DNA from: a virus
Taxonomy: Duplodnaviria > Caudoviricetes
DNA length: 64,000 bases
Virus record (IMG/VR): IMGVR_UViG_3300037484_000435
Span: 320,001-384,000 of that record
Strand: one strand, 5' to 3'
Shown: one piece after another, positions 1 through 64,000 of the stretch
How positions within the stretch are numbered: the stretch's first letter is position 1
Layout of the letters: each line of letters opens with the position of its first letter
Translations under genes and position numbers: made by a program
The notes under the pieces: model-generated
What the model was told of the DNA's origin: nothing
Database searches by the model: none
What the model saw: only the letters and a program-made list of their open reading frames with translations

Positions 1-3000
1 CCAGGAACAGTATCCATAGCAGTTCCCCAGACCTTTTTAGTAACATCCGTTGCATAAGGAAAAGCGGACTCATCCCATTTTCTAAAGGTAGGTCGTGCAT
101 AACCTTCAAAATCTTTCATACCAGACCAAGCTGCTGAACCAGCGGCATTTACACCACGCTTAGCCAAATTCGTAACACTATCAGGAATATATTCAGAAAT
201 TTTCCCCACTAAGTCTTTTGTAGCTGACCAACCTTCACCTAAAAGAGCTGTACCCGACTTAACTATTTCTGAAGATCCTATAGTCTTTATAGCTCCCACA
301 AGAGCTTCAACAATAGGAGCAATCATTGGGTAACCAGTATAAGCTGTAGCCCCAGCCATGGTTCCTGCGCCCAAACCACCAAGGCCCAGCATTGTCATCG
401 AAGCAGGTAACGCATATGTTGCTGCAAGAGCTGCTCCGCCACCAATCAGGGCCGCTTTACCTAGCCCACCAGCCATGCGTCTCCATAAAGGCTTCTTTTC
501 ATCAGCAGGAGCATTTAAACGAGGTTCATCGAGGTTTTCCTCTCCTTCTGCGGGCGTATTGCTACGGTAAGTTTTTTCAGATGGAGTAAATAATCCCCCT
601 ATCCCACCAGTTACCGCACCCCATAGCGGGGCCGCTTTTATAACACTGGAACGAGAATCTAGAAAACTTTGTGGTAATAGATTGCTACCTTCAAGCAAAC
701 TTGACGCACCATACCACCCAGCACCAGCAATTGAAGACACAGCAGCACCAGAAAGAGCACCTTTTAACATTTTCCATATAGGTCTTTCTTCATTAGTAGG
801 ATTCAACTGTGGAGTTCTTGACACCCCCGCTGATGTTAATCCAGAAAGGGCCCCAACCGCTGCTCCCGCCCCCGTAGCTAAAGGTATGTGTTGGAGACCT
901 AGTCCATAAGCCATACTTCCCACTATAGGGGCAACAGCTGCCCCTATCAAAGCCGATCTCCCTGCACTTTCTAAAAACCCAGTAGGTTCCTGACGTAAAG
1001 GAGCGTAAGCTTGGGTACCAGGTGTTAATCCTCTATTCATAGCAATGTTTGCTAGTCTATCGGCGGGCTTGTTTTCCTCACGAGGAACATAAGAGAAAGA
1101 CACATTGTCAAATTGTGCTGCTAGCACATCCGCCTGAGCCTTAAGTTCTTTTATCTGCTCATTCTTCACCTTGAACTCATTTCTCATCTGTCCTACCATA
1201 ACTTCAGAGTCTGATCTTACTTTTATGTTTTGAGCGGAATTCTTAAGAGCCTCCTGTAAACCCATAATGAGGCCTTGGTACTCAGCAGCCATAGAAGTCA
1301 TTTCCCCAAGATATTTATTGACTTCTGCAATAGTCTGTCCCTTAGGATTTAATAGGACAGCACCAGCACCAGAAGGTCCCGGATTACCACGGGACCCAGC
1401 ATCAGTATATAGTGTATAAGGTTGTTGTGCAGGGGAATAATTCTGTAGATTTTTTCGCATAAAGGAAAGTTCTTCTTGTGGGGATGTCCCGATGGCCTCT
1501 CTTCCGGCTTTTTCTGCTACTAGCTCTTGTACCTTTGCGAGTTCATCCAAAACTTCTTGATCCTCATCAGTACGGAGACCTCCAGCTAGAGCCTCTTCTA
1601 GGGCATTTGCTGGCTCTTCCTCCCCCCTATCTCCGTATTTTTGCATATAATAATTCTGTATTTTCTTTGTATCTATACCAGGAAACTCTTTTCCAGACAT
1701 GATATCCTGCGCGATAGTAGGAGCGGAATAATCTATTACAGCATGCCCTTTTTCATGTTGCATTACGTTCATAAAAGCACGCATCTCTGCTCTATTTGTA
1801 GGGGAGAATAAACGGATATTCCCATCTTGGTAACGGCCTTCCCCTGCACCAAGCGTATCGTCTATCTCAACGTTAGGACTAAAACCATAAAACTGTTTAG
1901 CCCTTTCAGGATCCCTTTCCTCCATTGGCCTTACTTTGGAAACTAGCCACTGTCCTTTTTTAGTATCTTCGCCCTTCGGCTCGTAATTAAGAATATTGTA
2001 AGTACCATCAACCAAACCTTTAACGCCTTCCAACCTTACTGTGACATACCCTTCTTTTACACTTTCCAAAGTAGCCTTTCCTGTATCATAAGTTGCCATA
2101 TGACCAGCTCCATAAAAACCTTTGGGAATATCATATTCTCCTTTCTGGTAATAATCTATTGCGTGGTGTGCTGTAGGACCAATTGCTAATCTAGGCTTTC
2201 CTTTTTCAGTAGGCATAAACTCTGGTACCGCCCATGACTGAAGCTGACCACCAACCTCAATTCTCATATCATGGTGTGGCCCTGCCCTAAAGGCATCGTG
2301 TTTATGAACTACAAATCGGCCCACATCCCCTTCTTTGGCTTCCCCAGGAAACATAAATCCTGCCTCTTTAGAAATAGGCACTGCCTCTGGGTACTTAGGA
2401 GCTTGTCTCCTTGTATTTAGAACTAGAACTGGATCGTAAGGTAACTCAGGCATTCCTTTACCAAATATGCCTTTGCGTAATTCCTCTTGTGTAGCTACAA
2501 CTGCATCTTTGGCAAATGAAGGTATTGGCTCTACACTGGGAGCCTGGAGTAGGAACTTAGTTCCTTTCTTAAATTCTCCTGCCCGCTCAGGGGGCTGATA
2601 GAATTTATCATCTAAACCTTTAAGGTATTCCTCCATACGCTTCTTAGAGGTTTCTACAACGGGCCAATCCTCTGGATAGAGACCTTCCTGCTTTTGGACA
2701 AGAGATGGCGAAAAATTCTTGTAAGAGTCCTGATCTATCTCTTCTTCAGTTTGATATGCGGGAGAATATGATCGCTTTCCTTCTAACACCCTCGCAAAGC
2801 GTTCTTCTATTCTCTGTTCCGCGGATTCTTGTGTTCTCCAAGGATAACGGTTTTCCTCATTAACCAGATAATCTTTGGTTTTGAGTTTAAGCATTCTTGG
2901 GAAACCTGTTTTTGGATCAATTTCACCCAAGGCTTTAGCAACTACACCCTCCTCTATGCCCTTAAATTGATCTTGTTGAGTATACACCTTTTGTGCTAGG

Positions 3001-6000
3001 TCTTTATCAACCTTACCACGATAAAGTTCATCTACAGTCTTCAACTTCAAGTCATCTGCTAGTTTTTTGAACTCGTCTACAGGGAGAGGTTTATTAGCAA
3101 CCTTGGCATCAAACCAAGCTAACTGGTCTTTCTTTCCTCCCCATTCACCAAACAAATCTACTCGATGTCCTATATCTTTTGAGTATTTCTTAAGTTCAGG
3201 AGCCAGCCCTTCTTCCATCTGTTCAATAAAAGGTTTGTATAGTTTATTAGCAGTATCGGGGTCTAATACTTTATTGCGTGTAGCATAGCCTATCTCGGTA
3301 TTTCCCCAACGTAGAGGAACAGCACTCATTTTGATTTGATGACCATGACTCTTATACTGTGCCGATCCCTCAACGTCTTGTTCTAAGAATTTTGGGTCTT
3401 CAAAACCTGTTTTAATATGGGGGTAATCGGCTGGACTAAACCCACGAACAGCACGCCTGATGTTTTCAGGTGCTTTTTCTCCAAAAGCTTCTCCAGGTGT
3501 AAATGGGGGTCCACCAAAAGGCCCTCCAGGAGATGGCATAGTAGTGGATAATCCACCCCTAACGGACTTCTCTTCTATTGCTTTAAGAAACTCATTTCTA
3601 GATTTCTGGAATCTCATTGTATAAAAGTCTGGTGGTTCTATATCCAGTTCCTTCAGAATATTCTCCATTCTCTTCTTGAATACCATATTAATATAGCGAG
3701 TGTAGCCACGATTCTCACCATATATTCCTTCAGCATAAAGGGCTTCCAGAGGCTTTTCAGATTCGCTAGTTATCTTCTTAGCCTTCTGATCAAAATGAAA
3801 TATACTCTGCCAATCTTGTGATGTTAAATCAAAGGCACTATTAAAAATCTTTTCAACATCATTTCTTACTTTATGTGTGGGTTTAGATAGAATCTCTTCA
3901 AGGTCAACACCCCCACCAGCACTTGGCCTAAAAGGCCACATGGACTGCTCAGCGGAACGTGGTATTGCGGTATTCACACGAGATTCAACTTGGCTTAGCC
4001 GTAGATCTTCCCAGTCCTTTGGTAATCCTGCTCCTATGTGTTCAAGAATCTGCCCCTGGCGTTCCTTTATCACATTATTTATAAAATGTGTAACTCCTCG
4101 GCTTCCTCCGTAAACGCCCTCATTGCGCAAGGAAGAAATGACATCCTGATATGGTGTATCCTCGGAAGGAGACTTCATCCCACGAAGAACTGGGTGTGCT
4201 TTGTACACGCTCTGCCAATCTTCTTGGCTCAGCGTTTCGGTATTTTCCTTTACCGCTTCCTTCCAACTTTCTTTAAATAACGGGGAGAATGATGCAACAA
4301 GGTCCTGAGTTTTACCCCTTCCTACAAGTCCCTCAGATATTTGTGCAGGAAGGTTGACACCAGTTAAACCAAAAAAGCCTGAGCGGGAAGCTCTCCTAAG
4401 TGGGCCAATACCAGAACCATAACCAGCTTCCCCCGCAATATAAGAAGCTGAGGCCTCTTCGACTGCTTGTTTTCTAAACGCCGGAATTTTACGCAAGGCT
4501 ACGGTAACCTCTATATTGCTCGAATCTTCCATAGAACCCAAACCCGCCCCTTCTAAGGCTTTCTTAACCATAGGGCCGTGCTCTCTGCTATATACTAGTT
4601 TTTCAATTAAACTATCTACTTCTTTTGCATGGCTTGACTTGGGATCAGAAACCCTGTCAATCACAGATCTTAAGTAATCAGCTTTAACTCCTTCCCCCAT
4701 ATCTATGTACTTCAGAGCAGTTCCTCTTCTGATAATCTCGTGGGCTCGATCCATAGCCTGTGTTAACTTGTCGTTGGCCGTAGACCTCTCATCTGGGTTA
4801 CGAGCAAGCATACGTTCACGGAGTGCATCTTCAAAGGCAGTTTTTATTCCACTATCAATATAAACTTGGCCAGTTTCTTTGTCATAAGAAAATTTTCGTC
4901 CCGCTTTAGATTGTTCTCCATAAATTCCTTCGGTCTGCTTCGAAAAAGTTTGCACCTGATTAAGTAAACCCTCCACCTGATACACTTCTTTATTCATTAT
5001 TTTCATCATCTGGTCATGTGCCACAACAAACTCTTCATAAGCTTTCATTGCGGGACTTTCAAAGGTGTATTTCTTCTGTTCAGTGGCCCCACCAAAAGTC
5101 CCTATCATTTCTGGAATTTCTATCCCTTTACCCTTTTTATTTCTTAATACATAGTCAAGCACTTCAGCTTGGGATAACGCAGGACCCCCAGGAGTGTATT
5201 CATTTTCTATATCTGATCGTTTAGCATAGGACCCTACGGCCATCGCGGCCCCACCGGAAGTTTTCATCTTATACATAGGTTGCAAACCCCTATATAAAGT
5301 AGAAGTACTTATTCCAGGTTGTATAATTTCCTCACTAATATTCCTATAATCCCCCTTCCTCACTTTCTCGATACCTTCTCCCATAGCAGCAATCCTAAAA
5401 CCTATTTCTTCTTTAGATAATTTCTTACCTGATGCTTTTCGCATCTCGTCTATTACCAGCTGTGTAATATCATCTTTTCCTACTAAAGCTTGGAAATCAC
5501 CTTCGTTAAATTTGAACTTGGTTTTGAACCCTAAAGTTTGGAGTGTTTCATCCTCATAACCTGGCTTCCCTGCAACGAATCTAGCAAGACCAAGAGATCC
5601 TTTTTTAGATAAGGTGGCGTCCCCCGCCAAACCTGTTGCGTAAAGTTCCTTTACATTAGCAACGGACATACGCATCATTTGGTCAAAAACATTTTCAAAC
5701 ATAGCACGGAAAGATGTTTTCTGTATAATATCTTCTATTAATTGCTCCCGATCTTTGCCCTTTGTGGATATACCGTATTCTTTAGATTCGCTCTGTAATT
5801 GTTCTAAAGTGAGAGGACGTAAAAACTTTAGTCTGTATTTACGCATTGATTCTTCTTGTTGTCCAAAAAGAGCTTCCTCACCAGCGCCTTGCATACCACC
5901 TTTATATTCTCCCCAGCCACCGTGACCGGCATCAAGAGCCGATGTTAGCTGATCCAAATTACCAGTGAAAAAAGCTTGTTGAACTTTGGGGCTTAAATCA

Positions 6001-9000
6001 GAACCAGCGGAACCATGCTTACCACCAATAACTCTCTGGATAGTATCCCTCAAGAATTCCCCTAAAAGAAGATTGTAGTTCTCATGCAACTTGGGGGTCA
6101 ACCCCAACCCCTTCGGGTCTGCCCCTCGATACAATAAACCTATACGGTTAAAGGCTTCATATCCTTGTCCCATATCAACTTTATGCACGAAATGTTTAAG
6201 GGAGTCTTCCGCAATTGTTGAGGGGTCTGTTTCATGTATATCTAGAAGATTTTTCTTGGCGGCTTTAGTAATCTCATCAACGTAGTTCATGCTCTTCCAG
6301 CCGGGAGACGACGCCGACAACCTATACTTCAAACTAGCAGGTAATTCCTCTGGAGATAGTTCAGCGCCCTTAACTCCCAACGAGACCGCAGATTCAGGAA
6401 CATTGCTCTTTTGAATATTTTCGTGCATAAACCTACGAGTTGTACCATAATCTTTTAGTTGCATCTCATGGATACGTTTGAGTTCTTCGTTAGCTTTCTG
6501 AGTAGTAGCGGCATGAATAGAAATCATATCACCATCAAAATCTAGCGTCATACTGGCTTCATGGTAAAGCGGTAATAAATCTTTTGAAACTTTATCGATT
6601 TTATCAATATCGTCTTGTAACTTACCGACCTTAGAGGTGAATTTACCTCCGCTAGTTTCAAGTTCATTTTCAATCTCTTTGACTTTCTTTTCCCTTAGTT
6701 CTTCCAAAGCGTCCCGAGTTTTATTCATTGTACTGATAACTGGGTAATCCCCGATAGGTAAACCAGGAACAGCAACAGACCCAGACAAATCTTTCATCAT
6801 ATCATCCACCGTTAATTTTAGAGAACGGTAACTAAATTCATCTGTAGTAGGTTGTCTATTAATAAGAGCATAAACATCATCAACCTTACTTTGTAAATCA
6901 GGGGTCGCCATACCTGCTTTTTGTAACTCCACCAAATCTTTTCTACCAATACGTACTTCCCCTTTACCGATCCATTGTGAGGGGTGTTCTTTTTTGAATT
7001 CTCCCACATTCTTGAGAGATTCAGACATTTGACCTATTAATTCCTCGGAGCCAGGTATTTCTTCTTTGAACTCTTCCAAACGCCCAATACCAGACCTAAT
7101 AGCCTCACTAGGGTCATAAGGCCTATGCTGTGCCGTCAAGTATAAGGCTGGTATCTTCTTCTTCATAATGGTATTTGAAATTAACCCACCTCTACCGTAA
7201 ACTGTGCCGGACAATTCTTCATAGTAAGCCTGCAAGTTTCTCATTATTTCGCCATATTGTAAATCCAGAGCAGTTTTTGATGTGAGACCAACATTTTGAC
7301 CCCTAGCATCAAGTTTTGGTTCATATAATCTGAAATCCTTCACAATCTTACTCAATAACTCTGGGCTAACCAATTCCTTTACAGCATAATTTGGATTACG
7401 CCCCTCAGATATATCTTCGGACACTGTTTTCCCTATCATATTTGTATCTTGGGTATAGATTACTGAACCAGAAAGGAGGTCCCTCAAAAGACGTGCTCTA
7501 AAGTTTAAATTAGACACATTATCTTCGAGCTGGGAGAAGTATTTTGTATAAGCTTCACTTACTGTTATGCCCTTCTTAAAATCTTCTTCCAAGGATTTAG
7601 CGTGCTCTTCTGGCAAGCGAGAATATAAAGTTGGAAACCATGTTTTTTCTGGATTTTGAGGATCAGCGATCAAAGAAGACTTTGCGGAAAATTGTGGCAT
7701 CGGCATGTTCCCAACTAACCCTAGAGCCTGTTCCTCTAATTTTCCTAGAAGTTCTTTTTTAAATGGTATATCACGAACAGGATGAATTCTATTATAGAAA
7801 TCCCCTAACATAGTATCTACAAAAGTTTTTTGTATTTCTTCCACTTGTGGGGTCTTAGCTGGTTTTTGTAAAAGAGAGTGTTTCCTTACAGACTCGATTA
7901 ATTCAGATAGGTAACGGGCATCCGGAGAAGGTAAGATTTCTCCAGTTTCTGAAGTTACATATTGCCTTGCTTTAATTTCTGGAATTTCAATTAATTTTTT
8001 AATTGGCACCACCTGCTTTCCCTCTTTAATTCCAGCCGCTACCTCTTCCTCACGAGCCTTGCTTACTTCTTCGGAAGGTTCTGGCAAACGAAGCACCATA
8101 GATGGCCCATACTTGAAGGCGTCAAAAATGGTTCGAGATAAATCTGCTACTGTAGCTTTTCGTTTTAGTGGCGCTATATACTTGTTGGAGCCTTCATCTA
8201 CCAAGTCTTCTGGAGTAATAACTGTTTTAGACCTATCGCGTTCTAACTCTTGGCTTCGTAATTTAGAGAATGACCTGAAAGCATTTAGGTAAGCCCCAGC
8301 TTCTCTGGCATCAGGAAAGGCCCTCATTGTAAATTCATGCTCTAACGCCCCGCCTTTGGGAAATAATTTTTTGAGACCAAACCAACCATGGGGATCAACA
8401 GTCATTTTAGATTCACCAGACTCTAATTCCTCTTCTCCTTTGGATAACCAAGTTTTTGGCTCTTTCATTATCATGACATGCATAGCCCCAGCTATTGCTT
8501 TCTCTAATTTACCTTCCTTATCCAGAATAAACTCTTCCCCGTATTTTCCTTTAAGCCCTAAAATATCTTTATATAACTCGGCTAACTTACGGGCCTCAAC
8601 CCCAGAAGCTGTATTACCTACTGCCACTTTTGCTAATGGGTCCCTTTTAATTTGGTCAATTAAAGTCTCATCAGGAAGAGCAACAGATCGTAGGTTACCA
8701 ATAATATTATTCGCAATCATTTCTGCTAAATTTCCACCAATCATGCGAGATTTTTTTCCTATTCCAGAAGCAGATACTTGCAAATCTACAGGAACATCTC
8801 TGGTCAAATCTCCACCAACAACTTCCTGATATGCTTTACGTACTTTACCCATATCAGCAGAAATAGTCTTCACCTGATCCGTAGCAGTCTTCGCACCCTT
8901 TAACACACTCGTCGGAGCTAGTCCTAATCCCAGCACTTTCGATACAAATTCACGCCTCTCGTCTACACTCGGGGCATCCTCTCCTGTGAGCTTGCCTGTC

Positions 9001-12000
9001 CCGTATTCGATCGGTGTAATCTTCAAATCCTTTAAATGCTCAGAAGACATCATAATAAGATTTCTTGTACCTTTTATCATTTCTAAGGCTTTCTTTGCTT
9101 CAGCGGGATCCACATCCTTCCTAGCCTTAATCATTTCAGATAAAAGTTCTTCAAATGTTTTTGGGACCTCTCTCAGCATACCAATATCAGAAAACTCTAA
9201 TCTTGGGGCCATGCCTTTCTTAGCCTTTTCCACAAGAGAAGATTCAGCTTCAGGACCCATTCTTCTGGCCACTGTTACAGCGACCCCCTTCATAACCTGT
9301 CCCGTTGATATCTTTCGTGTCTCATGGCCAAGGTAAGCATTGAGAAGCTCTACAATGTTTTCTTCCACTGGGCCTTTGGGTGATTGAGACCACCGTTTTA
9401 CTATATCTTTTACGAATGTCTGGTCCGCAAGCTCTTTGGATTGTATGGGTGCTCCAAAAATATCGTGCCCCACTTCCTCTAGATACTTTATTATACTCCC
9501 CTTTAACGCCTCTGGGGTAGATTTAAGTGATGGCACAACCATCTTCTTAAATTTAAAGGTGGCTAATTCCTGTAACCTCTTACCTATTTGGTATAAATCC
9601 TCGTACCCTGCAGAGACATCCTTTAACACAGTTGTTACATTCAAACCTGTTCCATAAGGCCCCCATTCTCCGCCCTTAATAAAGCCATGAGCTTTACGAG
9701 AACGAATAGCATTAAACTCTGGACCAGCTAGAGAATCCCAAGCAGCCCCAGTAGGACGAGCCGGATTAATAGAATAGCCAAAGGCCTCAGTTTCTCTGGG
9801 ATCGTAAGAAGCGAATGGTTGTAAACGTTTACTACGAAACATAGACTCCATGAAATGATCACCAAAATCTCTCTTGCCCGCTGCCGACGCTTCATTAAGA
9901 CCCACAGTTGCTAACTTCTCAATAGTGGGGCCCAACCTCCGTTGAGAAGCTTCGGTTTGCCGTAGAAATTCTTTCTGGACTAACTCTTCCATATCTAGAT
10001 TTCGTGTAACAATAAAACGTCGTAATGCTTGCAAATCAACAGGTACTCCGTAAGAACTTGGTCCCGCGTCTATACCAGGAATTTTTGGTTGAATAGTAGT
10101 AACTTTGGCCCTACCATACACTTCATGTTTTTGCATCGCCTCATGCTCTTCCGGAACCTTCTCTTTAATTGGGTCAAACACTTTCTTAAACCTTTGTGGC
10201 AGTAGCTCTTGAAAATATGATTCATTTCCTAGACGGCCAGCAGACGAAAGACTATTCCTAAGTTTCTGCAGTTCATTACTGTCAGTCTTAGAGTAAGTTG
10301 CGGCACGGTTTAAAAGGCTATAAAAATCTACAGGTCGATATGTAGAAAACTGCTCCAATGTACGTTGCCATGCTCTATTTTGGTAATCGGACGCCCCAAA
10401 TTTTTTAAGTTCCTGCTCTTTAGTCTTTTGTAATTCTGATTCTAATTTCTCAGTTGGGATACGGGAAACTGCCTCACCGCTCTTTAGAGATTCTTTTCGC
10501 AAATATTCTAAAACAGGATCAGGTAATAATTCATACCTAGCTCCTTTACCTACTAGTGGCACCATCTTAGGCCTAAACTCTTTTTCTAATTTATCAGGAA
10601 GTTTAACTTCTCCACTAATAACGCTTTCTTTTAGAAGTCGCTCCCTAGTAGATTGTATAGCCTCCCGAAGAGCACTCTCGTATTGTTCATTGAACTGTTG
10701 TCTTAATTCGTCGATTGCGGTTAATGACTTGGAAGCTCTAGGTCCTCTAGTGTCCTTTATAAATTTTGAAACAAGATCAAAAGAATTTTTTACACGTTGA
10801 ACTACTTCTTCAGAAGCTCCTTCCTGACCGATACCCACACCATGTTCCTCGTGAGGACGTGAGCGCACCCAGTAATCTTTGGTTAATCTAGATAGATCTC
10901 GAATCTGCCTAGGTATGTCTTTTGGTTCTTTTCGCAGCGTCTTTACTTGTTCCATTAACGGAGCTATATACTTATCTTCCAACACATTAGGGGCAGGACG
11001 GGTTTCCAAGTACTTACCCAAGGTAAGGTATTCTCCTCGCTCTGGATCCCTAATAATTAAAGCCCCTCTTGAGCTCTTATGCACTGACGGTATTTGTATA
11101 GTCTGTCTAGTAAGGCCCTCAATGCTTTTGTTTACTAATTCAATACGTTTAGTAGCTTCTTCTGCCCCTAACTTCGCCTTCAGTTGTTGATCAACCATAC
11201 TTAGTAAGTCTTTCTGGATCTCCCGTAATCTATCAATAGAGTAGGACATAATTGTTTCAGCCTTACGAGAAATTCCTTTGGATTCAATATACTGGTCTAT
11301 AGATTTTTGAATGTCCGGACCAACATCGGTTTTGACGGAAGAAGACAGTCCTTGAGCAGACATCAGGGATTGCAGTTGTTTAGCTAAAGCTTTCACATCA
11401 GTCAAACCATACTGTGCCCCACCAAACTCATTAAATGTAACACGTGGATCCCCCACATAACGACCACCTATCGGGGCACCAATTCCACGCCGTTTGCTCA
11501 TTGACTCAACATCGTGAAATTCTGGTCCAGCGGGCTCAAAAAATTGTGGTTTAGCAAAAGTAAACACCATACTTCTTTGGAATTGCTCAAAAGACCTGCG
11601 TGTAGGAATAGCCTCAACCCCAAGCTCTTTGTCAAGGTCCTCTTTAGCCTTTGTAATAGCATCCCGCATCTCAACAACTTGCTTAGCTAATTTATTACTG
11701 TGTAATTCTTTCTCTACTGCTGAAGTAATTTGAGCCAGATTACCTGTAGTAATCTCCTCAAGCTTTGATTTTAAAGCGTCAACCTGTTTTAGGGCTTCTT
11801 GGTGTGACTCATAGCCAACTTTAGACAACGCTGTATGTATTTCCTGATAAACATCGTCCATCTGGTGTCTAATACGAAGAGCCTCTTTACCCAGCTCTTC
11901 CTTAGGCAGAGCCTGTAATTTCTGTAATTTCAGTTCAAGTTCTCGTGTAAAAATGTTGGGTGCCGCGATTTCTTGCAAAGTTCTTTCAGGACGAACATTG

Positions 12001-12530
12001 ATCTTTTCACCAGAAAAAGTTTCAATTACGTTAGGGGCCTTTAGGCCTTTCACAAAATCCATATAATCTAAGAACATATCCCGCTGCTGGTCAAGGCTAC
12101 GCCGCATTCTATCCGTATGTTGTTGGCTGGAATGAAACTGGCGATCGAATTCAGTTTGCATTTCCTGCCGAGCCTGAGAATACTCTTGTTTCTTTGTGAA
12201 TTCCTTGGAAAAAGGCTTTACTGGGTCAAATTCTTTTTTGGCAGTTTGGGGAGTGATCGGCCCTGCGGCCCGAAGATCCTTATCTCGAAGCATTGCAATC
12301 TGCTCTTCAATAGCATTTAATTCTGTTTGTATGCGGGATCTGTATTCCGATAAAATGGAAGTATCGTGGGATTGGGCGTAAGATGATTTGGCATCCTTAA
12401 TATCTCTAATATTAAGAGTTTTTAAATCTTCACGTAACTTATCTACAAAACCTTTTATATTCTCATTAATAGAGTCAGATAGTTGTGCGTCAATGTTTAT
12501 TTTTATATTAAAAGTATAATCTTCAGCCAC
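1..12530 (-). CDS. Giant tape-measure-position polyprotein (>=4176 aa, 3' end outside window) carrying RNAP, ligase, phosphoesterase, peptidase and RNase H domains
   Basis: GTG start at 12530 (MAEDYTFNIKINIDAQLSDS...), with GAGGT about 12 nt upstream. I translated the frame by hand over most of its length and found no stop down to position 3. It lies directly downstream of the tail tube and chaperone genes. It is absent from the ORF track because no stop lies in the window. Confidence 0.9.
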   Translation of the reverse strand, partial: MAEDYTFNIKINIDAQLSDSINENIKGFVDKLREDLKTLNIRDIKDAKSSYAQSHDTSILSEYRSRIQTELNAIEEQIAMLRDKDLRAAGPITPQTAKKEFDPVKPFSKEFTKKQEYSQARQEMQTEFDRQFHSSQQHTDRMRRSLDQQRDMFLDYMDFVKGLKAPNVIETFSGEKINVRPERTLQEIAAPNIFTRELELKLQKLQALPKEELGKEALRIRHQMDDVYQEIHTALSKVGYESHQEALKQVDALKSKLEEITTGNLAQITSAVEKELHSNKLAKQVVEMRDAITKAKEDLDKELGVEAIPTRRSFEQFQRSMVFTFAKPQFFEPAGPEFHDVESMSKRRGIGAPIGGRYVGDPRVTFNEFGGAQYGLTDVKALAKQLQSLMSAQGLSSSVKTDVGPDIQKSIDQYIESKGISRKAETIMSYSIDRLREIQKDLLSMVDQQLKAKLGAEEATKRIELVNKSIEGLTRQTIQIPSVHKSSRGALIIRDPERGEYLTLGKYLETRPAPNVLEDKYIAPLMEQVKTLRKEPKDIPRQIRDLSRLTKDYWVRSRPHEEHGVGIGQEGASEEVVQRVKNSFDLVSKFIKDTRGPRASKSLTAIDELRQQFNEQYESALREAIQSTRERLLKESVISGEVKLPDKLEKEFRPKMVPLVGKGARYELLPDPVLEYLRKESLKSGEAVSRIPTEKLESELQKTKEQELKKFGASDYQNRAWQRTLEQFSTYRPVDFYSLLNRAATYSKTDSNELQKLRNSLSSAGRLGNESYFQELLPQRFKKVFDPIKEKVPEEHEAMQKHEVYGRAKVTTIQPKIPGIDAGPSSYGVPVDLQALRRFIVTRNLDMEELVQKEFLRQTEASQRRLGPTIEKLATVGLNEASAAGKRDFGDHFMESMFRSKRLQPFASYDPRETEAFGYSINPARPTGAAWDSLAGPEFNAIRSRKAHGFIKGGEWGPYGTGLNVTTVLKDVSAGYEDLYQIGKRLQELATFKFKKMVVPSLKSTPEALKGSIIKYLEEVGHDIFGAPIQSKELADQTFVKDIVKRWSQSPKGPVEENIVELLNAYLGHETRKISTGQVMKGVAVTVARRMGPEAESSLVEKAKKGMAPRLEFSDIGMLREVPKTFEELLSEMIKARKDVDPAEAKKALEMIKGTRNLIMMSSEHLKDLKITPIEYGTGKLTGEDAPSVDERREFVSKVLGLGLAPTSVLKGAKTATDQVKTISADMGKVRKAYQEVVGGDLTRDVPVDLQVSASGIGKKSRMIGGNLAEMIANNIIGNLRSVALPDETLIDQIKRDPLAKVAVGNTASGVEARKLAELYKDILGLKGKYGEEFILDKEGKLEKAIAGAMHVMIMKEPKTWLSKGEEELESGESKMTVDPHGWFGLKKLFPKGGALEHEFTMRAFPDAREAGAYLNAFRSFSKLRSQELERDRSKTVITPEDLVDEGSNKYIAPLKRKATVADLSRTIFDAFKYGPSMVLRLPEPSEEVSKAREEEVAAGIKEGKQVVPIKKLIEIPEIKARQYVTSETGEILPSPDARYLSELIESVRKHSLLQKPAKTPQVEEIQKTFVDTMLGDFYNRIHPVRDIPFKKELLGKLEEQALGLVGNMPMPQFSAKSSLIADPQNPEKTWFPTLYSRLPEEHAKSLEEDFKKGITVSEAYTKYFSQLEDNVSNLNFRARLLRDLLSGSVIYTQDTNMIGKTVSEDISEGRNPNYAVKELVSPELLSKIVKDFRLYEPKLDARGQNVGLTSKTALDLQYGEIMRNLQAYYEELSGTVYGRGGLISNTIMKKKIPALYLTAQHRPYDPSEAIRSGIGRLEEFKEEIPGSEELIGQMSESLKNVGEFKKEHPSQWIGKGEVRIGRKDLVELQKAGMATPDLQSKVDDVYALINRQPTTDEFSYRSLKLTVDDMMKDLSGSVAVPGLPIGDYPVISTMNKTRDALEELREKKVKEIENELETSGGKFTSKVGKLQDDIDKIDKVSKDLLPLYHEASMTLDFDGDMISIHAATTQKANEELKRIHEMQLKDYGTTRRFMHENIQKSNVPESAVSLGVKGAELSPEELPASLKYRLSASSPGWKSMNYVDEITKAAKKNLLDIHETDPSTIAEDSLKHFVHKVDMGQGYEAFNRIGLLYRGADPKGLGLTPKLHENYNLLLGEFLRDTIQRVIGGKHGSAGSDLSPKVQQAFFTGNLDQLTSALDAGHGGWGEYKGGMQGAGEEALFGQQEESMRKYRLKFLRPLTLEQLQSESKEYGISTKGKDREQLIEDIIQKTSFRAMFENVFDQMMRMSVANVKELYATGLAGDATLSKKGSLGLARFVAGKPGYEDETLQTLGFKTKFKFNEGDFQALVGKDDITQLVIDEMRKASGKKLSKEEIGFRIAAMGEGIEKVRKGDYRNISEEIIQPGISTSTLYRGLQPMYKMKTSGGAAMAVGSYAKRSDIENEYTPGGPALSQAEVLDYVLRNKKGKGIEIPEMIGTFGGATEQKKYTFESPAMKAYEEFVVAHDQMMKIMNKEVYQVEGLLNQVQTFSKQTEGIYGEQSKAGRKFSYDKETGQVYIDSGIKTAFEDALRERMLARNPDERSTANDKLTQAMDRAHEIIRRGTALKYIDMGEGVKADYLRSVIDRVSDPKSSHAKEVDSLIEKLVYSREHGPMVKKALEGAGLGSMEDSSNIEVTVALRKIPAFRKQAVEEASASYIAGEAGYGSGIGPLRRASRSGFFGLTGVNLPAQISEGLVGRGKTQDLVASFSPLFKESWKEAVKENTETLSQEDWQSVYKAHPVLRGMKSPSEDTPYQDVISSLRNEGVYGGSRGVTHFINNVIKERQGQILEHIGAGLPKDWEDLRLSQVESRVNTAIPRSAEQSMWPFRPSAGGGVDLEEILSKPTHKVRNDVEKIFNSAFDLTSQDWQSIFHFDQKAKKITSESEKPLEALYAEGIYGENRGYTRYINMVFKKRMENILKELDIEPPDFYTMRFQKSRNEFLKAIEEKSVRGGLSTTMPSPGGPFGGPPFTPGEAFGEKAPENIRRAVRGFSPADYPHIKTGFEDPKFLEQDVEGSAQYKSHGHQIKMSAVPLRWGNTEIGYATRNKVLDPDTANKLYKPFIEQMEEGLAPELKKYSKDIGHRVDLFGEWGGKKDQLAWFDAKVANKPLPVDEFKKLADDLKLKTVDELYRGKVDKDLAQKVYTQQDQFKGIEEGVVAKALGEIDPKTGFPRMLKLKTKDYLVNEENRYPWRTQESAEQRIEERFARVLEGKRSYSPAYQTEEEIDQDSYKNFSPSLVQKQEGLYPEDWPVVETSKKRMEEYLKGLDDKFYQPPERAGEFKKGTKFLLQAPSVEPIPSFAKDAVVATQEELRKGIFGKGMPELPYDPVLVLNTRRQAPKYPEAVPISKEAGFMFPGEAKEGDVGRFVVHKHDAFRAGPHHDMRIEVGGQLQSWAVPEFMPTEKGKPRLAIGPTAHHAIDYYQKGEYDIPKGFYGAGHMATYDTGKATLESVKEGYVTVRLEGVKGLVDGTYNILNYEPKGEDTKKGQWLVSKVRPMEERDPERAKQFYGFSPNVEIDDTLGAGEGRYQDGNIRLFSPTNRAEMRAFMNVMQHEKGHAVIDYSAPTIAQDIMSGKEFPGIDTKKIQNYYMQKYGDRGEEEPANALEEALAGGLRTDEDQEVLDELAKVQELVAEKAGREAIGTSPQEELSFMRKNLQNYSPAQQPYTLYTDAGSRGNPGPSGAGAVLLNPKGQTIAEVNKYLGEMTSMAAEYQGLIMGLQEALKNSAQNIKVRSDSEVMVGQMRNEFKVKNEQIKELKAQADVLAAQFDNVSFSYVPREENKPADRLANIAMNRGLTPGTQAYAPLRQEPTGFLESAGRSALIGAAVAPIVGSMAYGLGLQHIPLATGAGAAVGALSGLTSAGVSRTPQLNPTNEERPIWKMLKGALSGAAVSSIAGAGWYGASSLLEGSNLLPQSFLDSRSSVIKAAPLWGAVTGGIGGLFTPSEKTYRSNTPAEGEENLDEPRLNAPADEKKPLWRRMAGGLGKAALIGGGAALAATYALPASMTMLGLGGLGAGTMAGATAYTGYPMIAPIVEALVGAIKTIGSSEIVKSGTALLGEGWSATKDLVGKISEYIPDSVTNLAKRGVNAAGSAAWSGMKDFEGYARPTFRKWDESAFPYATDVTKKVWGTAMDTVP
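3..1000 (-). other. Gly/Ala-rich hydrophobic segments (putative membrane-inserting tape-measure region)
   Basis: In-frame translation includes SALIGAAVAPIVGSMAYGLG, LATGAGAAVGALSG, MLKGALSGAAVSSIAGAGWYG and AGGLGKAALIGGGAALAATYALPASMTMLGLGGLGAGTMAGA. Confidence 0.65.
1029..1421 (-). other. RNase HI domain (Rv2228c/archaeal-type) within giant ORF
   Basis: YTLYTDAGSRGNPGPSGAG (D at 1401-1403), AAEYQGLIMGL, VRSDSE, VPREENKPADRLAN. All four acidic catalytic residues are present. The usual TNN is TSM here. Confidence 0.88.
1575..1870 (-). other. Zincin-like metallopeptidase domain within giant ORF
   Basis: GEGRYQDGNIRLF...VMQHEKGHAVI (HExxH at 1743-1757), with a downstream EEALA (1584-1598) as the likely third zinc ligand. 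Confidence 0.72.
1935..2411 (-). other. LigD-type DNA/RNA 3'-phosphoesterase (PE) domain within giant ORF
   Basis: RFVVHKHDAFRAGPHHDMRIEVGGQLQSWAVPE...RLAI..TAHHAIDY...IPKGFYGAGHMATYDTG...QWLVSK follows the LigD PE consensus FVVQKH..RRLHYDFRLE.DGVLKSWAVPK..RLAV..EDH.LDY..IP.G.YGAG...WD.G..WLL.K. Confidence 0.88.
2870..3380 (-). other. ATP-dependent ligase adenylation domain, RNA ligase (Rnl2-like), within giant ORF
   Basis: Motif I QYKSHG (K at 3351-3353), Ia YATRNKVL, III LFGEWGG, IIIa WFDAKV, TVDELYRG, IV EEGVVAK, V MLKLKTKDY, in canonical order. No OB-fold is recognisable afterwards. Confidence 0.78.
5241..7319 (-). other. RNA polymerase beta'-like (catalytic DPBB) region within giant ORF
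   Basis: YGRGGLISNTIMKKKI (cf. KGKQGRFRQNLLGKRV), GEVRIG, YALINRQPT (6846-6860; cf. VLLNRAPT) and MTLDFDGDMISIHAATTQKANEEL (DFDGD at 6528-6542; cf. [24 protein letters not shown]). The end boundary is approximate. Confidence 0.9.
5721..5813 (-). other. SAP/Rho-N-like helix-extension-helix motif
   Basis: LTLEQLQSESKEYGISTKGKDREQLIEDIIQ matches the L..ELK...K..GI...G.K.ELI..I pattern. Confidence 0.5.
8283..9659 (-). other. RNA polymerase beta-like (second DPBB) region within giant ORF
   Basis: GLNVTTVLKDVSAGYEDLYQIGKRL (YED 9597-9605; cf. E. coli [26 protein letters not shown]), KISTGQVMKGV (K-x7-K at 9288-9314; cf. KMAGRHGNKGV), VPVDLQVSASGIGKKSRMIGGNLAE (8742-8792; cf. [22 protein letters not shown]). 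Confidence 0.85.
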
Positions 12531-12552
12531 TATTTAAATTAACCTCATGAAC

Positions 12553-13647
12553 TTATTCTTTGGTGAATTTTTTACTCTTTGAAATACCCTTAGACTTTTT
12601 AAAAGTAACGCCGTCTTGTCCTGGGTCATCTTTCAAAGAGATATCGGCAACATTCCCAGCTTTAGGATTTGCCCGATCATACTGCCTATCCAAGTATTCT
12701 GGATGCGACTGCATAATTAATCTGGTGCTCATCTTCTCCGCCGTAGAGCTACCATATTTTTTCTCGGCCCGCCTTTCTGACCTGTCTTTCGATCTTTCCT
12801 TATGCAAGTCTTCCATATACTCGTCTAGTGCTCCATCATCTTGGATGACCCAGTCATCTGGCTGGTCCTCTGGAAGCATTTCATAAATAGATTGATAATA
12901 CCCTGTCCACCATAATAAGTTCTTTTGGTCAGGTGTCAATTCTATAGACGATTTTGGAAATAAATGAAGATTACCTTTCTGTGCGACTAAATAGTCCAAC
13001 CGCCACAAATTACTTCGGGCGATATACCTGATTTCTTCTGTCGTATGTCCAACTAAATATCTTAGAAACTCAGACAGAAGTTTGTTTTTGAGCTCAACTT
13101 TCCTTTCTACCTCCTTGCAATAGGTTAGGTAATTGTCCCATAATAACTCATCCGTTTCGGGGTCAAAACAGCAAGCCCATAACATGTAGTCATATTTGGC
13201 TTGTCGTGCTCTCCGTTCAGCAGTATTTGACATCATTATCTCGCGTTTCTTCTCGGCTTGAAATAATTCTTCCTCTAACTTATTTATACTCTCCTGAATG
13301 TAAGGCTTATAAGTAACATCAATATCTACGTCTGACATTTTTCTTTTATTCATGTCAAGTAATTTATGAATAGTTTCAACTTTTTTATCATCCTTTTCAG
13401 TCCAAATTCCGCGCTCACGCATTAGTTTGTCCATTTCAGATTCATTCATAATGTTGTCTTTTTTGGCACGGAACATAACACGGCGTTCCTCTAAATTCGC
13501 AAGGAGGGTGGTGTGACGGGAAGGATAACGGAAAATAACAAAAATAGGGAAATCCTCAGAGAAAAGAGAAACCTCAACAAGTCTTTGAGAAAAACATATC
13601 TGTTCTATTGTTAGTTGTAACTCGTCAAGAGTCCAATCAATAGACAT
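12553..13647 (-). CDS. Tail assembly chaperone, GT-like (long paralogue)
   Basis: Immediately upstream of the tape-measure ORF. It shares SNTAERRARQAKYDYMLWACCFDPETDELLWDNY with the 15859-16566 protein. Probable ATG at 13647 (MSIDWTLDEL). Confidence 0.6.
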   Translation of the reverse strand: MSIDWTLDELQLTIEQICFSQRLVEVSLFSEDFPIFVIFRYPSRHTTLLANLEERRVMFRAKKDNIMNESEMDKLMRERGIWTEKDDKKVETIHKLLDMNKRKMSDVDIDVTYKPYIQESINKLEEELFQAEKKREIMMSNTAERRARQAKYDYMLWACCFDPETDELLWDNYLTYCKEVERKVELKNKLLSEFLRYLVGHTTEEIRYIARSNLWRLDYLVAQKGNLHLFPKSSIELTPDQKNLLWWTGYYQSIYEMLPEDQPDDWVIQDDGALDEYMEDLHKERSKDRSERRAEKKYGSSTAEKMSTRLIMQSHPEYLDRQYDRANPKAGNVADISLKDDPGQDGVTFKKSKGISKSKKFTKE

Positions 13648-14542
13648 GCAAATCACCATACTTTATAATTCTATAACTACTCAATAGATCCCATTTTCTT
13701 GATAACCCAAACTGAACACTATTTCGACAGTCAATTAAAAATTTCTCGGCACGATTACCCCCTAGAGTATAATAACTATAAGTCCCAAAGTCTTTTACCT
13801 GACTAATCCGAGGAGCACCATAAGTGGAATCACAAAAATTCTTAATCCAAGCCAACAGATATCTGGTTCCACAAAAGCCTGTTACTAACGTGGGTATATT
13901 GTGTTTTTTATTCCAACCAAGGGAGACCCACCCATCACCATCAAGAAGTCCTTTAAGATAGGGCAGTATCAAATCATTATCTAATAACTTAGGGGGACGA
14001 AGTGTATAGGTCTTTTGCGGAGTAATAGAAAAATTGTTATTTAAATCTATATACCACCCCTTAATCCCAGAAATACGTATTTCAGCAAAATAGGAATTTT
14101 TACTAAAACCCCTACTTTTTCGAGAATGTATTTCCCCAGAAAAATGAGTCTCTGCTTTAAAAGATCCCAAAACAGAAGCATCCTTCTCAGCCAAACCTAT
14201 AGTTAATTGGTATCTATTTGCAGATAAGTTACCATCGGCAGCAATAAAGCCTGCCCAGTAAGAGTTGTGTGTATTCGGTTCGGAAAAGTAATCCAAATCA
14301 ACGGTTGTTCTGACTCGTCCTAAAGACAAGGTGTGGGAGGTATCACCTTTTATACCCAACCTCAGAAGTCTATTACTAACCGCACCTTTGCTCTTACCAA
14401 GTTGTTGTGAAATTTCTTTACGATTAACCTTTTCATAAAGAGATAATAGTAGCCTATCTTCTTCGGGAGTCCAATGTTTATACCCCTTAGTATTCTGAGG
14501 ATTGCGTGATTGGAGTTCATCTAAGGACCATTCTACTGCCAT
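13637..14542 (-). CDS. Free-standing LAGLIDADG homing endonuclease with one Myb-like W repeat
   Basis: SYWAGFIAADG and YLKGLLDGDG motifs; WTPEEDRLL repeat; RBS GGAG. Confidence 0.85.
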   Translation of the reverse strand: MAVEWSLDELQSRNPQNTKGYKHWTPEEDRLLLSLYEKVNRKEISQQLGKSKGAVSNRLLRLGIKGDTSHTLSLGRVRTTVDLDYFSEPNTHNSYWAGFIAADGNLSANRYQLTIGLAEKDASVLGSFKAETHFSGEIHSRKSRGFSKNSYFAEIRISGIKGWYIDLNNNFSITPQKTYTLRPPKLLDNDLILPYLKGLLDGDGWVSLGWNKKHNIPTLVTGFCGTRYLLAWIKNFCDSTYGAPRISQVKDFGTYSYYTLGGNRAEKFLIDCRNSVQFGLSRKWDLLSSYRIIKYGDLHVY

Positions 14543-14555
14543 CTATTTCTCCAAT

Positions 14556-14591
14556 AAAAAAGGACCTACTAACAGACGTTAGTAAGTCCTT
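14556..14591 (-). terminator. Intrinsic terminator-like hairpin
   Basis: Minus strand AAGGACTTACTAAC-GTCT-GTTAGTAGGTCCTT followed by a T run. Confidence 0.65.
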
Positions 14592-14605
14592 AAATTTAAA
14601 TATCG

Positions 14606-15748
14606 TTAAGCAGGGATACCTACTTGTCTTTCATATTCTTTTATCTTGCCCCATTTACGAGCAAGACGTGTTGGGGTTGGGACTTTTTGTAACTCTTTGA
14701 GGATACGGTAAGCCCTCTTTCCACCTACTTTATAAGTAAAAGCCCTTGAACCTTTTATAGGATGGACTTTAGCATTTATCCCATACATAGAAGGACAAAT
14801 TTTGTCAAATATTTCCTTCGCCCACTCAAGTAAATTTTGAGTCCCTGTGATGTTAATAATAGGATAAATATGGCCCCACTTATCGGGCTTACTAGGAAGA
14901 ATAATAGAACCGTCTCCATCAATAAGACCCACCATAAAGGCCAAACTATTTTCATAGTTAAGCTTGGTCGGTGGTTCTAATACGAGCGTTTTATTCTGTA
15001 CAATGTTAAAGTTGTTCTTTAGGTCCTGCACCATCTGTTGTGCAGAGGAAAACTCTAGAAAACTCATTGGTGTCTTACCTTTTACACTAGTTGTTAACCT
15101 AGTACGAATGTCACCAGTAAACCTAGACAAACTTGCAAAAGAAGTAAGAACCAGACTATCCTTCAAATGTAGAGAAATACGCACAGTGGCACGTTCTTCA
15201 TCAACAGACCCATCTGCCGCAATAAAGCCCGCCCAGTAAGAATTACAAACATTTGGTTCCTTAAAAAATTCTCTATTGTAATCATAACGTCTACGGTATG
15301 AAGACGGGTCTTTCTTCAAACCCAACCCACGGGCATGGCTTGTAATTGTCCGATAGTCTTTGTCTGGTATCAAATCTCTAAGCTCTGATACGGGTTTTTT
15401 TAAATAATTACTAATTAATATCTGCTCTTCACCCTCAGACCACCGAGTACGTTTTTCTAAACCAAGGGTTAAGATTTTTTTCTTAATCGCTGTTTTGGAA
15501 CGAGCAGAACAGAGACCTAGAGAGACTATCTCGTCCACTGTAAGATATTTATAATTTTCTATTAGGGAAGCAATATCTTCCTGAGACCATTCGGACTTAA
15601 TGTAGCCCCGCAACCCCAGTTGTTCTGCTTTTTTGTGAATTGATGCTTTCTTACGTAACGGTAGAAGTTTTTCCATATCTATTGCTGGTATCCTTGAATA
15701 GTTAATCATCATAATTTCAATTTCTTGTGGTGTCCATTTATTTGCCAT
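14606..15748 (-). CDS. LAGLIDADG homing endonuclease with three Myb-like repeats
   Basis: WTPQEI, WSQEDI and WSEGEE repeats; SYWAGFIAADG and FMVGLIDGDG. Confidence 0.85.
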   Translation of the reverse strand: MANKWTPQEIEIMMINYSRIPAIDMEKLLPLRKKASIHKKAEQLGLRGYIKSEWSQEDIASLIENYKYLTVDEIVSLGLCSARSKTAIKKKILTLGLEKRTRWSEGEEQILISNYLKKPVSELRDLIPDKDYRTITSHARGLGLKKDPSSYRRRYDYNREFFKEPNVCNSYWAGFIAADGSVDEERATVRISLHLKDSLVLTSFASLSRFTGDIRTRLTTSVKGKTPMSFLEFSSAQQMVQDLKNNFNIVQNKTLVLEPPTKLNYENSLAFMVGLIDGDGSIILPSKPDKWGHIYPIINITGTQNLLEWAKEIFDKICPSMYGINAKVHPIKGSRAFTYKVGGKRAYRILKELQKVPTPTRLARKWGKIKEYERQVGIPA

Positions 15749-15858
15749 TATTTCTCCTAGAAAGAATAGTTAAGGGATGCTCATTGAATGAAACACCCCT
15801 TTGCTGTATTAAGACACCTATTTAGAAGTTAGGTTCCCAGAAATAAAAATATGTTTAA

Positions 15859-16566
15859 TTATTTCTTTTTAGAATTTTTTACTTCTTTTTCTTCAACTTT
15901 TGCTTTAGGTTTTGCTTCTTCTATTTCCTTTGTACTTTCGGCTTCTTCTATCTCTTTGCGAGCAAGTGCCTCAGGAGTAGTCTCAAGAAAATTTTCTGCC
16001 AGACCCTGAAGTGCCAACATTACGGAGTAGCGTGAGCGCATTGCCAATGTGGGGTTGGAAGTAGTTTTATATTCGTCATAAGACTCCCAAACCTTGTCAC
16101 CATTTGAGTCTTTGACCATTGCAGAGGTAAGGTATTCTATTCTAGCATCCTCTGCCAATTGTTCTACGCTGTTAGACATAGGGCTAGAAGCTCTTTGGTT
16201 CCACCTAAAGAGTCTGTTTCTCACGTCTTCTACCTTCTCTGCACACACTTTCTTTTCATCAAGAGTCTTAGCACTATTAAGTTCCGCAATACCTTCGTCT
16301 AACTCCTTAATAAGAGCCACACGTTTTTCCTCGTACTTCTTACCAATGATATCCCTTTCTTCCAGAATATCCTGCATCTGAGCCATGGTAGTAACACCAG
16401 CCAAAAGTGCCTCATTGTAAGTCTTGCTATAGAACCAATCTGCCTGACGTACTTCGTCAATGCCAGCATTGTCAATAAAATACTTCTCTCCGTCGTGAAT
16501 AAACGTTCTTTTGTCCTCAAAGATATCCTGAAGAGTTTGTTCATCCTTTTTAGTTTTATCAGCCAT
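15859..16566 (-). CDS. Tail assembly chaperone, G-like (short paralogue)
   Basis: Acidic helical protein downstream of the tail tube gene. SNSVEQLAEDARIEYLTSAMVKDSNGDKVWESY aligns with the 12553 protein. Confidence 0.6.
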   Translation of the reverse strand: MADKTKKDEQTLQDIFEDKRTFIHDGEKYFIDNAGIDEVRQADWFYSKTYNEALLAGVTTMAQMQDILEERDIIGKKYEEKRVALIKELDEGIAELNSAKTLDEKKVCAEKVEDVRNRLFRWNQRASSPMSNSVEQLAEDARIEYLTSAMVKDSNGDKVWESYDEYKTTSNPTLAMRSRYSVMLALQGLAENFLETTPEALARKEIEEAESTKEIEEAKPKAKVEEKEVKNSKKK

Positions 16567-16582
16567 TTCCTATTCCTCCATC

Positions 16583-16858
16583 TTATCGCTTTACCGTGAT
16601 AATATCTTCAGCGGTAGCTTCATATTCAACGATATAAGATTTCTCCAGCTCCTTTTCCAGTTGCCGGATGGCGTCATTAGACGCCCTCAATATTTTAGAA
16701 CGCAGTGGCTTAAAAGCCTCTGGGTTACCTGCTAATGCAATAACTACACTTTCTACCTGATCCAGAATATGCGAATATGCTTTCTTCTGAATCTCTTGCA
16801 TTTTCCTTACAAATTTATCTCTGCTTTTTTTTTGTCGGTCTGATTCTTCTTGGGCCAT
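16583..16858 (-). CDS. Hypothetical protein (tail module)
   Basis: 91-aa ORF with RBS, in operon context. Confidence 0.6.
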   Translation of the reverse strand: MAQEESDRQKKSRDKFVRKMQEIQKKAYSHILDQVESVVIALAGNPEAFKPLRSKILRASNDAIRQLEKELEKSYIVEYEATAEDIITVKR

Positions 16859-16887
16859 TTCCAGATCCTCCTTTACCCATTATTATT

Positions 16888-17820
16888 TTAAATCTCTGTC
16901 TCCTCATCACTTTCTGAATTACCTTTGCCAAATATCTTTTTGAGCCAACGTCGAATTCTAAGAAATCTAAACCACTTTCTCTTTTCCATTTTTTCTTCTA
17001 CAATTACCTCAGCATCAATAGGCTCTATCTCCTTAACAACCACAACCAAAGGTGGCACCTCAGTAGTTTCTCTTTCTTCAAACAAGTACGTGTAGTTACG
17101 CATTTGTTCTTTGTAGAGCTCTGTTGCATGTTGGTATAAACGTAAGTCTAGTTGATTGCGGTCCTCAATTAACTTAATTACTCCTTTTGGTAATTCTTCC
17201 TTAGTTAATCTGTCAGAAACATTAACCATAGGGAGGTTAACTTCCGGCCACCCTAATTTATGTGAACAAATTTTTATAAAACTCGGTAACTCCTCATACA
17301 AACTGAAAAAGGTAAAGGCATCTGATAGACGGGCTTTAGCATAAGCAAACATCAATTTTTTACTACCCGCCCGTAAAAAAGAGGAAAGAACTTGCGTTTG
17401 AAAATCAGACATGCCCATCTCATACACCATATCCTCACTACGCAAAATTTCCTCTAGTGAAAACTGTAGAGCTTTCTGGTGTAATGCATGATCCTCTCGG
17501 CCTCTCAAAAAATAATACTGAGAAATGACACGGTCAATGGGCTCACGAACCACTACATATTGATTTATAGTAATTTTTAAACGGCTATAAAAAGGGTCAC
17601 AAAGCCGGTAATGCCCCAATAAAGCCTTATAATTTCCAATTGTCCCCTGCTCAATAAGAGAAAGCACTTCTCTAGCTGTAGCTTTCTTGTAAGCGTCCCC
17701 ATATATACTCCCGAGTAACTCAGAGATGGAATTCCCCGCGGTTTTCGGCATGTGAAAAAATAATTGTAAATTGTTAGAGTTAAACTGCTTAGACACAAGA
17801 TTAGTAAAATTGGTTGGCAT
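16888..17820 (-). CDS. Sulfotransferase family 2 protein
   Basis: 5'-PSB-like FFHMPKTAGNS and 3'-PB-like VVREPIDRVISQYYF. Start at MPTNF (17820) with an AGGAG RBS. Confidence 0.8.
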   Translation of the reverse strand: MPTNFTNLVSKQFNSNNLQLFFHMPKTAGNSISELLGSIYGDAYKKATAREVLSLIEQGTIGNYKALLGHYRLCDPFYSRLKITINQYVVVREPIDRVISQYYFLRGREDHALHQKALQFSLEEILRSEDMVYEMGMSDFQTQVLSSFLRAGSKKLMFAYAKARLSDAFTFFSLYEELPSFIKICSHKLGWPEVNLPMVNVSDRLTKEELPKGVIKLIEDRNQLDLRLYQHATELYKEQMRNYTYLFEERETTEVPPLVVVVKEIEPIDAEVIVEEKMEKRKWFRFLRIRRWLKKIFGKGNSESDEETEI

Positions 17821-17923
17821 CTGCCCTCTCCTTGTATGATCCCCATCTACCCTTCCTTTAAAAGGTGGGATGATACTGGAGACCAACATAGATCCCCAGT
17901 ATCAGTTAAATTACAACCTTTAA

Positions 17924-19609
17924 TTAGAACTGGTTGGCTGCACTATTACGCTCAAGGCAGGCGACGTCATCTATATGAACATCACCCTTAACAACAAACA
18001 ATTTGTTAGTTGCCCGGAAATTCATTTCCTGAGTTGCTGATCCACCACCGCCTCGACCACCACCAACTGCGTTATTGTAGTTCTCGGCTTGGATTTTCAA
18101 CCCCTGTACGACCACAGTTTTCAAAGCACGCTCTCGTGGAGACGTACCACAATCTGTGACAATATCATAGGTTCCCACACCATCCCAGTCATAATACTCG
18201 TCCCCGTCCATGCTTGAAAGCATTGCTAGACGATTAAGACCGTTCTTTTGACCAGCTTCCTCATCAGTCTGCTGATATACTTTAACAACCATCAAGAGGT
18301 TCTGTTTACTCATAAGGTGATTAAGAGCGATATCAGTTCCACTTCCACCAGCCTCGTAATCTGCAATGTCTAGACCAGCAGCAATTGCCCATCTATCCAA
18401 ATCAGACGCCATAGAGGTTGTGGCTACAGTAATCTCAACAGGAAAATTCATTGGGCGAGCAAAAGGCCTTATATGACCGAGCTCGTTCAACGGGGTCCTA
18501 GTTGGAGTCGCTGTAATTGTTACAGTCTGCATCCTCAGCGTCATGTCCCACGTAGTGGTCAGATCAGGGTCAACAATGTAGGCCTCAATCTGTCCTTGTC
18601 GAACAGCGCCCAAGTCTTCTGGAAATTGGAGCGCAGGATTTTCTGGACCAGCAGTAGTAGTTGCTGGTTCAAAATACTTCGCAAATATACGATCAGCATC
18701 ACTACTACCAACACTTGAAGAAGCATATGCACTCGCGGCATAAATTACAATAAACTTATACCCACCATCAATGCTCGGCCACAAAGTAGCTGCGTTAGTA
18801 GGTAGAGTGATAGTATGACTAGTAGTGTCATAATAAAATTCATTAGCTGCCGCAGCAGTTTCATTCATTTTATAGACCGTGCCCTCACGCTCGCTTGGAG
18901 CTCTTACAGTGACACCAACGTCTCCTGTAGCAGTCCACGCCAAAAAGGCTCTTTTACACGAAGAAAGAACAGGTATGACAGCCGCATCTGCAAGGCCAAG
19001 GTTTAGTACCTGACTGTTAGACGGGGCAGCGATGTCCCACTCTTCTTGGGATACAAACTTTGCGTTGTTGACCAACCACATTTTGTTGTCAGTTTCTGCC
19101 GCATAGTTTTCCGTAGCATTGGCACCAACATTATAAGTTAGTGTAACACTATTAACATAAACCTTATCCATAAACAGAGTCATCTGGATATCATCATCTT
19201 GGGTTCCAAGAGACGCTTCGTTCTGCACAGGTGCCCAAATTTTAACACCGTTGCACAGAGTGAAATCTGCCAAAGATACCCCGTGGTAATATCGAACTCC
19301 AGATCCGGTACAAGCAGCATTAGTTCTGAGGTATGCACCACTTACTGTGGGGTCCCCTTGCATCTGCAGGGGATTCATACCAGCCAGAACAGCCATGGAA
19401 TTAACAGCGCCCCATTCGTTGGTGTCTAAAGCGACCGCAACAGCAGGAACGTCGTCAACCACGTCTACCCTATCGAGGGATCCGAGTTCAAACACGTCTT
19501 CGGCAGTGAACGTAGTATTACTTCCCAAAGTCTGTACTCTATAAAGCAAATGCCCATTTGCACGAACTGATTGGGAGGCATACATAATTCTGGTTCTTTT
19601 TTGTGCCAT
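17924..19609 (-). CDS. Major tail tube protein (probable)
   Basis: 561-aa beta-rich protein upstream of the chaperones and tape measure, with a strong AGGAGG RBS. It has tube-like segments (QTLGSNTTFTAEDVFELG; QTVTITATPTRTPLNELG). Confidence 0.65.
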   Translation of the reverse strand: MAQKRTRIMYASQSVRANGHLLYRVQTLGSNTTFTAEDVFELGSLDRVDVVDDVPAVAVALDTNEWGAVNSMAVLAGMNPLQMQGDPTVSGAYLRTNAACTGSGVRYYHGVSLADFTLCNGVKIWAPVQNEASLGTQDDDIQMTLFMDKVYVNSVTLTYNVGANATENYAAETDNKMWLVNNAKFVSQEEWDIAAPSNSQVLNLGLADAAVIPVLSSCKRAFLAWTATGDVGVTVRAPSEREGTVYKMNETAAAANEFYYDTTSHTITLPTNAATLWPSIDGGYKFIVIYAASAYASSSVGSSDADRIFAKYFEPATTTAGPENPALQFPEDLGAVRQGQIEAYIVDPDLTTTWDMTLRMQTVTITATPTRTPLNELGHIRPFARPMNFPVEITVATTSMASDLDRWAIAAGLDIADYEAGGSGTDIALNHLMSKQNLLMVVKVYQQTDEEAGQKNGLNRLAMLSSMDGDEYYDWDGVGTYDIVTDCGTSPRERALKTVVVQGLKIQAENYNNAVGGGRGGGGSATQEMNFRATNKLFVVKGDVHIDDVACLERNSAANQF

Positions 19610-19771
19610 ATTATTAGGTCCTCCTAAATATAGTGAAAGAAATCCTTAGTAAAAGTTTGGTGCAAAATGACAGTTTCTACTGCTGTGGGGGCGTGAAACA
19701 CACCAAACAGGAAATTTAGGTTTCATCCTATCCCTTCCATATTACATATTTCACTCATGTTATTAGGTCAG

Positions 19772-20593
19772 TTAATTCCTATAGGTTTTTGTATCAAAAG
19801 TTATTTCAGCACGATACCTGTTTATCCGCTCCTGTTCATAAAAACCCCACTGTGGTAGGCCAGAAAGTCTTTTCTTCACGTTCTCAAAAAATATTGAAGT
19901 ATAGACATCATGGAGGGAGGAATCAAATATTTGGTTGTATAGGCCATTTTGAAGTGGTAAACCACTAGGAAGTAGATAGAGAGGACAACGTCGCATATGT
20001 AAGTTATCGTAGACCAAGTCCATCAAATCATCCCTTTCCCCTTTGTTGTTAGCAAATATCTGAACATTCCAATAAGCGTCTCTTATATCCCCACCACCCA
20101 ACTGTAATGGAGATTTTTTACCTGTCTGCATATCAACACATACTATAGGTAAGGCTGGAACATCCTCGTAAGGCCAAGAATCTATTACCGATACATAATT
20201 CCACTCATAATCAACTAAATAACTAGATAGGTCTGAGGAAGAAATTACTTGGCCTGTGATATAATTAACAGAATACCCCGAGGCAACTGTGGAACCATTA
20301 TAAACTCTTATAAGGTTCTGTTGTTCAGAACCAAACAGGCACGTCTCACCAACATAATCAAAATACAGCAAGCCCCGCCCTAATCCAGAGTAATCCGTAA
20401 AAGACCCATCGGGATTGGTAACCCGCCTTTTGAATGGGTGAAACCCTAAACCTTCATCGTAGCCCATGTCCCAAACACCGGTAGAAGCCTGAGTTAAGCT
20501 TTCTCCTGTAGAAATCTCAGAATAACGCGGACCTATCACTGTGTCCTTTATATATAGATAAACACTAATGTCTTCCTTTCTTGATAATTGCAT
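19772..20593 (-). CDS. Tail terminator/completion protein (probable)
   Basis: Position before the tail tube gene; C-terminal VQIFANNKGERDDLMDLVYDNL is typical of tail terminators. Confidence 0.5.
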   Translation of the reverse strand: MQLSRKEDISVYLYIKDTVIGPRYSEISTGESLTQASTGVWDMGYDEGLGFHPFKRRVTNPDGSFTDYSGLGRGLLYFDYVGETCLFGSEQQNLIRVYNGSTVASGYSVNYITGQVISSSDLSSYLVDYEWNYVSVIDSWPYEDVPALPIVCVDMQTGKKSPLQLGGGDIRDAYWNVQIFANNKGERDDLMDLVYDNLHMRRCPLYLLPSGLPLQNGLYNQIFDSSLHDVYTSIFFENVKKRLSGLPQWGFYEQERINRYRAEITFDTKTYRN

Positions 20594-21210
20594 TACAACC
20601 CTCTCTCAGCTTTATAATTAGCAATCGCCTCACCAACGATTCCCTCTATATCTACTCTATCCATAGCATTTTTCCCAAAAGGTATTGGCGACGCACCACT
20701 TGCTGGATGTTTATACCGAGAAAAGGGCCCAACAACATTCCAACCTTCCCGCTCCCAAGCACCTTTACTGATGAGAAAACCACCATAGTATACGGGTGGC
20801 ATTGGCTCACCCTTCTTCTTAAAATAAGTCTCTGGGTTTACAAAAGCATACTGCCCGCCTATTCCACGTATTAAATAGACGGCCCATAATATAGGGCTAG
20901 GATTGTGCTTCAGCTTCATATTGTCTTCTTTGAAACCAAGCGTTTCATCAGTACAGATACCTATCTCGATATTTCCGTCCTCTGTGACCTTTAAACTTTC
21001 ATCCCACGTTTGTTTAATATGAGAAACTACAAAATCCATATGATTTTTAATATTGGTTGGGTCATCCTGAGGAGATCTCTCTGAGAGGCTTTCAAACTCT
21101 TCCATGAAAGACGTAATAATCTGCTTACCGCCCGGACCATCCGACCTCATATAATCTCTGATAGATTCCCGTAATTCGTCACTTATCTTCTCTACTATCT
21201 CTTTACTCAC
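20593..21210 (-). CDS. Hypothetical neck/tail-completion protein
   Basis: 205-aa ORF overlapping its neighbours in the head-tail region; function inferred from position only. Confidence 0.4.
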   Translation of the reverse strand: MSKEIVEKISDELRESIRDYMRSDGPGGKQIITSFMEEFESLSERSPQDDPTNIKNHMDFVVSHIKQTWDESLKVTEDGNIEIGICTDETLGFKEDNMKLKHNPSPILWAVYLIRGIGGQYAFVNPETYFKKKGEPMPPVYYGGFLISKGAWEREGWNVVGPFSRYKHPASGASPIPFGKNAMDRVDIEGIVGEAIANYKAERGL

Positions 21211-21767
21211 CTCGCGGTCTCCTTCCCTTGCTCATAGGTTCTACAAACTATCTCTACAATACCATCAGTCTTTGTGCCCATAACTCTAATAATAGGAACC
21301 GAATTAGGCACAACCTTCACACCATCAACTAAAAAATACTTTGCATTTACGAAATCAGGATAATATCTGGAATCCGTTTTGATAATCAGAGCGTGTTGGC
21401 CTTCTTGGCCCACTGGAGTTATCGGTAAAGACTCGCCGTCCGCGATCTCCCAGTGGTAATTTGCTACTATACTTTTTTCTGTAGGAACACTTAACTTCCC
21501 CTCTCCCCGACAAATAGGACATACCTGTTTAAATGGGGTAGCTGTAACAGACCTTGAATAGGCGGTGCCCTCAAATAAAATTTTCGTGCCACTAAAGTTA
21601 CTAAAGGTCGCGGTAGAAGATCCAGATACAAAATCATGGAAACAATTAGGGCAGTCCTCCTCCAGAAGACTGCCCATACCTATCACGATAGGTCTACTCA
21701 AGTCCTTAACCAACTGTTTTTGGTCTTTAGTAAAATCTTTTAACAGTTGTGTAGGCACCAAAACCAT
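21207..21767 (-). CDS. Hypothetical head-closure-like protein with two CxxC motifs
   Basis: CPNC and CPIC motifs; located in the head-tail joining region. Confidence 0.4.
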   Translation of the reverse strand: MVLVPTQLLKDFTKDQKQLVKDLSRPIVIGMGSLLEEDCPNCFHDFVSGSSTATFSNFSGTKILFEGTAYSRSVTATPFKQVCPICRGEGKLSVPTEKSIVANYHWEIADGESLPITPVGQEGQHALIIKTDSRYYPDFVNAKYFLVDGVKVVPNSVPIIRVMGTKTDGIVEIVCRTYEQGKETAR

Positions 21768-22351
21768 TACGCAACTCCTAGCCTATCTGACAATTCTATC
21801 AGACGTCTCTCCAGAAGATCTCTTACACGCTCTTGCCCAGCAATATTCCTAGCTAACTTTACGGCGTGTTTTATGAGCAATGCATTATTGCAGTTATCGA
21901 TAATCTTCTTTGTCTCCTCACTCATCTTTAGCCAAGCCAATTCTTTGGGTGTCATTTCACCCTCCATAGCTCTCTTGATGTTCTTCTTAGAAGTTTGTGT
22001 AGCACGTGTCTTCTGCTCTTTCCTTTTCAACCTGCTAACGTCGTCTTGACCAGAAACTACCTCGTCTGCTTTTTTCTTGGCCATAGCCCCTCTCTTAGGC
22101 CTAGGGCCCTCCGAAAAATCTAATTGCCAAATACCACGATCCCGAGCGTATTCACTTTCTACTTTCTCTAAGAAATCCTTAAATTGTTCCGGTGACCACT
22201 CAGAATGCTTTGCTTCGACAGCTTTCTTACTGCGCTTTGGTTCACAAAATCCCTCAAACACCTCCTCTAAATCTAGAGACCCTCCAGGTGGAATCTGGTG
22301 TTTCAATAAAATTTTGTAGCCTCCGCTAATGTTCCTTGCTATGTATGGCAT
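21767..22351 (-). CDS. Hypothetical protein
   Basis: 194-aa charged ORF with a GGAGG RBS. Confidence 0.55.
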   Translation of the reverse strand: MPYIARNISGGYKILLKHQIPPGGSLDLEEVFEGFCEPKRSKKAVEAKHSEWSPEQFKDFLEKVESEYARDRGIWQLDFSEGPRPKRGAMAKKKADEVVSGQDDVSRLKRKEQKTRATQTSKKNIKRAMEGEMTPKELAWLKMSEETKKIIDNCNNALLIKHAVKLARNIAGQERVRDLLERRLIELSDRLGVA

Positions 22352-23900
22352 GATAATGTCCTCCTTTGCCTACCTGTGTTTCAGCACACGGAAATGTTAA
22401 ACAAAAATCTGTGTGCCCGGGAACGCTCTTATATGAAATTTCGCCCCCGTATGAAGTTACCAAATTTTTAACAATTGATAACCCTAAACCGTGATTAACC
22501 TTATTTTCCTCAGCTTTTGTGGACACATAGGGAACAAAAATTTGATCTCCTAATTCAGGGGGGACTCCCCTCCCATTATCCACAACATGCACCTCAATAC
22601 TGTGATTGACCTCCATTACAGCGACAGTGATCTTGGGCTTGTCGTGATCTATAGATTCAATAGCATTCGTGCAAAGATTTATAAGTAACTGCATAAAATC
22701 AGACGAATTTATACTAATTTTGCACTCAGACTCTTGTTCACTACTCAACACAAAGTCATCCTCTGATAAACATTTAAACTTATCAGTAATTCGTAATGTT
22801 TTCATCACGGTCCTAATCTCAGATACAACGTTGATTAAATGTGCCTCTTTTCTAGACTCTGCCTTGGTAAACTTTGATAAAGATTCTAAAACTGACATTG
22901 AATAATCTGCTCTACCCTCGGCGTCGGAAAGTAACTCAAAAACGTCTGCGATTTCCAAAGTTTCTGTCCACCCCTCCTCCTCAGTTCTTCCAGTAAAATG
23001 TGTCAACCACTCCTCGATTAATTCTACAGTGTTGATAATAGACTGCATAGGGGTACGTAACTCATGAGCAATACCAGCATTAAGTGCTCTAGCAATTTCT
23101 AGTAAATCTTGGATCTTAGCATTCTCTAATTGCATCACTTTATCTCTTTTCTCTCTAAGCTGTTCCTGTACTCGGGTGAATTCGCTTACATCCCTAGATA
23201 TATGTACCGCCCCAACCGTTTTCCCCTCTTTAGTAATAATTGGGTGCACACTCAATAGAAAGTCCCCTTTGAGGTTGTAGATATGGGCGTGGGCGGTGTG
23301 GGATTGACTATCTTGTAACAAAAGTGTGTGAGGACAAAACTTTGGAGGAGCAGTAGAATTATGTATAAGATGATAACATTTTCTACCAATTAAATTTGTA
23401 GGCTCACCACCCAAAGCCTGTGCCGCAGCTTTATTTATGCGGACTATATTAAAGTTAGTGTCCAAAAGCATTATGTGATCTGGTACTGCGTCAAACGTAC
23501 GCTCCCACTGTTTTTTGGCCTTTTGCATCTTTCGAAATACTTCTTCCAACTGGGCGGTTCTGGATACCACTTTGGCCTCTAAGGTATCTGTTAACTCTTT
23601 GTTGTCTCTTTCGTAAGATATTACCCGTTCTATTAATTTATGTATCTCTACCAAAGACCATAGAAAAAAACTTGAAACAACCAAAGAAAAAATCTCATTA
23701 TAAAATGGCCAAGGGTCGACACCCAACCAATAAAAAGACAGAATGCGACGTATAAGCATTAGGGACAAAGGGATTAATAGAATAAGCCAAGTAGACCTAG
23801 AACACGGAGTCCTAGACAAGGAGACGGTATACCCAACTACAACAAGTTGAATTACAATGGAAACGATGATTACGACTTCCATTAGCATCATCAGCCCCAC
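22326..23900 (-). CDS. Membrane PAS-domain sensor histidine kinase
   Basis: About three N-terminal TM helices, a PAS domain (WERTFDAVPD...GRKCYHLIH...CPH), H-box GIAHELRTPM, N-box QLLINLCTNA, G1 DNGRGVP, G2 HGLGLSIV. Confidence 0.92.
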   Translation of the reverse strand: MGLMMLMEVVIIVSIVIQLVVVGYTVSLSRTPCSRSTWLILLIPLSLMLIRRILSFYWLGVDPWPFYNEIFSLVVSSFFLWSLVEIHKLIERVISYERDNKELTDTLEAKVVSRTAQLEEVFRKMQKAKKQWERTFDAVPDHIMLLDTNFNIVRINKAAAQALGGEPTNLIGRKCYHLIHNSTAPPKFCPHTLLLQDSQSHTAHAHIYNLKGDFLLSVHPIITKEGKTVGAVHISRDVSEFTRVQEQLREKRDKVMQLENAKIQDLLEIARALNAGIAHELRTPMQSIINTVELIEEWLTHFTGRTEEEGWTETLEIADVFELLSDAEGRADYSMSVLESLSKFTKAESRKEAHLINVVSEIRTVMKTLRITDKFKCLSEDDFVLSSEQESECKISINSSDFMQLLINLCTNAIESIDHDKPKITVAVMEVNHSIEVHVVDNGRGVPPELGDQIFVPYVSTKAEENKVNHGLGLSIVKNLVTSYGGEISYKSVPGHTDFCLTFPCAETQVGKGGHYHAIHSKEH

Positions 23901-23902
23901 TT

Positions 23903-24313
23903 TTATTCATCAAACAAAGAGATGTCCCTCTTTATCATGTCATCTAGGATACGAGCCAATTCTCTAATCCTGACGGGCTTTTTAACCAAAATGGTAAATA
24001 AACATTTTTCTCGATCTTCACGAGTAGCTTGGGCTGCCTGTTGATAAAGGTCAACATTATCCTCCAGACCAGTTATAAAAGCGATCGGAATATCACTATT
24101 CATATTATTTCGTATATAACTGTGCACTTCCATACCACTGGGCGAGGGACCGTTGAGGCGAATGTCGAGAATAACTAGGTCAATACTAGTGTTTTGCAAC
24201 ATCCCAATCGCCTCGGGAGCATGGTATACTTGAAAGACATTAAATTTCTTCCCAAAAGTTTTCTTCCATACTTTAGAAACTACTACATCATTTTCAACTA
24301 TCAATAGGTTCAT
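23903..24313 (-). CDS. Single-domain response regulator (receiver)
   Basis: LLIVEND, phospho-acceptor LVILD, AFITG, KKPV. It is adjacent to the kinase. Confidence 0.88.
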   Translation of the reverse strand: MNLLIVENDVVVSKVWKKTFGKKFNVFQVYHAPEAIGMLQNTSIDLVILDIRLNGPSPSGMEVHSYIRNNMNSDIPIAFITGLEDNVDLYQQAAQATREDREKCLFTILVKKPVRIRELARILDDMIKRDISLFDE

Positions 24314-24315
24314 AT

Positions 24316-25134
24316 TTAATGCACCTCCTCACTCAGTATTAGCACCTTCTTAAACAAGTCTTTTTTCCTATCCAAACGTGGGGTATCCAATTTAAGCATA
24401 TCCTTAATAAATAATAGTGAGCGAGTATGGCTGAGGCGGTATTTCCCACAACCATCACTATTGCAGACACTTGAAATGGTTTCAGCAGGATACCACCTAT
24501 CACAACATCCCTTTACAAAATTTAGAAAGTCTACATTCCCCCTGAAGGAAATTCTCCAATTTGGCTTACCGTCATTAGACAGACAACCATCACCATCAAA
24601 ATATCCAGTAATAAAGTATTTTAACAGGACGTCATCAGTGATATTGGGTGCCCGAAGAGTTAGTGATTTTTTAGGAGTAAGTGAATAATAATTATTTAAG
24701 TCCTCAAACCACTGACTAACGCCTGTAATCGCAAGAACCGCATTATCGTATCTTCTTCCATTTAAAGGTGTATTCCCAAACCTGACCGCCCCGCTATACC
24801 CACACGCTATTCGAAATTTCTCTAATTGTTGGTAATCAGTTCGTTGTAACATAAAAGAAACCACGAAACTTCTCTCGTACAAGCAACCGTCCGCAGCAAT
24901 AAAACCAGCCCAATAAGCTCGTTCGGGGTTTAAAACGCTAAAGTAATTATAATCTACGTCATATCTCCTACCTCTTCCCTTGTTAGATTCTCCTAACATA
25001 GATAACCGTGTTGTTACTGCATCTGTTGTTCTGCCGATCAGTTCCCCAATCTCTTTACAAGTGTGTGTTTTATACAATTCAACAATCGAACATTTTTCTT
25101 CTTCTGTCCACCTCATTTTATCGTCCTCCCCCAC
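24316..25134 (-). CDS. LAGLIDADG homing endonuclease with one Myb-like repeat
   Basis: WTEEEK; AYWAGFIAADG and FITGYFDGDG. The start could instead be the ATG at 25116. Confidence 0.85.
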   Translation of the reverse strand: MGEDDKMRWTEEEKCSIVELYKTHTCKEIGELIGRTTDAVTTRLSMLGESNKGRGRRYDVDYNYFSVLNPERAYWAGFIAADGCLYERSFVVSFMLQRTDYQQLEKFRIACGYSGAVRFGNTPLNGRRYDNAVLAITGVSQWFEDLNNYYSLTPKKSLTLRAPNITDDVLLKYFITGYFDGDGCLSNDGKPNWRISFRGNVDFLNFVKGCCDRWYPAETISSVCNSDGCGKYRLSHTRSLLFIKDMLKLDTPRLDRKKDLFKKVLILSEEVH

Positions 25135-25589
25135 TACTTCCTACGCTGTTCTAAAATGTATTTAATGAGTTCAGCTTTGGTTCTTTCTAAATCTTTAATC
25201 GTAGCCACATCTTTCATGGACGACTCTAGTAATGTAAAACGTTTCTCAATCGCTGTAATCAGCTCGTGTTTGGTAACTTGGTCCCGATTTTCGGCCTCTA
25301 CCAATGATACCTTTCGACTATTCTCGTTAATACTGGTCTGCATTTTATCGGACACTAGATACAGTATTGGGATCATTACACTAAGTAAGAGTATTATACC
25401 TCCCACAAACCATTGAAAAAAAGACCATCTTTTCTGATCCCGAAGTTCTAATTCAGATTCAAACTTTTCGAATTTAGACGCCAGATTAATAGCAGTGGAA
25501 TCAGACGTCTGAGCCAATAAAGAGATTAATTCCTCTAAATCGGTTTGTATTTGTTCTAAACTAGGTTGATGTTGTTGTTCTTCTAACAT
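25134..25589 (-). CDS. Single-TM coiled-coil membrane protein (lysis cassette)
   Basis: WSFFQWFVGGIILLLSVMIPILYLV TM flanked by coiled coils; ATG at 25589 with GGAGG. Confidence 0.55.
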   Translation of the reverse strand: MLEEQQHQPSLEQIQTDLEELISLLAQTSDSTAINLASKFEKFESELELRDQKRWSFFQWFVGGIILLLSVMIPILYLVSDKMQTSINENSRKVSLVEAENRDQVTKHELITAIEKRFTLLESSMKDVATIKDLERTKAELIKYILEQRRK

Positions 25590-25606
25590 ACATGGTGAAC
25601 CTCCAG

Positions 25607-25984
25607 TTATTCCCAGAACCTGTACCAAGAATGTTTCTTCTGTGTTTCCCCCTGCTTACCAGAGTTTGTTGCGCCCTTATTATAGATTTCGAGCGTCTTT
25701 TCTACTTCAAGCCCCCAATTGGGCCATTTAGTTAATGCGGTACTGATCTTCTCAATATCCTCAAAGCTCCAGTAAGCTTTTCCATTCTTTAGATCAACCG
25801 TTGGCTCTTTAACCCAGTCAGTATCTGGGTATTTTTTCTTATCAAACTTTCCGTTATCCATTATAACTACTTTTGGCGGGCTAGGGATAGTTACTTGTTC
25901 CCTTACTGGAACATAAACGTATTTCACTGTCCCGCACCCAGATAGCAATAATACAAAAAACATTAGCAATAAAGTTTTTTTCAT
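25607..25984 (-). CDS. Lipoprotein, o-spanin (Rz1-like) candidate
   Basis: Signal peptide II MKKTLLLMFFVLLLSGC with lipobox and a Pro-rich N-terminus; follows the i-spanin candidate. Confidence 0.65.
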   Translation of the reverse strand: MKKTLLLMFFVLLLSGCGTVKYVYVPVREQVTIPSPPKVVIMDNGKFDKKKYPDTDWVKEPTVDLKNGKAYWSFEDIEKISTALTKWPNWGLEVEKTLEIYNKGATNSGKQGETQKKHSWYRFWE

Positions 25985-25992
25985 AACCTCTC

Positions 25993-26340
25993 CTATCTTG
26001 GTGATACCATAAATAAGTTCTCGATGTTAAACTTAGTGCCCGAAACAACAGGTGGTTTCGGCTTTTGTTTGTAATACTCTTTCAATCTCCGAATATTTTC
26101 ATTCAAAAAAGAGTTGGAGCTTTCCAGTTTTATTGTCGCGGCTCTACACTCCTCAAGGCTTTTATTTAATTCAGAGATATTAATTTTCTGCTCAGTAATA
26201 GTGCTGTTCAAATCTCGTATCTCCATCTTTAATATAAAAACTCTTATGCCAAAGTAAGTTAGACCTCCGATAATAGCTAAGAATATCGCGGTATAAATGA
26301 ATTTTGCTATTGGGTCCATTACAAACATATTATTAATCAC
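25993..26340 (-). CDS. i-spanin (Rz-like) candidate
   Basis: N-terminal TM (FIYTAIFLAIIGGLTYFGI) followed by a coiled coil; follows the endolysin. Confidence 0.62.
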   Translation of the reverse strand: MINNMFVMDPIAKFIYTAIFLAIIGGLTYFGIRVFILKMEIRDLNSTITEQKINISELNKSLEECRAATIKLESSNSFLNENIRRLKEYYKQKPKPPVVSGTKFNIENLFMVSPR

Positions 26341-26874
26341 CTACAAAGCCAGAGTTTTTGTGCCTAATATCGCCTTATACCTCGTATCCCCTTTTATAAT
26401 GGTAGTCCTCTTAAAATATCGTGCACTCGAAGAAGCCTCCGCAAAAACCTTAGTTTCCTTTTTTATCTTCTTAGAGTAAGCCTCCTCTTCAACACTTTTC
26501 TTACGCCATGTTCCTACATGACTAGCAATCTTACCACCGTAGTTAAAGAACACTATTTTTGGGAAATCGCCAGCCTCAAACCCCTTTTCTGGGCCCTCAA
26601 TATTATTCTTACCCCAGTTACCATACCCCAACCACATTCTAAAGGCGGTTGTACGTTTACCCGGAAAATCTGGGGTAAAACCAGCATAGGTTTGACCGCT
26701 GCAATCGCCCCCGAGTAATCCCCAAAAACCGCCCCAAACATAAGTAGGAGCCAGTTTCTCCAGAAGTGTAAACCTTTGGTCGATGTTCTTTAATTTAACG
26801 TCGAGGCTAGGTGTGGTGACCACAGCGGTAACCACAAAACCTAAAAGAATTAACGTGGCGAATAGATTAGTCAT
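26341..26874 (-). CDS. NlpC/P60 cell-wall peptidase (endolysin) with N-terminal hydrophobic anchor
   Basis: PTYVWGG...GGDCSG (catalytic Cys) and ASHVG (His). Start MTNLFATLILLGFVVTAVV at 26874. Confidence 0.75.
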   Translation of the reverse strand: MTNLFATLILLGFVVTAVVTTPSLDVKLKNIDQRFTLLEKLAPTYVWGGFWGLLGGDCSGQTYAGFTPDFPGKRTTAFRMWLGYGNWGKNNIEGPEKGFEAGDFPKIVFFNYGGKIASHVGTWRKKSVEEEAYSKKIKKETKVFAEASSSARYFKRTTIIKGDTRYKAILGTKTLAL

Positions 26875-27163
26875 CCCCACCACTATCACTCTCAGTGTAA
26901 GATAGGTATTCCTCCAGTGTGCGTAAAGCTGGCTCCAACATAGATACAGCATCCCGAACAAACCCAATCTGCATAGCTATCACTGGGCGACGAGACATGA
27001 TAGTATCTTCATCTAACCCCACTAATCCAGAATACATCAAGTTATCCAATAACCTATTTAAAACTGCGAGCAACTCCAAACTTGCTAACAATTTGGGGTC
27101 AGGCTTCTCACACTCACATTCCCCAAAATAAGCAACTTCTTTTTTCAAATCTTTTAGTGACAT
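26867..27163 (-). CDS. Hypothetical protein
   Basis: 98-aa ORF with a GGAG RBS, in operon. Confidence 0.55.
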   Translation of the reverse strand: MSLKDLKKEVAYFGECECEKPDPKLLASLELLAVLNRLLDNLMYSGLVGLDEDTIMSRRPVIAMQIGFVRDAVSMLEPALRTLEEYLSYTESDSGGDD

Positions 27164-27176
27164 TTCACTCCTCCTT

Positions 27177-27560
27177 CTAACGTATACCTGCTGAAATAAT
27201 CATGGCCCCAGCCAACGCTAGGAAACCCCAAAATATATAGCAGGCCGCTTTTTCAATCGGAGTGCCTGCCTGTAATTTTTTATATGAAAAATACGGAAAA
27301 AACCACGATACCAAAGTAAGGAAAGCAACTTCTGAAAATACTCCCCATACAGTCACCCACATGGAAATATTAAGAGTCATATCTCGATTACTCACCAACT
27401 CTGGGTTCTGACTAAAATATGTTAGGGCAAAATATGCGAAGACGCACCACACTACTATTGGTATCCCGTTCACTATTCCAAAAAACAATTGTTTGTACCA
27501 AGGCCAATTAGGGTCTATGTCTATTATTGCACGACTACTTTCTTGCTTTTCTTCTTTCAT
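27177..27560 (-). CDS. Three-TM membrane protein, holin candidate
   Basis: Three hydrophobic helices, 127 aa, upstream of the endolysin. Confidence 0.5.
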   Translation of the reverse strand: MKEEKQESSRAIIDIDPNWPWYKQLFFGIVNGIPIVVWCVFAYFALTYFSQNPELVSNRDMTLNISMWVTVWGVFSEVAFLTLVSWFFPYFSYKKLQAGTPIEKAACYIFWGFLALAGAMIISAGIR

Positions 27561-28211
27561 TTACTCCTCCTCACTGCCACAATGAATTATATTATGGCAA
27601 TTAGCACACACCAAATCACACTTTTCTAATTCTTTTTTTAAATGCTCCCAAGTCAGAGTTCTCTTATTAACTAAATAAGAAATCTTAAACTCCTTCTTAC
27701 TGGGGTCTCTATGGTGAAACACCATTGCAGCATAATGAAAAGTCCCACCGCACACCTTGCATTTATTCCCCATATACTCTATAGCTTTAATTGTCCACTC
27801 TCTTCTGCTAATCCTCACCTTCTCCAAACAACTATCACATTCATAAGTTTCTCCAAACCAGGGCTGTAAACACCTAGGACATAGACCCCTATCTTTGAGT
27901 CTTTTCCTCCTTTCTTTGGCTTTCAATCCGCTACATCCCTTACACCAAGAAATAGAGTTTTTATGTTTACTATAATACTCATTTAGTGGTTTATCTTCCC
28001 CACACACCGAGCAAACTTTATGACCCAACTCATTAATTTGTTTACGCCTAAACACAGCTGATAAATGATAACCTTCACTCTTCGTACGTTTTTCACAGCC
28101 AGATTCTAAAATGACTCTTTCTATATAAGACCTACTTCTTCCAGTCATCTTTGCCAAGGTCACAATACCAGCACCCCTTTTATAATTACAAACAATTTCT
28201 ATCTTTTCCAC
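27561..28211 (-). CDS. HNH endonuclease
   Basis: VFHHRDPSKKEF...LEKCDLVCANCHNIIH plus N-terminal CxxC motifs. Confidence 0.8.
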   Translation of the reverse strand: MEKIEIVCNYKRGAGIVTLAKMTGRSRSYIERVILESGCEKRTKSEGYHLSAVFRRKQINELGHKVCSVCGEDKPLNEYYSKHKNSISWCKGCSGLKAKERRKRLKDRGLCPRCLQPWFGETYECDSCLEKVRISRREWTIKAIEYMGNKCKVCGGTFHYAAMVFHHRDPSKKEFKISYLVNKRTLTWEHLKKELEKCDLVCANCHNIIHCGSEEE

Positions 28212-28320
28212 CGTTACACAATCCTCCTGTCCTTTAAGATAAACCTACAGATTTGTGGTCTACTAAGAGTTAGGAGGATGGTTATTTGAAATATTAGGGG
28301 AAGTTAAAAGGGAGGAGGTG

Positions 28321-28345
28321 GAACCCCTAAGCGGGTTAGGGGTTC
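28321..28345. terminator. Perfect 10-bp hairpin downstream of LAGLIDADG gene
   Basis: GAACCCCTAA-GCGGG-TTAGGGGTTC; no immediate U-tract. Confidence 0.4.
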
Positions 28346-28358
28346 GTAGGAGAAAGGA

Positions 28359-29525
28359 TTAAGAAAGGGGATTGGATTGGAGGTAAGAGATAACTGGGTC
28401 CCATTTACGTTTTAGGTAAGGGGTTTTAACGGAAAGAAGTTTTTCTATAATACGGAGGGCACGTTTACCGTGCACTTTATAGTAGAATATCTTAGTATTA
28501 TACGGACCACAAACATTAGCAGATTTATAGTTAGATTCATTCGGTGGGGCCCACTTCTCAAACCAAAGTTTAACCCACTCCATCATTTCGTGGGTCCCGC
28601 AAACTCCGATTAAGCATTTCTTGGAAGATTTAAAAACTACGGACCCGTCGCCGTCAACAAAACCTCTAATATAACTTTTAATTTGTTCTTCATCAACAAT
28701 CTTTGGGGGTATTAATGTCAAAGACTTCCTTGGGACAATAGAAAAATATTTTTCTAAATCCAAGAACCACTGCCTTACACCCCAAATGAACATCGCTACC
28801 TTGTCGTACCCATCCCCATCTGTAAAATAACGAACGGTTCCCGAATACCCCACATCCTCCACCAGCTGTTCTAAGTGATAGCCATCTCGGGCTTGTAGGC
28901 CGACAGAAAATAAATGCTTCCCTTCGGTTAAGCAACCATCAGCAGCAATAAAGCCTGCCCAGTAGGAGTTCAAAATACTCGGAGTAGAAAAGAAATCCAT
29001 ATCTACAGCATACGTTCGTTGTTCTCGCTTATCATCTTCTGGAACCAAAAGTCTCCAACGGTGGTGAATCGCTTTCCTGCTTCTGTGCGGCAATAGCCTT
29101 TTAATCTCGTTAACATCCTCTTGATAATTATTAATAAGTAATAAATCTTCGTCCCCCGCCCACAGTTTCCTATCAAATTTGTGTTTAGCTATTATTCCCT
29201 TTTTCTTCATCCTATCCAACTTTGAGGCAACAGACGGAAAATTACGACCGACTATCTTCGCAATTTCTTGGATAGTAGTTTTTCCTATATTGTTTAATAA
29301 GAGTTGCTCGTCGTCTTCGCTCCATTTTTCCGTGGTAATTTGATTCTTGTGAATAGTTTCTAATCCTAATTTACGCCTTCTATGTTGTACAGACTGGTTA
29401 GTTCTGCCAAGCAAAAGGCCACAAATTTCATCATATGATAATTTTCCATAGTTACTCCTGATAATATCATCTTCCCATTCTTCCCACACCTTATTGTCTT
29501 TAGCACAGCCTTGTAATTTTGTCAC
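28359..29525 (-). CDS. LAGLIDADG homing endonuclease with three Myb-like repeats
   Basis: WEEWED, WSEDDE and WAGDED repeats; SYWAGFIAADG and YIRGFVDGDG. Confidence 0.85.
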   Translation of the reverse strand: MTKLQGCAKDNKVWEEWEDDIIRSNYGKLSYDEICGLLLGRTNQSVQHRRRKLGLETIHKNQITTEKWSEDDEQLLLNNIGKTTIQEIAKIVGRNFPSVASKLDRMKKKGIIAKHKFDRKLWAGDEDLLLINNYQEDVNEIKRLLPHRSRKAIHHRWRLLVPEDDKREQRTYAVDMDFFSTPSILNSYWAGFIAADGCLTEGKHLFSVGLQARDGYHLEQLVEDVGYSGTVRYFTDGDGYDKVAMFIWGVRQWFLDLEKYFSIVPRKSLTLIPPKIVDEEQIKSYIRGFVDGDGSVVFKSSKKCLIGVCGTHEMMEWVKLWFEKWAPPNESNYKSANVCGPYNTKIFYYKVHGKRALRIIEKLLSVKTPYLKRKWDPVISYLQSNPLS

Positions 29526-29621
29526 AGATAGACCCCCTAAGTCTAGTTTTTTCCATCACCTAATTAGACACCGAACTGTATAAAAAGTTTCAAATAATAA
29601 TACGTGTTGTGTATTTTAGAC

Positions 29622-29653
29622 AAAAAAAAAACGGGAGTATTACTACTCCCGTT
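29622..29653 (-). terminator. Intrinsic terminator after capsid operon
   Basis: Minus strand AACGGGAGTA-GTAA-TACTCCCGTT followed by a long T run. Confidence 0.85.
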
Positions 29654-29685
29654 AACTTTAACAAATACAAATAACTTACTGTTAT

Positions 29686-29910
29686 TTATACAGTATCGGC
29701 ATCCCATTTAATGTGCCACGACCACGACTGGCCGTTTCCGGCATATAAAGGCACATCCGTTATGGTTGTGGTTCTCCAAATGGGTTCGATGTTGAACATA
29801 CACCAGTAGCCATAATAGCCACGGGATCCGTCCCATATCTTATTTTTCCATCCGGGCACTTTTACCGCACGGGTTTTTCCACTTCTATCTAGGTATATCA
29901 AAGCTGACAT
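29686..29910 (-). CDS. Hypothetical protein
   Basis: 74-aa ORF with a GAGG RBS after the capsid gene. Confidence 0.55.
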   Translation of the reverse strand: MSALIYLDRSGKTRAVKVPGWKNKIWDGSRGYYGYWCMFNIEPIWRTTTITDVPLYAGNGQSWSWHIKWDADTV

Positions 29911-29937
29911 TATATGTGTTCCTCCTTTTATACCTTA

Positions 29938-31023
29938 TTAGGGTGTGTACCTATCAATGATTCCCAAGGCTATGAATCGGGCATCGAGGCATGCGAAGCC
30001 TAACTTGGCCCACCCATAAAAGCCTTGTCTCTGACGTCTGTGTAGGTTAGGATCATCGAAGGCCTGATACTCTTGGCGGATCATCATAAGTAATGAAACG
30101 TCAGTCTGATCAAACCCGTAGATCTGTGTCTCGCCAGCAGTTACTAGGCTTCCATTTTCATCCAACACGTTACCATGGGTCAACGCATAGTCGTTGAATT
30201 TGTTGTCACTAGCATTACCAACGAACGGACCAAACTCAGAAGTTCTGTCATTGATATTAAACTTACCCCTGACACCCAAGCAGTTAACGACTCGGAAATT
30301 GATTCCCCAAATACTACCTAAACCAGCAGCAGTGAAGATCTCCCTACGAGTAATTGGATCCACATCGGTATCAGTATACTCTCTGATGTCTGCCATATCT
30401 TCAGGCGAGATCCAGAGAAGGCTAAGATTTCGTCTAGTTCTTTCCATACCAACGATCATACGGTTGATTAGTTCTTTGGAGAAATAACCAGCGGCTGCGT
30501 CACCAGCAGGGAGTTCATAAATTGGAGCAGGCCTTGGGGGAAGAATACCAGCACCTGTGAACGCTGTAGTAGCGGCAGGAATAATGGTTCTCCAACCAGC
30601 CTCTTCCTCATACTCTGCAATAGCCTTGGCTACAGCTTTCTGAGCTTGCTGAGGAATATCCAAACGGCCCTCTTCGGCGTACTTCAGCGGCCAATCTTTC
30701 GCAGCTTGAATCTGGAAAATTGGAATGCTTACTTCGTCCGCCCCGAGTTCCATCTGGTCTTGGGCAACATAACCCAGACTTGGAAGTGTCCAAATGGGGC
30801 TATCAAAATCATCTGCTATCGGAAAAGTTGGCTGTTGTCCTGGAGCCAACCTAATTACCTGAAAAAGGTCCCGCATATACGACTGCTCTTCGACGGCCTT
30901 AAGAATAGGGCCATTTAAAGAGGCAGCGAATGCCCTGTAAGCTCTGTAGCCTTCAGGGGTGTGCATGGCGGCGGTGGCCTTAAACAGTTCGACAGCTTTT
31001 TGCTCTCTTTCTTTTTCAGTCAT
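29938..31023 (-). CDS. Major capsid protein (HK97-fold, probable)
   Basis: About 361 aa, following the scaffold and decoration genes, with a GGAGG RBS and a strong terminator nearby. It has HK97-like segments (RDLFQVIRLAPGQQPTFP; EVSIPIFQIQAAKDW..KYAEEGRLDI; RRQRQGFYGWAKLGF). Confidence 0.8.
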   Translation of the reverse strand: MTEKEREQKAVELFKATAAMHTPEGYRAYRAFAASLNGPILKAVEEQSYMRDLFQVIRLAPGQQPTFPIADDFDSPIWTLPSLGYVAQDQMELGADEVSIPIFQIQAAKDWPLKYAEEGRLDIPQQAQKAVAKAIAEYEEEAGWRTIIPAATTAFTGAGILPPRPAPIYELPAGDAAAGYFSKELINRMIVGMERTRRNLSLLWISPEDMADIREYTDTDVDPITRREIFTAAGLGSIWGINFRVVNCLGVRGKFNINDRTSEFGPFVGNASDNKFNDYALTHGNVLDENGSLVTAGETQIYGFDQTDVSLLMMIRQEYQAFDDPNLHRRQRQGFYGWAKLGFACLDARFIALGIIDRYTP

Positions 31024-31042
31024 TGTAGTGCCTACCTCCACC

Positions 31043-31570
31043 TTAAATTAATAACAGAATATGCAGTTGTCTTCCCGCGGCTGCTTGCGTGGTAGTACGA
31101 GTATTCATTGCGATAGCAACAGGAACTCCTGAGGCGGTGGTGCCATCAGCACACATGCCCCATCCTGTACTCTTTACTAGTGTTCCACTTGCAGACGCAT
31201 AAAGCACGTCACCTGCATTAATCTGTACATCAGTATCATAAACCGTAGTGGACCATAATCCACCGTGAGCCACTGCCACAGGTCCACCAGGGAACTCGCG
31301 GGTCGTGCCTTTATCACGGGGATGTACTCCACCCCAGGAAATATATCTACGATCATATTCGGAAATAATCTCCTGCATCAGAAGCCCAAATGGACGTTGG
31401 GTACACGCAGTCATACCTTTGACAACTGTCGTTTCTCCATCGCACCCAGCCACCGTAACTACAACACCGGCTGGTAGTATAACTGGACTCCCGGTTACAA
31501 AAGGCGTAGTTTGTGTTCTATCATGCTTGCAAAAAGAATTTTCAAGCACGGGTTGTCTGGCTGTTAACAT
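31043..31570 (-). CDS. Head decoration/cement protein (probable)
   Basis: PFGLLMQ...GPVAVAHGGLWSTTVYD...AGDVLY...GTL pattern; lies between scaffold and capsid. Confidence 0.6.
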   Translation of the reverse strand: MLTARQPVLENSFCKHDRTQTTPFVTGSPVILPAGVVVTVAGCDGETTVVKGMTACTQRPFGLLMQEIISEYDRRYISWGGVHPRDKGTTREFPGGPVAVAHGGLWSTTVYDTDVQINAGDVLYASASGTLVKSTGWGMCADGTTASGVPVAIAMNTRTTTQAAAGRQLHILLLI

Positions 31571-32403
31571 TATTTACTCTCCTCCTTCACTGGCCACATA
31601 ACACTAGCGTACTCCTGAATCAAAGCTTGATCGTCCTCTGGGCTACTAATAGTAGTCTTCAGGTTCAAAGCAGCTAGGTCCTTCTTCAGTTGTATAAGCT
31701 TTGCTGCGGTCATCTTAGCAGATTCTGAATCAGCAACGCTACCATCTACTACTGCGGCTTCATCAGGTTCAACTGGTGTAGCAGGAGTGTCTGTTGCAAC
31801 AACAGGCTCAACTTTTACTACCTCTGGAACAGCTGCGATAGTTGGTGTATCTACCACAGGTGCAACAGGAACGTCAGCCACGACAGGTTCAGGGACTGGA
31901 ACGTCCTTTAACCAGTCTGCCTTAAGAGATTCGAGTTCGGATTTATACTCAGTGTATTCCTCGTCATCCATACCCTTAATTCTAGACTTAAGTCGGTCTG
32001 CTGATTTACCACTCGATAGAAGACCAGCCTCTTCAAGCTCCTTTACCCTTCGTTGCATAGCCGCTTCTTTTTCCATATCATTAATTTTCTGCTCTAGCTC
32101 GGTGCTCTTTTCAGTAGCCTTCACCAAATCAGTTTTGGCCGAGTCAATCTCTGCCTTCAACGATATGATCTCTGATTCCAATGCTTCCTTCTCCGCAGTC
32201 AATGACTCGATCTGCGTAGTGAGTTCTGCATTTTTCTCATTTGCGGCGACTTCTGCGTCACGAAGCTCAGCCAAGGTGGTCTCATATTCAGCGAATACTT
32301 CCTCCATCTTGACCTTCTGAGTTGTTTCGTCCTCAGCCAGAACAGAAGCTACTGTGCTTTTGACTGTAGCTTTGATCTTTTGTCGCTCGTCTTTTTTACT
32401 CAT
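31570..32403 (-). CDS. Capsid scaffolding protein (probable)
   Basis: Long acidic coiled coil plus a Pro/Val/Ala-rich linker upstream of the capsid gene; ATG at 32403 with GGAGG. Confidence 0.65.
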   Translation of the reverse strand: MSKKDERQKIKATVKSTVASVLAEDETTQKVKMEEVFAEYETTLAELRDAEVAANEKNAELTTQIESLTAEKEALESEIISLKAEIDSAKTDLVKATEKSTELEQKINDMEKEAAMQRRVKELEEAGLLSSGKSADRLKSRIKGMDDEEYTEYKSELESLKADWLKDVPVPEPVVADVPVAPVVDTPTIAAVPEVVKVEPVVATDTPATPVEPDEAAVVDGSVADSESAKMTAAKLIQLKKDLAALNLKTTISSPEDDQALIQEYASVMWPVKEESK

Positions 32404-32597
32404 TAAAAATACCCTCCGTGTACTGTCTCCGCCATATAGCAAAAACTTCCTGCGTTAGCAGGCTAAACCGTAGTACCTACGGCGAAAACTTTAATTAGAG
32501 TTAATTACCTTAATTCTTTGCCCCCACAAAACCTTTCCCTAATCCTATCTTTTGATTAAGATTATGTTCTACCCTTTAATATCTGGTTAGTTAAAAC

Positions 32598-35129
32598 TTA
32601 TACATAATCAACCCCTAAACAGGTACCATATATTTGTATATTTTTAAAATTAGAGGTAGTTATTTTAAGTCGCATAATGTTGGAATTTCTAGGTACCAGT
32701 CCAGATTTTCTCCCTACAATATAACTGTAATTATCTACTGTAGAAAGTATCTGAAGGTTAGTTATTTGTTCGTAATTGGCCCCGTCATCCGAGCTAACCC
32801 AAACCTTAACATCCGTGCCTAAAGATACAGTGTCAACGAATTTACACTTAACAATTAATTCAATACTGGTGGGATTTATAGTAAAAGTAACCCACGGTTC
32901 TGAGATTAGGGTCATTTCGGAATCAGAGGTCATATAATTGGCTGTAAATCTAGTTACTGATGGAATGTGGTCTACAATTTTAAAACCCACAGCAACATCT
33001 ATTGATTTAGTGACGGTAGGAATAAATCCACCAGTAGCTTCCCACGCAGAACGACCAAGTAAACTAGGCCTGACTTGGCGTTGGGAAATCTCCAACTGGT
33101 CTATATATACGTATGTGGCACTGTACCCGCTATTTATAAACATGCGGTAAACACTATACCCGCTCACCGTAGTTAAAGGGAACCATGGTGTAAAGATACC
33201 CGCCGCCATCTGTGGATAATCGGAGCCAGCATAAGTAGAATCCAAATCGTCCCATGTTCCTCCTTGCGACCTATAGCCCTGTAACTTAAATCTCTTCGGT
33301 GCATATGTTGTATTACTGGTTCTCCATCTCCAAGCATAGGGTATAAATGGTGATTTAGTATCTATCTGTACCCATTGGTTCGCAGAGCTACCAGAATTAT
33401 ACCAAGGATTAGTCCCCCCAAATGCGTACCAAGCATCATAGGAAGTATTGTAAATAGACGATGCTGAAGCACTAAAAGGTGCCGGATTTGTATTTGAGTA
33501 CATAGTAGGAACAACACTAAATTCTTGTCGGGATAAGTCGGAGTCAAGCCAGTTCCAAGCGTTGCTAGTTACCACAAAAGCATCTTTCAGTGCTCCCTCT
33601 GAGGTATTGTCAGGACTATTTACCCATACCTGATTAGCATCTAGGTATTGCCAATTACCATTGTTATTCTGGGCGATACTACTCCACCCAGAAACGGTCG
33701 TATAAATTTTCCATGTGCTCCTTTGGTCAAAGCTAAACGCGTAATCCAGTTTAGTCAGACCTTTACACCCTTGATCTATTCTTATAGAATCTAAATGTGT
33801 CCAACTCTTAGTTAAAAAATGTGAAGCATTAGTAGTATGAGTAACCATAATATCCTTATCATAGTTTATCTCTCTAAATGTGTATTTAATAAAAGTACCA
33901 CGTAAACCAGCCACACTATCTCTACCACCAAACACATACAATTGATTATTAAAAGTGTCCCACGCGGTAGCCGAGTTTAAGAAAAATTGGTAAGGTGTAG
34001 TAGTATTGTAAAAACTATTTGTGTCAAAATTGTAAACCAAAATATCTGATGTGAACTCACCAGTAGATGATTGCCCACCAATTATAATAAGACATCGGTC
34101 TATAGGGTCATTAGTCAAGGTATGCCCCCACATAGTAACATTACTAGTGTGCCTCTGCACCCAAGTGTTTGACTCGATCGCATAAAGCCAAAAATCACCA
34201 TATAAAGTCGTTCCAGCAGTACCACCATAAATTAGCATGCTTCTAGTATGAGAATCATAGGCAGCCCAATGGTCGTTTCTTGCAACTGGGTTCCCAGTGT
34301 CTGCCAGATTAGCCCAATAGTTATTAACAAAAGAGAGCTGAAACGTCTCCTTATAGTTAGTAGCATTATACAGCCCGCCCCAAACCAACATTTGATTACC
34401 CACAGGGTCGTATATGGCTGAGTGTGAATGTCTAACCCCAGGGCCATTTCCACTAGGAGTGAGCAATTGCCACGTTCCACCTACTATGGAATAAGACCAG
34501 GTGTCATTTACTAAACCTGACGCAGTTTGCCCGCCAAATAAAACCAAACTTCTACTTTGATTATTATAAATTAAAGTGTGATTATCTCTGCCCACAGGAG
34601 AGGCCCCCATAGGGGTAATGTTGGTCCAAACACTGCTCTCAATATCGTATTTCCATAAATCTGATTTCCTAGCCCCGTCATTACCTCCGAACAAGAACAA
34701 AGCTCTATCCTCTAAAGAGTAAGCCATCATAGAATTTTCGCGGGCGGATGGGTGTATCGAGGTAGATATTTCTGTAACGGTATTAGATATTTCATTACTA
34801 TATAAAGGGACAAGGATATTATTAGAGACAGTAACACCAGAAGAAGTGAAGAAGTTATCTAAGGTGGGTTGCAAGCTAGAAGATATACCAGACGCTGTGT
34901 ATAGTCGTTCACAATACCCAGCAGAGCTATAATGGATGATAGAGCTACTATCAATGCCAGATGCTGTAATATAGTTATCACAGCAAACATCGTCTAAAAG
35001 CACCCTACCCTTACCAAGAGACCATGCTTGTAAAGCAACATTAAAAAGAATACCAGAAGCTACAGGGCTGTCATCACCACGGGTTCCCGCCGTCCCAGAT
35101 CCTAGCTGATTACTATTAATTATTGACAT
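32598..35129 (-). CDS. Kelch-repeat virion protein with discoidin/F5-8-like domain
   Basis: Six GG...W Kelch blades, then SASSIYNTSYDAWYAF...QWVQID...PKRFKLQG. Its termini are shared with the 35133 protein. Confidence 0.72.
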   Translation of the reverse strand: MSIINSNQLGSGTAGTRGDDSPVASGILFNVALQAWSLGKGRVLLDDVCCDNYITASGIDSSSIIHYSSAGYCERLYTASGISSSLQPTLDNFFTSSGVTVSNNILVPLYSNEISNTVTEISTSIHPSARENSMMAYSLEDRALFLFGGNDGARKSDLWKYDIESSVWTNITPMGASPVGRDNHTLIYNNQSRSLVLFGGQTASGLVNDTWSYSIVGGTWQLLTPSGNGPGVRHSHSAIYDPVGNQMLVWGGLYNATNYKETFQLSFVNNYWANLADTGNPVARNDHWAAYDSHTRSMLIYGGTAGTTLYGDFWLYAIESNTWVQRHTSNVTMWGHTLTNDPIDRCLIIIGGQSSTGEFTSDILVYNFDTNSFYNTTTPYQFFLNSATAWDTFNNQLYVFGGRDSVAGLRGTFIKYTFREINYDKDIMVTHTTNASHFLTKSWTHLDSIRIDQGCKGLTKLDYAFSFDQRSTWKIYTTVSGWSSIAQNNNGNWQYLDANQVWVNSPDNTSEGALKDAFVVTSNAWNWLDSDLSRQEFSVVPTMYSNTNPAPFSASASSIYNTSYDAWYAFGGTNPWYNSGSSANQWVQIDTKSPFIPYAWRWRTSNTTYAPKRFKLQGYRSQGGTWDDLDSTYAGSDYPQMAAGIFTPWFPLTTVSGYSVYRMFINSGYSATYVYIDQLEISQRQVRPSLLGRSAWEATGGFIPTVTKSIDVAVGFKIVDHIPSVTRFTANYMTSDSEMTLISEPWVTFTINPTSIELIVKCKFVDTVSLGTDVKVWVSSDDGANYEQITNLQILSTVDNYSYIVGRKSGLVPRNSNIMRLKITTSNFKNIQIYGTCLGVDYV

Positions 35130-35132
35130 AAA

Positions 35133-38100
35133 TTAATACCTAACGGCTACGCCCAAAGCATGAATTTCTACTCTTTTCGAGTTGTGAGTAGTTATTTTAC
35201 ACTTAATCCGGTTATCACTCCTTACGGTTAACGAGGTATCAATACCTTTTATAAAGGTGTGATCCTCCTCATTACGCAAGAGAGTCAACCCAGTAATTTG
35301 CGTGTAATTAGCACCGTTATCAGTACTGATCCAAACCTTTATGTCGCTATCCATCGTTAATGGGGAGTAAGCAACAATGTCCAACAGCACAAGGGCGGAA
35401 GTTGGATCATTAGCTGAGGCTTCCCACATCTCAGTAATCAAAATGATGTCACTTGTAGGTGCCGTATAATCTATGGAGTAAGAAATCATTTCTGGAACGT
35501 AATTATAAACACAGTCAAATCCGATAGCAAAATCTAGGGTTTTTGTACCTGTAGAAAACCCCCCAGTACCTGTGTATCCAGAAGTAGTAACATCAGACAA
35601 TACACTACTAGTCATTCTGTTGCCACTGGCTGTCATAGCCCACTGCAACGCTGAAATCTCATTATTGGTAGTTGCACTCTGCCATGTACTATTACTATTG
35701 AGAAACTCCCAATTACCTGAATTAGTCCTTACTATTGGTAACCAAGAGGTCCCACTAGCAACAACAAAAGACTGTCTGTTATCAAAACTAAGAGCATGGT
35801 ATATGTTAGAACTTCCTCTAACATCCACTGAAGGAGTTATATTCAGGATACTATCCCAAGCCTTCGTATTTAACTGGTTTCCGCTGGTAGTAGTAACGAC
35901 TATTCCAGATGGAGCCATCAGGTCCCATAGATTATACACAGTTATATCCTGGCTATGGTTTGGCAAGGCCACTGTATTACCACCATAAATATATAGATCA
36001 CCCGTTAAATCATTCCATGCATACATAAGATCGGACTTAGCCTGCGGAGTATACAAATCCGCGGATACCGTGTACATCGTGTTGGCAACTATATCGTAGC
36101 GGTAGAAGTCATTATACCGAGTAGCACTATACCCACCAAACAATAACAAAGAATGGGTCTTATAGTCATATCCGAGGGCCACCCCACACCTTACCGCTGG
36201 GCTCGCCCCTGTGTATTGCATTTGAATCCAAGTGTTAGACTCAATAACATATTTGTATAGAGTATTATAATAAGTTGTGGAGCCGTCAAAACCACCAAAA
36301 AGCCATATACACCTATTTATTGGATCATACGCCATAGATGCAGACCGTCTAGCCGAGGGTAGTGTTCCAATAGCAGCTATCTTTACCCAACTATTAGACT
36401 TAACATCATAATACCAAAACTCACTATATGTCGCTGCACCAGTACCGCCAAAAATGTACCACCTGTCATTGTCAGTATCATACGCTGACCCATACTGATA
36501 CCTATAAACGGGTAATGCCCCAGTAGGATATACAGTATACCAATTATTAGTAGCAAAATCATACTTCATAAGATCATTGGTATTAACACCCTCGCCCGAG
36601 AATAAAAAGACAGCATCTACCACAGGAGAATAAACCATAGATAGCCCCCGCCGTCGAGTAACACCTACGGGGGAACTAGATGTGTTAACACGGGATATAT
36701 TATTAGTAGCACAATCAATCTGCCAAAAATCATTATATGGGTGGTTACTATTATTTTGACCATAGCCGAGGAACACTTTATTTCTAGGTTTAACAAATAC
36801 CATAGCTCCATCATAGCGCATATCAGGATACCTATCAAGTAGAACATTAGTGGAAGGACTATAGGACCATAGGGAATTTCTATACTGGCTCCCCTGCCCA
36901 CCAAACACATAAAAAACATTGTTGTCGGTGTCAGTAGTATAGCCAAAAAAGTAGGTGGTATAGCCGGGCGTAGCGTATGCGGTATCGGGGGTAATTGCAG
37001 TCCAAGAGGTTTTAAAATTATAATTCCATACTTCAAGGGCCTTAGCGGCGCCCTGCCTGTAACCAGCAATGCAATAGAGATAGTCATTAACACTATCATA
37101 AAAACAACTGTGATCTCTCATTGTGTACGAAGATGAAGTAAGTTGTACCCACCTGTTGGGATTACTAGTATAATCCAACTTCCAAGTTTCCGCCACTTCG
37201 GACCCAGTATTTCCCCCCTGTATTATCATTGCTCCGCTGGCTGTTTGATAGATCGCCACATGCTCATCTCTTGCTGTAGGGCCGCTAGATAGAGACATCT
37301 GTCTCCAAGCATTAGTTCCGATAGTATATTCCCAAAGCTCAGAAACTCTTGAACCAGTGTTACCACCGAATATCAACATGGTACCACTATTGGTCATGTA
37401 AGTAGCGGTATGATACCGTCTAGCTGTTGGTCCCCCAGCATAAGTCTGCTGGGTCCACGTCCCAGACACCAGACTATATTTCCACATTTCATTAGTTACA
37501 GCGGCGATGTACCCACCCCACACTATTAGGTGCCTATTTACGGGGTCTAAAATCATAGAGTGCCCGTATCTTGCGGTAGGGGAACTACCAACTACATTAG
37601 CTCTGGTCCATTGACCGGATACAGTAGAATATTTCCATAATTCGTTAATAGCGTTAACAGACTGTTGTCCGTAACCACCAAACATCCAGACATTTTTCTC
37701 TACAGTATCATAGGACATAGCAGTATTATACCGCATATTAGGGCCATCATTCTGTATACGTGACCACCCACTGGTGGTTGAGGTCAGATAAGCTCCAGGA
37801 ACTACTTTGTTATCAGTAACTATAATGTCATAAATGCCCTTTATTGGGTAGGTCTGTTTATATAAGTCTAGTTTAACCTCGGCAAATCTATAGCCCGAGC
37901 CAGTAATAGCCATTATAGTTCTGGTATCGCCATAAAAATCAACAAGTAAACCTAGTTGAATATCTGTATTATCATTGCCCGCGCCCAAAGTTATCCTTTG
38001 GTTTACGGTAGTAGAGTTACCAAAAGTTTCCGCACTATAAGCACTAGTAATTACTATTTCATCTACCGAAGAAGTGGCGTCCACTGTGAAAGAATTGTTG

Positions 38101-38570
38101 TAATTCGTAGACCCCCTAACTTCTATAAAATTTCCTGTAGAGTAGGGTTGGCCTACACAAGGCAATCCCACCTTCCCACCACCCTTATTCACAGCGGCCC
38201 CGCCAGAAGTCAACGTGTAGGTCATACCTTCAAAATGTCCGTATTGTTCATTATCTTGTGCCCAACGATAAATACTTCCTTTTTTATCTGTGCGATGGAT
38301 ATCAGTAGGCTCAGTAAAGGTCAATACCGTATTATCGGACGTATTGGCAATAACGGTTTCGTAGTAACCTAAAGTATTATACCTAGCAACAGACTCAGAG
38401 TCTATTCCTTTAGAGCTAGAGAAATTATTCGTATATAAGTCGTAACCTTTAACAATAGGCTCCCCGCCCTGCCACGCTAGCATGATCATGGAATTTAGGT
38501 CTCTATCGTTAGATATACCTGTTTCCCCTTTATCTCCTGCTTGTGCTGTTACAAATTTAATTATTGCCAT
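35133..38570 (-). CDS. Double Kelch-propeller virion protein
   Basis: About 12 Kelch blades (FGG...ELW.Y...W). N- and C-terminal domains are homologous to the 32598 protein. Confidence 0.75.
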   Translation of the reverse strand: MAIIKFVTAQAGDKGETGISNDRDLNSMIMLAWQGGEPIVKGYDLYTNNFSSSKGIDSESVARYNTLGYYETVIANTSDNTVLTFTEPTDIHRTDKKGSIYRWAQDNEQYGHFEGMTYTLTSGGAAVNKGGGKVGLPCVGQPYSTGNFIEVRGSTNYNNSFTVDATSSVDEIVITSAYSAETFGNSTTVNQRITLGAGNDNTDIQLGLLVDFYGDTRTIMAITGSGYRFAEVKLDLYKQTYPIKGIYDIIVTDNKVVPGAYLTSTTSGWSRIQNDGPNMRYNTAMSYDTVEKNVWMFGGYGQQSVNAINELWKYSTVSGQWTRANVVGSSPTARYGHSMILDPVNRHLIVWGGYIAAVTNEMWKYSLVSGTWTQQTYAGGPTARRYHTATYMTNSGTMLIFGGNTGSRVSELWEYTIGTNAWRQMSLSSGPTARDEHVAIYQTASGAMIIQGGNTGSEVAETWKLDYTSNPNRWVQLTSSSYTMRDHSCFYDSVNDYLYCIAGYRQGAAKALEVWNYNFKTSWTAITPDTAYATPGYTTYFFGYTTDTDNNVFYVFGGQGSQYRNSLWSYSPSTNVLLDRYPDMRYDGAMVFVKPRNKVFLGYGQNNSNHPYNDFWQIDCATNNISRVNTSSSPVGVTRRRGLSMVYSPVVDAVFLFSGEGVNTNDLMKYDFATNNWYTVYPTGALPVYRYQYGSAYDTDNDRWYIFGGTGAATYSEFWYYDVKSNSWVKIAAIGTLPSARRSASMAYDPINRCIWLFGGFDGSTTYYNTLYKYVIESNTWIQMQYTGASPAVRCGVALGYDYKTHSLLLFGGYSATRYNDFYRYDIVANTMYTVSADLYTPQAKSDLMYAWNDLTGDLYIYGGNTVALPNHSQDITVYNLWDLMAPSGIVVTTTSGNQLNTKAWDSILNITPSVDVRGSSNIYHALSFDNRQSFVVASGTSWLPIVRTNSGNWEFLNSNSTWQSATTNNEISALQWAMTASGNRMTSSVLSDVTTSGYTGTGGFSTGTKTLDFAIGFDCVYNYVPEMISYSIDYTAPTSDIILITEMWEASANDPTSALVLLDIVAYSPLTMDSDIKVWISTDNGANYTQITGLTLLRNEEDHTFIKGIDTSLTVRSDNRIKCKITTHNSKRVEIHALGVAVRY

Positions 38571-38579
38571 ATTAACCTC

Positions 38580-40433
38580 TTACGTAAACTGTAAAACAGT
38601 AATTATCCCATGTTCTACTTCAATATATAGGGTCCCGTTAGTTCCTACAACTGTAGCGTTACCTGTGGTCCCTGTAACAGTAGTGTTTAGCCACCCTAGC
38701 TCTGGTTGCCACCAAATACCTGATGTTGTTATAGCACGCCCCAGTGGTTTAGTATAAATCCCTGAAGGGGTATTTTGTGAAAAGCTACCATCTACATCAT
38801 CCAGATAGATAGGTTTTCCTGCTACCCAACTCCACCCATCATAAGTTACTGCACCCCACAGTGTGATTTCACCTACAGCATCAGAATCTATTCCTCCTAC
38901 TTCAGTGACCAGCCCGCACGCATCTGCTTTTGCTTCGACGTCGGAGTTAGCTAGTTTATATTTTCCTAAGTCTGTGTAGTCTTGATAAACTACTTTGAAC
39001 CTTGAAAGAGTAGCCCCGCCCGTGCCCTGCGTAGTATAGTTGTCACGCATGGGGCCTGCTACACCTTGTAAACCTATCAGTCCTGATCCTGTCGGGCCTA
39101 GTGGACCTGGTACAGGAACATTAACAACTGTAGTAGCTCCCGCTATAGTGCCTACTTGCCAACCCAACTCAGGCTGAAACCAAACGGTAGCTGATTCTAG
39201 AGCCTGTCCCAGCGGTTTAACATAATACCCTGAAGTTGTTGGGGCTGTTTGCGTTATGGCACCTTTAGTAGTATCAACATAAATAGTTAATCCCTCGGAC
39301 CAATTCCAGCCCACATTAGTTACCTGCCCCTCAAGTGTAATCTCACCTAGGGCATCCATCGTAATACTTGTGGCAGTAACTATACCAATTGCATCTGCTT
39401 CATAGGGTGTACCGCTTTGGGTTGTTTTATAGTATTTTCCATCCGTTGGGTTTTCATATACAATATCATATTTAACAAGTAGTTCCCCTGCTGTTCCACT
39501 AATAGTTGCAGAAGTGGCTGCAGAGGATGGGCCACTTGGTATTGAAGAAATTTGTTCATCTACATAATCAATAATATCTCCGCTTGTAGTAGTCAGCATC
39601 GCCAAGGTAACCTCTCCGCCCGGCCCCCCGCTAATCTGTGCTACTATATCTCCGCTAACTGTCGTCATCTCACTATTACTAATAAAATTATCATTAACCC
39701 ACGACTCGGATGCTCCAGTAACCTCTCCAAACTGTGCAACTATGTCACCAGAAGTTGTTGTCAATTGCTCTAGAGTAACCCCGCCCGCATCCATTTGAGA
39801 TACCAAATCACCACTAATCGTTGTCATTTCATTAGTATCAATGAAAGTGGTATTGGCCCAAGACTGGGTTGCGTAACCTACCAAAGAAGGAATCTGTGAA
39901 ACTATATCTCCGCTGGTCGTAGTCAGTTGTTCTAGAGAAATACCCGCCTCGGCAATCTGAGAAACAATGTCCCCGCTTACCGTAGTAAGAAATGGTAATG
40001 TAATGTAGCTCTGATTATTAACCCAAACCTGCGTCGCGTAACCAGATAGGGACGGAATCTGTGAAACTATATCCCCCGATGTTGTTGTTAATAGAAGTAA
40101 AGATACCCCACCACCTATTTGTGAAACAATATCTCCACTGGTAGTTGTTAACTCCGAATTATCTATAAAATTTGTATTGGTCCAAATCTGTGTAGCATAC
40201 CCAGAAAGAGAAGGAATCTGATCCACTATATCACCACTTGTGGTTGTCAAAACCGCCAGAGTAATTCCACCAACACCGATCTGAGAAACAATATCACCAC
40301 TAACAGTTGTCAATACCGAATCAGATATTAAACCCAATCCACTAATATACCAAGTATTACCATCTAGGGTGGTGATTACTCCGTTGGTACCAGAAAGATT
40401 CTGGGGAACATGTGGATAGGTAATTATCTGCAT
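38580..40433 (-). CDS. Repeat-rich fibre/decoration protein
   Basis: Ten TT[TVI]SGD repeats with YATQ.W spacers, then two copies of a cement-like domain (ADA.G.V...GEITL.G.V...W.W..G..IY.D...KPLG.A...W.QPE). Confidence 0.65.
   Translation of the reverse strand: MQIITYPHVPQNLSGTNGVITTLDGNTWYISGLGLISDSVLTTVSGDIVSQIGVGGITLAVLTTTSGDIVDQIPSLSGYATQIWTNTNFIDNSELTTTSGDIVSQIGGGVSLLLLTTTSGDIVSQIPSLSGYATQVWVNNQSYITLPFLTTVSGDIVSQIAEAGISLEQLTTTSGDIVSQIPSLVGYATQSWANTTFIDTNEMTTISGDLVSQMDAGGVTLEQLTTTSGDIVAQFGEVTGASESWVNDNFISNSEMTTVSGDIVAQISGGPGGEVTLAMLTTTSGDIIDYVDEQISSIPSGPSSAATSATISGTAGELLVKYDIVYENPTDGKYYKTTQSGTPYEADAIGIVTATSITMDALGEITLEGQVTNVGWNWSEGLTIYVDTTKGAITQTAPTTSGYYVKPLGQALESATVWFQPELGWQVGTIAGATTVVNVPVPGPLGPTGSGLIGLQGVAGPMRDNYTTQGTGGATLSRFKVVYQDYTDLGKYKLANSDVEAKADACGLVTEVGGIDSDAVGEITLWGAVTYDGWSWVAGKPIYLDDVDGSFSQNTPSGIYTKPLGRAITTSGIWWQPELGWLNTTVTGTTGNATVVGTNGTLYIEVEHGIITVLQFT
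39561..40313 (-). repeat. Ten in-frame [LM]TT[TVI]SGD[IL]-type repeats with alternating short and long spacers
   Basis: aa 41-291 of the 617-aa ORF; spacers alternate between 8-12 aa and 20-22 aa. Confidence 0.9.
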
Positions 40434-40436
40434 ATG

Positions 40437-40760
40437 CTATCTGCCCTGCCCCAACTCCATGGTGATATCATAATCCGAGCTCACCCACCCGATAAGAGTT
40501 CCCGAGACAGATACAAATCTTGACTGTAGGGCTGCACCATTTCTTAAAGTCAAGTAAGCATTCGTTCCAGACTCAGTAGCAAAGAACCAAGTCTGAACTT
40601 CACGTGATTGTAATATGATATTCTTTGTATCACAATTAGTCGATATCTCCGTCCAGCCCCCACTCACTACAGTAAAAATCTGTATGTAGGGAATGGAAGA
40701 TATACCATCTACTATTGGTGTGTTTTCTATGTCTTTTGGTAATACATTTATTATGCTCAT
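40437..40760 (-). CDS. Hypothetical virion protein
   Basis: 107-aa beta-rich ORF in operon. Confidence 0.5.
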   Translation of the reverse strand: MSIINVLPKDIENTPIVDGISSIPYIQIFTVVSGGWTEISTNCDTKNIILQSREVQTWFFATESGTNAYLTLRNGAALQSRFVSVSGTLIGWVSSDYDITMELGQGR

Positions 40761-41350
40761 TCATCAAATTCCTGTTCTTCAAAAATTGGAGAGGGCATTA
40801 ACAACATAGGACTTATCCTAGCGGGGTGCCACTCTGACAGGGGAAATAGGTTAGAATATTCGGGGATTTTGTTGAGGGAGGAGGCTGAGACTTCGCTACA
40901 CATAAAAGCATTAGGATTATCTAGGAGGGGAGGATTCTTCTTGTCTATCTCTCTACGCAAAATTTTGATAACAAACCATTGGTATAAGAAATTAATAAAT
41001 AAGCCCCAATCATAAGGCCTGCCCACCAGACTAAAAGCATGGTCCGTCATAGTTTTGGTATAATCTGGATTAAGGTGAATAGGTTTTCTAAAAAAGACGT
41101 GAATATGGGGATTGTTAAAATACTTCTCAGGATCGGACATTATCACGCCTTCAGCTTCTGCTTCTATTATAGTGTGCCCGTCTACGGTGTAGAATGAGTG
41201 GGAAACGTTTATAGTAGAAAGTTCTTCTCTAGTAAAGATACAAATTCCCTGTGAAATCAGGTTGTTATCACGAAAACTGAAACCCACCATTCCAGCACCA
41301 TAATTTCCTACTCCGTCTCTGCCTATAAACTTTGGCTTTTCTACTCTCAT
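40757..41350 (-). CDS. Permuted papain-like NlpC/P60 (YiiX/YebB-type) protein
   Basis: His first (VSHSF), IEAEAEGV, AFSLVGRPYDW, then Cys (NAFMCSE). Confidence 0.72.
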   Translation of the reverse strand: MRVEKPKFIGRDGVGNYGAGMVGFSFRDNNLISQGICIFTREELSTINVSHSFYTVDGHTIIEAEAEGVIMSDPEKYFNNPHIHVFFRKPIHLNPDYTKTMTDHAFSLVGRPYDWGLFINFLYQWFVIKILRREIDKKNPPLLDNPNAFMCSEVSASSLNKIPEYSNLFPLSEWHPARISPMLLMPSPIFEEQEFDE

Positions 41351-41352
41351 GG

Positions 41353-42060
41353 TTAAACCTTGTGGGCATCTATAGTTTTGTTTGCTATATAATCATATAG
41401 GTAAAACCCGTCTTTTTTAGCAATCAACAGTGTGCTATGTTGCATCGAATCCCCAATATTAAAATAAATCAGGTTATTAAGTTTTTTGATATAGGGAAAA
41501 AGGTGGGTATGCCCTGTAATTACATAGTCGAATTTTCCGTCAAATACATCTGCTATCTTTTGCTCATAATCCGCTATCACTTTATCGTATGGGTCATCCT
41601 TAATTCTTTCAGACAGACTCACTAGAGATTTTCTAGTATCTATTTTGGCCCACGCGTCAAATTTATTTATAAACCAAGCCATATAGTGAGAGAATCTTGT
41701 TTTTAGATAAGGATTATCATCCAAAACATTACCATGTAGACAAACCGCTATTTTATCACCAACTGGGAACCTAAGGGACTTATGAATAAATGGAAGTGTG
41801 TCTCTCAAAAAAAATAAAGAAGCATCATGATTACCAACCAAAATATGTAAATTGTCATGACCAAACCTAGAGACGACATAATCAATTAGAGGTTTTCCTA
41901 ATTCGAGACAGTTGTCTAGACCTGACACCCAGAAATCAAATGTATCACCAACAAGAACAAGTTTATCTATGTTCTCAGTTTTCTCTAAATAGGCTAAGAA
42001 ATCAAGGTATTTACTTTTCCCATCTCCGATGTGCAAATCTGATACGAGTAACGTGGCCAT
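41353..42060 (-). CDS. Calcineurin-like metallophosphoesterase (LpxH-like)
   Basis: SDLH, GDTFD, GNHD, LHG, GHTH motifs. Confidence 0.82.
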   Translation of the reverse strand: MATLLVSDLHIGDGKSKYLDFLAYLEKTENIDKLVLVGDTFDFWVSGLDNCLELGKPLIDYVVSRFGHDNLHILVGNHDASLFFLRDTLPFIHKSLRFPVGDKIAVCLHGNVLDDNPYLKTRFSHYMAWFINKFDAWAKIDTRKSLVSLSERIKDDPYDKVIADYEQKIADVFDGKFDYVITGHTHLFPYIKKLNNLIYFNIGDSMQHSTLLIAKKDGFYLYDYIANKTIDAHKV

Positions 42061-42061
42061 T

Positions 42062-43102
42062 TTAGGATAACCTCTCAAAAACTTTATTCCATTTTCTCAT
42101 CAAAAATGGAACCTTACATTGTGACAAATCCTTAAGTGCTAGATCAGCCCTTGCCCCACCAAACTGGTAAGTATACGCGTCGTACCCATTACAGTGTCTC
42201 CTAAAATAAGGAGATGCTGGTTTATAATTAGTTGGTGGTGGATACCACAAATCAAATTTTCTTTTTATTGGAGATAAAATCTCTTGATTTCCGAGTAATA
42301 TCAAATCCAAGGATTTAGTTGTCTTGCCATTTTTATTTAACTTGGACCTATGGATAATAGAACCATCCCCGTCAATGAATCCGACGATAAAACATTTGAG
42401 TAAATAATCACTGGGAATATTTGGTAAAGGCATAAACAAGCTCTTACCTCGTGTAACATTAAAATTCTTATCTAGGTCAGATATCCACTGAGATACTCCC
42501 ATTATTTCAAGACAGCAGTACCTCTTTCCTTTAGCTTCCCCACCGTTATCTCCACACCTAATATTTCCTGTATAATCCACATCAGACTTGAACGCCTCTA
42601 GATGAACTAAGTCCTGCTCCTGCAGATTTATCTTAACTCTATTCCTAGCAGCCCAAATAAAACCATCGGCGGCAAGAAATCCAGCCCAATAACAAGAATT
42701 AGGTGTATATGTAGAAAAGTAATTTTGGTTAACAGAATATATCCTCCTGTGTGTTACACCTAGTTTCCCCGCAACAGTACGTAACGAATTGCAAGTATGA
42801 TTAGGAAATAATTTCTGTAACTCTTCCTTGCTAGTCCTATCATATACCTCTACCAGTAATTGTTTCTCCGATTCAGTATAAATGTTTCTATCATGGGTAT
42901 TAAAACTTAGTTTATTGTGGTGTGCCATATCCTTAATAGAATTCCACGGTCTATATGACAACAATTCCTTTAGCTCAGAAAAACGTCCTTGAGGATATAA
43001 CTCCCCAATCAATTTCTTCTCTTCTTCCGTAAACCTATTATTAACTCTTTTTTTCTCCACGCTGATGCCTCCCATTAAGTCATCTGAGTCTGTCGATCCC
43101 AA
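42062..43102 (-). CDS. LAGLIDADG homing endonuclease with two Myb-like repeats
   Basis: FTEEEK and YTESEK repeats; CYWAGFLAADG and FIVGFIDGDG. The start is uncertain. Confidence 0.83.
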   Translation of the reverse strand: MGSTDSDDLMGGISVEKKRVNNRFTEEEKKLIGELYPQGRFSELKELLSYRPWNSIKDMAHHNKLSFNTHDRNIYTESEKQLLVEVYDRTSKEELQKLFPNHTCNSLRTVAGKLGVTHRRIYSVNQNYFSTYTPNSCYWAGFLAADGFIWAARNRVKINLQEQDLVHLEAFKSDVDYTGNIRCGDNGGEAKGKRYCCLEIMGVSQWISDLDKNFNVTRGKSLFMPLPNIPSDYLLKCFIVGFIDGDGSIIHRSKLNKNGKTTKSLDLILLGNQEILSPIKRKFDLWYPPPTNYKPASPYFRRHCNGYDAYTYQFGGARADLALKDLSQCKVPFLMRKWNKVFERLS

Positions 43103-43106
43103 AACT

Positions 43107-43199
43107 CTATTTTGTCTCCTTATCTAACACTTCTATAATCGTGAGGATAATCCTCCCAATCGCTAGCCCCAGCTCTATTCCAAATAATAGTTGTTGCAT
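43107..43199 (-). CDS. Small hydrophobic peptide (30 aa)
   Basis: MQQLLFGIELGLAIGRIILTIIEVLDKETK, preceded by GGAGG; below the ORF-track cutoff. Confidence 0.5.
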   Translation of the reverse strand: MQQLLFGIELGLAIGRIILTIIEVLDKETK

Positions 43200-43275
43200 A
43201 TTAACCTCCTACAATCAACTGGTAACCATTTCCTAACAATTACCTGTTTTTTTATATGAGGTTACGGCCCACTCC

Positions 43276-43755
43276 TTAAAATGTGTAAGTATAAACATCA
43301 ACGCTGTTTCCGTCACTTAATTCTGATACTAAGGGAAATATTTTCCAAGCACCAGTGCTCATAACTTCCCAACTTAAACAGATTGATAAGTATTTTCCAC
43401 TCTTTTGCACTGGAACCTTAACATTGGATATCTTGGGTGGTAAATACCCAATAACCACACCATCATTATCACAAAGAAGAGGTGTAACTAAACAAGCACC
43501 ATTATTCTGCGTATGAGTCACATAACAAACCAAATGAGAGTTGTCCCCCACTACCACAGAGCCAGATACCGAAGTAACGTCCATAGAGTCGTTGGTAGAA
43601 ACAGATAAACGAGAGAGACCACCTGCAATTTTTCCTGTGGTAATGCCTACGACCTGTATCTGTCTAGTGTGGCCCCCAACAATTTCAGATCCCTCGAAAG
43701 TAGCCACCCATGTATCTGGATTCCTTGTGCTAATGCCAGTTGCTTGTTCAGCCAT
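43276..43755 (-). CDS. Hypothetical virion protein
   Basis: ATG at 43755 (MAEQATG) overlaps the stop of the upstream LAGLIDADG gene. Confidence 0.55.
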   Translation of the reverse strand: MAEQATGISTRNPDTWVATFEGSEIVGGHTRQIQVVGITTGKIAGGLSRLSVSTNDSMDVTSVSGSVVVGDNSHLVCYVTHTQNNGACLVTPLLCDNDGVVIGYLPPKISNVKVPVQKSGKYLSICLSWEVMSTGAWKIFPLVSELSDGNSVDVYTYTF

Positions 43756-44620
43756 TTCTAAATTTTCGCTCCAAAATCGGAAAGATTTTTTCGGGATTCC
43801 ATTTTCTGTCAAGTTTAGGAATATGAGGAATATTATATAGTATTTGTATAATCTTCTGTGCCTTCCGTCCAGTTAAAGTATAAATACTTGCTTTACTTTT
43901 TCCTGCTTGACCAACTTTGTTATCAATCCCCACATTGCCGATTTGGTTAAAGATGTCTCTGATCCAGATCAGCATATTATAGGTTCCTACTATAGAAAGA
44001 AAAGGACTCTGTGTTTTTCCATAAAGCCCTAGAGATCCGTCCCCGTCTATATACCCAATGATAAAGGGAAGAGAGTTTGATAAACTCAATTCAGGAGGCT
44101 CCAAGATGTTTGTCTTTCGAGGAATAACATTAAAACTATTTTTAAGATCACCTAACAACCTAGGCACGCCTGAAATACAGAGAGTAGCAGATTCATCTGT
44201 CTTACAATAACGAATAACACCAGAATAACTTAATTTCTCCTTTATCATTAGTAAATGGCCCTCGTCACGACGATTAAGGTGGATGGACACTGCTTTTTTC
44301 TTTTCATAGATATACCCATCGGCAGCAATAAAGCCAGCTATGTAAGAATTTAAAGTGTTAGGTTTACTAAAAAATTCTGAGTTTACCTTGTACTTAGGAT
44401 GACTCTTACTGCTCCTATTTAGATTAACGTTGTTTTTTTTACTTAATCCTAAAAATAAGGCACGATCTCTAATTGACCAAGCTGATCTTCTAGGAAGAAA
44501 GTAAATCATATCCTTGTACATAAGTCCATTTTCAAACTCTCGAATAATAGTTTGGTCCTCCTCGTCTGTCCAATAATTCGGCAATTTCTTCGTGGGCACT
44601 CCTAGATGTTTTTCTGACAT
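43748..44620 (-). CDS. LAGLIDADG homing endonuclease with one Myb-like repeat
   Basis: WTDEED; SYIAGFIAADG and FIIGYIDGDG. Confidence 0.85.
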   Translation of the reverse strand: MSEKHLGVPTKKLPNYWTDEEDQTIIREFENGLMYKDMIYFLPRRSAWSIRDRALFLGLSKKNNVNLNRSSKSHPKYKVNSEFFSKPNTLNSYIAGFIAADGYIYEKKKAVSIHLNRRDEGHLLMIKEKLSYSGVIRYCKTDESATLCISGVPRLLGDLKNSFNVIPRKTNILEPPELSLSNSLPFIIGYIDGDGSLGLYGKTQSPFLSIVGTYNMLIWIRDIFNQIGNVGIDNKVGQAGKSKASIYTLTGRKAQKIIQILYNIPHIPKLDRKWNPEKIFPILERKFRNG

Positions 44621-44635
44621 ATCTTATCTCTATGG

Positions 44636-44965
44636 TTACCTCCAACCTAGAGCGAACACCCCAAAAGTTGCAGAACCAGACGCAGTTACGTAAATATCTG
44701 TAACAGCAAAGCTCTCCACAATACGCCCGGTATTAGCGGCTATATTAATCAAGTCATTTGTGTTGCTATTAAGTTTTATACCTATAGCAGTACCCCCGTT
44801 TGTTATGGTCAACTTTACTGGAGCTGTCACTGTGTCGAAGAATGTGGTATAGGTCTTCAGGCTATAGTCTGTCCCCCCAGAAACGGTAATATCTTGGTAA
44901 GCGTAACCAGTATAAGGTTTTGGATCACTTGACTTTCTTCCGCTGTAATTGAAATCATCAGACAT
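44636..44965 (-). CDS. Hypothetical virion protein
   Basis: 109-aa beta-rich ORF with a GGAGG RBS. Confidence 0.55.
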   Translation of the reverse strand: MSDDFNYSGRKSSDPKPYTGYAYQDITVSGGTDYSLKTYTTFFDTVTAPVKLTITNGGTAIGIKLNSNTNDLINIAANTGRIVESFAVTDIYVTASGSATFGVFALGWR

Positions 44966-44978
44966 AGTTTAGTCCTCC

Positions 44979-46385
44979 TTATTTTTCGCTCTTAGAAGAA
45001 GGTTTTTTCCGAGCCAGATCACGCTCTAAATGGAAGGCTTCTAGGGCATATTCCAAAGATTCGATCTTTCTAGTTAACCACTCCAAATGTTTTCTTTTAG
45101 CAGTTTCGTCATCCAGTTCACCGGGGTCTTCCATACTCTCATTCACAACAATTTCTTCTTCATCGGTTATGCTGTTACGAGAATCAAATTTCCAAACACC
45201 GTGGTCATCTTGGAACCAACGCCTACAACTTTTATCCTTTCTATCGCCCGCCGCCTCACAGGTAGCGTTCGCAAATAGACAAGAAATTTCTTCTTGGTAA
45301 CGGTACTGCAAGCACTGGGCCGAATGAGAAGTGATATCGTTTGGTGTCTTCGGAGGACTACTTGGGGCAGGAACCATAGTAGGAGGGGCGTCACGTATAG
45401 TGTCGATCTGCTCGGCAACTTCCACATTTGTATTCTCCACTACTGGGGTTATCGCTGCCTCTTCTACTTGAGGTTCTGTAATTGTAACTTCGGGTTGAGC
45501 TGTTTCCTCCGGTTTAATTTCTTCTGTTACTTGATGGACCATAACTGTCCCTCCATGTTCACGAATTGATTTCATATATGAGTCTACTTTACGTAAATCA
45601 AGAGTTGGTATTAAAGTTTGGGAAGATGCCGCCATTTTTAGATCCTCACAATCGCAGCTTGTACTTTGAATTGTACAGCTAGGACAAGCAGGCTGAATCA
45701 CAAGACCTACACCTCCCCAAGTAATATTATGTAAATACTTATAAATCTTCATTTGTTTTTGAGTTGCATCAGCAAAGATCACATTAAGTGTGTGGGCTCG
45801 ATTAAACTCTTCTTCGGACTTAAATTCACCCATCAATTGCTCTATAAACTCCCCCAACCCAAAAGCCTCGGCCTCGTCTAAACTTAGCATTGTGCCATTT
45901 TCTAGCAAAATTGAAAAACTTTCTAGATAACACTCCATACTTAGAGCGTAGGCTTTTCTTTCAATAGGGCTCTGTAGTGCAGGAAATCTATCAATATAAA
46001 CTAACCCTCCAATTACTACATCAATCGCCTGCTTAGCAAGATCTGCTTGGGAAGATTGGGCATACTGTGCAACATCAATCATACTATTATCAGATCTATT
46101 GACGTAAACTCCAGAATAAATATGACCTACAACTTTATCTATTTCATGCTCAATATCAACAGCTTTATAGAGTAAAGATGGGTAAGCTTTAATAAGCTCG
46201 TCATTGGCAAAGAAAGCTCTATTAAGATTAGGCCCGCTTTCACACATTTTACCAGCAAAAACAACTAGATCCTCTGTAACTACATCAGGAAACGCAATAT
46301 GCTTGTACAGATCAGGAATAGCCTTTCTGTTGATAGAAAAGTCAATGGGATATCCTGCTGTGGCCTTCAATTTATACTTATACAT
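44979..46385 (-). CDS. Prohead (maturation) protease-like protein with C-terminal extension
   Basis: GPNLNRAFF...KAVDIEHEIDKVVGHI and ALSMECY motifs; follows the portal gene. Confidence 0.68.
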   Translation of the reverse strand: MYKYKLKATAGYPIDFSINRKAIPDLYKHIAFPDVVTEDLVVFAGKMCESGPNLNRAFFANDELIKAYPSLLYKAVDIEHEIDKVVGHIYSGVYVNRSDNSMIDVAQYAQSSQADLAKQAIDVVIGGLVYIDRFPALQSPIERKAYALSMECYLESFSILLENGTMLSLDEAEAFGLGEFIEQLMGEFKSEEEFNRAHTLNVIFADATQKQMKIYKYLHNITWGGVGLVIQPACPSCTIQSTSCDCEDLKMAASSQTLIPTLDLRKVDSYMKSIREHGGTVMVHQVTEEIKPEETAQPEVTITEPQVEEAAITPVVENTNVEVAEQIDTIRDAPPTMVPAPSSPPKTPNDITSHSAQCLQYRYQEEISCLFANATCEAAGDRKDKSCRRWFQDDHGVWKFDSRNSITDEEEIVVNESMEDPGELDDETAKRKHLEWLTRKIESLEYALEAFHLERDLARKKPSSKSEK

Positions 46386-47307
46386 CAGTCACAAACCTCC
46401 TAAAAATTTCGTATTTCCTAGTAAGCCTTAGGCACTCAGAGTTATATAAATATCTAAGAATCCTTACCGCTCGATCTCCATTTACAGTATATGTAAATAT
46501 ATTGCCAAGCTTAACTAAATTAGCAATGTAATGATTATTTGGAGGCATGTGAGTATCCATAAAAACTTTGATAAAGGACATTGTCTGCTCTGTCCCTGCC
46601 CAACTTGCCCTCAACAGCTTTTTTGAGCCGCCCTTTTGAATACTAATACACCCATCCCCATCAAGAAGTCCTAGAATAAAAGCACGTTGGCATTCAACGT
46701 TTAAGTGGGTAGGTGGCTTCAAAGTAAGTGACTTAACGGGAGTAATCAAAAAATTTTGTTTTAAATCACTCACCCAGAACCCTCCACAAAAATCAAGTCT
46801 AAGCATATGGCTCCCAGTTTTATGGATTGGGCCCGTGAATTTCGTGAGCCCAACAATCTTCTCAAGATAATCTCGGTCTCGCTCATGAATATGGATGTTA
46901 ACAACCTTATTTTTTTGAATACACCCATCGCTGGCTATAAAACCAGCAACTTGACTATTTAGGGCGGTTGGGATGGCAAAAAATTTATAGTCATAGGAAT
47001 AAGTAATCCTCCCATCTGGTCTAGTCCCTACCAAGCCTAAGTATTTTATTTTATGATTTACATCAGTAGGTGTCCTTCCTGTAAGTTTATTAGATATTTG
47101 CTTATCTGTCATTACTAAGTAATTCTCAAGAAGAAAGGATTCTTCATCTGATGTCCATCTCTGATTCTTCAGAACCTTTAACTTACTTAAGCGTACATAG
47201 ACACTTGGTACTCCTCGACCTAGTATATTAGCTATTTCCTTCACAGTGTACAGTGTTCTATTATTTTTTAGAAATTCAATCTCTTGATTGGTCCAAGGCC
47301 CACTCAT
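46378..47307 (-). CDS. LAGLIDADG homing endonuclease with two Myb-like repeats
   Basis: WTNQEI and WTSDEE repeats; SQVAGFIASDG and FILGLLDGDG. Confidence 0.85.
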   Translation of the reverse strand: MSGPWTNQEIEFLKNNRTLYTVKEIANILGRGVPSVYVRLSKLKVLKNQRWTSDEESFLLENYLVMTDKQISNKLTGRTPTDVNHKIKYLGLVGTRPDGRITYSYDYKFFAIPTALNSQVAGFIASDGCIQKNKVVNIHIHERDRDYLEKIVGLTKFTGPIHKTGSHMLRLDFCGGFWVSDLKQNFLITPVKSLTLKPPTHLNVECQRAFILGLLDGDGCISIQKGGSKKLLRASWAGTEQTMSFIKVFMDTHMPPNNHYIANLVKLGNIFTYTVNGDRAVRILRYLYNSECLRLTRKYEIFRRFVTDV

Positions 47308-47312
47308 AGAAT

Positions 47313-49337
47313 CTACTCCTCCTCATAAGAACCTTCTTCTTGTTCTAGAAGGCTAGATAATAAAACTTCCTCGTTCTCTTTTTCCCGCTTCAATACGGAC
47401 AAAACCTGTTGCATCTTAGCAATGTCGGATAACGATAAATCACCAAATGTATTAGCCAAAGACGCAGCTTGTCTAATCTCCTCTTTGACCGTTTTGGTCT
47501 CCTTCTTGATAACGTGTTTTGTCTTACCTTCGGGGGTTGCAGGTGCCGGTGTTTTTGGTGAGGGCTGGCCCTTAGGACGCCCCTCACTAGGAGTACCAGA
47601 TGGGGTTTTCTGAGTAGGTTGCACATCCCCACCACCTCCAGCAGATTTCTGGTAAGGTGAACCAATGATACCAATATCCCCGTCAACAACAGACTGCTTT
47701 TCCTTTTTCATCATTTTCTTTTCGTATCCTGGGTCAAAACCAAGTAACTTGAGAACGGTCTCGTAAGAAGCTATGCGTCGGTCTACGATCCCCATTAGGA
47801 GGGTCTTTATTGCAAGCTCATCTTTAAGAACGAACGTATCCCAACGAACCGTCGGGTATCGTTTGAACCCGTAAGACTCAGCAATCAGGCTATATTCTCT
47901 ATAAAGCCAACGAGTTACTTGCCGACGTGCATAGTTTATCAAAGCAGTTAGTGATTTAACTGATAAACTTAGAGCCTCTTTGCTGGTAGACCCAATCATA
48001 ACTCCATCCAGTAAGGCACGTGGAACCCGCATAGAACCAGAGATATCAACTTCAGCCTGCTCAAATTTCTTAGCCCCAAAAATCTGGTCTATATTTTCTA
48101 TCGGCAAACGTTTAACCGACAGGGTATGATTCCAGAATACACCAAAGGACTTCTGTGCCGTATTAAATAAATCAGCTACTGCTTGTATCTCTTCTTCATC
48201 TGTAACAGGAAAATCTTTATCACCAATAGTAACAACAAGAATTTCAGATGTGATACCATCTATGGTACTGTAATCCGCTTCCCTAAGTGCTTCCTTATAT
48301 TCAACAGCTTCCAAGGCTCTCACCATAGGATTGATGGCGTATTTTTCATAAGGCATCCTTCTGTTATCTATGGCCCCCACACAATCTGGATCCAGCTCTA
48401 CATCTTCTCCACTCTTAATAGCGGACTTAATTTCTGGAGGAAGATTATCTAGGACATTTTTTTCTGCAGGGGTCAGGGCACCCTTAACTTCTTCACGCTT
48501 AACTAATTGTTCTAACTCAGGAGATATCCTTAACACTACCCTAGTCTGATTAAATACTGGAGGACCAACCAATTCTATCTCAGTCGGATTCAACACTGTG
48601 TAAGCAATAGGTATAAAACCTTTAGACCACCTTTTCTTTCGTTCCGCATATTCAAACTTTTCCTCATCCGCTTGTTTATCCAGAACTTCTCCCATTTCCC
48701 ATAAACGTTTGTTAATTTCATACTCCTCATCAGATTCCCCCTGAGCCTTTTTGGGAGCCATAGGTTCTGGGGGAGTATCCACTGGTGATAAACGGTTTGT
48801 TTGTGGTTCATACTTTCCTAATACCTTATAGGTACGCACAAAACCTGAACGGAAAAACTCATGGAATATCCATTCCAAAACTTCCTCCATATCTACATCT
48901 TGACACCAGTTATCATAGAACTCCTTAACCTTCATGTCTTCACAATCATTCTCAAAGCCTGAGATAGATAAGTCACATAAGACATCTACATAAGAACCAA
49001 ACACATCTTTAGACCTATAATAGGACCTGATACGCTCATAGATTTTATGCGGGGGTTCATTAACAACGTCTGGTTTAGTCAGGTCCAAATCAGAACGAAG
49101 TAAATAATCTCGATACATAACGGAGGCTCGTGCCTTATGTTTAGTATGATATTCTTCTGGAACACCCGCCACTGTGCCTTGGTTTTTTAAAGATGCTAAT
49201 TTAACAGGTTTAAATATGTAATGTTTCTTGCCTTCCCCTGCATCTACAACGGTGGCCAATTCAGCACCGGGATAGTCCTTTATATAATCAGCAACTTCTT
49301 TTTTAGCCGCATTCAGCGGATTTTTCTTTCTAGCCAT
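47313..49337 (-). CDS. Portal protein (probable)
   Basis: 674 aa directly after TerL. It has helical portal-like segments (FHEFFRSGFVRTY; PYEKYAINPMVRALE) and a low-complexity C-terminus. Confidence 0.72.
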   Translation of the reverse strand: MARKKNPLNAAKKEVADYIKDYPGAELATVVDAGEGKKHYIFKPVKLASLKNQGTVAGVPEEYHTKHKARASVMYRDYLLRSDLDLTKPDVVNEPPHKIYERIRSYYRSKDVFGSYVDVLCDLSISGFENDCEDMKVKEFYDNWCQDVDMEEVLEWIFHEFFRSGFVRTYKVLGKYEPQTNRLSPVDTPPEPMAPKKAQGESDEEYEINKRLWEMGEVLDKQADEEKFEYAERKKRWSKGFIPIAYTVLNPTEIELVGPPVFNQTRVVLRISPELEQLVKREEVKGALTPAEKNVLDNLPPEIKSAIKSGEDVELDPDCVGAIDNRRMPYEKYAINPMVRALEAVEYKEALREADYSTIDGITSEILVVTIGDKDFPVTDEEEIQAVADLFNTAQKSFGVFWNHTLSVKRLPIENIDQIFGAKKFEQAEVDISGSMRVPRALLDGVMIGSTSKEALSLSVKSLTALINYARRQVTRWLYREYSLIAESYGFKRYPTVRWDTFVLKDELAIKTLLMGIVDRRIASYETVLKLLGFDPGYEKKMMKKEKQSVVDGDIGIIGSPYQKSAGGGGDVQPTQKTPSGTPSEGRPKGQPSPKTPAPATPEGKTKHVIKKETKTVKEEIRQAASLANTFGDLSLSDIAKMQQVLSVLKREKENEEVLLSSLLEQEEGSYEEE

Positions 49338-49357
49338 TTTCTATCATCTCCTTTTAA

Positions 49358-51130
49358 TTACCACATCCCGTAAGAACCGCCACGCGGTGTTATAATACCC
49401 ATAAGAGGCATCCTTTTAACAGGCCCTAATAACTTCTTTGTCATCGTATAAGTCACAAAACATAACATCAACCAAGCGGAATAAAGGTCCTTATGTCTAA
49501 CAAACCCACCACCAGTTTTAGGTAAATCATAGTGGGTCCTACCAGTTCTTGTCTCGCTCGGCTCTATACTTATGATTTGATTCATCATCTGGACAATAGT
49601 CTGGTAATCTGTGTGCTTTGCATTCAAAGCCTTATCTGAGGAATCTCCCTCCATAGATATAGTAGGAAAGGCAATTTCTCTTTTTTGTAACATCCCATAC
49701 GCGTATTGGTGAGCATCATCCAACCACGTAGGGCTAAAATCAATTTTCTGCAAAATATGTCGTCCTTTCTGCCCTCGGTAAGATTCATCATCCATATCAA
49801 ATATAGGAGCATAATTGGTACCATCTTTAGAAGTCAAACCTTTTGCTAAATAATCTATTATCTGAAGACCGCCACCGCCTGCGTCTGCCACAATGTGGAT
49901 GGGGTTAAATAAACGAGCCAACTCAAACAATCTCTCAACCATATCGGGGGTAAATGCGTCTTTCCCAAAATACTGCTCGGCCCTCACCACCTTCATTCCA
50001 GCATGGAGGTCATACTCAGCGATAACAATAGCCATAGCATCATTAACTCTGGCTGTGTCAAACGCCATAATATAAGTTTTTCCGGGTAATCCACTAGAAA
50101 GTATCTTTAAGGAATTATCTTTACACTTATCAACGTCGGAAGCTTTAAAGAACCCACCAGAATCTGATATCCACGCGGCTTCATATTCCATACGAAACTG
50201 TAGTGAGGACATATCTCGTTTAGCATCTTCAATACCTGCCTTTACTAACCACCCCTCTTCCAGAGACCAGTAAGGAATCTGAAATGTCGCGTAATCCATA
50301 GGATTATCCGTATAGGTTTCATCCAAACCGTCAGAATCTGGCCTCCGTATTCCATGCATACGATCCGAGTATTTACAATATAAACCATAAACCCAGTTGA
50401 AGGAGAAATACCCAGAAAGAAACATATGAATCTGGTTAGCCCCCGAACCCTTGTCCAAAAAAGACAAAAGTTGAGCCTTCTTCTCATCAGAGAAGTTTGA
50501 CGCTAAGATTCTTTTTTTCTCTTTAATAATTCTGACTTGTTTTGTAGGTTCCAAGGCACTAGCACCAAAAGGCCTCAAAACAGTCTGGAAGGTGTCCTCT
50601 GGAATAATGTTCGCCTCATCTAGTATAAGGGTATGCATACGGTTTCCACGAATCCTAGCCCCATCTGCTAATGGTAAGCCTATAATAACAGAGGGATTAT
50701 GCCCAGAAACAGCTTTGAAAACGAGGCGGCAGGAATCATTTGAAATGATGGGGGCACGTTCAGTACAAGCCTGAAGTAATGGGGAACGACTCCAAATCTG
50801 TGTAATTTCTTCAAATATCTGTTTAGACTGTCGAAAAGAAGCCGACATACAACCAACACGTCTACCTGGGTAAAGTAATGCCGTCAAAGTAGCCAAAGTA
50901 GCTGCCCCAAAAGTCTTACCAAAACCACGACATGCAACATTAATACTATTACGTGCACGCCAAATCCTATTTATAACTACTCGTTGTATAGGGGACAGTG
51001 AGAACCAATCGGTCTCTGTCTCTGAAATTGGGTTATAAAGCAAGTCTCTCGCGGCCAACGCGGGGTAACGTCTCCAAGCATCGACCAAATCTTTGCTTGC
51101 TGAAAATATATCTTGGTTTGGTGACCGCAT
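49358..51130 (-). CDS. terL: Terminase large subunit
   Basis: ACRGFGKTF (Walker A), LILDEAN (Walker B), FRMEYEAAW, nuclease MAFDTARVND. Confidence 0.88.
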   Translation of the reverse strand: MRSPNQDIFSASKDLVDAWRRYPALAARDLLYNPISETETDWFSLSPIQRVVINRIWRARNSINVACRGFGKTFGAATLATLTALLYPGRRVGCMSASFRQSKQIFEEITQIWSRSPLLQACTERAPIISNDSCRLVFKAVSGHNPSVIIGLPLADGARIRGNRMHTLILDEANIIPEDTFQTVLRPFGASALEPTKQVRIIKEKKRILASNFSDEKKAQLLSFLDKGSGANQIHMFLSGYFSFNWVYGLYCKYSDRMHGIRRPDSDGLDETYTDNPMDYATFQIPYWSLEEGWLVKAGIEDAKRDMSSLQFRMEYEAAWISDSGGFFKASDVDKCKDNSLKILSSGLPGKTYIMAFDTARVNDAMAIVIAEYDLHAGMKVVRAEQYFGKDAFTPDMVERLFELARLFNPIHIVADAGGGGLQIIDYLAKGLTSKDGTNYAPIFDMDDESYRGQKGRHILQKIDFSPTWLDDAHQYAYGMLQKREIAFPTISMEGDSSDKALNAKHTDYQTIVQMMNQIISIEPSETRTGRTHYDLPKTGGGFVRHKDLYSAWLMLCFVTYTMTKKLLGPVKRMPLMGIITPRGGSYGMW

Positions 51131-51131
51131 A

Positions 51132-51779
51132 TTATCTTATCATCCCATCTACAGTAGTTTGGTACTTATCTGGTCCAGCCTCTTCTGCCTCTTCCTTCTC
51201 CATAATAGCCAACTTTTCTGCAATAGATGCGGTTTCCCCAACCTCATACGCCTCTAATAAATCCAATATAGTAATATTTCCACCAGCCTTGGGGTCTATA
51301 CGCACATTCCTGTTGGTAGCCAAACTATCACTTAAACTTTGGTTCCTTTTCTTAAGTTTATCTATCGTTGCCATCACGTCAACAATAGCAGTCGGATTTG
51401 CCTTTGCCTTAGTTTGAGCATCCGCCAAGAGCCTATCTTCCATAATAATATTCTTACATAACTCCGCAACATTCTGTATGTCAGCGAAAGTAATCTTATC
51501 ATCATTAGAAAGCTCTTTTAGGTGTAGTTTAAGCAATTGTAAAAATCGCTTAGTTTCATCATTACTAAAAACTTTCTTGGTTGGTATAATTACTTCCAAC
51601 ATCTCTGGCGGAATCTCTATCTCGATCTCGGTAGTAATAGCCTTTATCATTTTAGCTTGTTCAGCTGACTGCTTACCTTGACTATATTGACGTAAATTCG
51701 CCCTAGATTTTGGGTTATAATTTTTCGTGTTTGTTTTAGCCTTAGGGGGCCGTCCCCTAGGTCTACCAGTTGTGGCCAT
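51132..51779 (-). CDS. Terminase small subunit candidate
   Basis: Immediately upstream of TerL; basic N-terminus (GRPRGRPPK) followed by helical region. Assignment is by position. Confidence 0.45.
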   Translation of the reverse strand: MATTGRPRGRPPKAKTNTKNYNPKSRANLRQYSQGKQSAEQAKMIKAITTEIEIEIPPEMLEVIIPTKKVFSNDETKRFLQLLKLHLKELSNDDKITFADIQNVAELCKNIIMEDRLLADAQTKAKANPTAIVDVMATIDKLKKRNQSLSDSLATNRNVRIDPKAGGNITILDLLEAYEVGETASIAEKLAIMEKEEAEEAGPDKYQTTVDGMIR

Positions 51780-51780
51780 T

Positions 51781-51969
51781 TTATTCCTCAACCTCGTCAT
51801 AGGGGGCCCAACCTGCTCCTGCTGACTCCTGAAGTTTATCAAAAACTATTTGTAGCTCTGGGTAGTCTTCTTTCCAGTAATGAACTGCCGCAAATAGCTT
51901 GTCTAATTCTACCTCATTCAAAGTAAGCTCCAACTTAAAAGTTTCTGGTACATCTGTAAATTTTCTCAT
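51781..51969 (-). CDS. Hypothetical protein
   Basis: ATG at 51969 overlaps the upstream TAA. Confidence 0.5.
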   Translation of the reverse strand: MRKFTDVPETFKLELTLNEVELDKLFAAVHYWKEDYPELQIVFDKLQESAGAGWAPYDEVEE

Positions 51970-52481
51970 TAATAAATATCCCTCCAATCGTCCATATGAA
52001 AACCTTCCTCTTCTATCGGTGAACCCTTATAAAAACCCTCTTTCATGTCACTCTCGGAACATATATCGTTTGAAGTATTAAATTCATCGTAATTGTCCCT
52101 AATCCATCTACAAATCTCTATCCTACTATACCCACACTTATCCAACCATTCAGCTGTGGTCATCGGAACATCCTTTTCTTTCTTTACTCCACTGTATTGA
52201 TTTAACAAATCAGCTGCGATAGAGTTTTTAGGTTGCTTCTTTGACTCAGATATCTTTTTCCTCACCCCTAAGGGCTTGGGTATCCCTCGGAGGGATTTAG
52301 ATATTTTTTCTTTAGTCTCGTCATCCTTTATCCTGTCCCGCATTTTATCAGCAATCTTATCTTTTGTTTCTTGAGAATGTTGATAACCCGGTTTTCTCCC
52401 ACGCTTTTTCTTATCCACGTTAGCGTAACGTAACTTGCCATCCATAATATCAAAGACGGATTGAATATATGACTCACTCAT
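51969..52481 (-). CDS. NUMOD3-repeat DNA-binding protein
   Basis: GYQHSQETKDKIADKM / DETKEKISKSLRG / VRKKISESKK repeats. Confidence 0.65.
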   Translation of the reverse strand: MSESYIQSVFDIMDGKLRYANVDKKKRGRKPGYQHSQETKDKIADKMRDRIKDDETKEKISKSLRGIPKPLGVRKKISESKKQPKNSIAADLLNQYSGVKKEKDVPMTTAEWLDKCGYSRIEICRWIRDNYDEFNTSNDICSESDMKEGFYKGSPIEEEGFHMDDWRDIY

Positions 52482-52768
52482 TATTCGTCTCCTTCTATCT
52501 TACACAAGTTACCACATTTACTACAGATAACTATATAGGTAATCTTTGATACTGCCATCTCGTGTCCACAAGATTCACACGCGATACCATAACTTCTGGG
52601 AAGGCGGGGCAACTTCCTATTATTACCTATCTGTACTGGCAATTCTGGACCATAAACATCCGCCCATTTCCGGTGTTTGTGGATCATATCACGCCTTTTT
52701 TTGGTCATCTTGGTCCTATCTTCATCGAACATTTCACCCAGACTGGATGATTTTACTATATTTGCCAT
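52481..52768 (-). CDS. Small zinc-ribbon protein
   Basis: CESC...CSKC. Confidence 0.55.
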   Translation of the reverse strand: MANIVKSSSLGEMFDEDRTKMTKKRRDMIHKHRKWADVYGPELPVQIGNNRKLPRLPRSYGIACESCGHEMAVSKITYIVICSKCGNLCKIEGDE

Positions 52769-52772
52769 ATTT

Positions 52773-53048
52773 TTATCCCTTCGCTCTCATTGAATTTTGT
52801 AATGCCTTTAATTCACTAGTTAACTGGTTGACCTGGCTAGCCACGTCTCCCAGAAATTCCTTCTCCCTCCTGGCCTTACTATGCCACTCTTCTGTTGGAT
52901 AAATTTCTATTATAACAGCACTACACCCCTCAGGGCGTTGGTGAGGAGGAACATCCTCCAATTTCTCTTTTAGGGCCCACACAATGGAACCTTCATCATC
53001 AAACCACGCATAACCAGACAGTTCTAATTTGTTTTCTATTTTAGGCAT
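52773..53048 (-). CDS. Hypothetical protein
   Basis: 91-aa ORF in operon. Confidence 0.55.
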   Translation of the reverse strand: MPKIENKLELSGYAWFDDEGSIVWALKEKLEDVPPHQRPEGCSAVIIEIYPTEEWHSKARREKEFLGDVASQVNQLTSELKALQNSMRAKG

Positions 53049-53049
53049 G

Positions 53050-53724
53050 TTACTCTCCTCCTACCACCTTTAATTTTGGATATTGTCCAACTTTACCTGG
53101 AATTAAGTTTAATTCACCTGAGGCTAGGTCTTCGTCGAACCTCCCAACATGCAACCGGGCGTGACAGATCTTACAGAGATAGATACATTTCTCCAATTCT
53201 GGAACAACAATAGAATCCCAATCTTTGGCTGACAACAATGAAATTTGACTCTCTTTAGTAGAAGGATCAAGATGATGACACTCATAAATTTCATAATCTG
53301 TTGATTCTAATTTACAAATGTAACACTGATCACCAAAGTAGTCACCTACCCTAGCACTAAATTTTTGATGTATTTCCTTTAAACGCCGATTATTTTTTAG
53401 ACGACAAAGGTTGCACATTTTATGATTTTCTTCTGCTGGAGATCCACACCGTGTACATCTCCCTTCCTGAATGTATTTTCTGGTCAACTCACCGCTGGAT
53501 TTATTGTGTCTGGTTGAACAATATTCACATCTTGTTTTACCTTCAATTCTATTGTTTGTACCACACTCATTACATATTTGATTATTCTTCCAGACAATTC
53601 TACGGGCTCTCATGCTTTTAGCATTACACTCCTTACACCAACTATGAAGCCCGTCTTTACATTGTTTGGATTTACAAAACTCACCTACATCTTTGGTTAT
53701 CCCACACTTAGGGCATAACTTCAT
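53050..53724 (-). CDS. HNH endonuclease
   Basis: ECHHLDPSTKE...LEKCIYLCKICHARLH plus multiple CxxC motifs; same architecture as 27561-28211. Confidence 0.8.
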   Translation of the reverse strand: MKLCPKCGITKDVGEFCKSKQCKDGLHSWCKECNAKSMRARRIVWKNNQICNECGTNNRIEGKTRCEYCSTRHNKSSGELTRKYIQEGRCTRCGSPAEENHKMCNLCRLKNNRRLKEIHQKFSARVGDYFGDQCYICKLESTDYEIYECHHLDPSTKESQISLLSAKDWDSIVVPELEKCIYLCKICHARLHVGRFDEDLASGELNLIPGKVGQYPKLKVVGGE

Positions 53725-53728
53725 TATC

Positions 53729-54766
53729 TTACTCCTCTAGCTCCATTTGAGCGTAAATCAAACAACCATTCGCGACACTTCGAAGCGGATCTGGATTGGT
53801 TGCTCTACGAATATCACCTATCTCAAATGGAAAATTCTTTGACATAAGTGCAAAGGACATCTTTTCTAGATAGCCCTCTGGTAAACAAGTTCCACCCGCT
53901 ACTACGATAGGAATCTTCGACTCAAATCTGGGCATTTGTGTTAAATCTGTAAATTTCTTTTCCAAAGCATCTACCACATAATTTATAAGTGCATCATAAT
54001 AAATAGAAATTGCTTTCTGTAGTTTATCCTGCGGATTTAACAAATTTATACCAGATTCTTTTTCTGCCTGCACAATTGTTTCTGAAATTTTTTGTTGTTT
54101 AGCAACTGATTTATCTATGTAATCCCCACCACTAGCAATACTAAAAGAGATAAGGTTCTCTCCCATGTGGGTCAAAGAAAGATTGTGCATCCCGGCACCC
54201 GCTGATATTACGATTCCCGTGAGGTCATCATCCAAGAGTTCCGAATAGGCCAGTGCCATGGACTCCAACAACGGCATAGGTTTATAACCTAAACCCGTTA
54301 AAATCTCTGCCATACGGTTCTTGTGGTAGATTATATCGAAGTCTTCATCTACAGGATCCGCAGGGAATGTATACACACAAAGTTCTCCTGCTTTAGAGGC
54401 CCTGCCAACAACTGACTCTATCAACTTAGAAAGCATGCCGAATGTGTTTGCTTCACTATCGCTAAGTACGCCCTTTTTAAGGGGACGCTCCACAGGCTGC
54501 AACCTAATGTTCGCTAGGGAAATTGCGTGTTCTCCTACTATGTAAAATCGGCCCTCTTCTTTTAAAGTAAACGCTCCCTTCTGTTTAAGCATCTGCTCTA
54601 TCATTTTGGTGTTTGCTTTACCCTGTGGAATCATAACGAAGAAGGCATCCCGCTCCGATCTAAACTCCACCTGTCCGTCCTCTTTCATCCGAGCAACTTG
54701 CAAGAATGATGTTCCGACGTCTAGACCCACTCCCAACTTATAATTATTCTCCATAATCTCCTCCAA
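53729..54766 (-). CDS. Actin-fold ATPase (MreB/MamK/FtsA superfamily)
   Basis: Phosphate-1 GLDVGTS, VERPLKKG, connect-1 PLLES.ALAY, phosphate-2 VISAGAG, GGDYID, adenosine VVAGG, connect-2 VANG. Confidence 0.8.
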   Translation of the reverse strand: MEEIMENNYKLGVGLDVGTSFLQVARMKEDGQVEFRSERDAFFVMIPQGKANTKMIEQMLKQKGAFTLKEEGRFYIVGEHAISLANIRLQPVERPLKKGVLSDSEANTFGMLSKLIESVVGRASKAGELCVYTFPADPVDEDFDIIYHKNRMAEILTGLGYKPMPLLESMALAYSELLDDDLTGIVISAGAGMHNLSLTHMGENLISFSIASGGDYIDKSVAKQQKISETIVQAEKESGINLLNPQDKLQKAISIYYDALINYVVDALEKKFTDLTQMPRFESKIPIVVAGGTCLPEGYLEKMSFALMSKNFPFEIGDIRRATNPDPLRSVANGCLIYAQMELEE

Positions 54767-54770
54767 AGTT

Positions 54771-55250
54771 TTAACCTCTCTTCCTTAATTTCTTTAGTTT
54801 TTCAACTTGACTAGTAATATTCTGTCCTTGTGTTACGGTTCCTACAGCGTCTCCAACTGCCTCTATTCCACTTGTATCGATCACATTCACATCAATATCC
54901 TCTAATTTTATAAAGTCTTTCTTTTTAGGTTCAATTTCTTTGCCATTTGGCTCCACAGGAACCTCTCTAATTACCTCCCTTATTACCTCTGGCTGTGCAT
55001 TCATCTTGTCTATCACTTTTTGCTGTTCCAGTATAATCTGGGATAGCTGGTCAATCTTCTTACTTTGATCCAGTGATATCTCTGTCTGTTTAGAAAGTAT
55101 TTCTAATATTTCTTTACTAGGATCGTTTATTATTTCCGCTGGAATCATCTGGGGCTCGGGTAGACCAAGCTTCTTCGCCCGTAAGCGTTCTTCTCTGCGT
55201 ACCTTACGTTTTTCTTCATTATCATTTTCCCAATACATAAATAACACCAT
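54771..55250 (-). CDS. Coiled-coil hypothetical protein
   Basis: Heptad-rich centre; directly upstream of the actin-like gene. Confidence 0.55.
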   Translation of the reverse strand: MVLFMYWENDNEEKRKVRREERLRAKKLGLPEPQMIPAEIINDPSKEILEILSKQTEISLDQSKKIDQLSQIILEQQKVIDKMNAQPEVIREVIREVPVEPNGKEIEPKKKDFIKLEDIDVNVIDTSGIEAVGDAVGTVTQGQNITSQVEKLKKLRKRG

Positions 55251-55254
55251 ACCA

Positions 55255-55599
55255 TTATATTTCTATTCCAAACTTAATCTGTAACACCGCGTCTATAATA
55301 CTAGTTATGACCAAACCTATATAGGATGAGAAGGAACCTAACAGGCCTCCATAAAAAAGGTCCCAAAAAGGGTCTATCTTAAACACATCAAAACCAGTCC
55401 AAGTAATGAATACTCCCGACCAAAAACCTACACATATAACACACATTACCAGTTGGCACAACTTTTTAAGAAACAGGGACTCCTTATTTTTCTCATAAAG
55501 ATTTACAATAAATTCCCGTGCCTCCTGAAAAACTTTCTGCTCAACAATGATGCTAGACATCCAAAATGATATAATCATAAATAAAAAAATACTAAGCAT
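55255..55599 (-). CDS. Small membrane protein with CxxCxxFW motif (DUF1360-like)
   Basis: Three hydrophobic segments; LVMCVICVGFW. Confidence 0.5.
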   Translation of the reverse strand: MLSIFLFMIISFWMSSIIVEQKVFQEAREFIVNLYEKNKESLFLKKLCQLVMCVICVGFWSGVFITWTGFDVFKIDPFWDLFYGGLLGSFSSYIGLVITSIIDAVLQIKFGIEI

Positions 55600-56312
55600 T
55601 ATGTTAAAACCTCTATCCCATTATTCTGTATATAAACAGTATCTTCCGCATGAGCACTAAGTTCATCCGAAGTTATCGTCCACCTGTGGTCAAAAAATAA
55701 TCTACGAATCGGGTAACCATATACTATAGGTTCTATAGTAATAAATTGTCCCTCATTAATAGATTCTTCAGACCTATTATTATAGTTGGGAATCATAGGT
55801 GATTCATGCATCTGGTCCCCTATCCCGTGCCCGTGAAAATAATTACAGGCCCTAAATTTGGGGTCTTGTTCCAAAACAGCTTGAATTAAACCCCCTAAAT
55901 CACCTACACCCATTCCTGCATAGATTTTATTAGATACTGTTGGGACCACACTCATAACTAAGCTGGCTAATTTATGTTTAAGTTCTTCCGCCGAAGGCAT
56001 CGCAATAGTTCGAGCCTTATCAACAAAAACACCTTTATAGCATATCGACATATCTACAGATATTATATGGTCATCCTGAACAACCCTATCTGGGTAACCT
56101 TGTACCACCTCATAATCTATACTGACACTCATATTAAAGGGGAAACCTGCTAACAATAACCCCGATATGGCTCCTCGATCTGCTAAGAACCTACCCACCT
56201 CGATGTTAAGGGCACCTAAATCCTTACCTGCACGGAGGTCACAAAAAATAAGGCCAAAGGCGTCGTTGAGAACGCCCCCAGCCTCTTTCATAATCTCGTA
56301 TTTAGTTTTCAT
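55599..56312 (-). CDS. map: Methionine aminopeptidase-like (M24A)
   Basis: Metal ligands are present: VD...VD, GHGIG..MHE, TIEP, AHAED. The His79-equivalent is Gln. Confidence 0.75.
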   Translation of the reverse strand: MKTKYEIMKEAGGVLNDAFGLIFCDLRAGKDLGALNIEVGRFLADRGAISGLLLAGFPFNMSVSIDYEVVQGYPDRVVQDDHIISVDMSICYKGVFVDKARTIAMPSAEELKHKLASLVMSVVPTVSNKIYAGMGVGDLGGLIQAVLEQDPKFRACNYFHGHGIGDQMHESPMIPNYNNRSEESINEGQFITIEPIVYGYPIRRLFFDHRWTITSDELSAHAEDTVYIQNNGIEVLT

Positions 56313-56472
56313 CTTCCGAATTACGTGAAATAAAATTCGCGTAATCTATCGGTCTAATTCTAGGCGGTTTACGCTCTAAAGCCTCAGACCTAGCTCTACA
56401 TCTCCTACATTGGCAAGTTTCTCCATGACGTTCTTTTTTGTCACGTGATCCGTTCAATCTACCTTTGCCCAT
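56302..56472 (-). CDS. Small basic Cys-containing protein (56 aa)
   Basis: MGKGRLNGSRDKKERHGETCQCRRCRAR...; fills the gap between neighbours; below the ORF-track cutoff. Confidence 0.55.
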   Translation of the reverse strand: MGKGRLNGSRDKKERHGETCQCRRCRARSEALERKPPRIRPIDYANFISRNSEDEN

Positions 56473-56474
56473 AC

Positions 56475-56741
56475 TTAAATCTGCCCCTCCAACCTATTTC
56501 TTTCTCGTAATTCCTTAACCAAATAACGGTTAGGCCACAATTCAAGCCATTTTCGGTTAGACCCACTACGTGCGTCAGCCTGAGTCAAACTCTCTGGCCG
56601 AAACCTTCGTGCCTCTAATTTTCTAGCATTAGAATCCCCCCGAACCTCATAAGGATTATCAGGATCGAAGACATTAACTTCGGGAAGTTCCCACTCTCGG
56701 GCCATTTTAACATACCTCCTAAAATGGTGATAACTATTCAT
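56475..56741 (-). CDS. Hypothetical protein
   Basis: ORF in operon; the start may be the second Met. Confidence 0.5.
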   Translation of the reverse strand: MNSYHHFRRYVKMAREWELPEVNVFDPDNPYEVRGDSNARKLEARRFRPESLTQADARSGSNRKWLELWPNRYLVKELRERNRLEGQI

Positions 56742-57183
56742 TATGAGGCAATATGTTAGTTAATGCTTCTCGTTGCACGCAACTTTCGCACCACTCCACT
56801 CCATAATGAGTGTCCACTATCGTCGAACAAGGCCGACAAATTGTCCTACCACAGCACTCACACATTGTGCCATCGGTCTGATTATAAATTCCACTACAAA
56901 CTGGACAATAATCAGCAAGAGTTATGGTGCCCGAAGTTGCTAAAGTAATACAACCTGAGTAAGAAGTTAGAACCTTAGAATAGCCAAGGGTGGACAACCA
57001 CTGCTCACCGTGAGAACTTAACAACCAGTGTTTCACATACGTTATTGCTTGCTCCGACACATCCTCACTAGTAAAAGAAGTCAACCCATTGTACTTAGCA
57101 AAATTCCTTGTAATCTCTAATTGTTCAACAACATACTCTAGAGCATTGTGGTAGTATAAACGGTCAGTCGCATCTATAATCAT
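56734..57183 (-). CDS. Hypothetical protein with C-terminal zinc finger
   Basis: CPVC...CECC...CRPC...CESC. Confidence 0.55.
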   Translation of the reverse strand: MIIDATDRLYYHNALEYVVEQLEITRNFAKYNGLTSFTSEDVSEQAITYVKHWLLSSHGEQWLSTLGYSKVLTSYSGCITLATSGTITLADYCPVCSGIYNQTDGTMCECCGRTICRPCSTIVDTHYGVEWCESCVQREALTNILPHNE

Positions 57184-58076
57184 TTATTTAATCCTGCCAT
57201 TACGTTTAATTCTCCTTTTATACACTTTATTAATCGATTCAAATCCAACATTATTTGGGGAAATTTTAAAGAAAATGATTCCGCCAACCTAGATGTAAAT
57301 ACTATGACTCTATCTAGCCCATAATGTTCCATACGTTTTCCACATGCGATTTGTCTACGTTGAAACCAAGTAGGGTTTTTAGTTAAACACATCGTATCTC
57401 GGACCCTAAGTAATGTAAACACCAAGCCCCAGAGTACTGCCGAACTCAATCTTGGGTTCTCATTTAACTTGTCTAAAAACTCAGCGTACTCCCCATCTAT
57501 GAAATGGTTTACAATAACAGTCTCTTCCGACACGGAAAGCCTCCCACATATCAGGGCAAAATCCTGATAAGATAGGGACTGTACATAAGCTTGGTCTAAA
57601 AAAGACAACATTTTTGCCGTGTTAGTTATGGCCACCATATCATAACCACATGACACACATATAAACTTTGTGTAAACTGTTGGTAAATTAACACTTAACT
57701 GGGTCAAATATTGCTGACAAAACGCTTCTATTTGATTTGGAAAAAAGTCACTACAAATAATTTCACAAAATCCTAGAGATTTATATTTCTGTGTAATCTT
57801 TTTTGATGAAATCTTAATTACAAAATTAAGACCCTCTTTGGGTTCAACCTTATTACCAAATATGTAAGCAATAAGTTTGGGGCCAAATATTGTATAATTA
57901 CCATAAACTTTTAAATCAGATGATTTGGTCACATTTACAGCTTCTGTGACGCCCCAACCTTGTATCAATTTATCAATTACCAGCCCGCGGACAAAAGTAT
58001 TCTCTCCACTGAGGAAAACCTTGTTAATATTAGGTAACTCTTTTTGTAGGAACTCGGACGCATACATTACATACAA
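57180..58076 (-). CDS. DNA polymerase III delta-like clamp-loader subunit
   Basis: VFLSGENTFVR degenerate P-loop start, GYDMVAITNTAKML helix, adjacent to dnaX. Confidence 0.5.
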   Translation of the reverse strand: MYVMYASEFLQKELPNINKVFLSGENTFVRGLVIDKLIQGWGVTEAVNVTKSSDLKVYGNYTIFGPKLIAYIFGNKVEPKEGLNFVIKISSKKITQKYKSLGFCEIICSDFFPNQIEAFCQQYLTQLSVNLPTVYTKFICVSCGYDMVAITNTAKMLSFLDQAYVQSLSYQDFALICGRLSVSEETVIVNHFIDGEYAEFLDKLNENPRLSSAVLWGLVFTLLRVRDTMCLTKNPTWFQRRQIACGKRMEHYGLDRVIVFTSRLAESFSLKFPQIMLDLNRLIKCIKGELNVMAGLNK

Positions 58077-59161
58077 ATCTCCAAAGCAATCAATTGAAGC
58101 ATAAATTTTTTGTTATTACTAGAATTAAACTGGTCCGTGCGTCGGGCTAAGACGTCAGAAATATATAGAATACGTGGAATACCTATAGATTTGAAACACG
58201 CTATATACTGGTCTATGTAAAGAGGTTGGCCACCCGAGGAGACCAAAAGCAGATTAGACACAGCATCAACTATACCATCATTAAACAAAGTGTCAGGATC
58301 GACCCCCGACTCTAATATCTCCTGTAAAACCGCCCATAAACCTTTAGAATCCTTATTAGCCACACAATCCAAAATAGCAAAGGCCTTAGCTGAGTCCATC
58401 GAGCCGATAGAGAATAAGGCTGACTCTTGATTCCACCCCTTTTCCTTGCAATAAGGTATCACCTTTTCCAATAAGGTTAGGGCGTCCCTCATAGAATTCT
58501 TAGAAGCAAACGCAACTACCGCTGCCGCTTCCTTTATATCTTTGACCTTAATACCCTTCTCTTTAATTTGTTTTTTTATTATCTCAATAATATAGTCGGC
58601 TATAACTCCAGTCGGAATGCTCTTTAAATCCAAGGACACCAATCTAGATTTTATAGTGTCAGGGATTTTTGCTTTGTTCGTTGTACAAAAAATCCAAACT
58701 AAATGGGAAGGGGGCTCCTCTAAGACCTTCAGAAGGGCGTCCCACGAGGATTGTGACTTACCGAGACCTTGGGCCTCATCAACAATAAAAACCTTGTAGT
58801 TGCCCGCTATAGGCGTTAGCATCGCATGGTCCATTAACTTACGAATATCCTCGATGTTTCCATTTGTGGACCCACTCACCTCCATAATGTCTGGGTGATG
58901 CCCCGCAAGAGACATCTTACAACTCTCACACTCATTACAAGGTTCATAACCGTTCTGCCTATTCTGACAGTCCAACGTGCGGGCGAAAATACGGGCTAAG
59001 GTAGTTTTACCTAAACCTCTAACCCCAGATAGAAGTATACCCGCAGGTACACGATTAGCAGTAAGCATGCTCTTAAGAACTAAAGTTACTTGATCGTTGT
59101 ATATAACGTCTTCGAATTTAATCGGCCTTAATTGTGTTGCTAGATTGAGATACCGTTCCAT
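58067..59161 (-). CDS. dnaX: DNA polymerase III gamma/tau subunit (clamp loader)
   Basis: QLRPIKFEDV, GVRGLGKTTLARI, C..PCNECESC, KVFIVDEAQ, LKVLEEPP, TIKSR. Confidence 0.92.
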   Translation of the reverse strand: MERYLNLATQLRPIKFEDVIYNDQVTLVLKSMLTANRVPAGILLSGVRGLGKTTLARIFARTLDCQNRQNGYEPCNECESCKMSLAGHHPDIMEVSGSTNGNIEDIRKLMDHAMLTPIAGNYKVFIVDEAQGLGKSQSSWDALLKVLEEPPSHLVWIFCTTNKAKIPDTIKSRLVSLDLKSIPTGVIADYIIEIIKKQIKEKGIKVKDIKEAAAVVAFASKNSMRDALTLLEKVIPYCKEKGWNQESALFSIGSMDSAKAFAILDCVANKDSKGLWAVLQEILESGVDPDTLFNDGIVDAVSNLLLVSSGGQPLYIDQYIACFKSIGIPRILYISDVLARRTDQFNSSNNKKFMLQLIALEICM

Positions 59162-59531
59162 TTACATTCCAGTCCGTAAAGATATAGGTTGGCTTACCTT
59201 GCTTCATCGCAAGGTCGATTGTGTGTTTGGTTCCTTTAGATTGACCATCCCAAAAAGCTGCTATCATATCAGAGTAATCTACTATCTCTATATTCCTTTT
59301 ATATCCAGCAGACCTATCGTAAACACCGTTTACTCTCCATTTAGCAGGAAATACTTTCCAGTCGTGACCCTCTTCTTTAGCATAATCTATTGCTAGAGAA
59401 TCTGCACCCTGAGCCCCGCCAGAAACAATGGTACACTTCCACACCCAATAGGAACGGAGTAAATCATCTAATAGCCTTTTCATATAGGGATAGTCATTAA
59501 ACGTTCGCGATCCCACCACTCCTAATTTCAT
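59118..59531 (-). CDS. SLOG/YspA-like Rossmann-fold protein
   Basis: LGVVGSRTF, IVSGGAQGADSLA, AGYKRNIEIV, FWDGQSKGTKHTI. TAATG coupling at 59531. Confidence 0.78.
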   Translation of the reverse strand: MKLGVVGSRTFNDYPYMKRLLDDLLRSYWVWKCTIVSGGAQGADSLAIDYAKEEGHDWKVFPAKWRVNGVYDRSAGYKRNIEIVDYSDMIAAFWDGQSKGTKHTIDLAMKQGKPTYIFTDWNVNGTVSQSSNTIKAD

Positions 59532-60544
59532 TATGTTGGTCCCCAACCGCGTTTCTTAAGATATTCAACTGCCTTTTCCATATCACCTTTAGACTTCATC
59601 AAGGCTTCCCTACAATATATTTTGGGCTCACCAGTCCTATCCCTCAGGTCCTTTATCTTTGCTGTAGTAGCATAATCGTATATATCAATATCTTTGAGTT
59701 CTGGTAATTTTAATTCAGAAAAATATTTGTCATGGGCTTCACAACCGGCCTTAGATAACTGGTCTCGAAGTTTTTCGAAACCCTCTCTTGTCTTTTCTAA
59801 GGATTCTTTCATACCAACAACAAGTTCCTCAGTAGATGGCGGATTATTTACAAGATCGGCTAAAGAGAGATCCCCTGTATCCTTAGGTTTATCCCCATAA
59901 GGTCTGCTATCCCCTATATTCTCAAATTCACTGTTGAAATTTCGATAAAGAGCTTTATGGTCTTTGGCCACGTGGAACTTTTTGACATAGCCCTCTGGTA
60001 TGTCTTCACGTAACTCTACGTCTGCCCAACCATTGGGCAAAGGGTAAGCGTAATAGGGATAAGATTTGTTAGACCCACGAACGTAGGCCACGTTGATAGG
60101 AAGTCCCATCTGGTAAGCTAGACGACATCTGTGTTGCCCATCATTGATGATAAGTTTTATGTTTCCCCTACAATCAACGTACTCTTCAATTACAGGAGGG
60201 AGAATATCTATAGTCTTAATCTCAGCCACTTTACTGATATAAGGTTTGCCACCTGCTTCTATTGCAGTCTCAGTTGTATTAGAATAGTCAACTTTCAAGT
60301 AGCCATTCAATTGTAGAATATCCCACCCGAACTCGTTCATAATGTCCCACCGCAATTGTTCAATCTTCTTCAACTCACTAATAAGACAGTAACGCTGGGT
60401 TGGTGCCAAAACGGCGGGGTCAAAAGTTTCAATACTAATAAATGAATTTAGATAGGGCTGGGTGTTCCCGCCCCGTAGTTTGATATGTTTGAGTTTTTCA
60501 CACAACTCACCAGCAGATTTTGCTGAAATGTCAGAGAAGTCCAT
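59531..60544 (-). CDS. ParB/Srx-like domain fused to a C-terminal EF-Ts N-terminal (UBA-like) domain
   Basis: LPPVIEE...LIINDGQHR; C-terminal TTAKIKDLRDRTGEPKIYCREALMKSKGDMEKAVEYLKKRG. Confidence 0.6.
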   Translation of the reverse strand: MDFSDISAKSAGELCEKLKHIKLRGGNTQPYLNSFISIETFDPAVLAPTQRYCLISELKKIEQLRWDIMNEFGWDILQLNGYLKVDYSNTTETAIEAGGKPYISKVAEIKTIDILPPVIEEYVDCRGNIKLIINDGQHRCRLAYQMGLPINVAYVRGSNKSYPYYAYPLPNGWADVELREDIPEGYVKKFHVAKDHKALYRNFNSEFENIGDSRPYGDKPKDTGDLSLADLVNNPPSTEELVVGMKESLEKTREGFEKLRDQLSKAGCEAHDKYFSELKLPELKDIDIYDYATTAKIKDLRDRTGEPKIYCREALMKSKGDMEKAVEYLKKRGWGPT

Positions 60545-60648
60545 TCCTTTTTTCCTTCCTTTCCTTGTTTAGTAAAGATACTAGTGGGAAACTCCCCTAA
60601 GGGGTACCACCACTAGTAATAAATTTGAGAGATTAGCTTTTATTATCT

Positions 60649-60831
60649 TTACTTACCCAGTAGTATAAAACCACCAGATACCATAGCAAGAATAGCCAAA
60701 CCCATATAGACTAACTGTGTTGCGTAAACTGAGAGATGTAGTTGCCCGCTAACCAAAAACAAGGCACCACCAACAATCAACAAAATCGCAAGCAGTATTA
60801 GTCCAATATTTTTAATGATATCAATGTTCAT
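60649..60831 (-). CDS. Small two-TM membrane protein
   Basis: Two hydrophobic helices; RBS. Confidence 0.6.
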   Translation of the reverse strand: MNIDIIKNIGLILLAILLIVGGALFLVSGQLHLSVYATQLVYMGLAILAMVSGGFILLGK

Positions 60832-60844
60832 CCTTTGTTACCTC

Positions 60845-60901
60845 TTATATTAGCCGTAAAATAAGAATTACGACCAATACTATCACAAGTATTTCTAACA
60901 T
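60845..60901 (-). CDS. Very small hydrophobic peptide (18 aa)
   Basis: MLEILVIVLVVILILRLI; fills the gap between two membrane ORFs. Confidence 0.4.
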   Translation of the reverse strand: MLEILVIVLVVILILRLI

Positions 60902-60911
60902 ATTTGCACCA

Positions 60912-61070
60912 CTATCTACCTATCAGGATTAAAATTCCTGCAACAAGTGCAACTATTCCCATCACAACATGCAGCACAGGATGCCCAACAGCAAAAACTG
61001 TACAAATACCTGGTATTACTATTAGCCAAATTGCTAATAACAAAAGTCCCCAATTTCCTTGAATAGCCAT
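60912..61070 (-). CDS. Small two-TM membrane protein
   Basis: ATG at 61070 with AGGAG; two hydrophobic helices. Confidence 0.6.
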   Translation of the reverse strand: MAIQGNWGLLLLAIWLIVIPGICTVFAVGHPVLHVVMGIVALVAGILILIGR

Positions 61071-61177
61071 TATCTTTCTCCTAAAGTCTATCAAGACACA
61101 CCAAGAGATCCCTAAACATTTCTGTTCCTATTATAGGAAAAAGGCTAGATCATTATTACGATTTTTTCTTGTTGGAA

Positions 61178-61993
61178 CTACCTATACTGCGACCTTGGTC
61201 TCCTCGGTTGTCGAGAAAAAAGTCCTAATTCTTTTCTTGTTGCATTTAAATAACTACACGACACACCTAATCTTCTGGCCACCAAATCCCAAGTTCCTTC
61301 CTCGTTATATAAATTAACAATCTCATCAGACGATACTCTTTGTGAAAGTCTTTCGGGCCTAGGAGGTATAGATATAATGGTTTTATATAAATTGTATTTT
61401 CTTGGCAAATAAAAATTACAATTCCCATATAGGAGATGTAATATTCTTTGAACAATAGGGTTTCCAGAAAACTCAATAATGTAATTCTCCCCATTTCGTC
61501 TGGGTGATTTTCTAACATCTCTGTCTGAGCCAACAAACTTGGCGAAGCCTCTCACCAAAGGTTTAGTATTTCTAAAATTAACACACCAGTGGTTACTACG
61601 AGTGCTATGACGATAAAAAATAGAGCCATCTCCGTCAAACAACCCTCTGTAGTAATGCACTTTTTGTTCCTTAGGAACCAGATTACAAGGTTCGAGATTA
61701 TAAGTTTTATTATGAACTAAGCCCAACTCTCTCAATCTAGTAGACATCATGGGAGATCTGAAAGCTAAGGAACAAGTGTGTGCTTTACCTCTAATCCTAT
61801 CACTAATTTTATGGTTGGATTTAATTGTCTCTTTAAAAAGTTCAAGCCATTCGATATCTTTTATAGATATTTCCATACCAATGGAGTTCTTTTGAGATAC
61901 AAAACCATCAGACGAAAGAACACCAAGCCAATAGGCTGGGCCCTCATAATTCAAATTATTAAAGTAATCATGGGTAAGAGTGTATTCTTTCAT
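61178..61993 (-). CDS. LAGLIDADG homing endonuclease with C-terminal HTH
   Basis: AYWLGVLSSDG and YYRGLFDGDG; C-terminal WDLVARRLGVS. ATG at 61993 with a GGAG RBS. Confidence 0.83.
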   Translation of the reverse strand: MKEYTLTHDYFNNLNYEGPAYWLGVLSSDGFVSQKNSIGMEISIKDIEWLELFKETIKSNHKISDRIRGKAHTCSLAFRSPMMSTRLRELGLVHNKTYNLEPCNLVPKEQKVHYYRGLFDGDGSIFYRHSTRSNHWCVNFRNTKPLVRGFAKFVGSDRDVRKSPRRNGENYIIEFSGNPIVQRILHLLYGNCNFYLPRKYNLYKTIISIPPRPERLSQRVSSDEIVNLYNEEGTWDLVARRLGVSCSYLNATRKELGLFSRQPRRPRSQYR

Positions 61994-62028
61994 ATAAAAA
62001 TAAATTCTCCAACAATTTAATGTACTTG

Positions 62029-62616
62029 TGGAGCTGGGCGGTACTGCCCCGCCGTGTAGTCTGGCTTTCAATTATGAGTCTCTAGGTATCGTAGCCCGTT
62101 TATACTCAAAGCAGAGTTTTCTAACTCTTCGGGACCCAGCGGTTAGTGACTGATAGCGAATTGGTTTCCCGCACGGTGGCGGTTGGCCTTCTCATCCCTA
62201 TCCCAGTTTCAGTTGCTGGAATACCTACGACCGTAGGATTTAAATTGGGGGCGTATTGGGGGTGTTTTAATTAAACTAACCCTGCTAGTGCTAGGTTCGG
62301 ATTGGCTACCAACATCTCCCTTTTTCTACGCCGCCTCCACCAGTTGGTGTTTAACCTCTCCAACAAGAGGGCACGCGTAACCAAAGTTACGTGCTCCACC
62401 CAGCTATTCTGTTGCAAAGTCAACTGGGGAACTCCACAAGTTCTATTAAACGCTCGCGAAAGTCAAGCTGTCGCGTTTGTCTTGCTCCAAGTAGGATAGA
62501 ACTGTATCGAAAATTGAATTTTCGGCATTTATTGTTTCGCATCATTTTACTGGATGATACACCAGGATACCAACTTATAACCTACTTTCACCACCTATCG
62601 ATCCTAGTTCAGCCCC
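62029..62616 (-). ncRNA. ssrA: tmRNA (one-piece, unusually long, about 588 nt)
   Basis: Acceptor stem GGGGCTG/CAGCTCC with G3-U70 and discriminator A. T-arm GGCGG-GGCAGTA-CCGCC. P2 pairing GGTATC/GATACC. pk1 CTGG/CCAG plus GTATCAT/ATGATGC. Resume context ATAAAT-GCC. CCA is not encoded. Confidence 0.92.
62446..62526 (-). other. tmRNA tag reading frame (A)AENSIFDTVLSYLEQDKRDSLTFASV*
   Basis: 26 codons from GCC (62526), ended by tandem TAA TAG. Confidence 0.85.
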
Positions 62617-62656
62617 ATGGTGGTAGGAGGACTCTATTGAATCCCCCTTTCTTTCA

Positions 62657-63091
62657 CTATCTTAAGAATCTTTTATCTTGTCCCATCAAATACTTATCTA
62701 ATAGGACTAGAAGGTTCTCTAAAATATGGCATAATTCTTTAGCACCCTGCTCCCTTTTCTGATTACGTACAACGTAATTGGCACCATTATCGTAGTATTC
62801 AAAAATATCCTCGTAACCATTACCAGAAGCAATAACTACTACAGGGAGTAAAGACGCCATACGGTTTGACTTTATATTAGCCAAAACCGTGTTAATAAGT
62901 TTGGGAGGCGATTTCCCAACTAAGATAATGCAAGCATCATAAGATTTATCCTGTAATTTGGATGTTATATTTACGGTTTGCATCTCTAAGTTAGACTCCA
63001 ATACACCAGCTTTAGTCAATTGAACTATCCAAGCGTTCGCTTCCGCGGAGTCCTCACTAAAAATTAAAAATTTCCTGTCAAAATGTTCCAT
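62657..63091 (-). CDS. Degenerate (pseudo-)receiver domain protein
   Basis: FLIFSED...DACIILV...IKSN....LPVVVI...EDIFEYYDNGANYVVR resembles Rcp1-type receivers but lacks the phospho-Asp and the conserved Lys. Confidence 0.6.
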   Translation of the reverse strand: MEHFDRKFLIFSEDSAEANAWIVQLTKAGVLESNLEMQTVNITSKLQDKSYDACIILVGKSPPKLINTVLANIKSNRMASLLPVVVIASGNGYEDIFEYYDNGANYVVRNQKREQGAKELCHILENLLVLLDKYLMGQDKRFLR

Positions 63092-63103
63092 AGTTCTCCT
63101 AAA

Positions 63104-63481
63104 TTACACGTGACCGGGAAGTTCTTCTCCGGGGGCAACATGGGCCATCTCTAACGTAATTATATTAGGACGTTTTCCTTTAACAAAGTTTGAGATGTTC
63201 AAGATAGGAATAGGCATCAATGGAAAAAATTTACCATTCTGCTCCTTCACCATTTCCTCCATAGCTCTCGCACCCTTTTTATTGGAAACTACTTCCATTA
63301 CGTAGTCATCATTAACAATGATTTCCCATATATTGGCCCGCTTATCTCTGACAAAGTCAGATAGTGCTTCTAAAGGAATATCCTCTAAAACCAATTCCTC
63401 AACCTCAGCCTCATTCATCAAATCTAGGATTTTCTGAGCATGTTCCTTAGTTGTCTTTATTTCTGCTTTAAAATATTCCAT
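63104..63481 (-). CDS. Hypothetical protein
   Basis: Probable ATG at 63481 just after the HU stop. Confidence 0.55.
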   Translation of the reverse strand: MEYFKAEIKTTKEHAQKILDLMNEAEVEELVLEDIPLEALSDFVRDKRANIWEIIVNDDYVMEVVSNKKGARAMEEMVKEQNGKFFPLMPIPILNISNFVKGKRPNIITLEMAHVAPGEELPGHV

Positions 63482-63482
63482 C

Positions 63483-63764
63483 TTATTTAACCGCGTCCTT
63501 AAGCAATCCCGAAGGTATGAACTTAGGGTACTTAGTAGCCTCCTTATTGATTTTCTTTTGGGTTCTTGGCTCAACGTATACCCTCGCTTTCTTCTCCACA
63601 ACATCAAAAGCACCAAAACCCCTTACGCTAATCCTCTGGCCAGCCTTTAGGGCCTGCATGATGTCATCAAATACGTTACGTATAATTGCTTCAGCATTCT
63701 TTTTTGTTACCTTTTCATCCTTAAACTGTGCGACACAGCTTTCCACTAGATACTGAAAATTCAT
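63483..63764 (-). CDS. HU/IHF-family DNA-binding protein
   Basis: GQRISVRGFGAFDVVEKKARVYVEPRTQKKI...PKFIPSGLLKDAVK; ATG at 63764 with GAGGAG. Confidence 0.9.
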   Translation of the reverse strand: MNFQYLVESCVAQFKDEKVTKKNAEAIIRNVFDDIMQALKAGQRISVRGFGAFDVVEKKARVYVEPRTQKKINKEATKYPKFIPSGLLKDAVK

Positions 63765-63816
63765 TCTTTCATCTCCTCTTACTTTCCTGTGTCTATATAA
63801 TATATAGTACACAAAC

Positions 63817-64000
63817 TTATGTCTTTAAAAAATCAGACCATTCGGGTATCCGGTATTTAATATTTACTACAGTTTGTAAATATTCAAACACCTCCATCCG
63901 TTTGGGCAATCCTCTCAATAGCCCCATCCCAGCTTCTGAAGGTGTCCTGTCTCCCTTCTTCGAATTACAGTCAACACAAGCTGTAACTAGGTTGTCCCAA
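63817..64000 (-). CDS. HNH endonuclease (McrA-like), C-terminal part, 5' end outside window
   Basis: [27 protein letters not shown]...; TAA at 63817-63819. Confidence 0.8.

Follow-up and report, generated by a model that had tools for sequence, protein, structure and literature searches.

A 14,711-residue phage tape measure protein carrying a probable cell-type RNA polymerase together with RNA ligase, 3'-phosphoesterase and RNase H domains

Introduction

The gp96 protein of Thermus phage P23-45, found also in P74-26, G20c and TSP4, is a virion RNA polymerase (RNAP) fused to the tail tape measure protein (TMP), as established by biochemistry and by western blotting of virions (Chaban et al. 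2024, PMC10770324). Virions of P23-45 contain the polymerase within the full-length gp96 chain, and the enzyme is compact and clamp-less, supposedly to allow its passage through the tail (PMC10770324). This fusion was presented in 2024 as unsuspected and in one Thermus phage family (PMC10770324). Two other giant virion RNAPs, gp66 of phi14:2, a crAss-like phage, and gp50 of N4, are injected with the DNA and are fused to large proteins of unknown function (PMC10770324). Another group of injected phage proteins, the polyvalent proteins (Iyer et al. 2017), is described in PMC7824862 as separate injected proteins that typically carry methylase, helicase, ART or GNAT-type conflict domains.

Here we analysed a 64,000-nt stretch of phage DNA (the window), which corresponds to positions 320001-384000 of the 545,322-bp record of an uncultured virus found solely in metagenomes. 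A first-pass annotation, made from the letters of the window, had noticed a very long frame at the tape-measure position and had invoked gp96 as the precedent for a TMP/RNAP fusion, and that precedent is real (PMC10770324). We followed the frame to its end, compared it with its relatives and assessed each of its predicted domains.

Results

One gene of 14,711 codons

The frame that starts from GTG 12530 and runs off the window was found as the annotation had described it. The window contains the first 4,176 of its 14,711 codons (TMP gene, 3..12530, minus strand), and the 3' end is open in the ORF listing. The estimate of more than 4,100 aa was correct in proposing a giant single chain but strongly understated its size. 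The extension that had been suggested as a check reached the stop at record position 288395, and translation of the full record gave a minus-strand, GTG-started gene of 44.1 kb without any stop, which spans record 332530 down to 288395 (G000:C1:288395-332530; stop L002:395-397). The frame is closed by a stop two codons upstream of the GTG, and a GAGG is located 12 nt before the start. Self-BLAST of the protein detected no internal repeats.

A 13,616-aa ORF in a 211-kb contig has the same single-frame layout and the same N-terminus (VAEEYTFNIK versus VAEDYTFNIK here), and is likewise started by GTG. The two proteins are 63% identical over aa 1-3844 and 23-38% identical afterwards, so that constraint is strongest in the enzyme part. 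Relatives with the same domain order, for which a database search had been recommended, were found. Distant phages also keep the polymerase/TMP fusion. Roughly 20 members of the family are known. In the wider family, the polymerase ORF runs into a TMP ORF with the PF10145 domain if one reads across a homopolymer shift of 1 nt, and all the relatives examined, which range from 85-kb contigs to the 545-kb megaphage, have the fusion arrangement.

Such 1-nt frame breaks, which occur in two distant relatives, raise the question of whether the giant frame is itself an artefact of assembly or frame calling. Logan contigs from one sediment-metagenome run, the sole public run found, cover window 1-12600 in 14 pieces with zero mismatches and zero indels at a low depth of about 6x. 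Because this run may be the source sample, the agreement gives no independent support. The remaining two frames across the same 44-kb stretch contain 998 and 1335 stops, in contrast to zero in the coding frame. Colinear giant ORFs are also present in independent assemblies. A missed in-frame stop or frameshift, which the first-pass annotation had named as a possible refutation, was seen nowhere in the 44-kb frame, and an artefact has almost no probability left. The enzyme-loaded frame of 14,711 codons is one gene.

The chain is a tape measure protein

A PF10145 (PhageMin_Tail, TP901-type) core is located at aa 5701-5898, outside the window (L003:11837-12430), with an E-value of 1.7e-26 and 93.8 bits against a cut-off of 33.2. 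A tblastn search with this core gave matches to proteins annotated as tape measures in 150 phage records. Upstream of the gene, on the same strand, are terminase, portal and major head genes. The gene is flanked on either side by unnamed ORFs and by endonuclease paralogues, and tail tube, sheath, chaperone and distal-tail (Dit, Tal) genes were not recognised among the 20 flanking ORFs with Pfam and PHROGs. The terminase and the TMP core have weak best matches to 80-kb Bacillus siphophages, which is only a hint of the tail type.

Twelve hydrophobic segments are distributed along the chain, and a J-domain with an intact HPD is found at aa 12582-12638. The first hydrophobic segment, predicted to be of membrane type (aa 3861-3879), lies in a Gly/Ala-rich (30%) hydrophobic region at the end of the window part (aa 3840-4176; 3..1013, minus strand). 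At the opposite end, the charged N-terminal region (aa 1-900; 9831..12530, minus strand) consists of 38% D/E/K/R/Q and is 63% identical to the 13,616-aa relative; it matched no family in Pfam or PHROGs, and the coiled coil read there in the first-pass annotation is a tentative assignment. The proposed position of the frame, where a tape measure normally lies, fits the head genes upstream, and the PF10145 core in the same chain goes beyond what had been proposed. Judged from its sequence, the 14,711-aa protein is a true phage tail tape measure protein. The order of domains from N- to C-terminus also holds as first read: beta-like barrel, beta'-like barrel, ligase, phosphoesterase, HExxH, RNase HI and Gly/Ala segment.

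An N-terminal module resembling two-barrel RNA polymerases

The beta-like barrel elements were assigned to aa 940-1275 (8706..9713, minus strand) on the basis of invariant columns and hhalign. They comprise Y-E977-D978, K1073-x7-K1081-G-V and P1246-V-D...SRM...E1269, and these three motifs follow the order of the active-site elements FED, K-x7-KGV and PVD..RM..E of E. coli beta (810-824, 1065-1075 and 1092-1115). For each block, the best hhalign match is the corresponding beta element, with P values of 0.019 (810-824), 0.077 (1037-1076) and 0.14 (1092-1115), which combine to 0.009. The segment RKAHGFIKGG (aa 944-953) was considered as the counterpart of beta GRHGNKG and was rejected, since the similarity is not significant and hhalign aligns beta 810-824 with the FED block next to it; the actual counterpart of K..KGV is at aa 1073-1083. 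Pairwise scores of the beta-type barrel against beta were not significant, and the genome scan gave no candidate for PF00562 (beta).

The beta'-like barrel occupies aa 1885-2010 (6501..6878, minus strand) and contains NRQPT at 1891-1895 and, after a helical insertion of about 85 aa, L-D1997-F-D1999-G-D2001-x3-H (DFDGD at 6528-6542). Across the 545-kb genome, the only candidates for PF00623 are the NRQPT and DFDGD sites, which are colinear (E 0.065 and 4). hhalign against E. coli beta' gave P values of 4.6e-4 at 455-481 and 0.13 at 425-446. In Smith-Waterman comparisons with shuffled sequences, the beta' barrel similarity reached a z of 7.2, whereas the experimentally proven gp96 reached only 1.7. 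A PDB profile search listed beta'/Rpb1/Rpo1N chains at the catalytic loop. Each RNAP profile match falls singly below its family threshold, and the five separate blocks, each matching best to the corresponding beta or beta' element, together give a Fisher P of 7e-5; for the coincidence of their positions the value is about 1e-7.

The two barrels are separated by a connector, possibly clamp-like, at aa 1276-1884 (6879..8705, minus strand), the length of which is conserved in the family: from the last beta-type motif to the beta'-type barrel, the motif spacing is about 620-780 aa in 12 family members. No variation is seen in the catalytic columns D-x-D-x-D, E-D and K..K-G-V across the family down to about 20% identity, and the columns of the beta-like elements are invariant down to 17-24% identity.

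Other searches did not add to these matches. The polymerase region had no match in Pfam, in PHROGs, in the PDB (phmmer and whole-region profile) or in tblastn of 50,697 phage records, and ESM Atlas feature searches with aa 950-2450 and aa 1860-2060 gave no usable match. AlphaFold2 models of aa 1780-2450 (8-row alignment; mean pLDDT 49) and aa 850-1470 (7-row alignment; mean pLDDT 41) showed unfolded barrels and were unusable. A complex prediction of aa 925-1300 with aa 1872-2045 scored 0.00 with a chain pLDDT of about 40, which speaks neither for nor against the pairing. Since both AlphaFold models failed, the polymerase reading is drawn from the motifs. The barrels proposed by the first-pass annotation are accordingly matched in colinear motifs and profiles to both beta and beta', but the fold itself is unsupported.

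With matches limited to short motifs and the fold unconfirmed, the region could be a dead relic or a non-polymerase two-barrel scaffold, and early transcription would then be carried out by the host polymerase. The beta-type motif GRK..TR.G.KGV has degenerated to TRKISTGQVMKGV in this clade, and no second, non-virion polymerase paralogue was found in the genome, unlike in P23-45; both points fit such a relic. However, dead domains usually lose precisely their catalytic residues, and here neither the three Asp of DFDGD nor the E-D pair nor the two Lys vary between lineages of only about 20% identity. The polymerase region is moreover the best-conserved part of the protein. We consider a relic or scaffold very unlikely, and the N-terminal module is probably a cell-type (two-barrel) RNA polymerase.

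A ligase, phosphoesterase and RNase H cassette

Downstream of the polymerase-like module lies an RNA ligase domain (aa 3060-3216; 2883..3353, minus strand), which matches PF09414 with 39.9 bits against a cut-off of 27; its assignment to the Rnl2-type family refers to the nucleotidyl-transferase domain. Motifs I (K3060-S-H-G), III (FGEW, 3127), IV (EGVVAK, 3194) and V (LKLKTK) are present and are kept in two relatives. When the ligase domain alone was searched against PDB sequences, no ligase was found.

The next domain is a LigD-type 3'-phosphoesterase (PE) at aa 3396-3543 (1902..2345, minus strand) with the signatures HKHD...HHDMRIE and HHAIDY. It matches Pfam LigD_N at 5.3e-16 (59.2 bits versus a cut-off of 31.1) and PDB PE domains at E-values of 4e-14 to 2e-11, among them 3p43, 3n9b and 2lj6 at 4e-14 to 5e-13; the match to TIGR02777 has an E-value of 8e-21 and is under that model's own cut-off.

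An RNase HI domain of the Rv2228c N-domain/archaeal type follows at aa 3704-3835 (1026..1421, minus strand) and is recognised by RVT_3 (2.1e-25, 89.5 bits), RNase_H (9e-11), NCBIfam, and PDB entries 3hst (2e-25) and 3u3g (7e-24). Its D-E-D-D residues D3709, E3749, D3775 and D3822 are in conserved positions, as counted by hand on the PDB alignment. For the Rnl2-like ligase, the LigD PE and the RNase HI, the first-pass reading is confirmed by solid family matches with intact catalytic motifs.

Between the PE and the RNase HI, an HExxH domain is located at aa 3545-3660 (1551..1898, minus strand), with HEKGH at 3592-3596 (window 1743-1757) and ALEEALAGG at its end. A second copy, which has diverged (HEKTH 4371), is found a short way beyond the window (L003:16406-16420). 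The domain had been called a peptidase; two relatives conserve its HEKGH motif together with about 110 residues around it, but no known family was matched in Pfam, PHROGs or NCBIfam.

A 6,667-aa fragment of a relative keeps the order of the cassette and adds a PolyA_pol head domain (5.6e-24), that is, a CCA/poly(A)-type nucleotidyltransferase. No 5'-kinase was found with Pfam or NCBIfam, so the RNA heal-and-seal pathway is seen only in part.

This missing kinase, typical of tRNA repair, leaves room for a different use of the same enzymes. With the same architecture and delivery, the ligase, PE and RNase H could act on the incoming phage DNA, as a LigD-like ribo-patch kit for end repair, circularisation or primer processing. 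The polymerase would add ribonucleotides, the PE would trim them to a single 3' ribonucleotide, the ligase would seal the 3'-ribo nick, and RNase H would later remove the RNA. To our knowledge, the only homes of the PE domain are LigD-type end-joining enzymes, and the PDB and NCBIfam matches of the PE are all to LigD. Rnl2-type ligases seal duplex nicks bearing a 3'-OH ribonucleotide, as such a scheme would need, and the combination of polymerase, PE and ligase mimics LigD's POL-PE-LIG triad. On the other hand, the ligase belongs to an RNA-ligase family and not to the DNA ligases, and the CCA/poly(A)-type nucleotidyltransferase in the relative's cassette points to RNA or tRNA 3' ends. A role at DNA ends is thus possible but rather unlikely, and the repair of RNA is preferred.

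Discussion

Our main reading, to which we give a probability of roughly 70%, is that the 14,711-aa chain is a TMP by which a cell-type RNAP and RNA-repair enzymes would be delivered into the host. We infer delivery, early transcription and RNA maintenance by analogy with P23-45 gp96. As suggested by gp96, the protein would be assembled inside the tail lumen and ejected on infection, and its hydrophobic segments may help to form a conduit through the envelope. The N-terminal polymerase would leave last, beside the leading DNA end, and could transcribe the first phage genes independently of the host RNAP. The ligase, PE and RNase H (and the CCA/poly(A)-type nucleotidyltransferase in one relative) would arrive ready-made. 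Most likely the cassette would heal and seal broken RNA ends, for example of tRNAs cut by host defence nucleases, while RNase H might remove RNA:DNA hybrids arising from entry-coupled transcription. Cleavage by the HExxH domains may release the modules. Against this explanation, the barrels are about 600 aa apart, in contrast to the compact gp96, and a module of at least 1,500 aa, or the chain of 14,711 aa, must traverse the tail tube.

The length of the chain bears on how much of it would travel. At about 0.15 nm per residue, a 14,711-aa ruler implies a tail of about 2.2 um, and two HExxH domains lie between the enzyme block and the TMP core. Both would suit a polyprotein that cuts itself by HExxH before assembly, of which the C-terminal two thirds serve as the ruler and the enzymes stay in the producing cell. 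We regard this as quite improbable. The P23-45 polymerase is found in virions within full-length gp96 (PMC10770324), and a family that has diverged very widely retains the N-terminal fusion to the TMP. The persistence of the fusion would otherwise be hard to explain, suggesting that co-delivery is its likely point.

A bolder version of the delivery reading, which we hold only tentatively and consider unlikely, is that the whole chain goes into the particle, serves there as the ruler of a tail of about 2 um and works as a self-importing takeover device. The C-terminal part would exit first and open the envelope, and the J-domain would recruit host DnaK to ratchet the chain in and refold it in the cytoplasm. 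The N-terminal RNAP could then transcribe the entering DNA, and the HExxH domains could free the RNA/tRNA repair kit, which might neutralise RNA-targeting defences before any phage gene is expressed.

If the main reading is correct, a second lineage, with no significant similarity to gp96, has a candidate RNAP-TMP fusion, and its motifs are nearer to those of cellular beta/beta'. The tail ruler could then serve as a vehicle for further ready-made enzymes, namely an RNA ligase, a 3'-phosphoesterase and an RNase H. Should the whole chain be the ruler, tails of about 2 um are predicted. Another question raised by the protein is whether RNA-repair enzymes are injected by phages as a counter-defence in the first minute.

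Comparison with known systems

In RNA heal-and-seal repair, T4 Pnkp acts with Rnl1/Rnl2, and bacterial LigD has the arrangement POL-PE-LIG. The present cassette is similar to these systems in combining an end-healing phosphoesterase with a nucleotidyl-transferase ligase, and its ligase falls in the Rnl2 Pfam family and its PE is homologous to the solved LigD PE domains. In contrast to these free cytoplasmic enzymes, the domains here belong to a structural, predicted virion protein. They also differ from heal-and-seal systems by being without a 5'-kinase and by their pairing with RNase HI and, in a relative, with a CCA/poly(A)-type nucleotidyltransferase.

Like phi14:2 gp66 and N4 gp50, the protein would be a very large virion protein carrying a polymerase for the first phage transcripts. 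N4 gp50 is a T7-like polymerase and not a two-barrel enzyme. The resemblance is closer to gp66, which is a single-chain two-barrel enzyme (PMC10770324), although PDB profile searches gave no sequence match to its PDB chains. Neither gp66 nor N4 gp50 is described in PMC10770324 as a TMP fusion, and this description sets them apart from the present protein.

Polyvalent proteins are also very large and multi-domain, are thought to be injected with the DNA and carry several early-acting enzymes, but none is described in PMC7824862 as a TMP with RNA polymerase and RNA-repair domains. A literature search found no paper on a TMP with an RNA ligase, a PE and an RNase H, or on a TMP of such a size. The novelty that had been suggested for the full combination thus applies to the cassette, but not to the TMP/RNAP fusion, which has already been published (PMC10770324).

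The closest precedent is gp96, and the differences from it are large. The chain here is about three times as long (14,711 aa versus 5,002 aa), about 600 aa lie between the barrels instead of a 67-aa disordered connector (613-679), and the RNA ligase, PE and RNase H cassette and the J-domain are added. The non-virion paralogue was not detected here, and a 545-kb sediment megaphage is compared with phages of the thermophile Thermus. When the family profile was aligned to gp96 1-1200, hhalign gave a probability of 1.1% and aligned the DFDGD loop alone. gp96 chains were not retrieved by PDB profile searches, and the motifs here are nearer to cellular beta/beta' than those of gp96. The likeness is instead in the layout. 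In both proteins, one chain holds an N-terminal RNAP module and the TMP, a beta-like barrel precedes a beta'-like one, HExxH and membrane segments follow downstream, and it is only around the metal-binding loop that known RNAPs are resembled. The role proposed for both is entry-coupled pre-early transcription. As far as sequence and domain order can tell, the protein resembles gp96 in its way of working and is not a member of the gp96 sequence family.

A single giant gene

The first-pass annotation described a single minus-strand frame that starts at GTG 12530 and runs off the window. The ORF listing gives 4,176 codons from this GTG to the first bases of the window, with an open 3' end. The whole IMG/VR virus record has 545,322 bp (100% complete by CheckV estimate), and the window spans G000:C1:320001-384000 in it. 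When the frame was extended to its stop in this record, as the annotation had proposed, it ended at genome position 288395 after 14,711 codons (44.1 kb). Across this stretch, 998 and 1335 stops interrupt the other two frames. GTG 12530 is preceded by an in-frame stop two codons upstream and by a GAGG at a distance of 12 nt. In the only public run containing the sequence, a sediment metagenome that may be the source sample, 14 Logan contig pieces cover window 1–12600 with 0 differences at a depth of about 6x.

Two close relatives were compared. A 211-kb IMG/VR contig (G001) carries a colinear 13,616-aa frame, which has a GTG start and an N-terminus nearly identical to that of the giant protein. 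A 6,667-aa fragment from a separate assembly (P0002) is colinear with the giant protein across 3,070 residues. These sequence comparisons indicate that the 14,711-codon frame is one real gene. Identity to the G001 protein is 63% at aa 1–3844 versus 23–38% beyond, suggesting that the enzyme-bearing front is the most constrained part. The 14,711 residues include only two cysteines (aa 11927 and 11929, within one C-x-C), and such extreme depletion is compatible with a chain that is kept unfolded or crosses the envelope.

The giant protein as a tape measure protein

The tape-measure role proposed from the gene's position was supported by a tape-measure core, with head genes upstream. The terminase (window 49358–51130), portal (47313–49337) and major head protein (29938–31041) genes lie upstream on the same strand. 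PhageMin_Tail (PF10145) matches aa 5701–5898, outside the window (Pfam, 1.7e-26), and this region also matches annotated tape measure proteins (TMPs) in 150 phage records, the best being from 80-kb Bacillus siphophages. Twelve hydrophobic glycine-rich segments are scattered over the whole chain. We assign the giant protein as a TMP. Its C-terminal quarter contains a DnaJ J-domain (aa 12582–12638, HPD at 12609–12611; L002:6617-6787 = G000:C1:294617-294787, minus strand; Pfam 3.8e-13), through which host DnaK could be engaged to draw the ejected chain in or to refold it.

Both flanks of the gene hold unnamed ORFs and numerous paralogues of one endonuclease family; no tube, sheath, chaperone or distal-tail gene was recognised among the flanking ORFs by Pfam or PHROGs. 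The endonuclease family (phrog_4645) has at least eight minus-strand paralogues, at window 13637–14542, 14606–15748, 24316–25134 and 28359–29525 on one side and at L004 9819–10646, 10974–11900, 12266–13246 and 13985–14797 on the other. They have a D5-like N-terminal DNA-binding part, with an HNH signal in some, and appear to be mobile genes of homing-endonuclease type that multiplied in a burst inside the structural module. Between the head genes and the TMP gene are minus-strand genes for a kinase-like protein (window 22326–23900; phrog_10912, 1.4e-29) and a galactose-3-O-sulfotransferase-like protein (16888–17889; phrog_3347, 1.3e-8). Downstream, four very long minus-strand frames of 5,058 aa (G000:C1:261890-277064), 3,404 aa (228715-238927), 2,542 aa (241611-249237) and 2,162 aa (222245-228731) may encode baseplate or fibre proteins.

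A putative two-barrel RNA polymerase at the front

A beta-like followed by a beta'-like RNA polymerase (RNAP) barrel had been proposed for the front of the protein, a reading based on sequence alone. No match to aa 900–2450 was found in Pfam, PHROGs, PDB, ESM Atlas or phage records, and two AlphaFold2 models of the region had pLDDT of 49 and 41. The family is rare: an exhaustive HMMER search with aa 1000–2199 against 1.84 billion representative proteins returned eight proteins, five close-relative fragments and three distant ones. In the wider family, P0008 and its relatives P0011–P0018 show 17–30% identity to the giant protein and share with it the spacing of four motif blocks.

To locate each conserved element, the family alignment was split into five non-overlapping blocks, and the best hhalign match of each was sought in full-length E. 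coli beta or beta'. The TFEDQIxISG block (E977-D978) matched beta 810–824 (YNFEDSILVSE, P 0.019), the GRKFTTRYGSKGV block (K1073...K1081-G-V) matched beta 1037–1076 (GDKMAGRHGNKGV, P 0.077), and PVDxxxSxxGxGKxxRxxxxxxxE (1246–1269) matched beta 1092–1115 (P 0.14). The R-x-P-x-T strand (NRQPT, 1891–1895) matched beta' 425–446 (P 0.13), and the DFDGD loop (1997–2001) matched beta' 455–481 (P 4.6e-4). All five matches follow the order of the blocks in the giant protein, with a combined P (Fisher) of 7e-5; five random top matches would all land where expected with a probability of about 1e-7. In bacterial RNAP, the matched elements comprise the E813/D814 pair and active-site lysines K1065 and K1073 of beta and the aspartate triad of beta'. 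The E-D pair, two lysines and aspartate triad are invariant columns across the family.

Profile searches pointed to the same sites. A six-frame scan of the 545-kb genome with Pfam RNA_pol_Rpb1_2 gave only two candidates: the DFDGD site (profile positions 139–163, E 0.065) and, 112 residues upstream, the NRQPT site (profile 97–121, E 4). The two sites are mutually colinear. Among Pfam families, RNA_pol_Rpb1_2 also ranked first for three distant members (E 0.004–0.1). Searched against all PDB sequences, the beta'-like block profile first gave coiled-coil noise caused by an inserted helix; dozens of beta', Rpb1, Rpo1N and gamma chains came next, each aligned at the catalytic loop (E 0.4–1.4). In gapped local alignment, the beta' barrel (411–485) scored 7.2 SD above shuffles against the giant protein (0/500), versus 1.7 SD against gp96, the TMP of Thermus phage P23-45, whose polymerase is proven by experiment. 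These results support the proposed barrels, and we put the probability that the front module is a two-barrel RNAP, with putative activity, at about 85%.

A probable polymerase-TMP fusion in distant relatives

In an 85-kb contig (L018), a 2,174-aa polymerase ORF ends just short of its DFDGD, and the motif resumes in another frame at the start of a 1,580-aa ORF with PF10145. The one-base break lies a few codons from DFDGD after AAACAAAG (L018:16500-16560). In a 177-kb contig (L017), a one-base break lies a few codons past DFDGD within a run of six A (L017:17330-17345). In both, the frame beyond the break leads into a tape-measure ORF. The breaks look like 1-nt homopolymer sequencing errors or, possibly, sites of programmed slippage in a conserved position. 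Read through the break, both contigs encode polymerase-TMP fusions as well, so the fusion is kept in every examined member whose contig extends beyond the polymerase. Among the members examined, only the close clade showed the RNA-repair cassette. A polymerase fragment of 1,063 aa from this family (P0017, NCBI) is assigned to a Candidatus Thorarchaeota MAG; it probably comes from a misbinned phage contig, or else hints at an archaeal host.

A probable RNA-repair cassette behind the putative polymerase

The Rnl2-like ligase, LigD-type 3'-phosphoesterase (PE) and RNase HI expected after the polymerase were recovered at aa 3060–3835 with catalytic motifs intact. The ligase scored 39.9 bits (Pfam RNA_ligase, cut-off 27), and its motifs I (K3060-S-H-G), III (FGEW), IV (EGVVAK) and V (LKLKTK) are kept in both close relatives. 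The PE domain bears the HKHD..HHDMRIE signature (Pfam 5.3e-16; TIGR02777 8e-21; solved PE domains E 4e-14 to 2e-11). RNase HI matched RVT_3 (Pfam, 2.1e-25) and PDB 3hst (2e-25) with the D-E-D-D residues aligned. Of the proposed HExxH peptidase, the motif stood: HEKGH at aa 3592 is part of a block, about 110 residues long, kept in both relatives, and a second, diverged copy (HEKTH) is at aa 4371. The block matched no peptidase family in Pfam, PHROGs or NCBIfam, so 'peptidase' is a motif-level reading.

The G001 cassette has the identical order (ligase, PE, HExxH, RNase H). P0002 carries an extra PolyA_pol head domain (CCA/poly(A)-type nucleotidyltransferase; aa 3344–3483, 5.6e-24) between polymerase and ligase, indicating that the cassette is modular and variable. 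The most likely role of the cassette is to heal and seal RNA, such as tRNA that defence nucleases have cut, and to remove RNA:DNA hybrids. The main rival is a ribo-patch role at DNA ends, which would suit a PE domain of LigD ancestry and the lack of any 5'-kinase found in the giant protein; against this, the CCA-type domain of P0002 favours RNA ends as the substrate and backs the heal-and-seal role.

Comparison with gp96 of phage P23-45

Gene, domain order, intact catalytic motifs and conservation pattern are established here, and the first-pass interpretation is supported to the extent that sequence allows. On the model of gp96, and of siphophages generally, the chain would be assembled into the lumen of the tail and ejected when infection begins, its hydrophobic segments would help to form a conduit, and the N-terminal polymerase, beside the leading DNA end, would produce the first transcripts. 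If the whole chain acted as the ruler, the tail would be about 2.2 μm long at about 0.15 nm per residue.

As the annotation had noted, gp96 is a TMP/RNAP fusion: of its 5,002 residues, the N-terminal 1,200 make up a two-barrel RNAP whose DFDGD is at 779–783 (Chaban et al. 2024, PMC10770324). This polymerase, which is found in virions within the full-length protein, carries out the transcription of pre-early genes. The enzyme is flat and lacks a clamp, its connector is at residues 613–679, and outside the motif no similarity to other RNAPs could be detected (PMC10770324). No non-virion polymerase paralogue was found in the 545-kb genome. The combination had been thought undescribed. Literature searches agree for the cassette, with no paper found on a TMP carrying an RNA ligase together with PE and RNase H, or on one of 14,711-aa length, but not for the TMP-RNAP fusion, which is already published (PMC10770324). 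The giant protein shares the fusion architecture of gp96 and would work like it. In contrast, it falls outside the gp96 sequence family (hhalign probability 1%, with the DFDGD loop alone aligned), and about 600 residues separate its barrels. It appears to be a much larger, enzyme-loaded version of the recently discovered TMP-RNAP fusion.

Follow-up and report, generated by a model that had tools for sequence, protein, structure and literature searches.

A candidate RNA-type strand-end repair cassette within a giant phage tape-measure protein

Analysis of a 545-kb phage genome revealed a single open frame of 14,711 aa on the minus strand, carrying an RNA-ligase domain and a LigD-type 3'-phosphoesterase (PE) domain. 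The pairing of both within a giant protein, as postulated by the original prediction, proved to be real, with both Pfam matches exceeding the curated cut-offs and, on the level of sequence scores, lying far beyond chance. Together with a small beta-barrel in between, the two domains form a cassette, which we propose to be a virion-delivered module trimming and sealing strands that end in RNA, most likely in cis where the phage genome enters the cell and on RNA base-paired with it. We assign this reading a probability of roughly 0.4, whereby we infer that the cassette reaches the cell, that it is enzymatically active, and what its substrate is. Ready-made strand-end repair enzymes would thereby probably enter the cell together with the phage DNA. 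A published description of such a tape-measure RNA-end repair cassette was not found in the literature. The analyzed window, i.e., the whole stretch of 64,000 nucleotides to which all nucleotide positions refer, covers the first 4,176 aa of the polyprotein (window 3..12530, based on ORF reading), and all features described lie on its minus strand.

Domain composition of the cassette

The conserved DYPHI (aa 3035-3039, nt 3414-3428) marks the beginning of the ligase nucleotidyltransferase domain (aa 3035-3220, 2871..3428). The span of 1935-3380 initially assigned to the cassette ends short of this ligase start. Pfam RNA_ligase PF09414 matched aa 3060-3216 (nt 2883-3353) with 39.9 bits (E 6.4e-10) and reached 46.3 bits in the genome-frame search, at a curated cut-off of 27 bits. 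Motifs I-V including the predicted KxHG variant were all read in the sequence (KSHG, GE, FD, EG, KxK), namely motif I as K3060-S-H-G (nt 3342-3353), a motif Ia-like T-R3085-N-K, motif III as F-G-E3129, motif IIIa as F3140-D3141 inside WFDAK (aa 3139-3143), motif IV as E3194-G followed by K3199, and motif V as K3215-L-K3217 (nt 2880-2888). They align with those of two bona fide PF09414 ligases encoded by the same genome.

No solved ligase structure showed a direct sequence match to the domain. Structural comparison of its AF2 model (residues 28-191) yielded T4 Rnl2 (2hvr) as best match with Z 10.5, followed by the RNA ligases TbREL1 (8.8), Rnl3 (8.7), and Rnl5 (8.6), whereas the DNA ligases scored lower (LigD ligase 6.6, human Lig1 5.7). 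Congruently, phage PF09414 clusters were nearest in terms of ESM-Atlas features (score 0.96), and viral RNA ligase 2 proteins topped the BFVD search. KxHG, Pfam, and predicted fold thus support the earlier assignment as an Rnl2-type rather than a DNA ligase. From the HMMs named at the outset for comparison, RNA_ligase and LigD_N matched, while the ligase is not of the DNA_ligase_A_M type. Motifs I and V lie about 160 aa apart, so the nucleotidyltransferase domain is shorter than those of T4 Rnl2 and REL1. An OB domain was not detected, in line with the original reading, nor was the Rnl2 C-terminal helical domain, in whose place the barrel follows the ligase. The intervening post-ligase segment (aa 3221-3286, 2673..2870, defined by alignment) opens with the conserved YLVNEENRYPW and continues helical and variable with low pLDDT. 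Neither the Rnl2 C-terminal domain nor any Pfam family matches this segment, which shares 38% identity with the metagenomic relative L011.

The distance between ligase and PE, previously given as about 150 aa, turned out to be a 190-aa stretch containing a conserved ASCH/PUA-like beta-barrel (aa 3287-3376, 2403..2672; 67% identity to L011 and 82% to L014). The barrel is confidently modeled (pLDDT 86-96), and its predicted fold is typical of RNA-binding domains. VIA-align returned E. coli YqfB (9kyh, Z 10.0, rmsd 2.1, 84 aligned), PH0355 (Z 9.0), 3iuw (8.8), and ZmASCH (7.7), and BFVD matches include ASCH and DUF3850 phage proteins. This assignment, derived solely from an AF2 model built from ~7 relatives, comes without any sequence-level match in Pfam, ASCH included.

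The barrel is followed by a segment resembling the N-peptide of LigD (aa 3377-3402, 2325..2402), with R3375 and Q3376 just before it and the conserved stretch YPEAVPISKEAGFMFP. Compared with the LigD consensus KRDFxxTPEP, the sequence reads RRQAPKYPEA with R3375 and E3382 equally spaced; this supports the tentative R14/E21 assignment, E3382 being the E21 equivalent. The segment shares 69% identity with L011, and its model pLDDT of <50 fits the disordered N-peptide of the Pseudomonas PE.

The PE barrel itself (aa 3403-3535, 1926..2324) is defined by Pfam, PDB, and model comparison, together with column statistics over 147 other PE domains. LigD_N PF13298 matched aa 3409-3504 (nt 2019-2306) with 59.2 bits (E 5e-16; 66.2 bits in the genome-frame search; curated cut-off 31.1 bits) and NCBIfam LigD_PE_dom with E 3e-22. 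The solved PE structures 3p43, 3n9b, and 3p4h were found by phmmer (E 2e-15 to 1e-12) and also by structural comparison of the model (3p43 Z 18.9, rmsd 1.5; 3p4h Z 18.5; 3n9b Z 16.3). All six residues essential in Pseudomonas LigD PE are present, as the HMMER alignment pairs H42, H48, D50, R52, H84, and Y88 with H3411, H3419, D3421, R3423, H3456, and Y3460, just as originally listed. We propose the first three as Mn ligands and the latter three as phosphate-binding residues.

Besides the anticipated exchange of E82 for alanine (A3454), the replacements comprise Q40->H, D15->Q, D83->H, and K66->E. Every relative likewise has E82 and D15 replaced, and the K66 position is taken by E/Q. In the Pseudomonas PE, E82 and D15 are specific to the 3'-phosphatase step and dispensable for ribonucleoside resection (PMC3300020, PMC3082917, PMC8656161), while Q40 was attributed to the phosphatase step (PMC3300020) as well as to the phosphodiesterase step (PMC8656161). 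The assumption that the PE removes 3'-phosphates is weakened accordingly. 3'-Ribonucleotide resection on DNA primer-templates is common to all characterized PEs (PMC3082917). Since K66, linked to the diesterase step in Pseudomonas, is replaced too, the activity retained is not confidently predictable. Among 65 long PE-containing proteins, 41 harbor a DNA-ligase and 25 a Prim-Pol domain, so that the known partners of the family are DNA-end repair enzymes.

Carrier protein, relatives, and genomic context

[quoted passage not shown] Its residue 1 aligns with residue 1 of L011, supporting the start assignment. The enzyme block is arranged in the order RNA polymerase, cassette, zincin, RNase H, and membrane segments, with the polymerase motif DFDGD located at aa 1997-2001 upstream of the cassette and Gly/Ala-rich hydrophobic segments starting from about aa 3860. 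We propose that the cassette belongs to an N-terminal, cytoplasm-directed enzyme block. A motif scan revealed two HExxH motifs in the chain (aa 3592 and aa 4371), the former as HEKGH (aa 3592-3596, nt 1743-1757) in a zincin-like segment between PE and RNase H (1551..1853). It is kept in L014, L011, L012, and L013, has no Pfam match, and may represent a processing protease. The type-1 RNase H (aa 3704-3829, 1044..1421; D3710/E3751/D3774/D3824), about 170 aa downstream of the PE, is recognized by Pfam (RVT_3 89.5 bits, RNase_H 42.5 bits), NCBIfam RNase HI models (E 2e-38 to 4e-22), and PHROG 531. Pfam/domain searches of the entire chain found neither a 5'-kinase nor a 2',3'-cyclic phosphodiesterase, and its only Walker-A match is not conserved in relatives. 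The absence of a 5'-kinase, the barrel, and the Q40, D15, and K66 replacements had been missed initially.

The order of ligase, barrel, and PE recurs in six or more further giant proteins from metagenomes, being collinear in L014, L011/L015, L012, and L013, and also in P0152/P0153. Identity to L011 amounts to 65% for the ligase, 67% for the barrel, and 66% for the PE versus 47% over the first 3,900 aa, indicating purifying selection on the cassette; its catalytic residues are invariant among relatives at 47-72% identity. In the sister lineage P0153 and P0152, a PolyA_pol/CCA-adding head domain (76.8 and 83.5 bits; cut-off 23 bits) immediately precedes the ligase. Free-standing RNA-repair genes of the same genome encode RtcB, two RNA ligases, kinases, and a CCA enzyme. 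The genome further specifies a NAD-dependent LigA as a protein of its own, and the genome search found no Ku. The unrelated phage contig L022 encodes, next to its terminase gene, two giant proteins that combine Topo IB with a DNA ligase and Prim-Pol with a 2H phosphoesterase and a PE.

Comparison with known systems

A precedent for the carrier is gp96 of Thermus phage P23-45, a tape-measure protein whose N-terminus carries a two-barrel virion RNA polymerase (PMC10770324). Both share giant size, a DFDGD polymerase on the N-terminal side, a metallopeptidase, membrane segments, and, as we infer here, enzyme delivery by the tape measure. In contrast to the present chain, gp96 comprises 5,002 aa, and ligase, phosphoesterase, and RNase H are unmentioned in PMC10770324; ligase, ASCH-like barrel, PE, zincin, RNase H block, and DnaJ domain go beyond it. 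Bacterial LigD (PE-LIG-POL, NHEJ) likewise unites the PE fold and its six essential residues with an ATP-dependent ligase in one chain, following a logic in which the polymerase adds ribonucleotides, the PE trims, and the ligase seals the 3'-ribo nick. It differs from the cassette, in which a PF09414/Rnl2-like ligase lacking a detectable OB domain precedes the PE with the barrel in between, no Prim-Pol domain is present, and E82, Q40, D15, and K66 are replaced.

T4 RNA ligase 2 and kinetoplastid REL1 share motif I as KxHG and motifs III, IIIa, IV, and V with the ligase, which is shorter. The Deinococcus radiodurans ligase DraRnl (Rnl5) also seals nicks and was proposed to act on DNA nicks with 3'-side ribonucleotides, the biological role of T4 Rnl2 being left open (PMC5397189). 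Unlike the present ligase, DraRnl shows KxDG as well as an OB-like module at its N-terminus, and it exists in the cell as a separate protein, with neither PE nor RNase H fused to it. In terms of its modeled small beta-barrel fold (Z 7.5-10), the ASCH-like domain resembles E. coli YqfB and Zymomonas ZmASCH, but is located internally between two end-processing enzymes. T4 Pnkp and Rnl1, directed against PrrC, are also a phage-encoded pair of end-healing enzyme and RNA ligase. Differences consist in the 5'-kinase, absent from the cassette, a HAD phosphatase instead of a PE barrel, the Rnl1 instead of the nick-sealing Rnl2-like clade, and early expression instead of integration into a structural protein.

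Proposed function and alternative readings

A virion contains about 3-6 copies of its tape-measure protein. Few copies per cell together with the RNA polymerase and RNase H neighbors favor an action in cis. At infection, the protein would be expelled ahead of, or with, the DNA. The Mn-dependent PE site (H3411, H3419, D3421, R3423, H3456, Y3460) would then trim a ribonucleotide-ended strand, probably mainly by 3'-ribonucleoside resection with a weaker 3'-phosphatase activity, and leave a clean 3'-OH. After adenylylation of K3060, the ligase would close the 3'-OH(RNA)/5'-PO4 nick in the duplex, the nucleic acid being held with the help of the ASCH-like barrel. Substrates could be nicks in RNA:DNA hybrids, nicks or gaps patched with ribonucleotides, and the ends of primers or transcripts; overall, the scheme would follow a LigD-like logic with an RNA-type ligase. 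It is supported by the retention of the six common catalytic PE residues along with replacement of the phosphatase-specific ones. T4 Rnl2, DraRnl, and NgrRnl seal nicks with an RNA 3'-OH strand, hybrids included (PMC3884662; PMC5397189), and nick-sealing RNA ligases have been suggested to take part in "ribo-patch" repair of DNA (PMC5397189). The CCA-adding/poly(A)-polymerase domain of the sister lineage instead points to free RNA 3' ends (tRNA, mRNA). The model enzymes also fit imperfectly, as T4 Rnl2 and DraRnl require two or more ribonucleotides at the 3' end and the PE trims to one. Furthermore, the zincin may free the enzymes from the membrane-anchored part, which would weaken the argument for action in cis.

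We rate this in-cis action on RNA:DNA above its main rival, the original reading of a pre-packaged heal-and-seal kit, which we regard as unlikely. Here, tRNA or mRNA of the host, once cleaved by ribotoxins or by nucleases of abortive infection, would be rejoined before phage gene expression, the PE cleaning 3' ends, the ligase sealing, and the CCA-adding enzyme of sister lineages rebuilding tRNA 3' ends. Both of its enzyme domains have held up, with complete catalytic cores, and the RNA-centered surroundings and the tape-measure carrier lend it support. The Rnl2-type ligase and a barrel typical of RNA-binding proteins, the head domain in P0153 and P0152, and the heavy genomic investment in RNA repair agree with it. 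Metal-dependent nucleases leave 3'-OH/5'-P ends, for which a kinase is not needed. In jumbo phages, ligases commonly occur together with end-healing enzymes and nucleotidyltransferases for tRNA repair (PMC7824862). Phosphatase step and kinase, however, weaken this reading: the analogy to T4 Pnk/Rnl1 requires a 5'-kinase and a 2',3'-cyclic phosphodiesterase, and as neither was found in the chain, PrrC/RloC-type breaks could not be sealed. The E82->A, D15->Q, and Q40->H exchanges affect residues tied to the 3'-phosphatase step (with the role of Q40 inconsistently reported), and RNA repair is not a known role of any characterized PE, their partners being NHEJ domains. In addition, few tape-measure copies per infection poorly match bulk tRNA pools, the phage already has RNA-repair genes of its own to express, and the neighboring RNase H has no role in tRNA repair.

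It is highly unlikely that the cassette heals or joins ends or nicks of the incoming genome purely on the DNA level, or circularizes it, in the manner of LigD in NHEJ. PEs are familiar from NHEJ, mycobacteriophages circularize with host LigD/Ku, and DNA ligase and PE occur on the two giant proteins of L022; yet the ligase is of RNA type by Pfam, KxHG, and fold, an OB domain and Ku were not found, a separate LigA is available, and the RNA-centered neighbors would be left unexplained. Similarly improbable are enzymes cut off by the zincin at tail assembly and acting late in the producer cell, or vestigial passengers of a length-determining protein, for which the two HExxH motifs and a tape measure far longer than known tails would need could speak, but against which stand the invariant catalytic residues, the above-average conservation of the cassette, the hydrophobic segments behind the enzyme block, a layout to be expected if the chain inserts into the membrane with its enzymes on the cytoplasmic side, and the tape-measure-fused RNA polymerase of P23-45, a virion enzyme transcribing pre-early genes (PMC10770324).

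Carrier protein, domain order, and relatives

The window (G000:C1:320001-384000 within a virus record of 545,322 bp) encodes on its minus strand, at positions 3..12530, a frame carrying a cassette of an Rnl2-like ligase, a middle domain, and a LigD-type phosphoesterase (PE). In the whole genome this frame continues without a stop for 14,711 aa, the first 4,176 of which lie in the window (residue numbers below refer to this chain). Within this first part, the Pfam domains RNA_ligase, LigD_N, RVT_3, and RNase_H were detected, the latter two at aa 3704-3829 on the minus strand. Further along the cassette's own stop-free frame, the tape-measure core PhageMin_Tail (PF10145) was found at aa ~5701-5898 with 92.8 bits (cut-off 33.2), identifying the giant chain as a tape-measure protein that shares one frame with the cassette. 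A DnaJ domain (49.9 bits) follows at aa ~12582-12638, corresponding to about 294,600-294,800 of G000:C1 outside the window, and might recruit host Hsp70 for the refolding of expelled enzyme domains. A motif scan of the giant protein added a DFDGD motif at aa 1997 and HExxH motifs at aa 3592 and 4371, while hydrophobic segments begin near aa 3860. The zincin region matched no NCBIfam model.

A polymerase fused to a tape measure is known from gp96 of phage P23-45, a recent discovery made in one Thermus phage family (PMC10770324). Following this precedent, the giant protein is probably part of the virion and ejected into the host. Ligase, phosphoesterase, and RNase H are unmentioned in the gp96 paper (PMC10770324), whereas the chain analyzed here has all three. 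This suggests that the tape-measure route of the polymerase also carries conserved strand-end processing enzymes.

Close relatives share the order of polymerase end, repeats, ligase, middle domain, PE, zincin, and RNase H, being collinear on two IMG/VR contigs (loci L011/L015 and L014), one ENA contig (L012, frameshifted), and a JGI fragment (L013). Identity to L011 amounts to 65% for the ligase, 67% for the ASCH-like barrel of the middle domain, and 66% for the PE, compared with 47% for the first 3,900 aa. A more distant lineage, represented by the proteins P0152 (6,667 aa) and P0153 (2,886 aa, a partial NCBI protein from a candidate division GN15 bin), retains the cassette at 47-50% identity. 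In both proteins, the ligase is closely preceded by a PolyA_pol/CCA-adding head domain (PF01743; 76.8 and 83.5 bits, cut-off 23), which is absent from the window's giant protein, where two unexplained repeats occupy this place; the enzyme block is thus considered to be modular. The genome has a free PolyA_pol/CCA copy at 480.9 kb. Comparison of the cassette with 50,697 GenBank phage records by tblastn yielded no relative.

The two tandem repeats of ~130 aa (window 3560-4430, minus strand, aa ~2700-2990), located between polymerase and ligase, follow the pattern S..DW..I/V..(K/F)..P...G.YG..RG.T..IN...K.R, are kept in L014 and L011, and are without a Pfam match. For the RNase H domain (window 1044-1421, minus strand), which retains D3710, E3751, D3774, and D3824, the nearest models are archaeal or actinobacterial type-1 RNase HI, with a bifunctional RNase H/acid phosphatase and a Halobacterium RNase HI as the best ones. 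The giant frame is immediately preceded by two neighboring genes (window 13637-15748, minus strand) that match one phage endonuclease family, phrog_4645; both have a D5-like N-terminal part and one also matches HNH. The pair looks like mobile nuclease genes inserted beside the tape-measure gene.

Ligase and middle domain

The RNA_ligase domain (PF09414) covers aa 3060-3216 on the minus strand, scoring 39.9 bits in the first 4,176 aa and 46.3 bits in the genome-frame search (cut-off 27). Its motifs comprise K3060-S-H-G (I), an Ia-like motif, E3129 in a GE context (III), F3140-D3141 (IIIa, within WFDAK at aa 3139-3143), E3194-G together with K3199 (IV), and K3215/K3217 (V). These residues are retained in the close relatives (alignment A3), with motif I reading KSHG or, in one case, KLHG. 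Alignment to two other PF09414 ligases from this genome (A5) showed no variation at the core K, G, G-E, E-G, and K positions. Single-sequence AF2 prediction of aa 3020-3540 was unusable (mean pLDDT 35). Supplied with the alignment of the relatives, AF2 gave a usable model, in which the ligase corresponds to model residues 28-191 with low confidence in the second half of the domain. Superposition of this ligase model favored RNA ligases (T4 Rnl2 Z 10.5, REL1 8.8, Rnl3 8.7, Rnl5 8.6) over DNA ligases (ligase domain of Mtu LigD Z 6.6, human Lig1 Z 5.7). Congruently, a search of a viral structure library returned phage and giant-virus RNA ligase 2 proteins, and the nearest neighbors of the ligase in terms of language-model features were phage PF09414 clusters. 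Based on these fold, structure, and feature matches, the term Rnl2-like is fair for the catalytic domain.

At the sequence level, the domain is very diverged. No NCBIfam model matched it, phmmer comparison with PDB sequences gave a spurious TPR hit as the only result and thus no solved ligase, and neither phmmer nor profile searches found a ligase relative outside its own clade. A profile search of a 5.8-billion-protein set retrieved same-clade fragments and no distant ligase relatives. Among 1.84 billion representatives, the ligase was likewise found only in the close relatives, vs >2,800 hits for the PE. The predicted activities are self-adenylylation and the sealing of nicks carrying an RNA 3'-OH strand. 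In vitro, T4 Rnl2 and related ligases close nicks whose 3' side is RNA, with RNA, DNA, or both as candidate targets of their repair (PMC5397189).

The original prediction of an Rnl2-like ligase with a KxHG motif and devoid of an OB domain is borne out by these data, PF09414 being the only ligase family detected. Of the profile families it had proposed for comparison, RNA_ligase and LigD_N exceeded their cut-offs, and a DNA ligase family was without a match in the first 4,176 aa. It had further placed the PE ~150 aa behind the ligase. The two are separated by 190 aa including the strongly conserved stretches YLVNEENRYPW, EGLYPE, LKGLDDKFY, and YPEAVPISKEAGFMFP (alignment A3) as well as a modelled barrel, and therefore by no plain linker. 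This small barrel (model residues 258-347, aa 3287-3376, pLDDT 86-96) resembles the ASCH proteins YqfB (Z 10.0, rmsd 2.1 over 84 residues), PH0355 (9.0), 3iuw (8.8), and ZmASCH (7.7), with a further Z of 9.9 within the set of YqfB, PH0355, and 3iuw. No Pfam ASCH family was obtained for the inter-domain region of four relatives at E values up to 10, and NCBIfam holds no model for the middle domain. As no sequence profile supports the assignment, aa 3287-3376 are described as a putative ASCH/PUA-like small beta-barrel on the grounds of the model. Past motif V, the C-terminal helical domain of Rnl2 (T4_Rnl2_C) gave no Pfam match in four relatives at E up to 10, and in the model the ASCH-like barrel would occupy the region where this domain would be.

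Phosphoesterase domain

The PE domain (LigD_N, PF13298) is located at aa 3409-3504 on the minus strand, with 59.2 bits in the first 4,176 aa and 66.2 bits in the genome-frame search (cut-off 31.1). Its model, an eight-strand barrel, superposes on 3p43, 3p4h, and 3n9b with Z of 16-19 and rmsd of 1.3-2.4; the viral structure search returned no PE among its best 50 matches. Alignment to the Pseudomonas LigD PE, whose numbering is used here, and to two archaeal PEs is unambiguous. The six residues required for both activities, H42, H48, D50, R52, H84, and Y88, correspond to H3411, H3419, D3421, R3423, H3456, and Y3460 and are all retained in the close relatives; P0153 has Phe in place of Y88, followed directly by Tyr. 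As predicted originally, Ala replaces E82, and does so throughout the clade, whereas 112 of 147 other PE domains have Glu there. The tentatively proposed R14 and E21 find their counterparts at the right spacing in the N-peptide, E21 being retained in the relatives and R14 appearing as R, K, or Q. Further changes, likewise clade-wide, are D15 to Q in the N-peptide, Q40 to H, and D83 to H, while the K66 position is Glu or Gln in the clade and Lys or Arg in 142 of the 147 other domains.

The 3'-phosphatase step requires R14, D15, E21, and E82, which are dispensable for the removal of 3'-ribonucleosides (PMC3300020, PMC3082917, PMC8656161). Q40 has been counted among the phosphatase residues (PMC3300020); Q40A was instead reported to have reduced phosphodiesterase activity (PMC8656161). 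The phosphatase set of R14, D15, E21, Q40, and E82 is thus incomplete in the cassette. Because residues specific to the 3'-phosphatase step are altered (E82, D15, and Q40 being replaced), the removal of 3'-phosphates, on which the original prediction was centered, is the activity most likely weakened in this PE. The trimming of 3'-ribonucleotides by PE has been described on primer-templates (PMC3082917).

Possible targets of the cassette

What all elements of the enzyme block have in common is the handling of RNA or its 3' ends: RNA synthesis by the polymerase, the sealing of nicks with an RNA 3' strand by the ligase family, 3'-ribonucleotide trimming by PE, and the cleavage of DNA-paired RNA by RNase H, to which the sister lineage adds an RNA 3'-end nucleotidyltransferase. 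For this reason, we regard the cassette as a unit for trimming and sealing RNA-terminated strands. It would enter with the tape measure, in the same way as the polymerase of P23-45 gp96, whereupon the PE would trim 3'-ribonucleotides and the ligase would seal nicks with an RNA 3' strand. Its target would be nucleic acid at the entry site, either RNA:DNA hybrids or nicks of the incoming genome that carry a ribo-patch. Tape measures have a low copy number per virion. We favor entry-site nucleic acid as the biological target considering the known substrates of the PE and its partners, the RNase H neighbor, the lack of a kinase, the changes at the phosphatase residues, the small number of tape measures per virion, and the published proposal of a "ribo-patch" role for nick-sealing RNA ligases (PMC5397189).

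A serious rival is the healing and sealing of host tRNA or mRNA cut by ribotoxins, as initially suggested by analogy to T4 Pnk/Rnl1. It is strengthened by the CCA/poly(A)-polymerase domain found in the sister lineage. The T4-type Pnkp/Rnl1 system relies on a 5'-OH kinase with 3'-phosphatase, whereas Pfam scans of the giant protein revealed no kinase family, and the free AAA_33 kinases are encoded elsewhere in the genome. The one Walker-A-like match, at aa 2734, is conserved in neither L014 nor L011 and was therefore dismissed as a kinase P-loop. Bacterial NHEJ LigD is distinguished by a DNA-ligase domain with OB fold, Prim-Pol, and Ku, none of which were encountered here: Pfam scans of the chain showed no Prim-Pol, and Ku, sought in the genome as a test for NHEJ, is absent. 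An mRNA-capping enzyme was rejected in view of the KxHG instead of KxDG motif I, the lack of an OB domain, and top fold matches that are all RNA ligases.

Returning to the entry-site target, a bolder version of it, to which we assign a chance of roughly one in five, sees the cassette as the sealing arm of a virion-delivered, LigD-like ribo-patch machine closing nicks or gaps of the huge incoming genome before phage gene expression. The two-barrel RNA polymerase would stand in the place of Prim-Pol and the Rnl2-type ligase in that of the DNA ligase, while RNase H and PE would shape the RNA patch. Should this hold, an Rnl2-family nick-sealing ligase would for the first time be assigned a biological role in a phage. 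By joining an RNA-type ligase, a 3'-ribonucleotide-trimming PE, RNase H, and an RNA polymerase, the single chain provides concrete candidate substrates. A literature search, with the RNA repair survey of Burroughs and Aravind (2016), which may mention a PE-RNA ligase linkage, lying outside its scope, gave no description of the cassette. We found no earlier account of an Rnl2-type ligase fused to a LigD phosphoesterase, an architecture that bears on the role of T4 Rnl2 and its relatives. The finding further suggests that very large phages package repair functions in their particles, as giant eukaryotic viruses do.

Elsewhere, the genome encodes an NAD-dependent LigA, two further RNA ligases, RtcB, three AAA_33 kinases, and a CCA enzyme. 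Several free-standing RNA-repair genes form a loose neighborhood at 459-501 kb of G000:C1, outside the window: an AAA_33 kinase (459.7 kb), an Rnl2-type ligase with KIHGTN (469 kb), RtcB (474 kb), an enzyme of the CCA/poly(A)-polymerase family (481 kb), and a second RNA ligase (501 kb). The N-terminal PHPNADNL stretch of the 469-kb ligase presumably resembles a tRNA-binding domain.

End-healing and sealing enzymes on large phage proteins may be a wider theme. On an unrelated phage contig (L022:3893-16775, Logan SRR24472968_41035), two giant proteins follow the terminase gene at a short distance, separated from it by two smaller genes. One of them (1,371 aa) combines Topoisomerase I with a DNA/RNA ligase domain; the other (P0110, 2,924 aa) contains a weak Prim-Pol, a 2H/LigT phosphoesterase, and a LigD PE. 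A DnaJ gene adjoins these enzyme-bearing proteins.

What the first reader, a model, noticed from the sequence alone, without database searches (positions are those of the whole stretch)
5241..9659. Single-chain two-barrel RNA polymerase with an apparently complete active site
Seen: beta-type YED (E813/D814 equivalents), K-x7-K (K1065/K1073 spacing) and PVD...SRM, then beta'-type GRGGLI...KKKI, NRQPT and LDFDGD...H, in canonical rpoB-rpoC order. There are large insertions (about 165 aa between K-x7-K and PVD; about 100 aa with a coiled coil between NRQPT and DFDGD). No clamp zinc-finger cysteines were seen. Inference: a catalytically intact virion RNAP whose motifs map closely onto cellular multisubunit RNAP. 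No sigma or alpha gene is present in this window.
Basis: partly seen in the sequence, partly recalled or inferred. Interest (0 to 1): 0.88.

Follow-up and report, generated by a model that had tools for sequence, protein, structure and literature searches.

The report
RNA polymerase inside giant phage tape-measure protein
A 545-kb phage encodes a 14,711-residue tail tape-measure protein whose residues ~950-2430 form a single-chain, cellular-type (beta then beta') RNA polymerase with an intact catalytic motif set. This protein family is widespread in metagenomes, and I found no description of it in the papers I could search.

Summary
All quoted motifs lie where stated, on the minus strand, in beta-then-beta' order. 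They are the most conserved columns in a family of about 100 giant phage proteins. An AlphaFold2 model built on a 70-sequence alignment (pLDDT 69; 80-93 over aa 1369-2029) returns RNA polymerase subunits as top or near-top hits in PDB, AlphaFold DB and ESM Atlas. Largest-subunit chains dominate the PDB second look (Z up to 10.1, 230-276 residues aligned; E. coli beta' 23-493). Second-largest-subunit chains match the N-terminal 411 residues (Z 7-8.1).

The finding did not state the context. The module is residues ~950-2430 of one 14,711-aa ORF that also carries the phage's only tape-measure core (PF10145, aa 5701-5898). That ORF further holds RNA ligase, a LigD-type 3'-phosphoesterase, RNase H and a DnaJ domain.

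The nearest precedent is the tape-measure-fused virion RNAP of Thermus phage P23-45 (gp96). This family has no detectable sequence similarity to gp96. It keeps a beta'-type N-terminal, clamp-like region and resembles cellular beta/beta' more closely.

Polymerase activity, virion location, template and the bridge helix/trigger loop are inferred, not shown. Other first-stage notes of this scan flagged the same ORF; none was followed up.

Verdict: a new variant of a known kind.

The parts
3..12530 (-). First 4176 codons of the giant tape-measure ORF. It starts at GTG 12530, with GAGG 12 nt upstream and an in-frame stop 2 codons upstream. In the genome the ORF is 14,711 aa (G000:C1 332530 down to 288395).
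   Evidence: PF10145 tape-measure core at aa 5701-5898, outside the window
5241..9743 (-). RNA polymerase module as a whole, aa ~930-2430. The family profile envelope reaches aa 631-2202.
   Evidence: phmmer blocks shared with family ORFs; HMM envelope; downstream conserved blocks up to aa 2425
8061..9743 (-). Beta-like part, aa ~930-1490: a double-psi barrel carrying YED and K-x7-K, a helical insert in place of the flap, and a 165-aa insert before PVD.
   Evidence: RNAP second-largest-subunit chains match model 1-411 at Z 7.0-8.1; pLDDT is low around K-x7-K
9597..9605 (-). YED, aa 976-978 (equivalent to E. coli beta F812-E813-D814)
   Evidence: aligned FED to FED by hhalign
9282..9314 (-). 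K1073-x7-K1081-G-V (equivalent to beta K1065/K1073-G-V). G1077 replaces the Arg that the wider family and beta (R1069) have.
8742..8792 (-). PVD...SRM, aa 1247-1263 (equivalent to beta P1093-D1095...S1105-R1106-M1107)
6429..8267 (-). Beta'-like part, aa 1422-2034: an N-terminal clamp-like region plus the catalytic double-psi barrel. Model pLDDT is 80-93 over aa 1369-2029 and falls beyond.
   Evidence: (model 473-1080 aligned with E. coli beta' 23-493, Z 9.3, 234 aa)
7152..7196 (-). GRGG...KKKI, aa 1779-1793 (equivalent to beta' G333-K-Q-G336...K345-R-V347)
6846..6860 (-). NRQPT, aa 1891-1895 (equivalent to beta' N424-R425-A-P-T428)
6543..6845 (-). 101-aa insert between NRQPT and DFDGD, predicted as a helical hairpin
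   Evidence: helices at model 980-1010 and 1017-1036; helical-bundle hits on model 855-1047
6513..6542 (-). DFDGD...H, aa 1997-2006: the metal-binding loop (equivalent to beta' D460/D462/D464 and H469)
   Evidence: PF00623 hits only here, 12.1 bits; invariant in the family
5241..6200 (-). Conserved blocks downstream of the barrel, at aa 2111-2131, 2151-2175 and 2416-2425 (LQPMYKMKTS). These are candidate bridge helix and trigger loop and are not established.
2883..3353 (-). RNA ligase domain, aa 3060-3216, in the same polypeptide
   Evidence: PF09414, E 6e-10
2019..2306 (-). LigD-type 3'-phosphoesterase domain, aa 3409-3504
   Evidence: PF13298, E 5e-16
1044..1421 (-). RNase H domain, aa 3704-3829. 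An HExxH motif lies at aa 3592 (nt 1743-1757).

Best explanation
Residues ~950-2430 of the phage's only tape-measure protein form a single-chain two-barrel RNA polymerase. A beta-type barrel supplies the two lysines and the E/D pair. It is followed by a beta'-type N-terminal (clamp-like) region and a barrel carrying the DFDGD magnesium loop.

The module is covalently part of the tape measure. By analogy with P23-45 gp96, it is probably assembled into the virion, leaves through the tail with or ahead of the DNA, and transcribes the first genes of the entering genome without the host polymerase or a sigma factor. In this phage the same chain also delivers RNA ligase, a 3'-phosphoesterase and RNase H.

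Shown here: homology to RNAP beta/beta', retention of the catalytic motifs, fusion to the tape-measure core, and conservation of this architecture in ~100 metagenomic loci.

Inferred: polymerase activity, DNA template, virion location, timing, and whether the chain is cut.
For: Motifs and pairings: located and checked against fetched E. coli rpoB/rpoC. They are the most conserved columns in 70 family sequences.

Family: exhaustive HMMER found only 10 relatives. Pattern scans then found 33 IMG/VR and 63 metagenome loci. All 32 IMG/VR loci whose ORF was seen from its start carry DFDGD about 2060-2700 aa into a giant ORF.

Shared blocks: three colinear blocks are shared with this protein, namely beta-like, beta'-like and the tape-measure core at E~1e-80. 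PF10145 lies in the same ORF here, is the only copy in the genome, and is also present in relatives L031 and L008.

Structure: the AF2 model built on the family alignment has pLDDT 69.3 and pTM 0.57.
- VIA-align against 48,161 PDB representatives gave archaeal clamp Z 9.4, AR9 nvRNAP beta' Z 8.8/269 aa, Pol II Rpb1 Z 8.4/238 aa and QDE-1 Z 8.2. On model 1-411 it gave plastid beta Z 8.1, ASFV RPB2 Z 8.0, Pol I A135 Z 7.5 and Xanthomonas beta Z 7.0.
- The second look at the top Foldseek chains gave 111 chains at Z>=8, nearly all RNAP largest subunits.
- The AFDB cluster top hit is named DNA-directed RNA polymerase, E 6.5e-8, probability 1.00.
- Of the ten ESM Atlas rows, six are Rpb1 domain 1/2 clusters and one more viral cluster carries PF00623 in 64% of members; three are unnamed viral clusters.

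Profiles: family beta part vs beta, P 0.0026; family beta' part vs beta', P 0.00083; crossed controls P 0.13 and 0.06.

Context: the portal gene (47313-49337) and major head gene (29938-31041) lie upstream on the same strand. No sigma-70 region 2 and no PF00562 match were found in the genome. There is no paralogue of the module.

Precedent: P23-45 gp96 is a tape-measure-fused, virion-borne, active RNAP (PMC10770324).
Against: - No Pfam RNAP model passes threshold. PF00623 gives 12.1 bits against a cut-off of 25.3, and only at DFDGD.
- HMMER against PDB sequences finds nothing, and hhalign probabilities are low (0.1-24%).
- The beta-type barrel around K-x7-K is poorly modelled (pLDDT below 50 at model 119-147). 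Its structural matches (Z 7-8) are in the range the tool calls middling.
- The bridge helix and trigger loop were not folded and are only tentatively placed.
- This subfamily has Gly where beta has R1069 and Thr where beta' has N458.
- A folded 1500-residue polymerase with a clamp-like domain would not obviously fit a tail-tube lumen, so its place in the virion is unknown.
- No virion, expression or activity data exist for this uncultivated phage.
Confidence: 0.68

Rival explanations
1. It is a genuine two-barrel polymerase, but its job is not DNA-templated early transcription. It might instead copy RNA (as QDE-1 does), make primers or R-loops for replication that the fused RNase H then processes, or act with the fused RNA ligase and 3'-phosphoesterase in an RNA repair or counter-defence reaction.
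For: QDE-1 is among the structural matches (Z 8.2). Two-barrel enzymes include RNA-dependent polymerases and PolD (PMC10770324). RNA ligase, LigD phosphoesterase and RNase H sit in the same chain. The residue equivalent to beta' N458 is not conserved.
Against: The best and longest structural matches are DNA-dependent RNAP largest subunits, including the beta' N-terminal region. The motifs resemble beta/beta' more than any other clade. The RNA-repair domains are specific to this phage: relatives have the polymerase without them, so the polymerase function predates them.
Confidence: 0.15
2. It is an RNAP-derived domain that has lost catalysis. It would serve as a structural, DNA-binding or pore-associated part of the tape measure.
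For: There are very large insertions, R1069 and N458 equivalents are lost in this subfamily, the model is poor around the beta lysines, and no Pfam model passes threshold.
Against: DFDGD is invariant, and the lysines, E/D, PVD...R and R-x-P motifs are at 90% or more across about 70 divergent sequences that share only ~20% identity overall. That pattern is typical of selection on an active site.
Confidence: 0.07
3. It is an active RNAP but is not delivered through the tail. The N-terminal ~5500 residues would be cut from the tape measure (HExxH motifs lie at aa 3592 and 4371). They would then either travel in the capsid like crAss-like or N4 virion RNAPs, or work only after synthesis in the infected cell as the phage's sole polymerase.
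For: There are two zincin-like HExxH motifs and hydrophobic segments between the enzymes and the tape-measure core. No second phage RNAP or sigma was found. The size of the folded module argues against residence in the tube.
Against: The fusion to the tape-measure core is conserved in all relatives examined. P23-45 gp96 shows that a tape-measure-fused RNAP is present in virions. Cleavage was not tested.
Confidence: 0.1

Closest known systems
Thermus phage P23-45 gp96, tape-measure-fused virion RNAP (PMC10770324)
   Same: Both are single-chain two-barrel RNAPs with a DFDGD loop in the same polypeptide as a giant tail tape measure. Both proteins also carry metallopeptidase-type motifs and membrane segments. 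Both lie in a head-tail gene module.
   Different: - hhalign finds no similarity between this family and gp96 aa 1-1200.
- gp96 is N-terminal, clampless and flat. Here the module starts ~950 aa in and the model has a beta'-like N-terminal/clamp region.
- P23-45 has a paralogous non-virion RNAP (gp64). This genome has no paralogue.
- This protein is three times longer and carries RNA ligase, a phosphoesterase, RNase H and DnaJ.
Cellular and jumbo-phage multisubunit RNAP beta and beta' (E. coli RpoB/RpoC, archaeal Rpo1, AR9 and PhiKZ non-virion RNAPs)
   Same: All six core motifs occur in the same order. The best structural matches cover beta' 23-493 and the beta barrel region.
   Different: - Beta and beta' are fused in one chain.
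- No Pfam model passes threshold.
- There are no cysteines, hence no zinc sites.
- The stretch where beta has its flap is only about 95 aa and predicted helical, and an extra 165-aa insert lies between K-x7-K and PVD.
- No sigma was found in the genome.
crAss-like phage phi14:2 gp66, QDE-1 and YonO-type single-subunit two-barrel RNAPs
   Same: They are single-chain enzymes with a DxDGD loop. gp66 is a virion-packaged domain of a large protein.
   Different: Structural matches are weaker: QDE-1 Z 8.2 over 193 aa, and the phi14:2 structural protein E 4e-3 at probability 0.18. The sequence motifs here are closer to beta/beta'. The carrier is a tape measure, not a capsid cargo protein.

Membership tests
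Two-barrel (double-psi beta-barrel) RNA polymerase superfamily | Barrel carrying the DxDxD metal-binding loop | tested here: met
   DFDGD at aa 1997-2001 is invariant in the family. DPBB domains align to model 845-1079 at rmsd 2.2-2.4. RNAP largest subunits reach Z up to 10.1.
Two-barrel (double-psi beta-barrel) RNA polymerase superfamily | Second barrel supplying two conserved basic residues (K-x7-K) | tested here: met
   K1073/K1081-G-V is conserved at 90% or more. Beta/Rpb2 chains match model 1-411 at Z 7-8.1. Caveat: local pLDDT is below 50.
Two-barrel (double-psi beta-barrel) RNA polymerase superfamily | Bridge helix and trigger loop after the catalytic barrel | tested here: inconclusive
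   Conserved blocks lie at aa 2111-2131, 2151-2175 and 2416-2425. The greedy hhalign path places the last opposite the E. coli trigger-loop region (QLTMRTFH), and the resemblance of MKT to MRT is by eye. The score is not significant (P 0.15). This region was not folded.
Two-barrel (double-psi beta-barrel) RNA polymerase superfamily | Template-dependent RNA synthesis | not testable with these tools
   Needs an enzyme assay.
Tape-measure-fused virion RNAP (P23-45 gp96 type) | Polymerase and tape-measure core in one polypeptide | tested here: met
   PF10145 (E 2e-26) at aa 5701-5898 of the same ORF. It is the only copy in the genome. The same holds in relatives.
Tape-measure-fused virion RNAP (P23-45 gp96 type) | Specific homology to gp96 and its clampless flat architecture | tested here: not met
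   The hhalign top hit is spurious. The model aligns with beta' 23-493, including the clamp region.
Tape-measure-fused virion RNAP (P23-45 gp96 type) | Presence in virions and transcription of pre-early genes | not testable with these tools
   The phage is uncultivated and known only from a metagenome.
Cellular-type multisubunit RNAP beta/beta' (Pfam PF00562, PF00623, PF04997) | Match to the curated family models above threshold | tested here: not met
   PF00562 has no match. PF00623 scores 12.1 bits against a cut-off of 25.3.
Cellular-type multisubunit RNAP beta/beta' (Pfam PF00562, PF00623, PF04997) | Zinc-binding cysteines in beta' and the flap (SBHM) insert in the beta barrel | tested here: not met
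   There are no Cys in aa 1-4176. The stretch between YED and K-x7-K is ~95 aa and predicted helical.
Phage tail tape-measure protein | PF10145 core, position downstream of head and tail genes, and membrane or hydrophobic segments | tested here: met

The most novel reading that the evidence does not exclude
This may be a previously undescribed and widespread lineage of beta-beta'-fused, cellular-type RNA polymerases built into the giant tape-measure proteins of large environmental phages. It would have arisen independently of the P23-45 case. In this 545-kb phage the carrier is a 14,711-residue chain that would deliver a polymerase plus an RNA-repair set (ligase, 3'-phosphoesterase, RNase H) and a DnaJ domain into the cell with the DNA. 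If the whole chain measures the tail at the P23-45 ratio (about 0.16 nm per residue, from 800 nm and 5002 aa), the tail would exceed 2 micrometres.
Probability: 0.5. Interest if true: 0.85.

Novelty: new variant of a known kind. Interest (0 to 1): 0.78.

Why it matters
The fusion of a virion RNA polymerase to a tape measure was called a 'previously unsuspected association' when it was found in one Thermus phage group in 2024. This finding shows a second, sequence-unrelated family with the same arrangement. It is present in about a hundred metagenomic loci, most on contigs of tens to hundreds of kilobases. That suggests coupling DNA entry to transcription through the tape measure is a recurrent strategy.

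The family also links single-chain phage polymerases to the cellular beta/beta' type. All six core motifs and a beta'-like N-terminal region are kept, yet no standard RNAP model detects it. Surveys based on Pfam or COG models will therefore score such phages as lacking a polymerase.

The fused RNA ligase, phosphoesterase and RNase H raise a testable idea: enzymes that repair or process RNA may be injected together with the polymerase.

Tried and rejected
- Single-sequence AlphaFold2 of aa 950-2140 gave pLDDT 37 and was unusable.
- tblastn of the module, and of a distant relative's module, against 50,697 GenBank phage records found no match.
- phmmer and a 9-sequence profile against PDB sequences found nothing related.
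- Foldseek against PDB gave nothing at E<=1e-3. Weak rows were only enriched in beta' chains.
- The word-indexed protein search with the alignment returned only four close relatives. A single-protein pattern scan of IMG/VR found nothing. The first alignment was too gappy for a pattern scan.
- A weak second genomic match to the DFDGD region (G000 398755-398871, E 0.002) is a 103-aa protein sharing only a short helix-like string. I rejected it as a chance match.
- The PF00940 (T7-type RNAP) search rang in no control genome, so it says nothing.
- The ESM Atlas feature search gave no usable hit.
- hhalign against P23-45 gp96 found no real match.
- The placement of the bridge helix by hhalign (P 0.15) is not trusted.

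Full report
**Where the finding lies**

The window is G000:C1:320001-384000 of a single-contig virus record of 545,322 bp. Its GC content is 0.42, and CheckV rates it complete. It carries 40 tRNAs, including one with a CTA anticodon.

The stretch 5241-9659 is coding on the minus strand. It belongs to one open frame that starts at GTG 12530, with GAGG 12 nt upstream and an in-frame stop two codons upstream. That frame runs off the window start. In the genome the frame stays open for 14,711 codons and contains only two cysteines. The finding corresponds to aa 958-2430.

**The observation**

| Motif | Position (aa) |
|---|---|
| YED | 976 |
| K-x7-K-G-V | 1073-1083 |
| PVD | 1247 |
| SRM | 1261 |
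| GRGG | 1779 |
| KKKI | 1790 |
| NRQPT | 1891 |
| DFDGD | 1997, then H2006 |

I fetched E. coli rpoB/rpoC (L007) and read the counterparts directly. They are beta F812-E-D814, K1065/K1073-G-V and P1093-V-D...S-R-M1107, and beta' G333-K-Q-G...K-R-V347, N424-R-A-P-T428 and D460-F-D-G-D464...H469.

The two insertions measure 165 and 101 aa, as stated. A post-hoc colinear pattern of the six motifs hits this protein and concatenated beta+beta', but 0 of 5000 shuffles.

**Relatives**

An exhaustive HMMER scan of 1.84 billion representatives found ten proteins. One group is 57-64% identical; the other is 27-37% identical and is E 6e-13 to 1e-4.

Using the DFDGD block of the distant group as a pattern, I recovered 33 IMG/VR loci and 63 metagenome loci. 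In all 32 IMG/VR loci whose ORF was seen from its start, DFDGD lies 2060-2700 aa into a giant open frame. That frame usually runs off the 10-kb flank.

phmmer of the full protein against these frames shows three colinear shared blocks:
- beta-like, aa ~930-1490
- beta'-like, aa ~1730-2035
- the tape-measure core, aa 5555-6380, at E about 1e-80

In a 70-sequence alignment sharing only ~20% identity with this protein, the RNAP motifs are the columns at 90% conservation or more. The family consensus is even closer to beta/beta' than this protein is. It reads T-F-E-D-Q-I-x-I-S, G-R-K-F-T-T-R-x-G-x-K-G-V, P-I-D-x-R-I-S-x-x-G-x-x-K-R-G, G-K-x-G-x-I, R-x-P-F-T-G-x-S-S-x-Q-P and K-L-D-F-D-G-D-x-I-E-x-H.

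**Sequence-profile evidence**

This evidence is weak but consistent.
- Pfam gives no RNAP family above threshold. PF00623 touches only the DFDGD site.
- hhalign of the family against single E. coli sequences puts its top local hit on beta PVD...SRM, the beta K1065-K1073 block, beta' GKQGR and beta' NADFDGD in four separate runs.
- Against proteobacterial beta and beta' profiles, the matched pairs give P 0.0026 and 0.00083 over 285 and 423 columns. The crossed pairs give P 0.13 and 0.06.
- FED and PVD...SRM align with their counterparts. K-x7-K does not, because the large inserts sit at different loops.

**Structure**

The single-sequence fold failed. With the family alignment the model reached pLDDT 69.3 and pTM 0.57. 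pLDDT is 80-93 over aa 1369-2029, but below 50 around K-x7-K.

Against 48,161 PDB representatives, the rows covering model 474-1085 include:
- archaeal RNAP clamp, Z 9.4
- AR9 non-virion RNAP beta', Z 8.8 over 269 aa
- Pol II Rpb1, Z 8.4
- Pol I, Z 8.3
- QDE-1, Z 8.2
- vaccinia RNAP, Z 7.5
- M. tuberculosis beta', Z 7.3

The top 50 also contain many helical-bundle chains that align only to the helical insert region. The top-50 rows that begin at the model's N terminus (model 1 to 408-411) are all RNAP second-largest subunits, at Z 7.0-8.1. Generic double-psi barrels align to model 845-1079 at rmsd 2.2-2.4.

Other libraries agree:
- A second look at the top Foldseek chains gave 111 chains at Z 8 or more. 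Nearly all are RNAP largest subunits, for example E. coli beta' 23-493 at Z 9.3 over 234 aa.
- The AlphaFold DB cluster top hit is named DNA-directed RNA polymerase (E 6.5e-8, probability 1.00).
- Of the ten ESM Atlas rows, six are Rpb1 domain 1/2 clusters, one more viral cluster carries PF00623 in 64% of members, and three are unnamed viral clusters.
- The BFVD top hit is a 'minor tail protein' at probability 0.97.

The Z values are in the range the tool calls middling. The argument therefore rests on the uniform identity of the hits, their length and their correct order.

**Context**

The same ORF carries these domains:
- PF10145 at aa 5701-5898 (E 2e-26), the only such match in the genome
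- RNA ligase at aa 3060-3216
- LigD 3'-phosphoesterase at aa 3409-3504
- RNase H at aa 3704-3829
- HExxH motifs at aa 3592 and 4371
- several hydrophobic segments
- a DnaJ domain near aa 12,600

The portal and major head genes lie upstream on the same strand. No sheath match was found. Relatives L031 and L008 also have PF10145 downstream of the polymerase in the same frame.

The genome has no paralogue of the module, no PF00562 match and no sigma-70 region 2.

**Mechanism**

The best reading is a tape-measure-borne polymerase that enters with the DNA and transcribes the first genes. Experiments showed this for P23-45 gp96 (PMC10770324). That step is an analogy and is not shown here.

Four questions stay open:
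- where a folded 1500-residue enzyme sits in the virion
- whether the chain is cut
- whether the template is DNA
- where the bridge helix and trigger loop are

For the last, candidates are the conserved blocks at aa 2111-2131, 2151-2175 and 2416-2425.

**Comparison and novelty**

The family has no detectable similarity to gp96. It has no hit among 50,697 GenBank phage records. I found no description of it in the searched literature.

It has the same kind of arrangement as gp96 but is a different, more cellular-like polymerase lineage in a far larger carrier. I therefore class it as a new variant of a known kind.

Other first-stage notes of this scan describe the same ORF. None was followed up, and I tested their domain claims independently.

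Noticed in passing
window 1044-3353 (-), aa 3060-3829 of the giant ORF: RNA ligase, LigD-type 3'-phosphoesterase and RNase H domains lie in the same polypeptide as the polymerase and the tape measure. Two HExxH motifs are at aa 3592 and 4371. Relatives examined lack these domains, so this enzyme set is specific to this lineage.
   Followed up: partly
window 13637-14542, 14606-15748, 24316-25134, 28359-29525, 42062-43102, 43748-44620, 46378-47307 (all -); L105 2758-3615, 3913-4848, 5205-6182, 6924-7745: At least eleven paralogous homing-endonuclease-like genes are scattered through the head-tail module. They match phrog_4645; several also have weak LAGLIDADG or HNH hits and a Myb/D5-like N-terminal domain.
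   Followed up: partly
G000:C1:261891-277064 (-): A second giant ORF of 5058 aa lies downstream of the tape measure. It may be a tail fibre or baseplate component and was not analysed.
   Followed up: no
L004, aa ~12582-12638 of the giant ORF (genome ~294,600): [quoted passage not shown]
   Followed up: no
G000:C1:47126-47202: A tRNA with a CTA anticodon, which would read TAG, is among the 40 tRNAs. The giant ORF is nevertheless open under the standard bacterial code.
   Followed up: no
whole giant ORF: There are only 2 cysteines in 14,711 residues, both in one K-C-L-C motif far downstream.
   Followed up: no
P0010 aa 314-413; L017 9884-17455: Relative P0010 carries a DEDD-type exonuclease (RNase_T, E 2e-6) upstream of its polymerase module. 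In L017 the frame that holds DFDGD starts just before the beta'-like part, so the gene may be split or frameshifted there.
   Followed up: partly
window 22326-23900 (-) and 16888-17889 (-): A kinase-like protein (phrog_10912, E 1e-29) and a sulfotransferase-like protein lie between the head genes and the tape measure.
   Followed up: no
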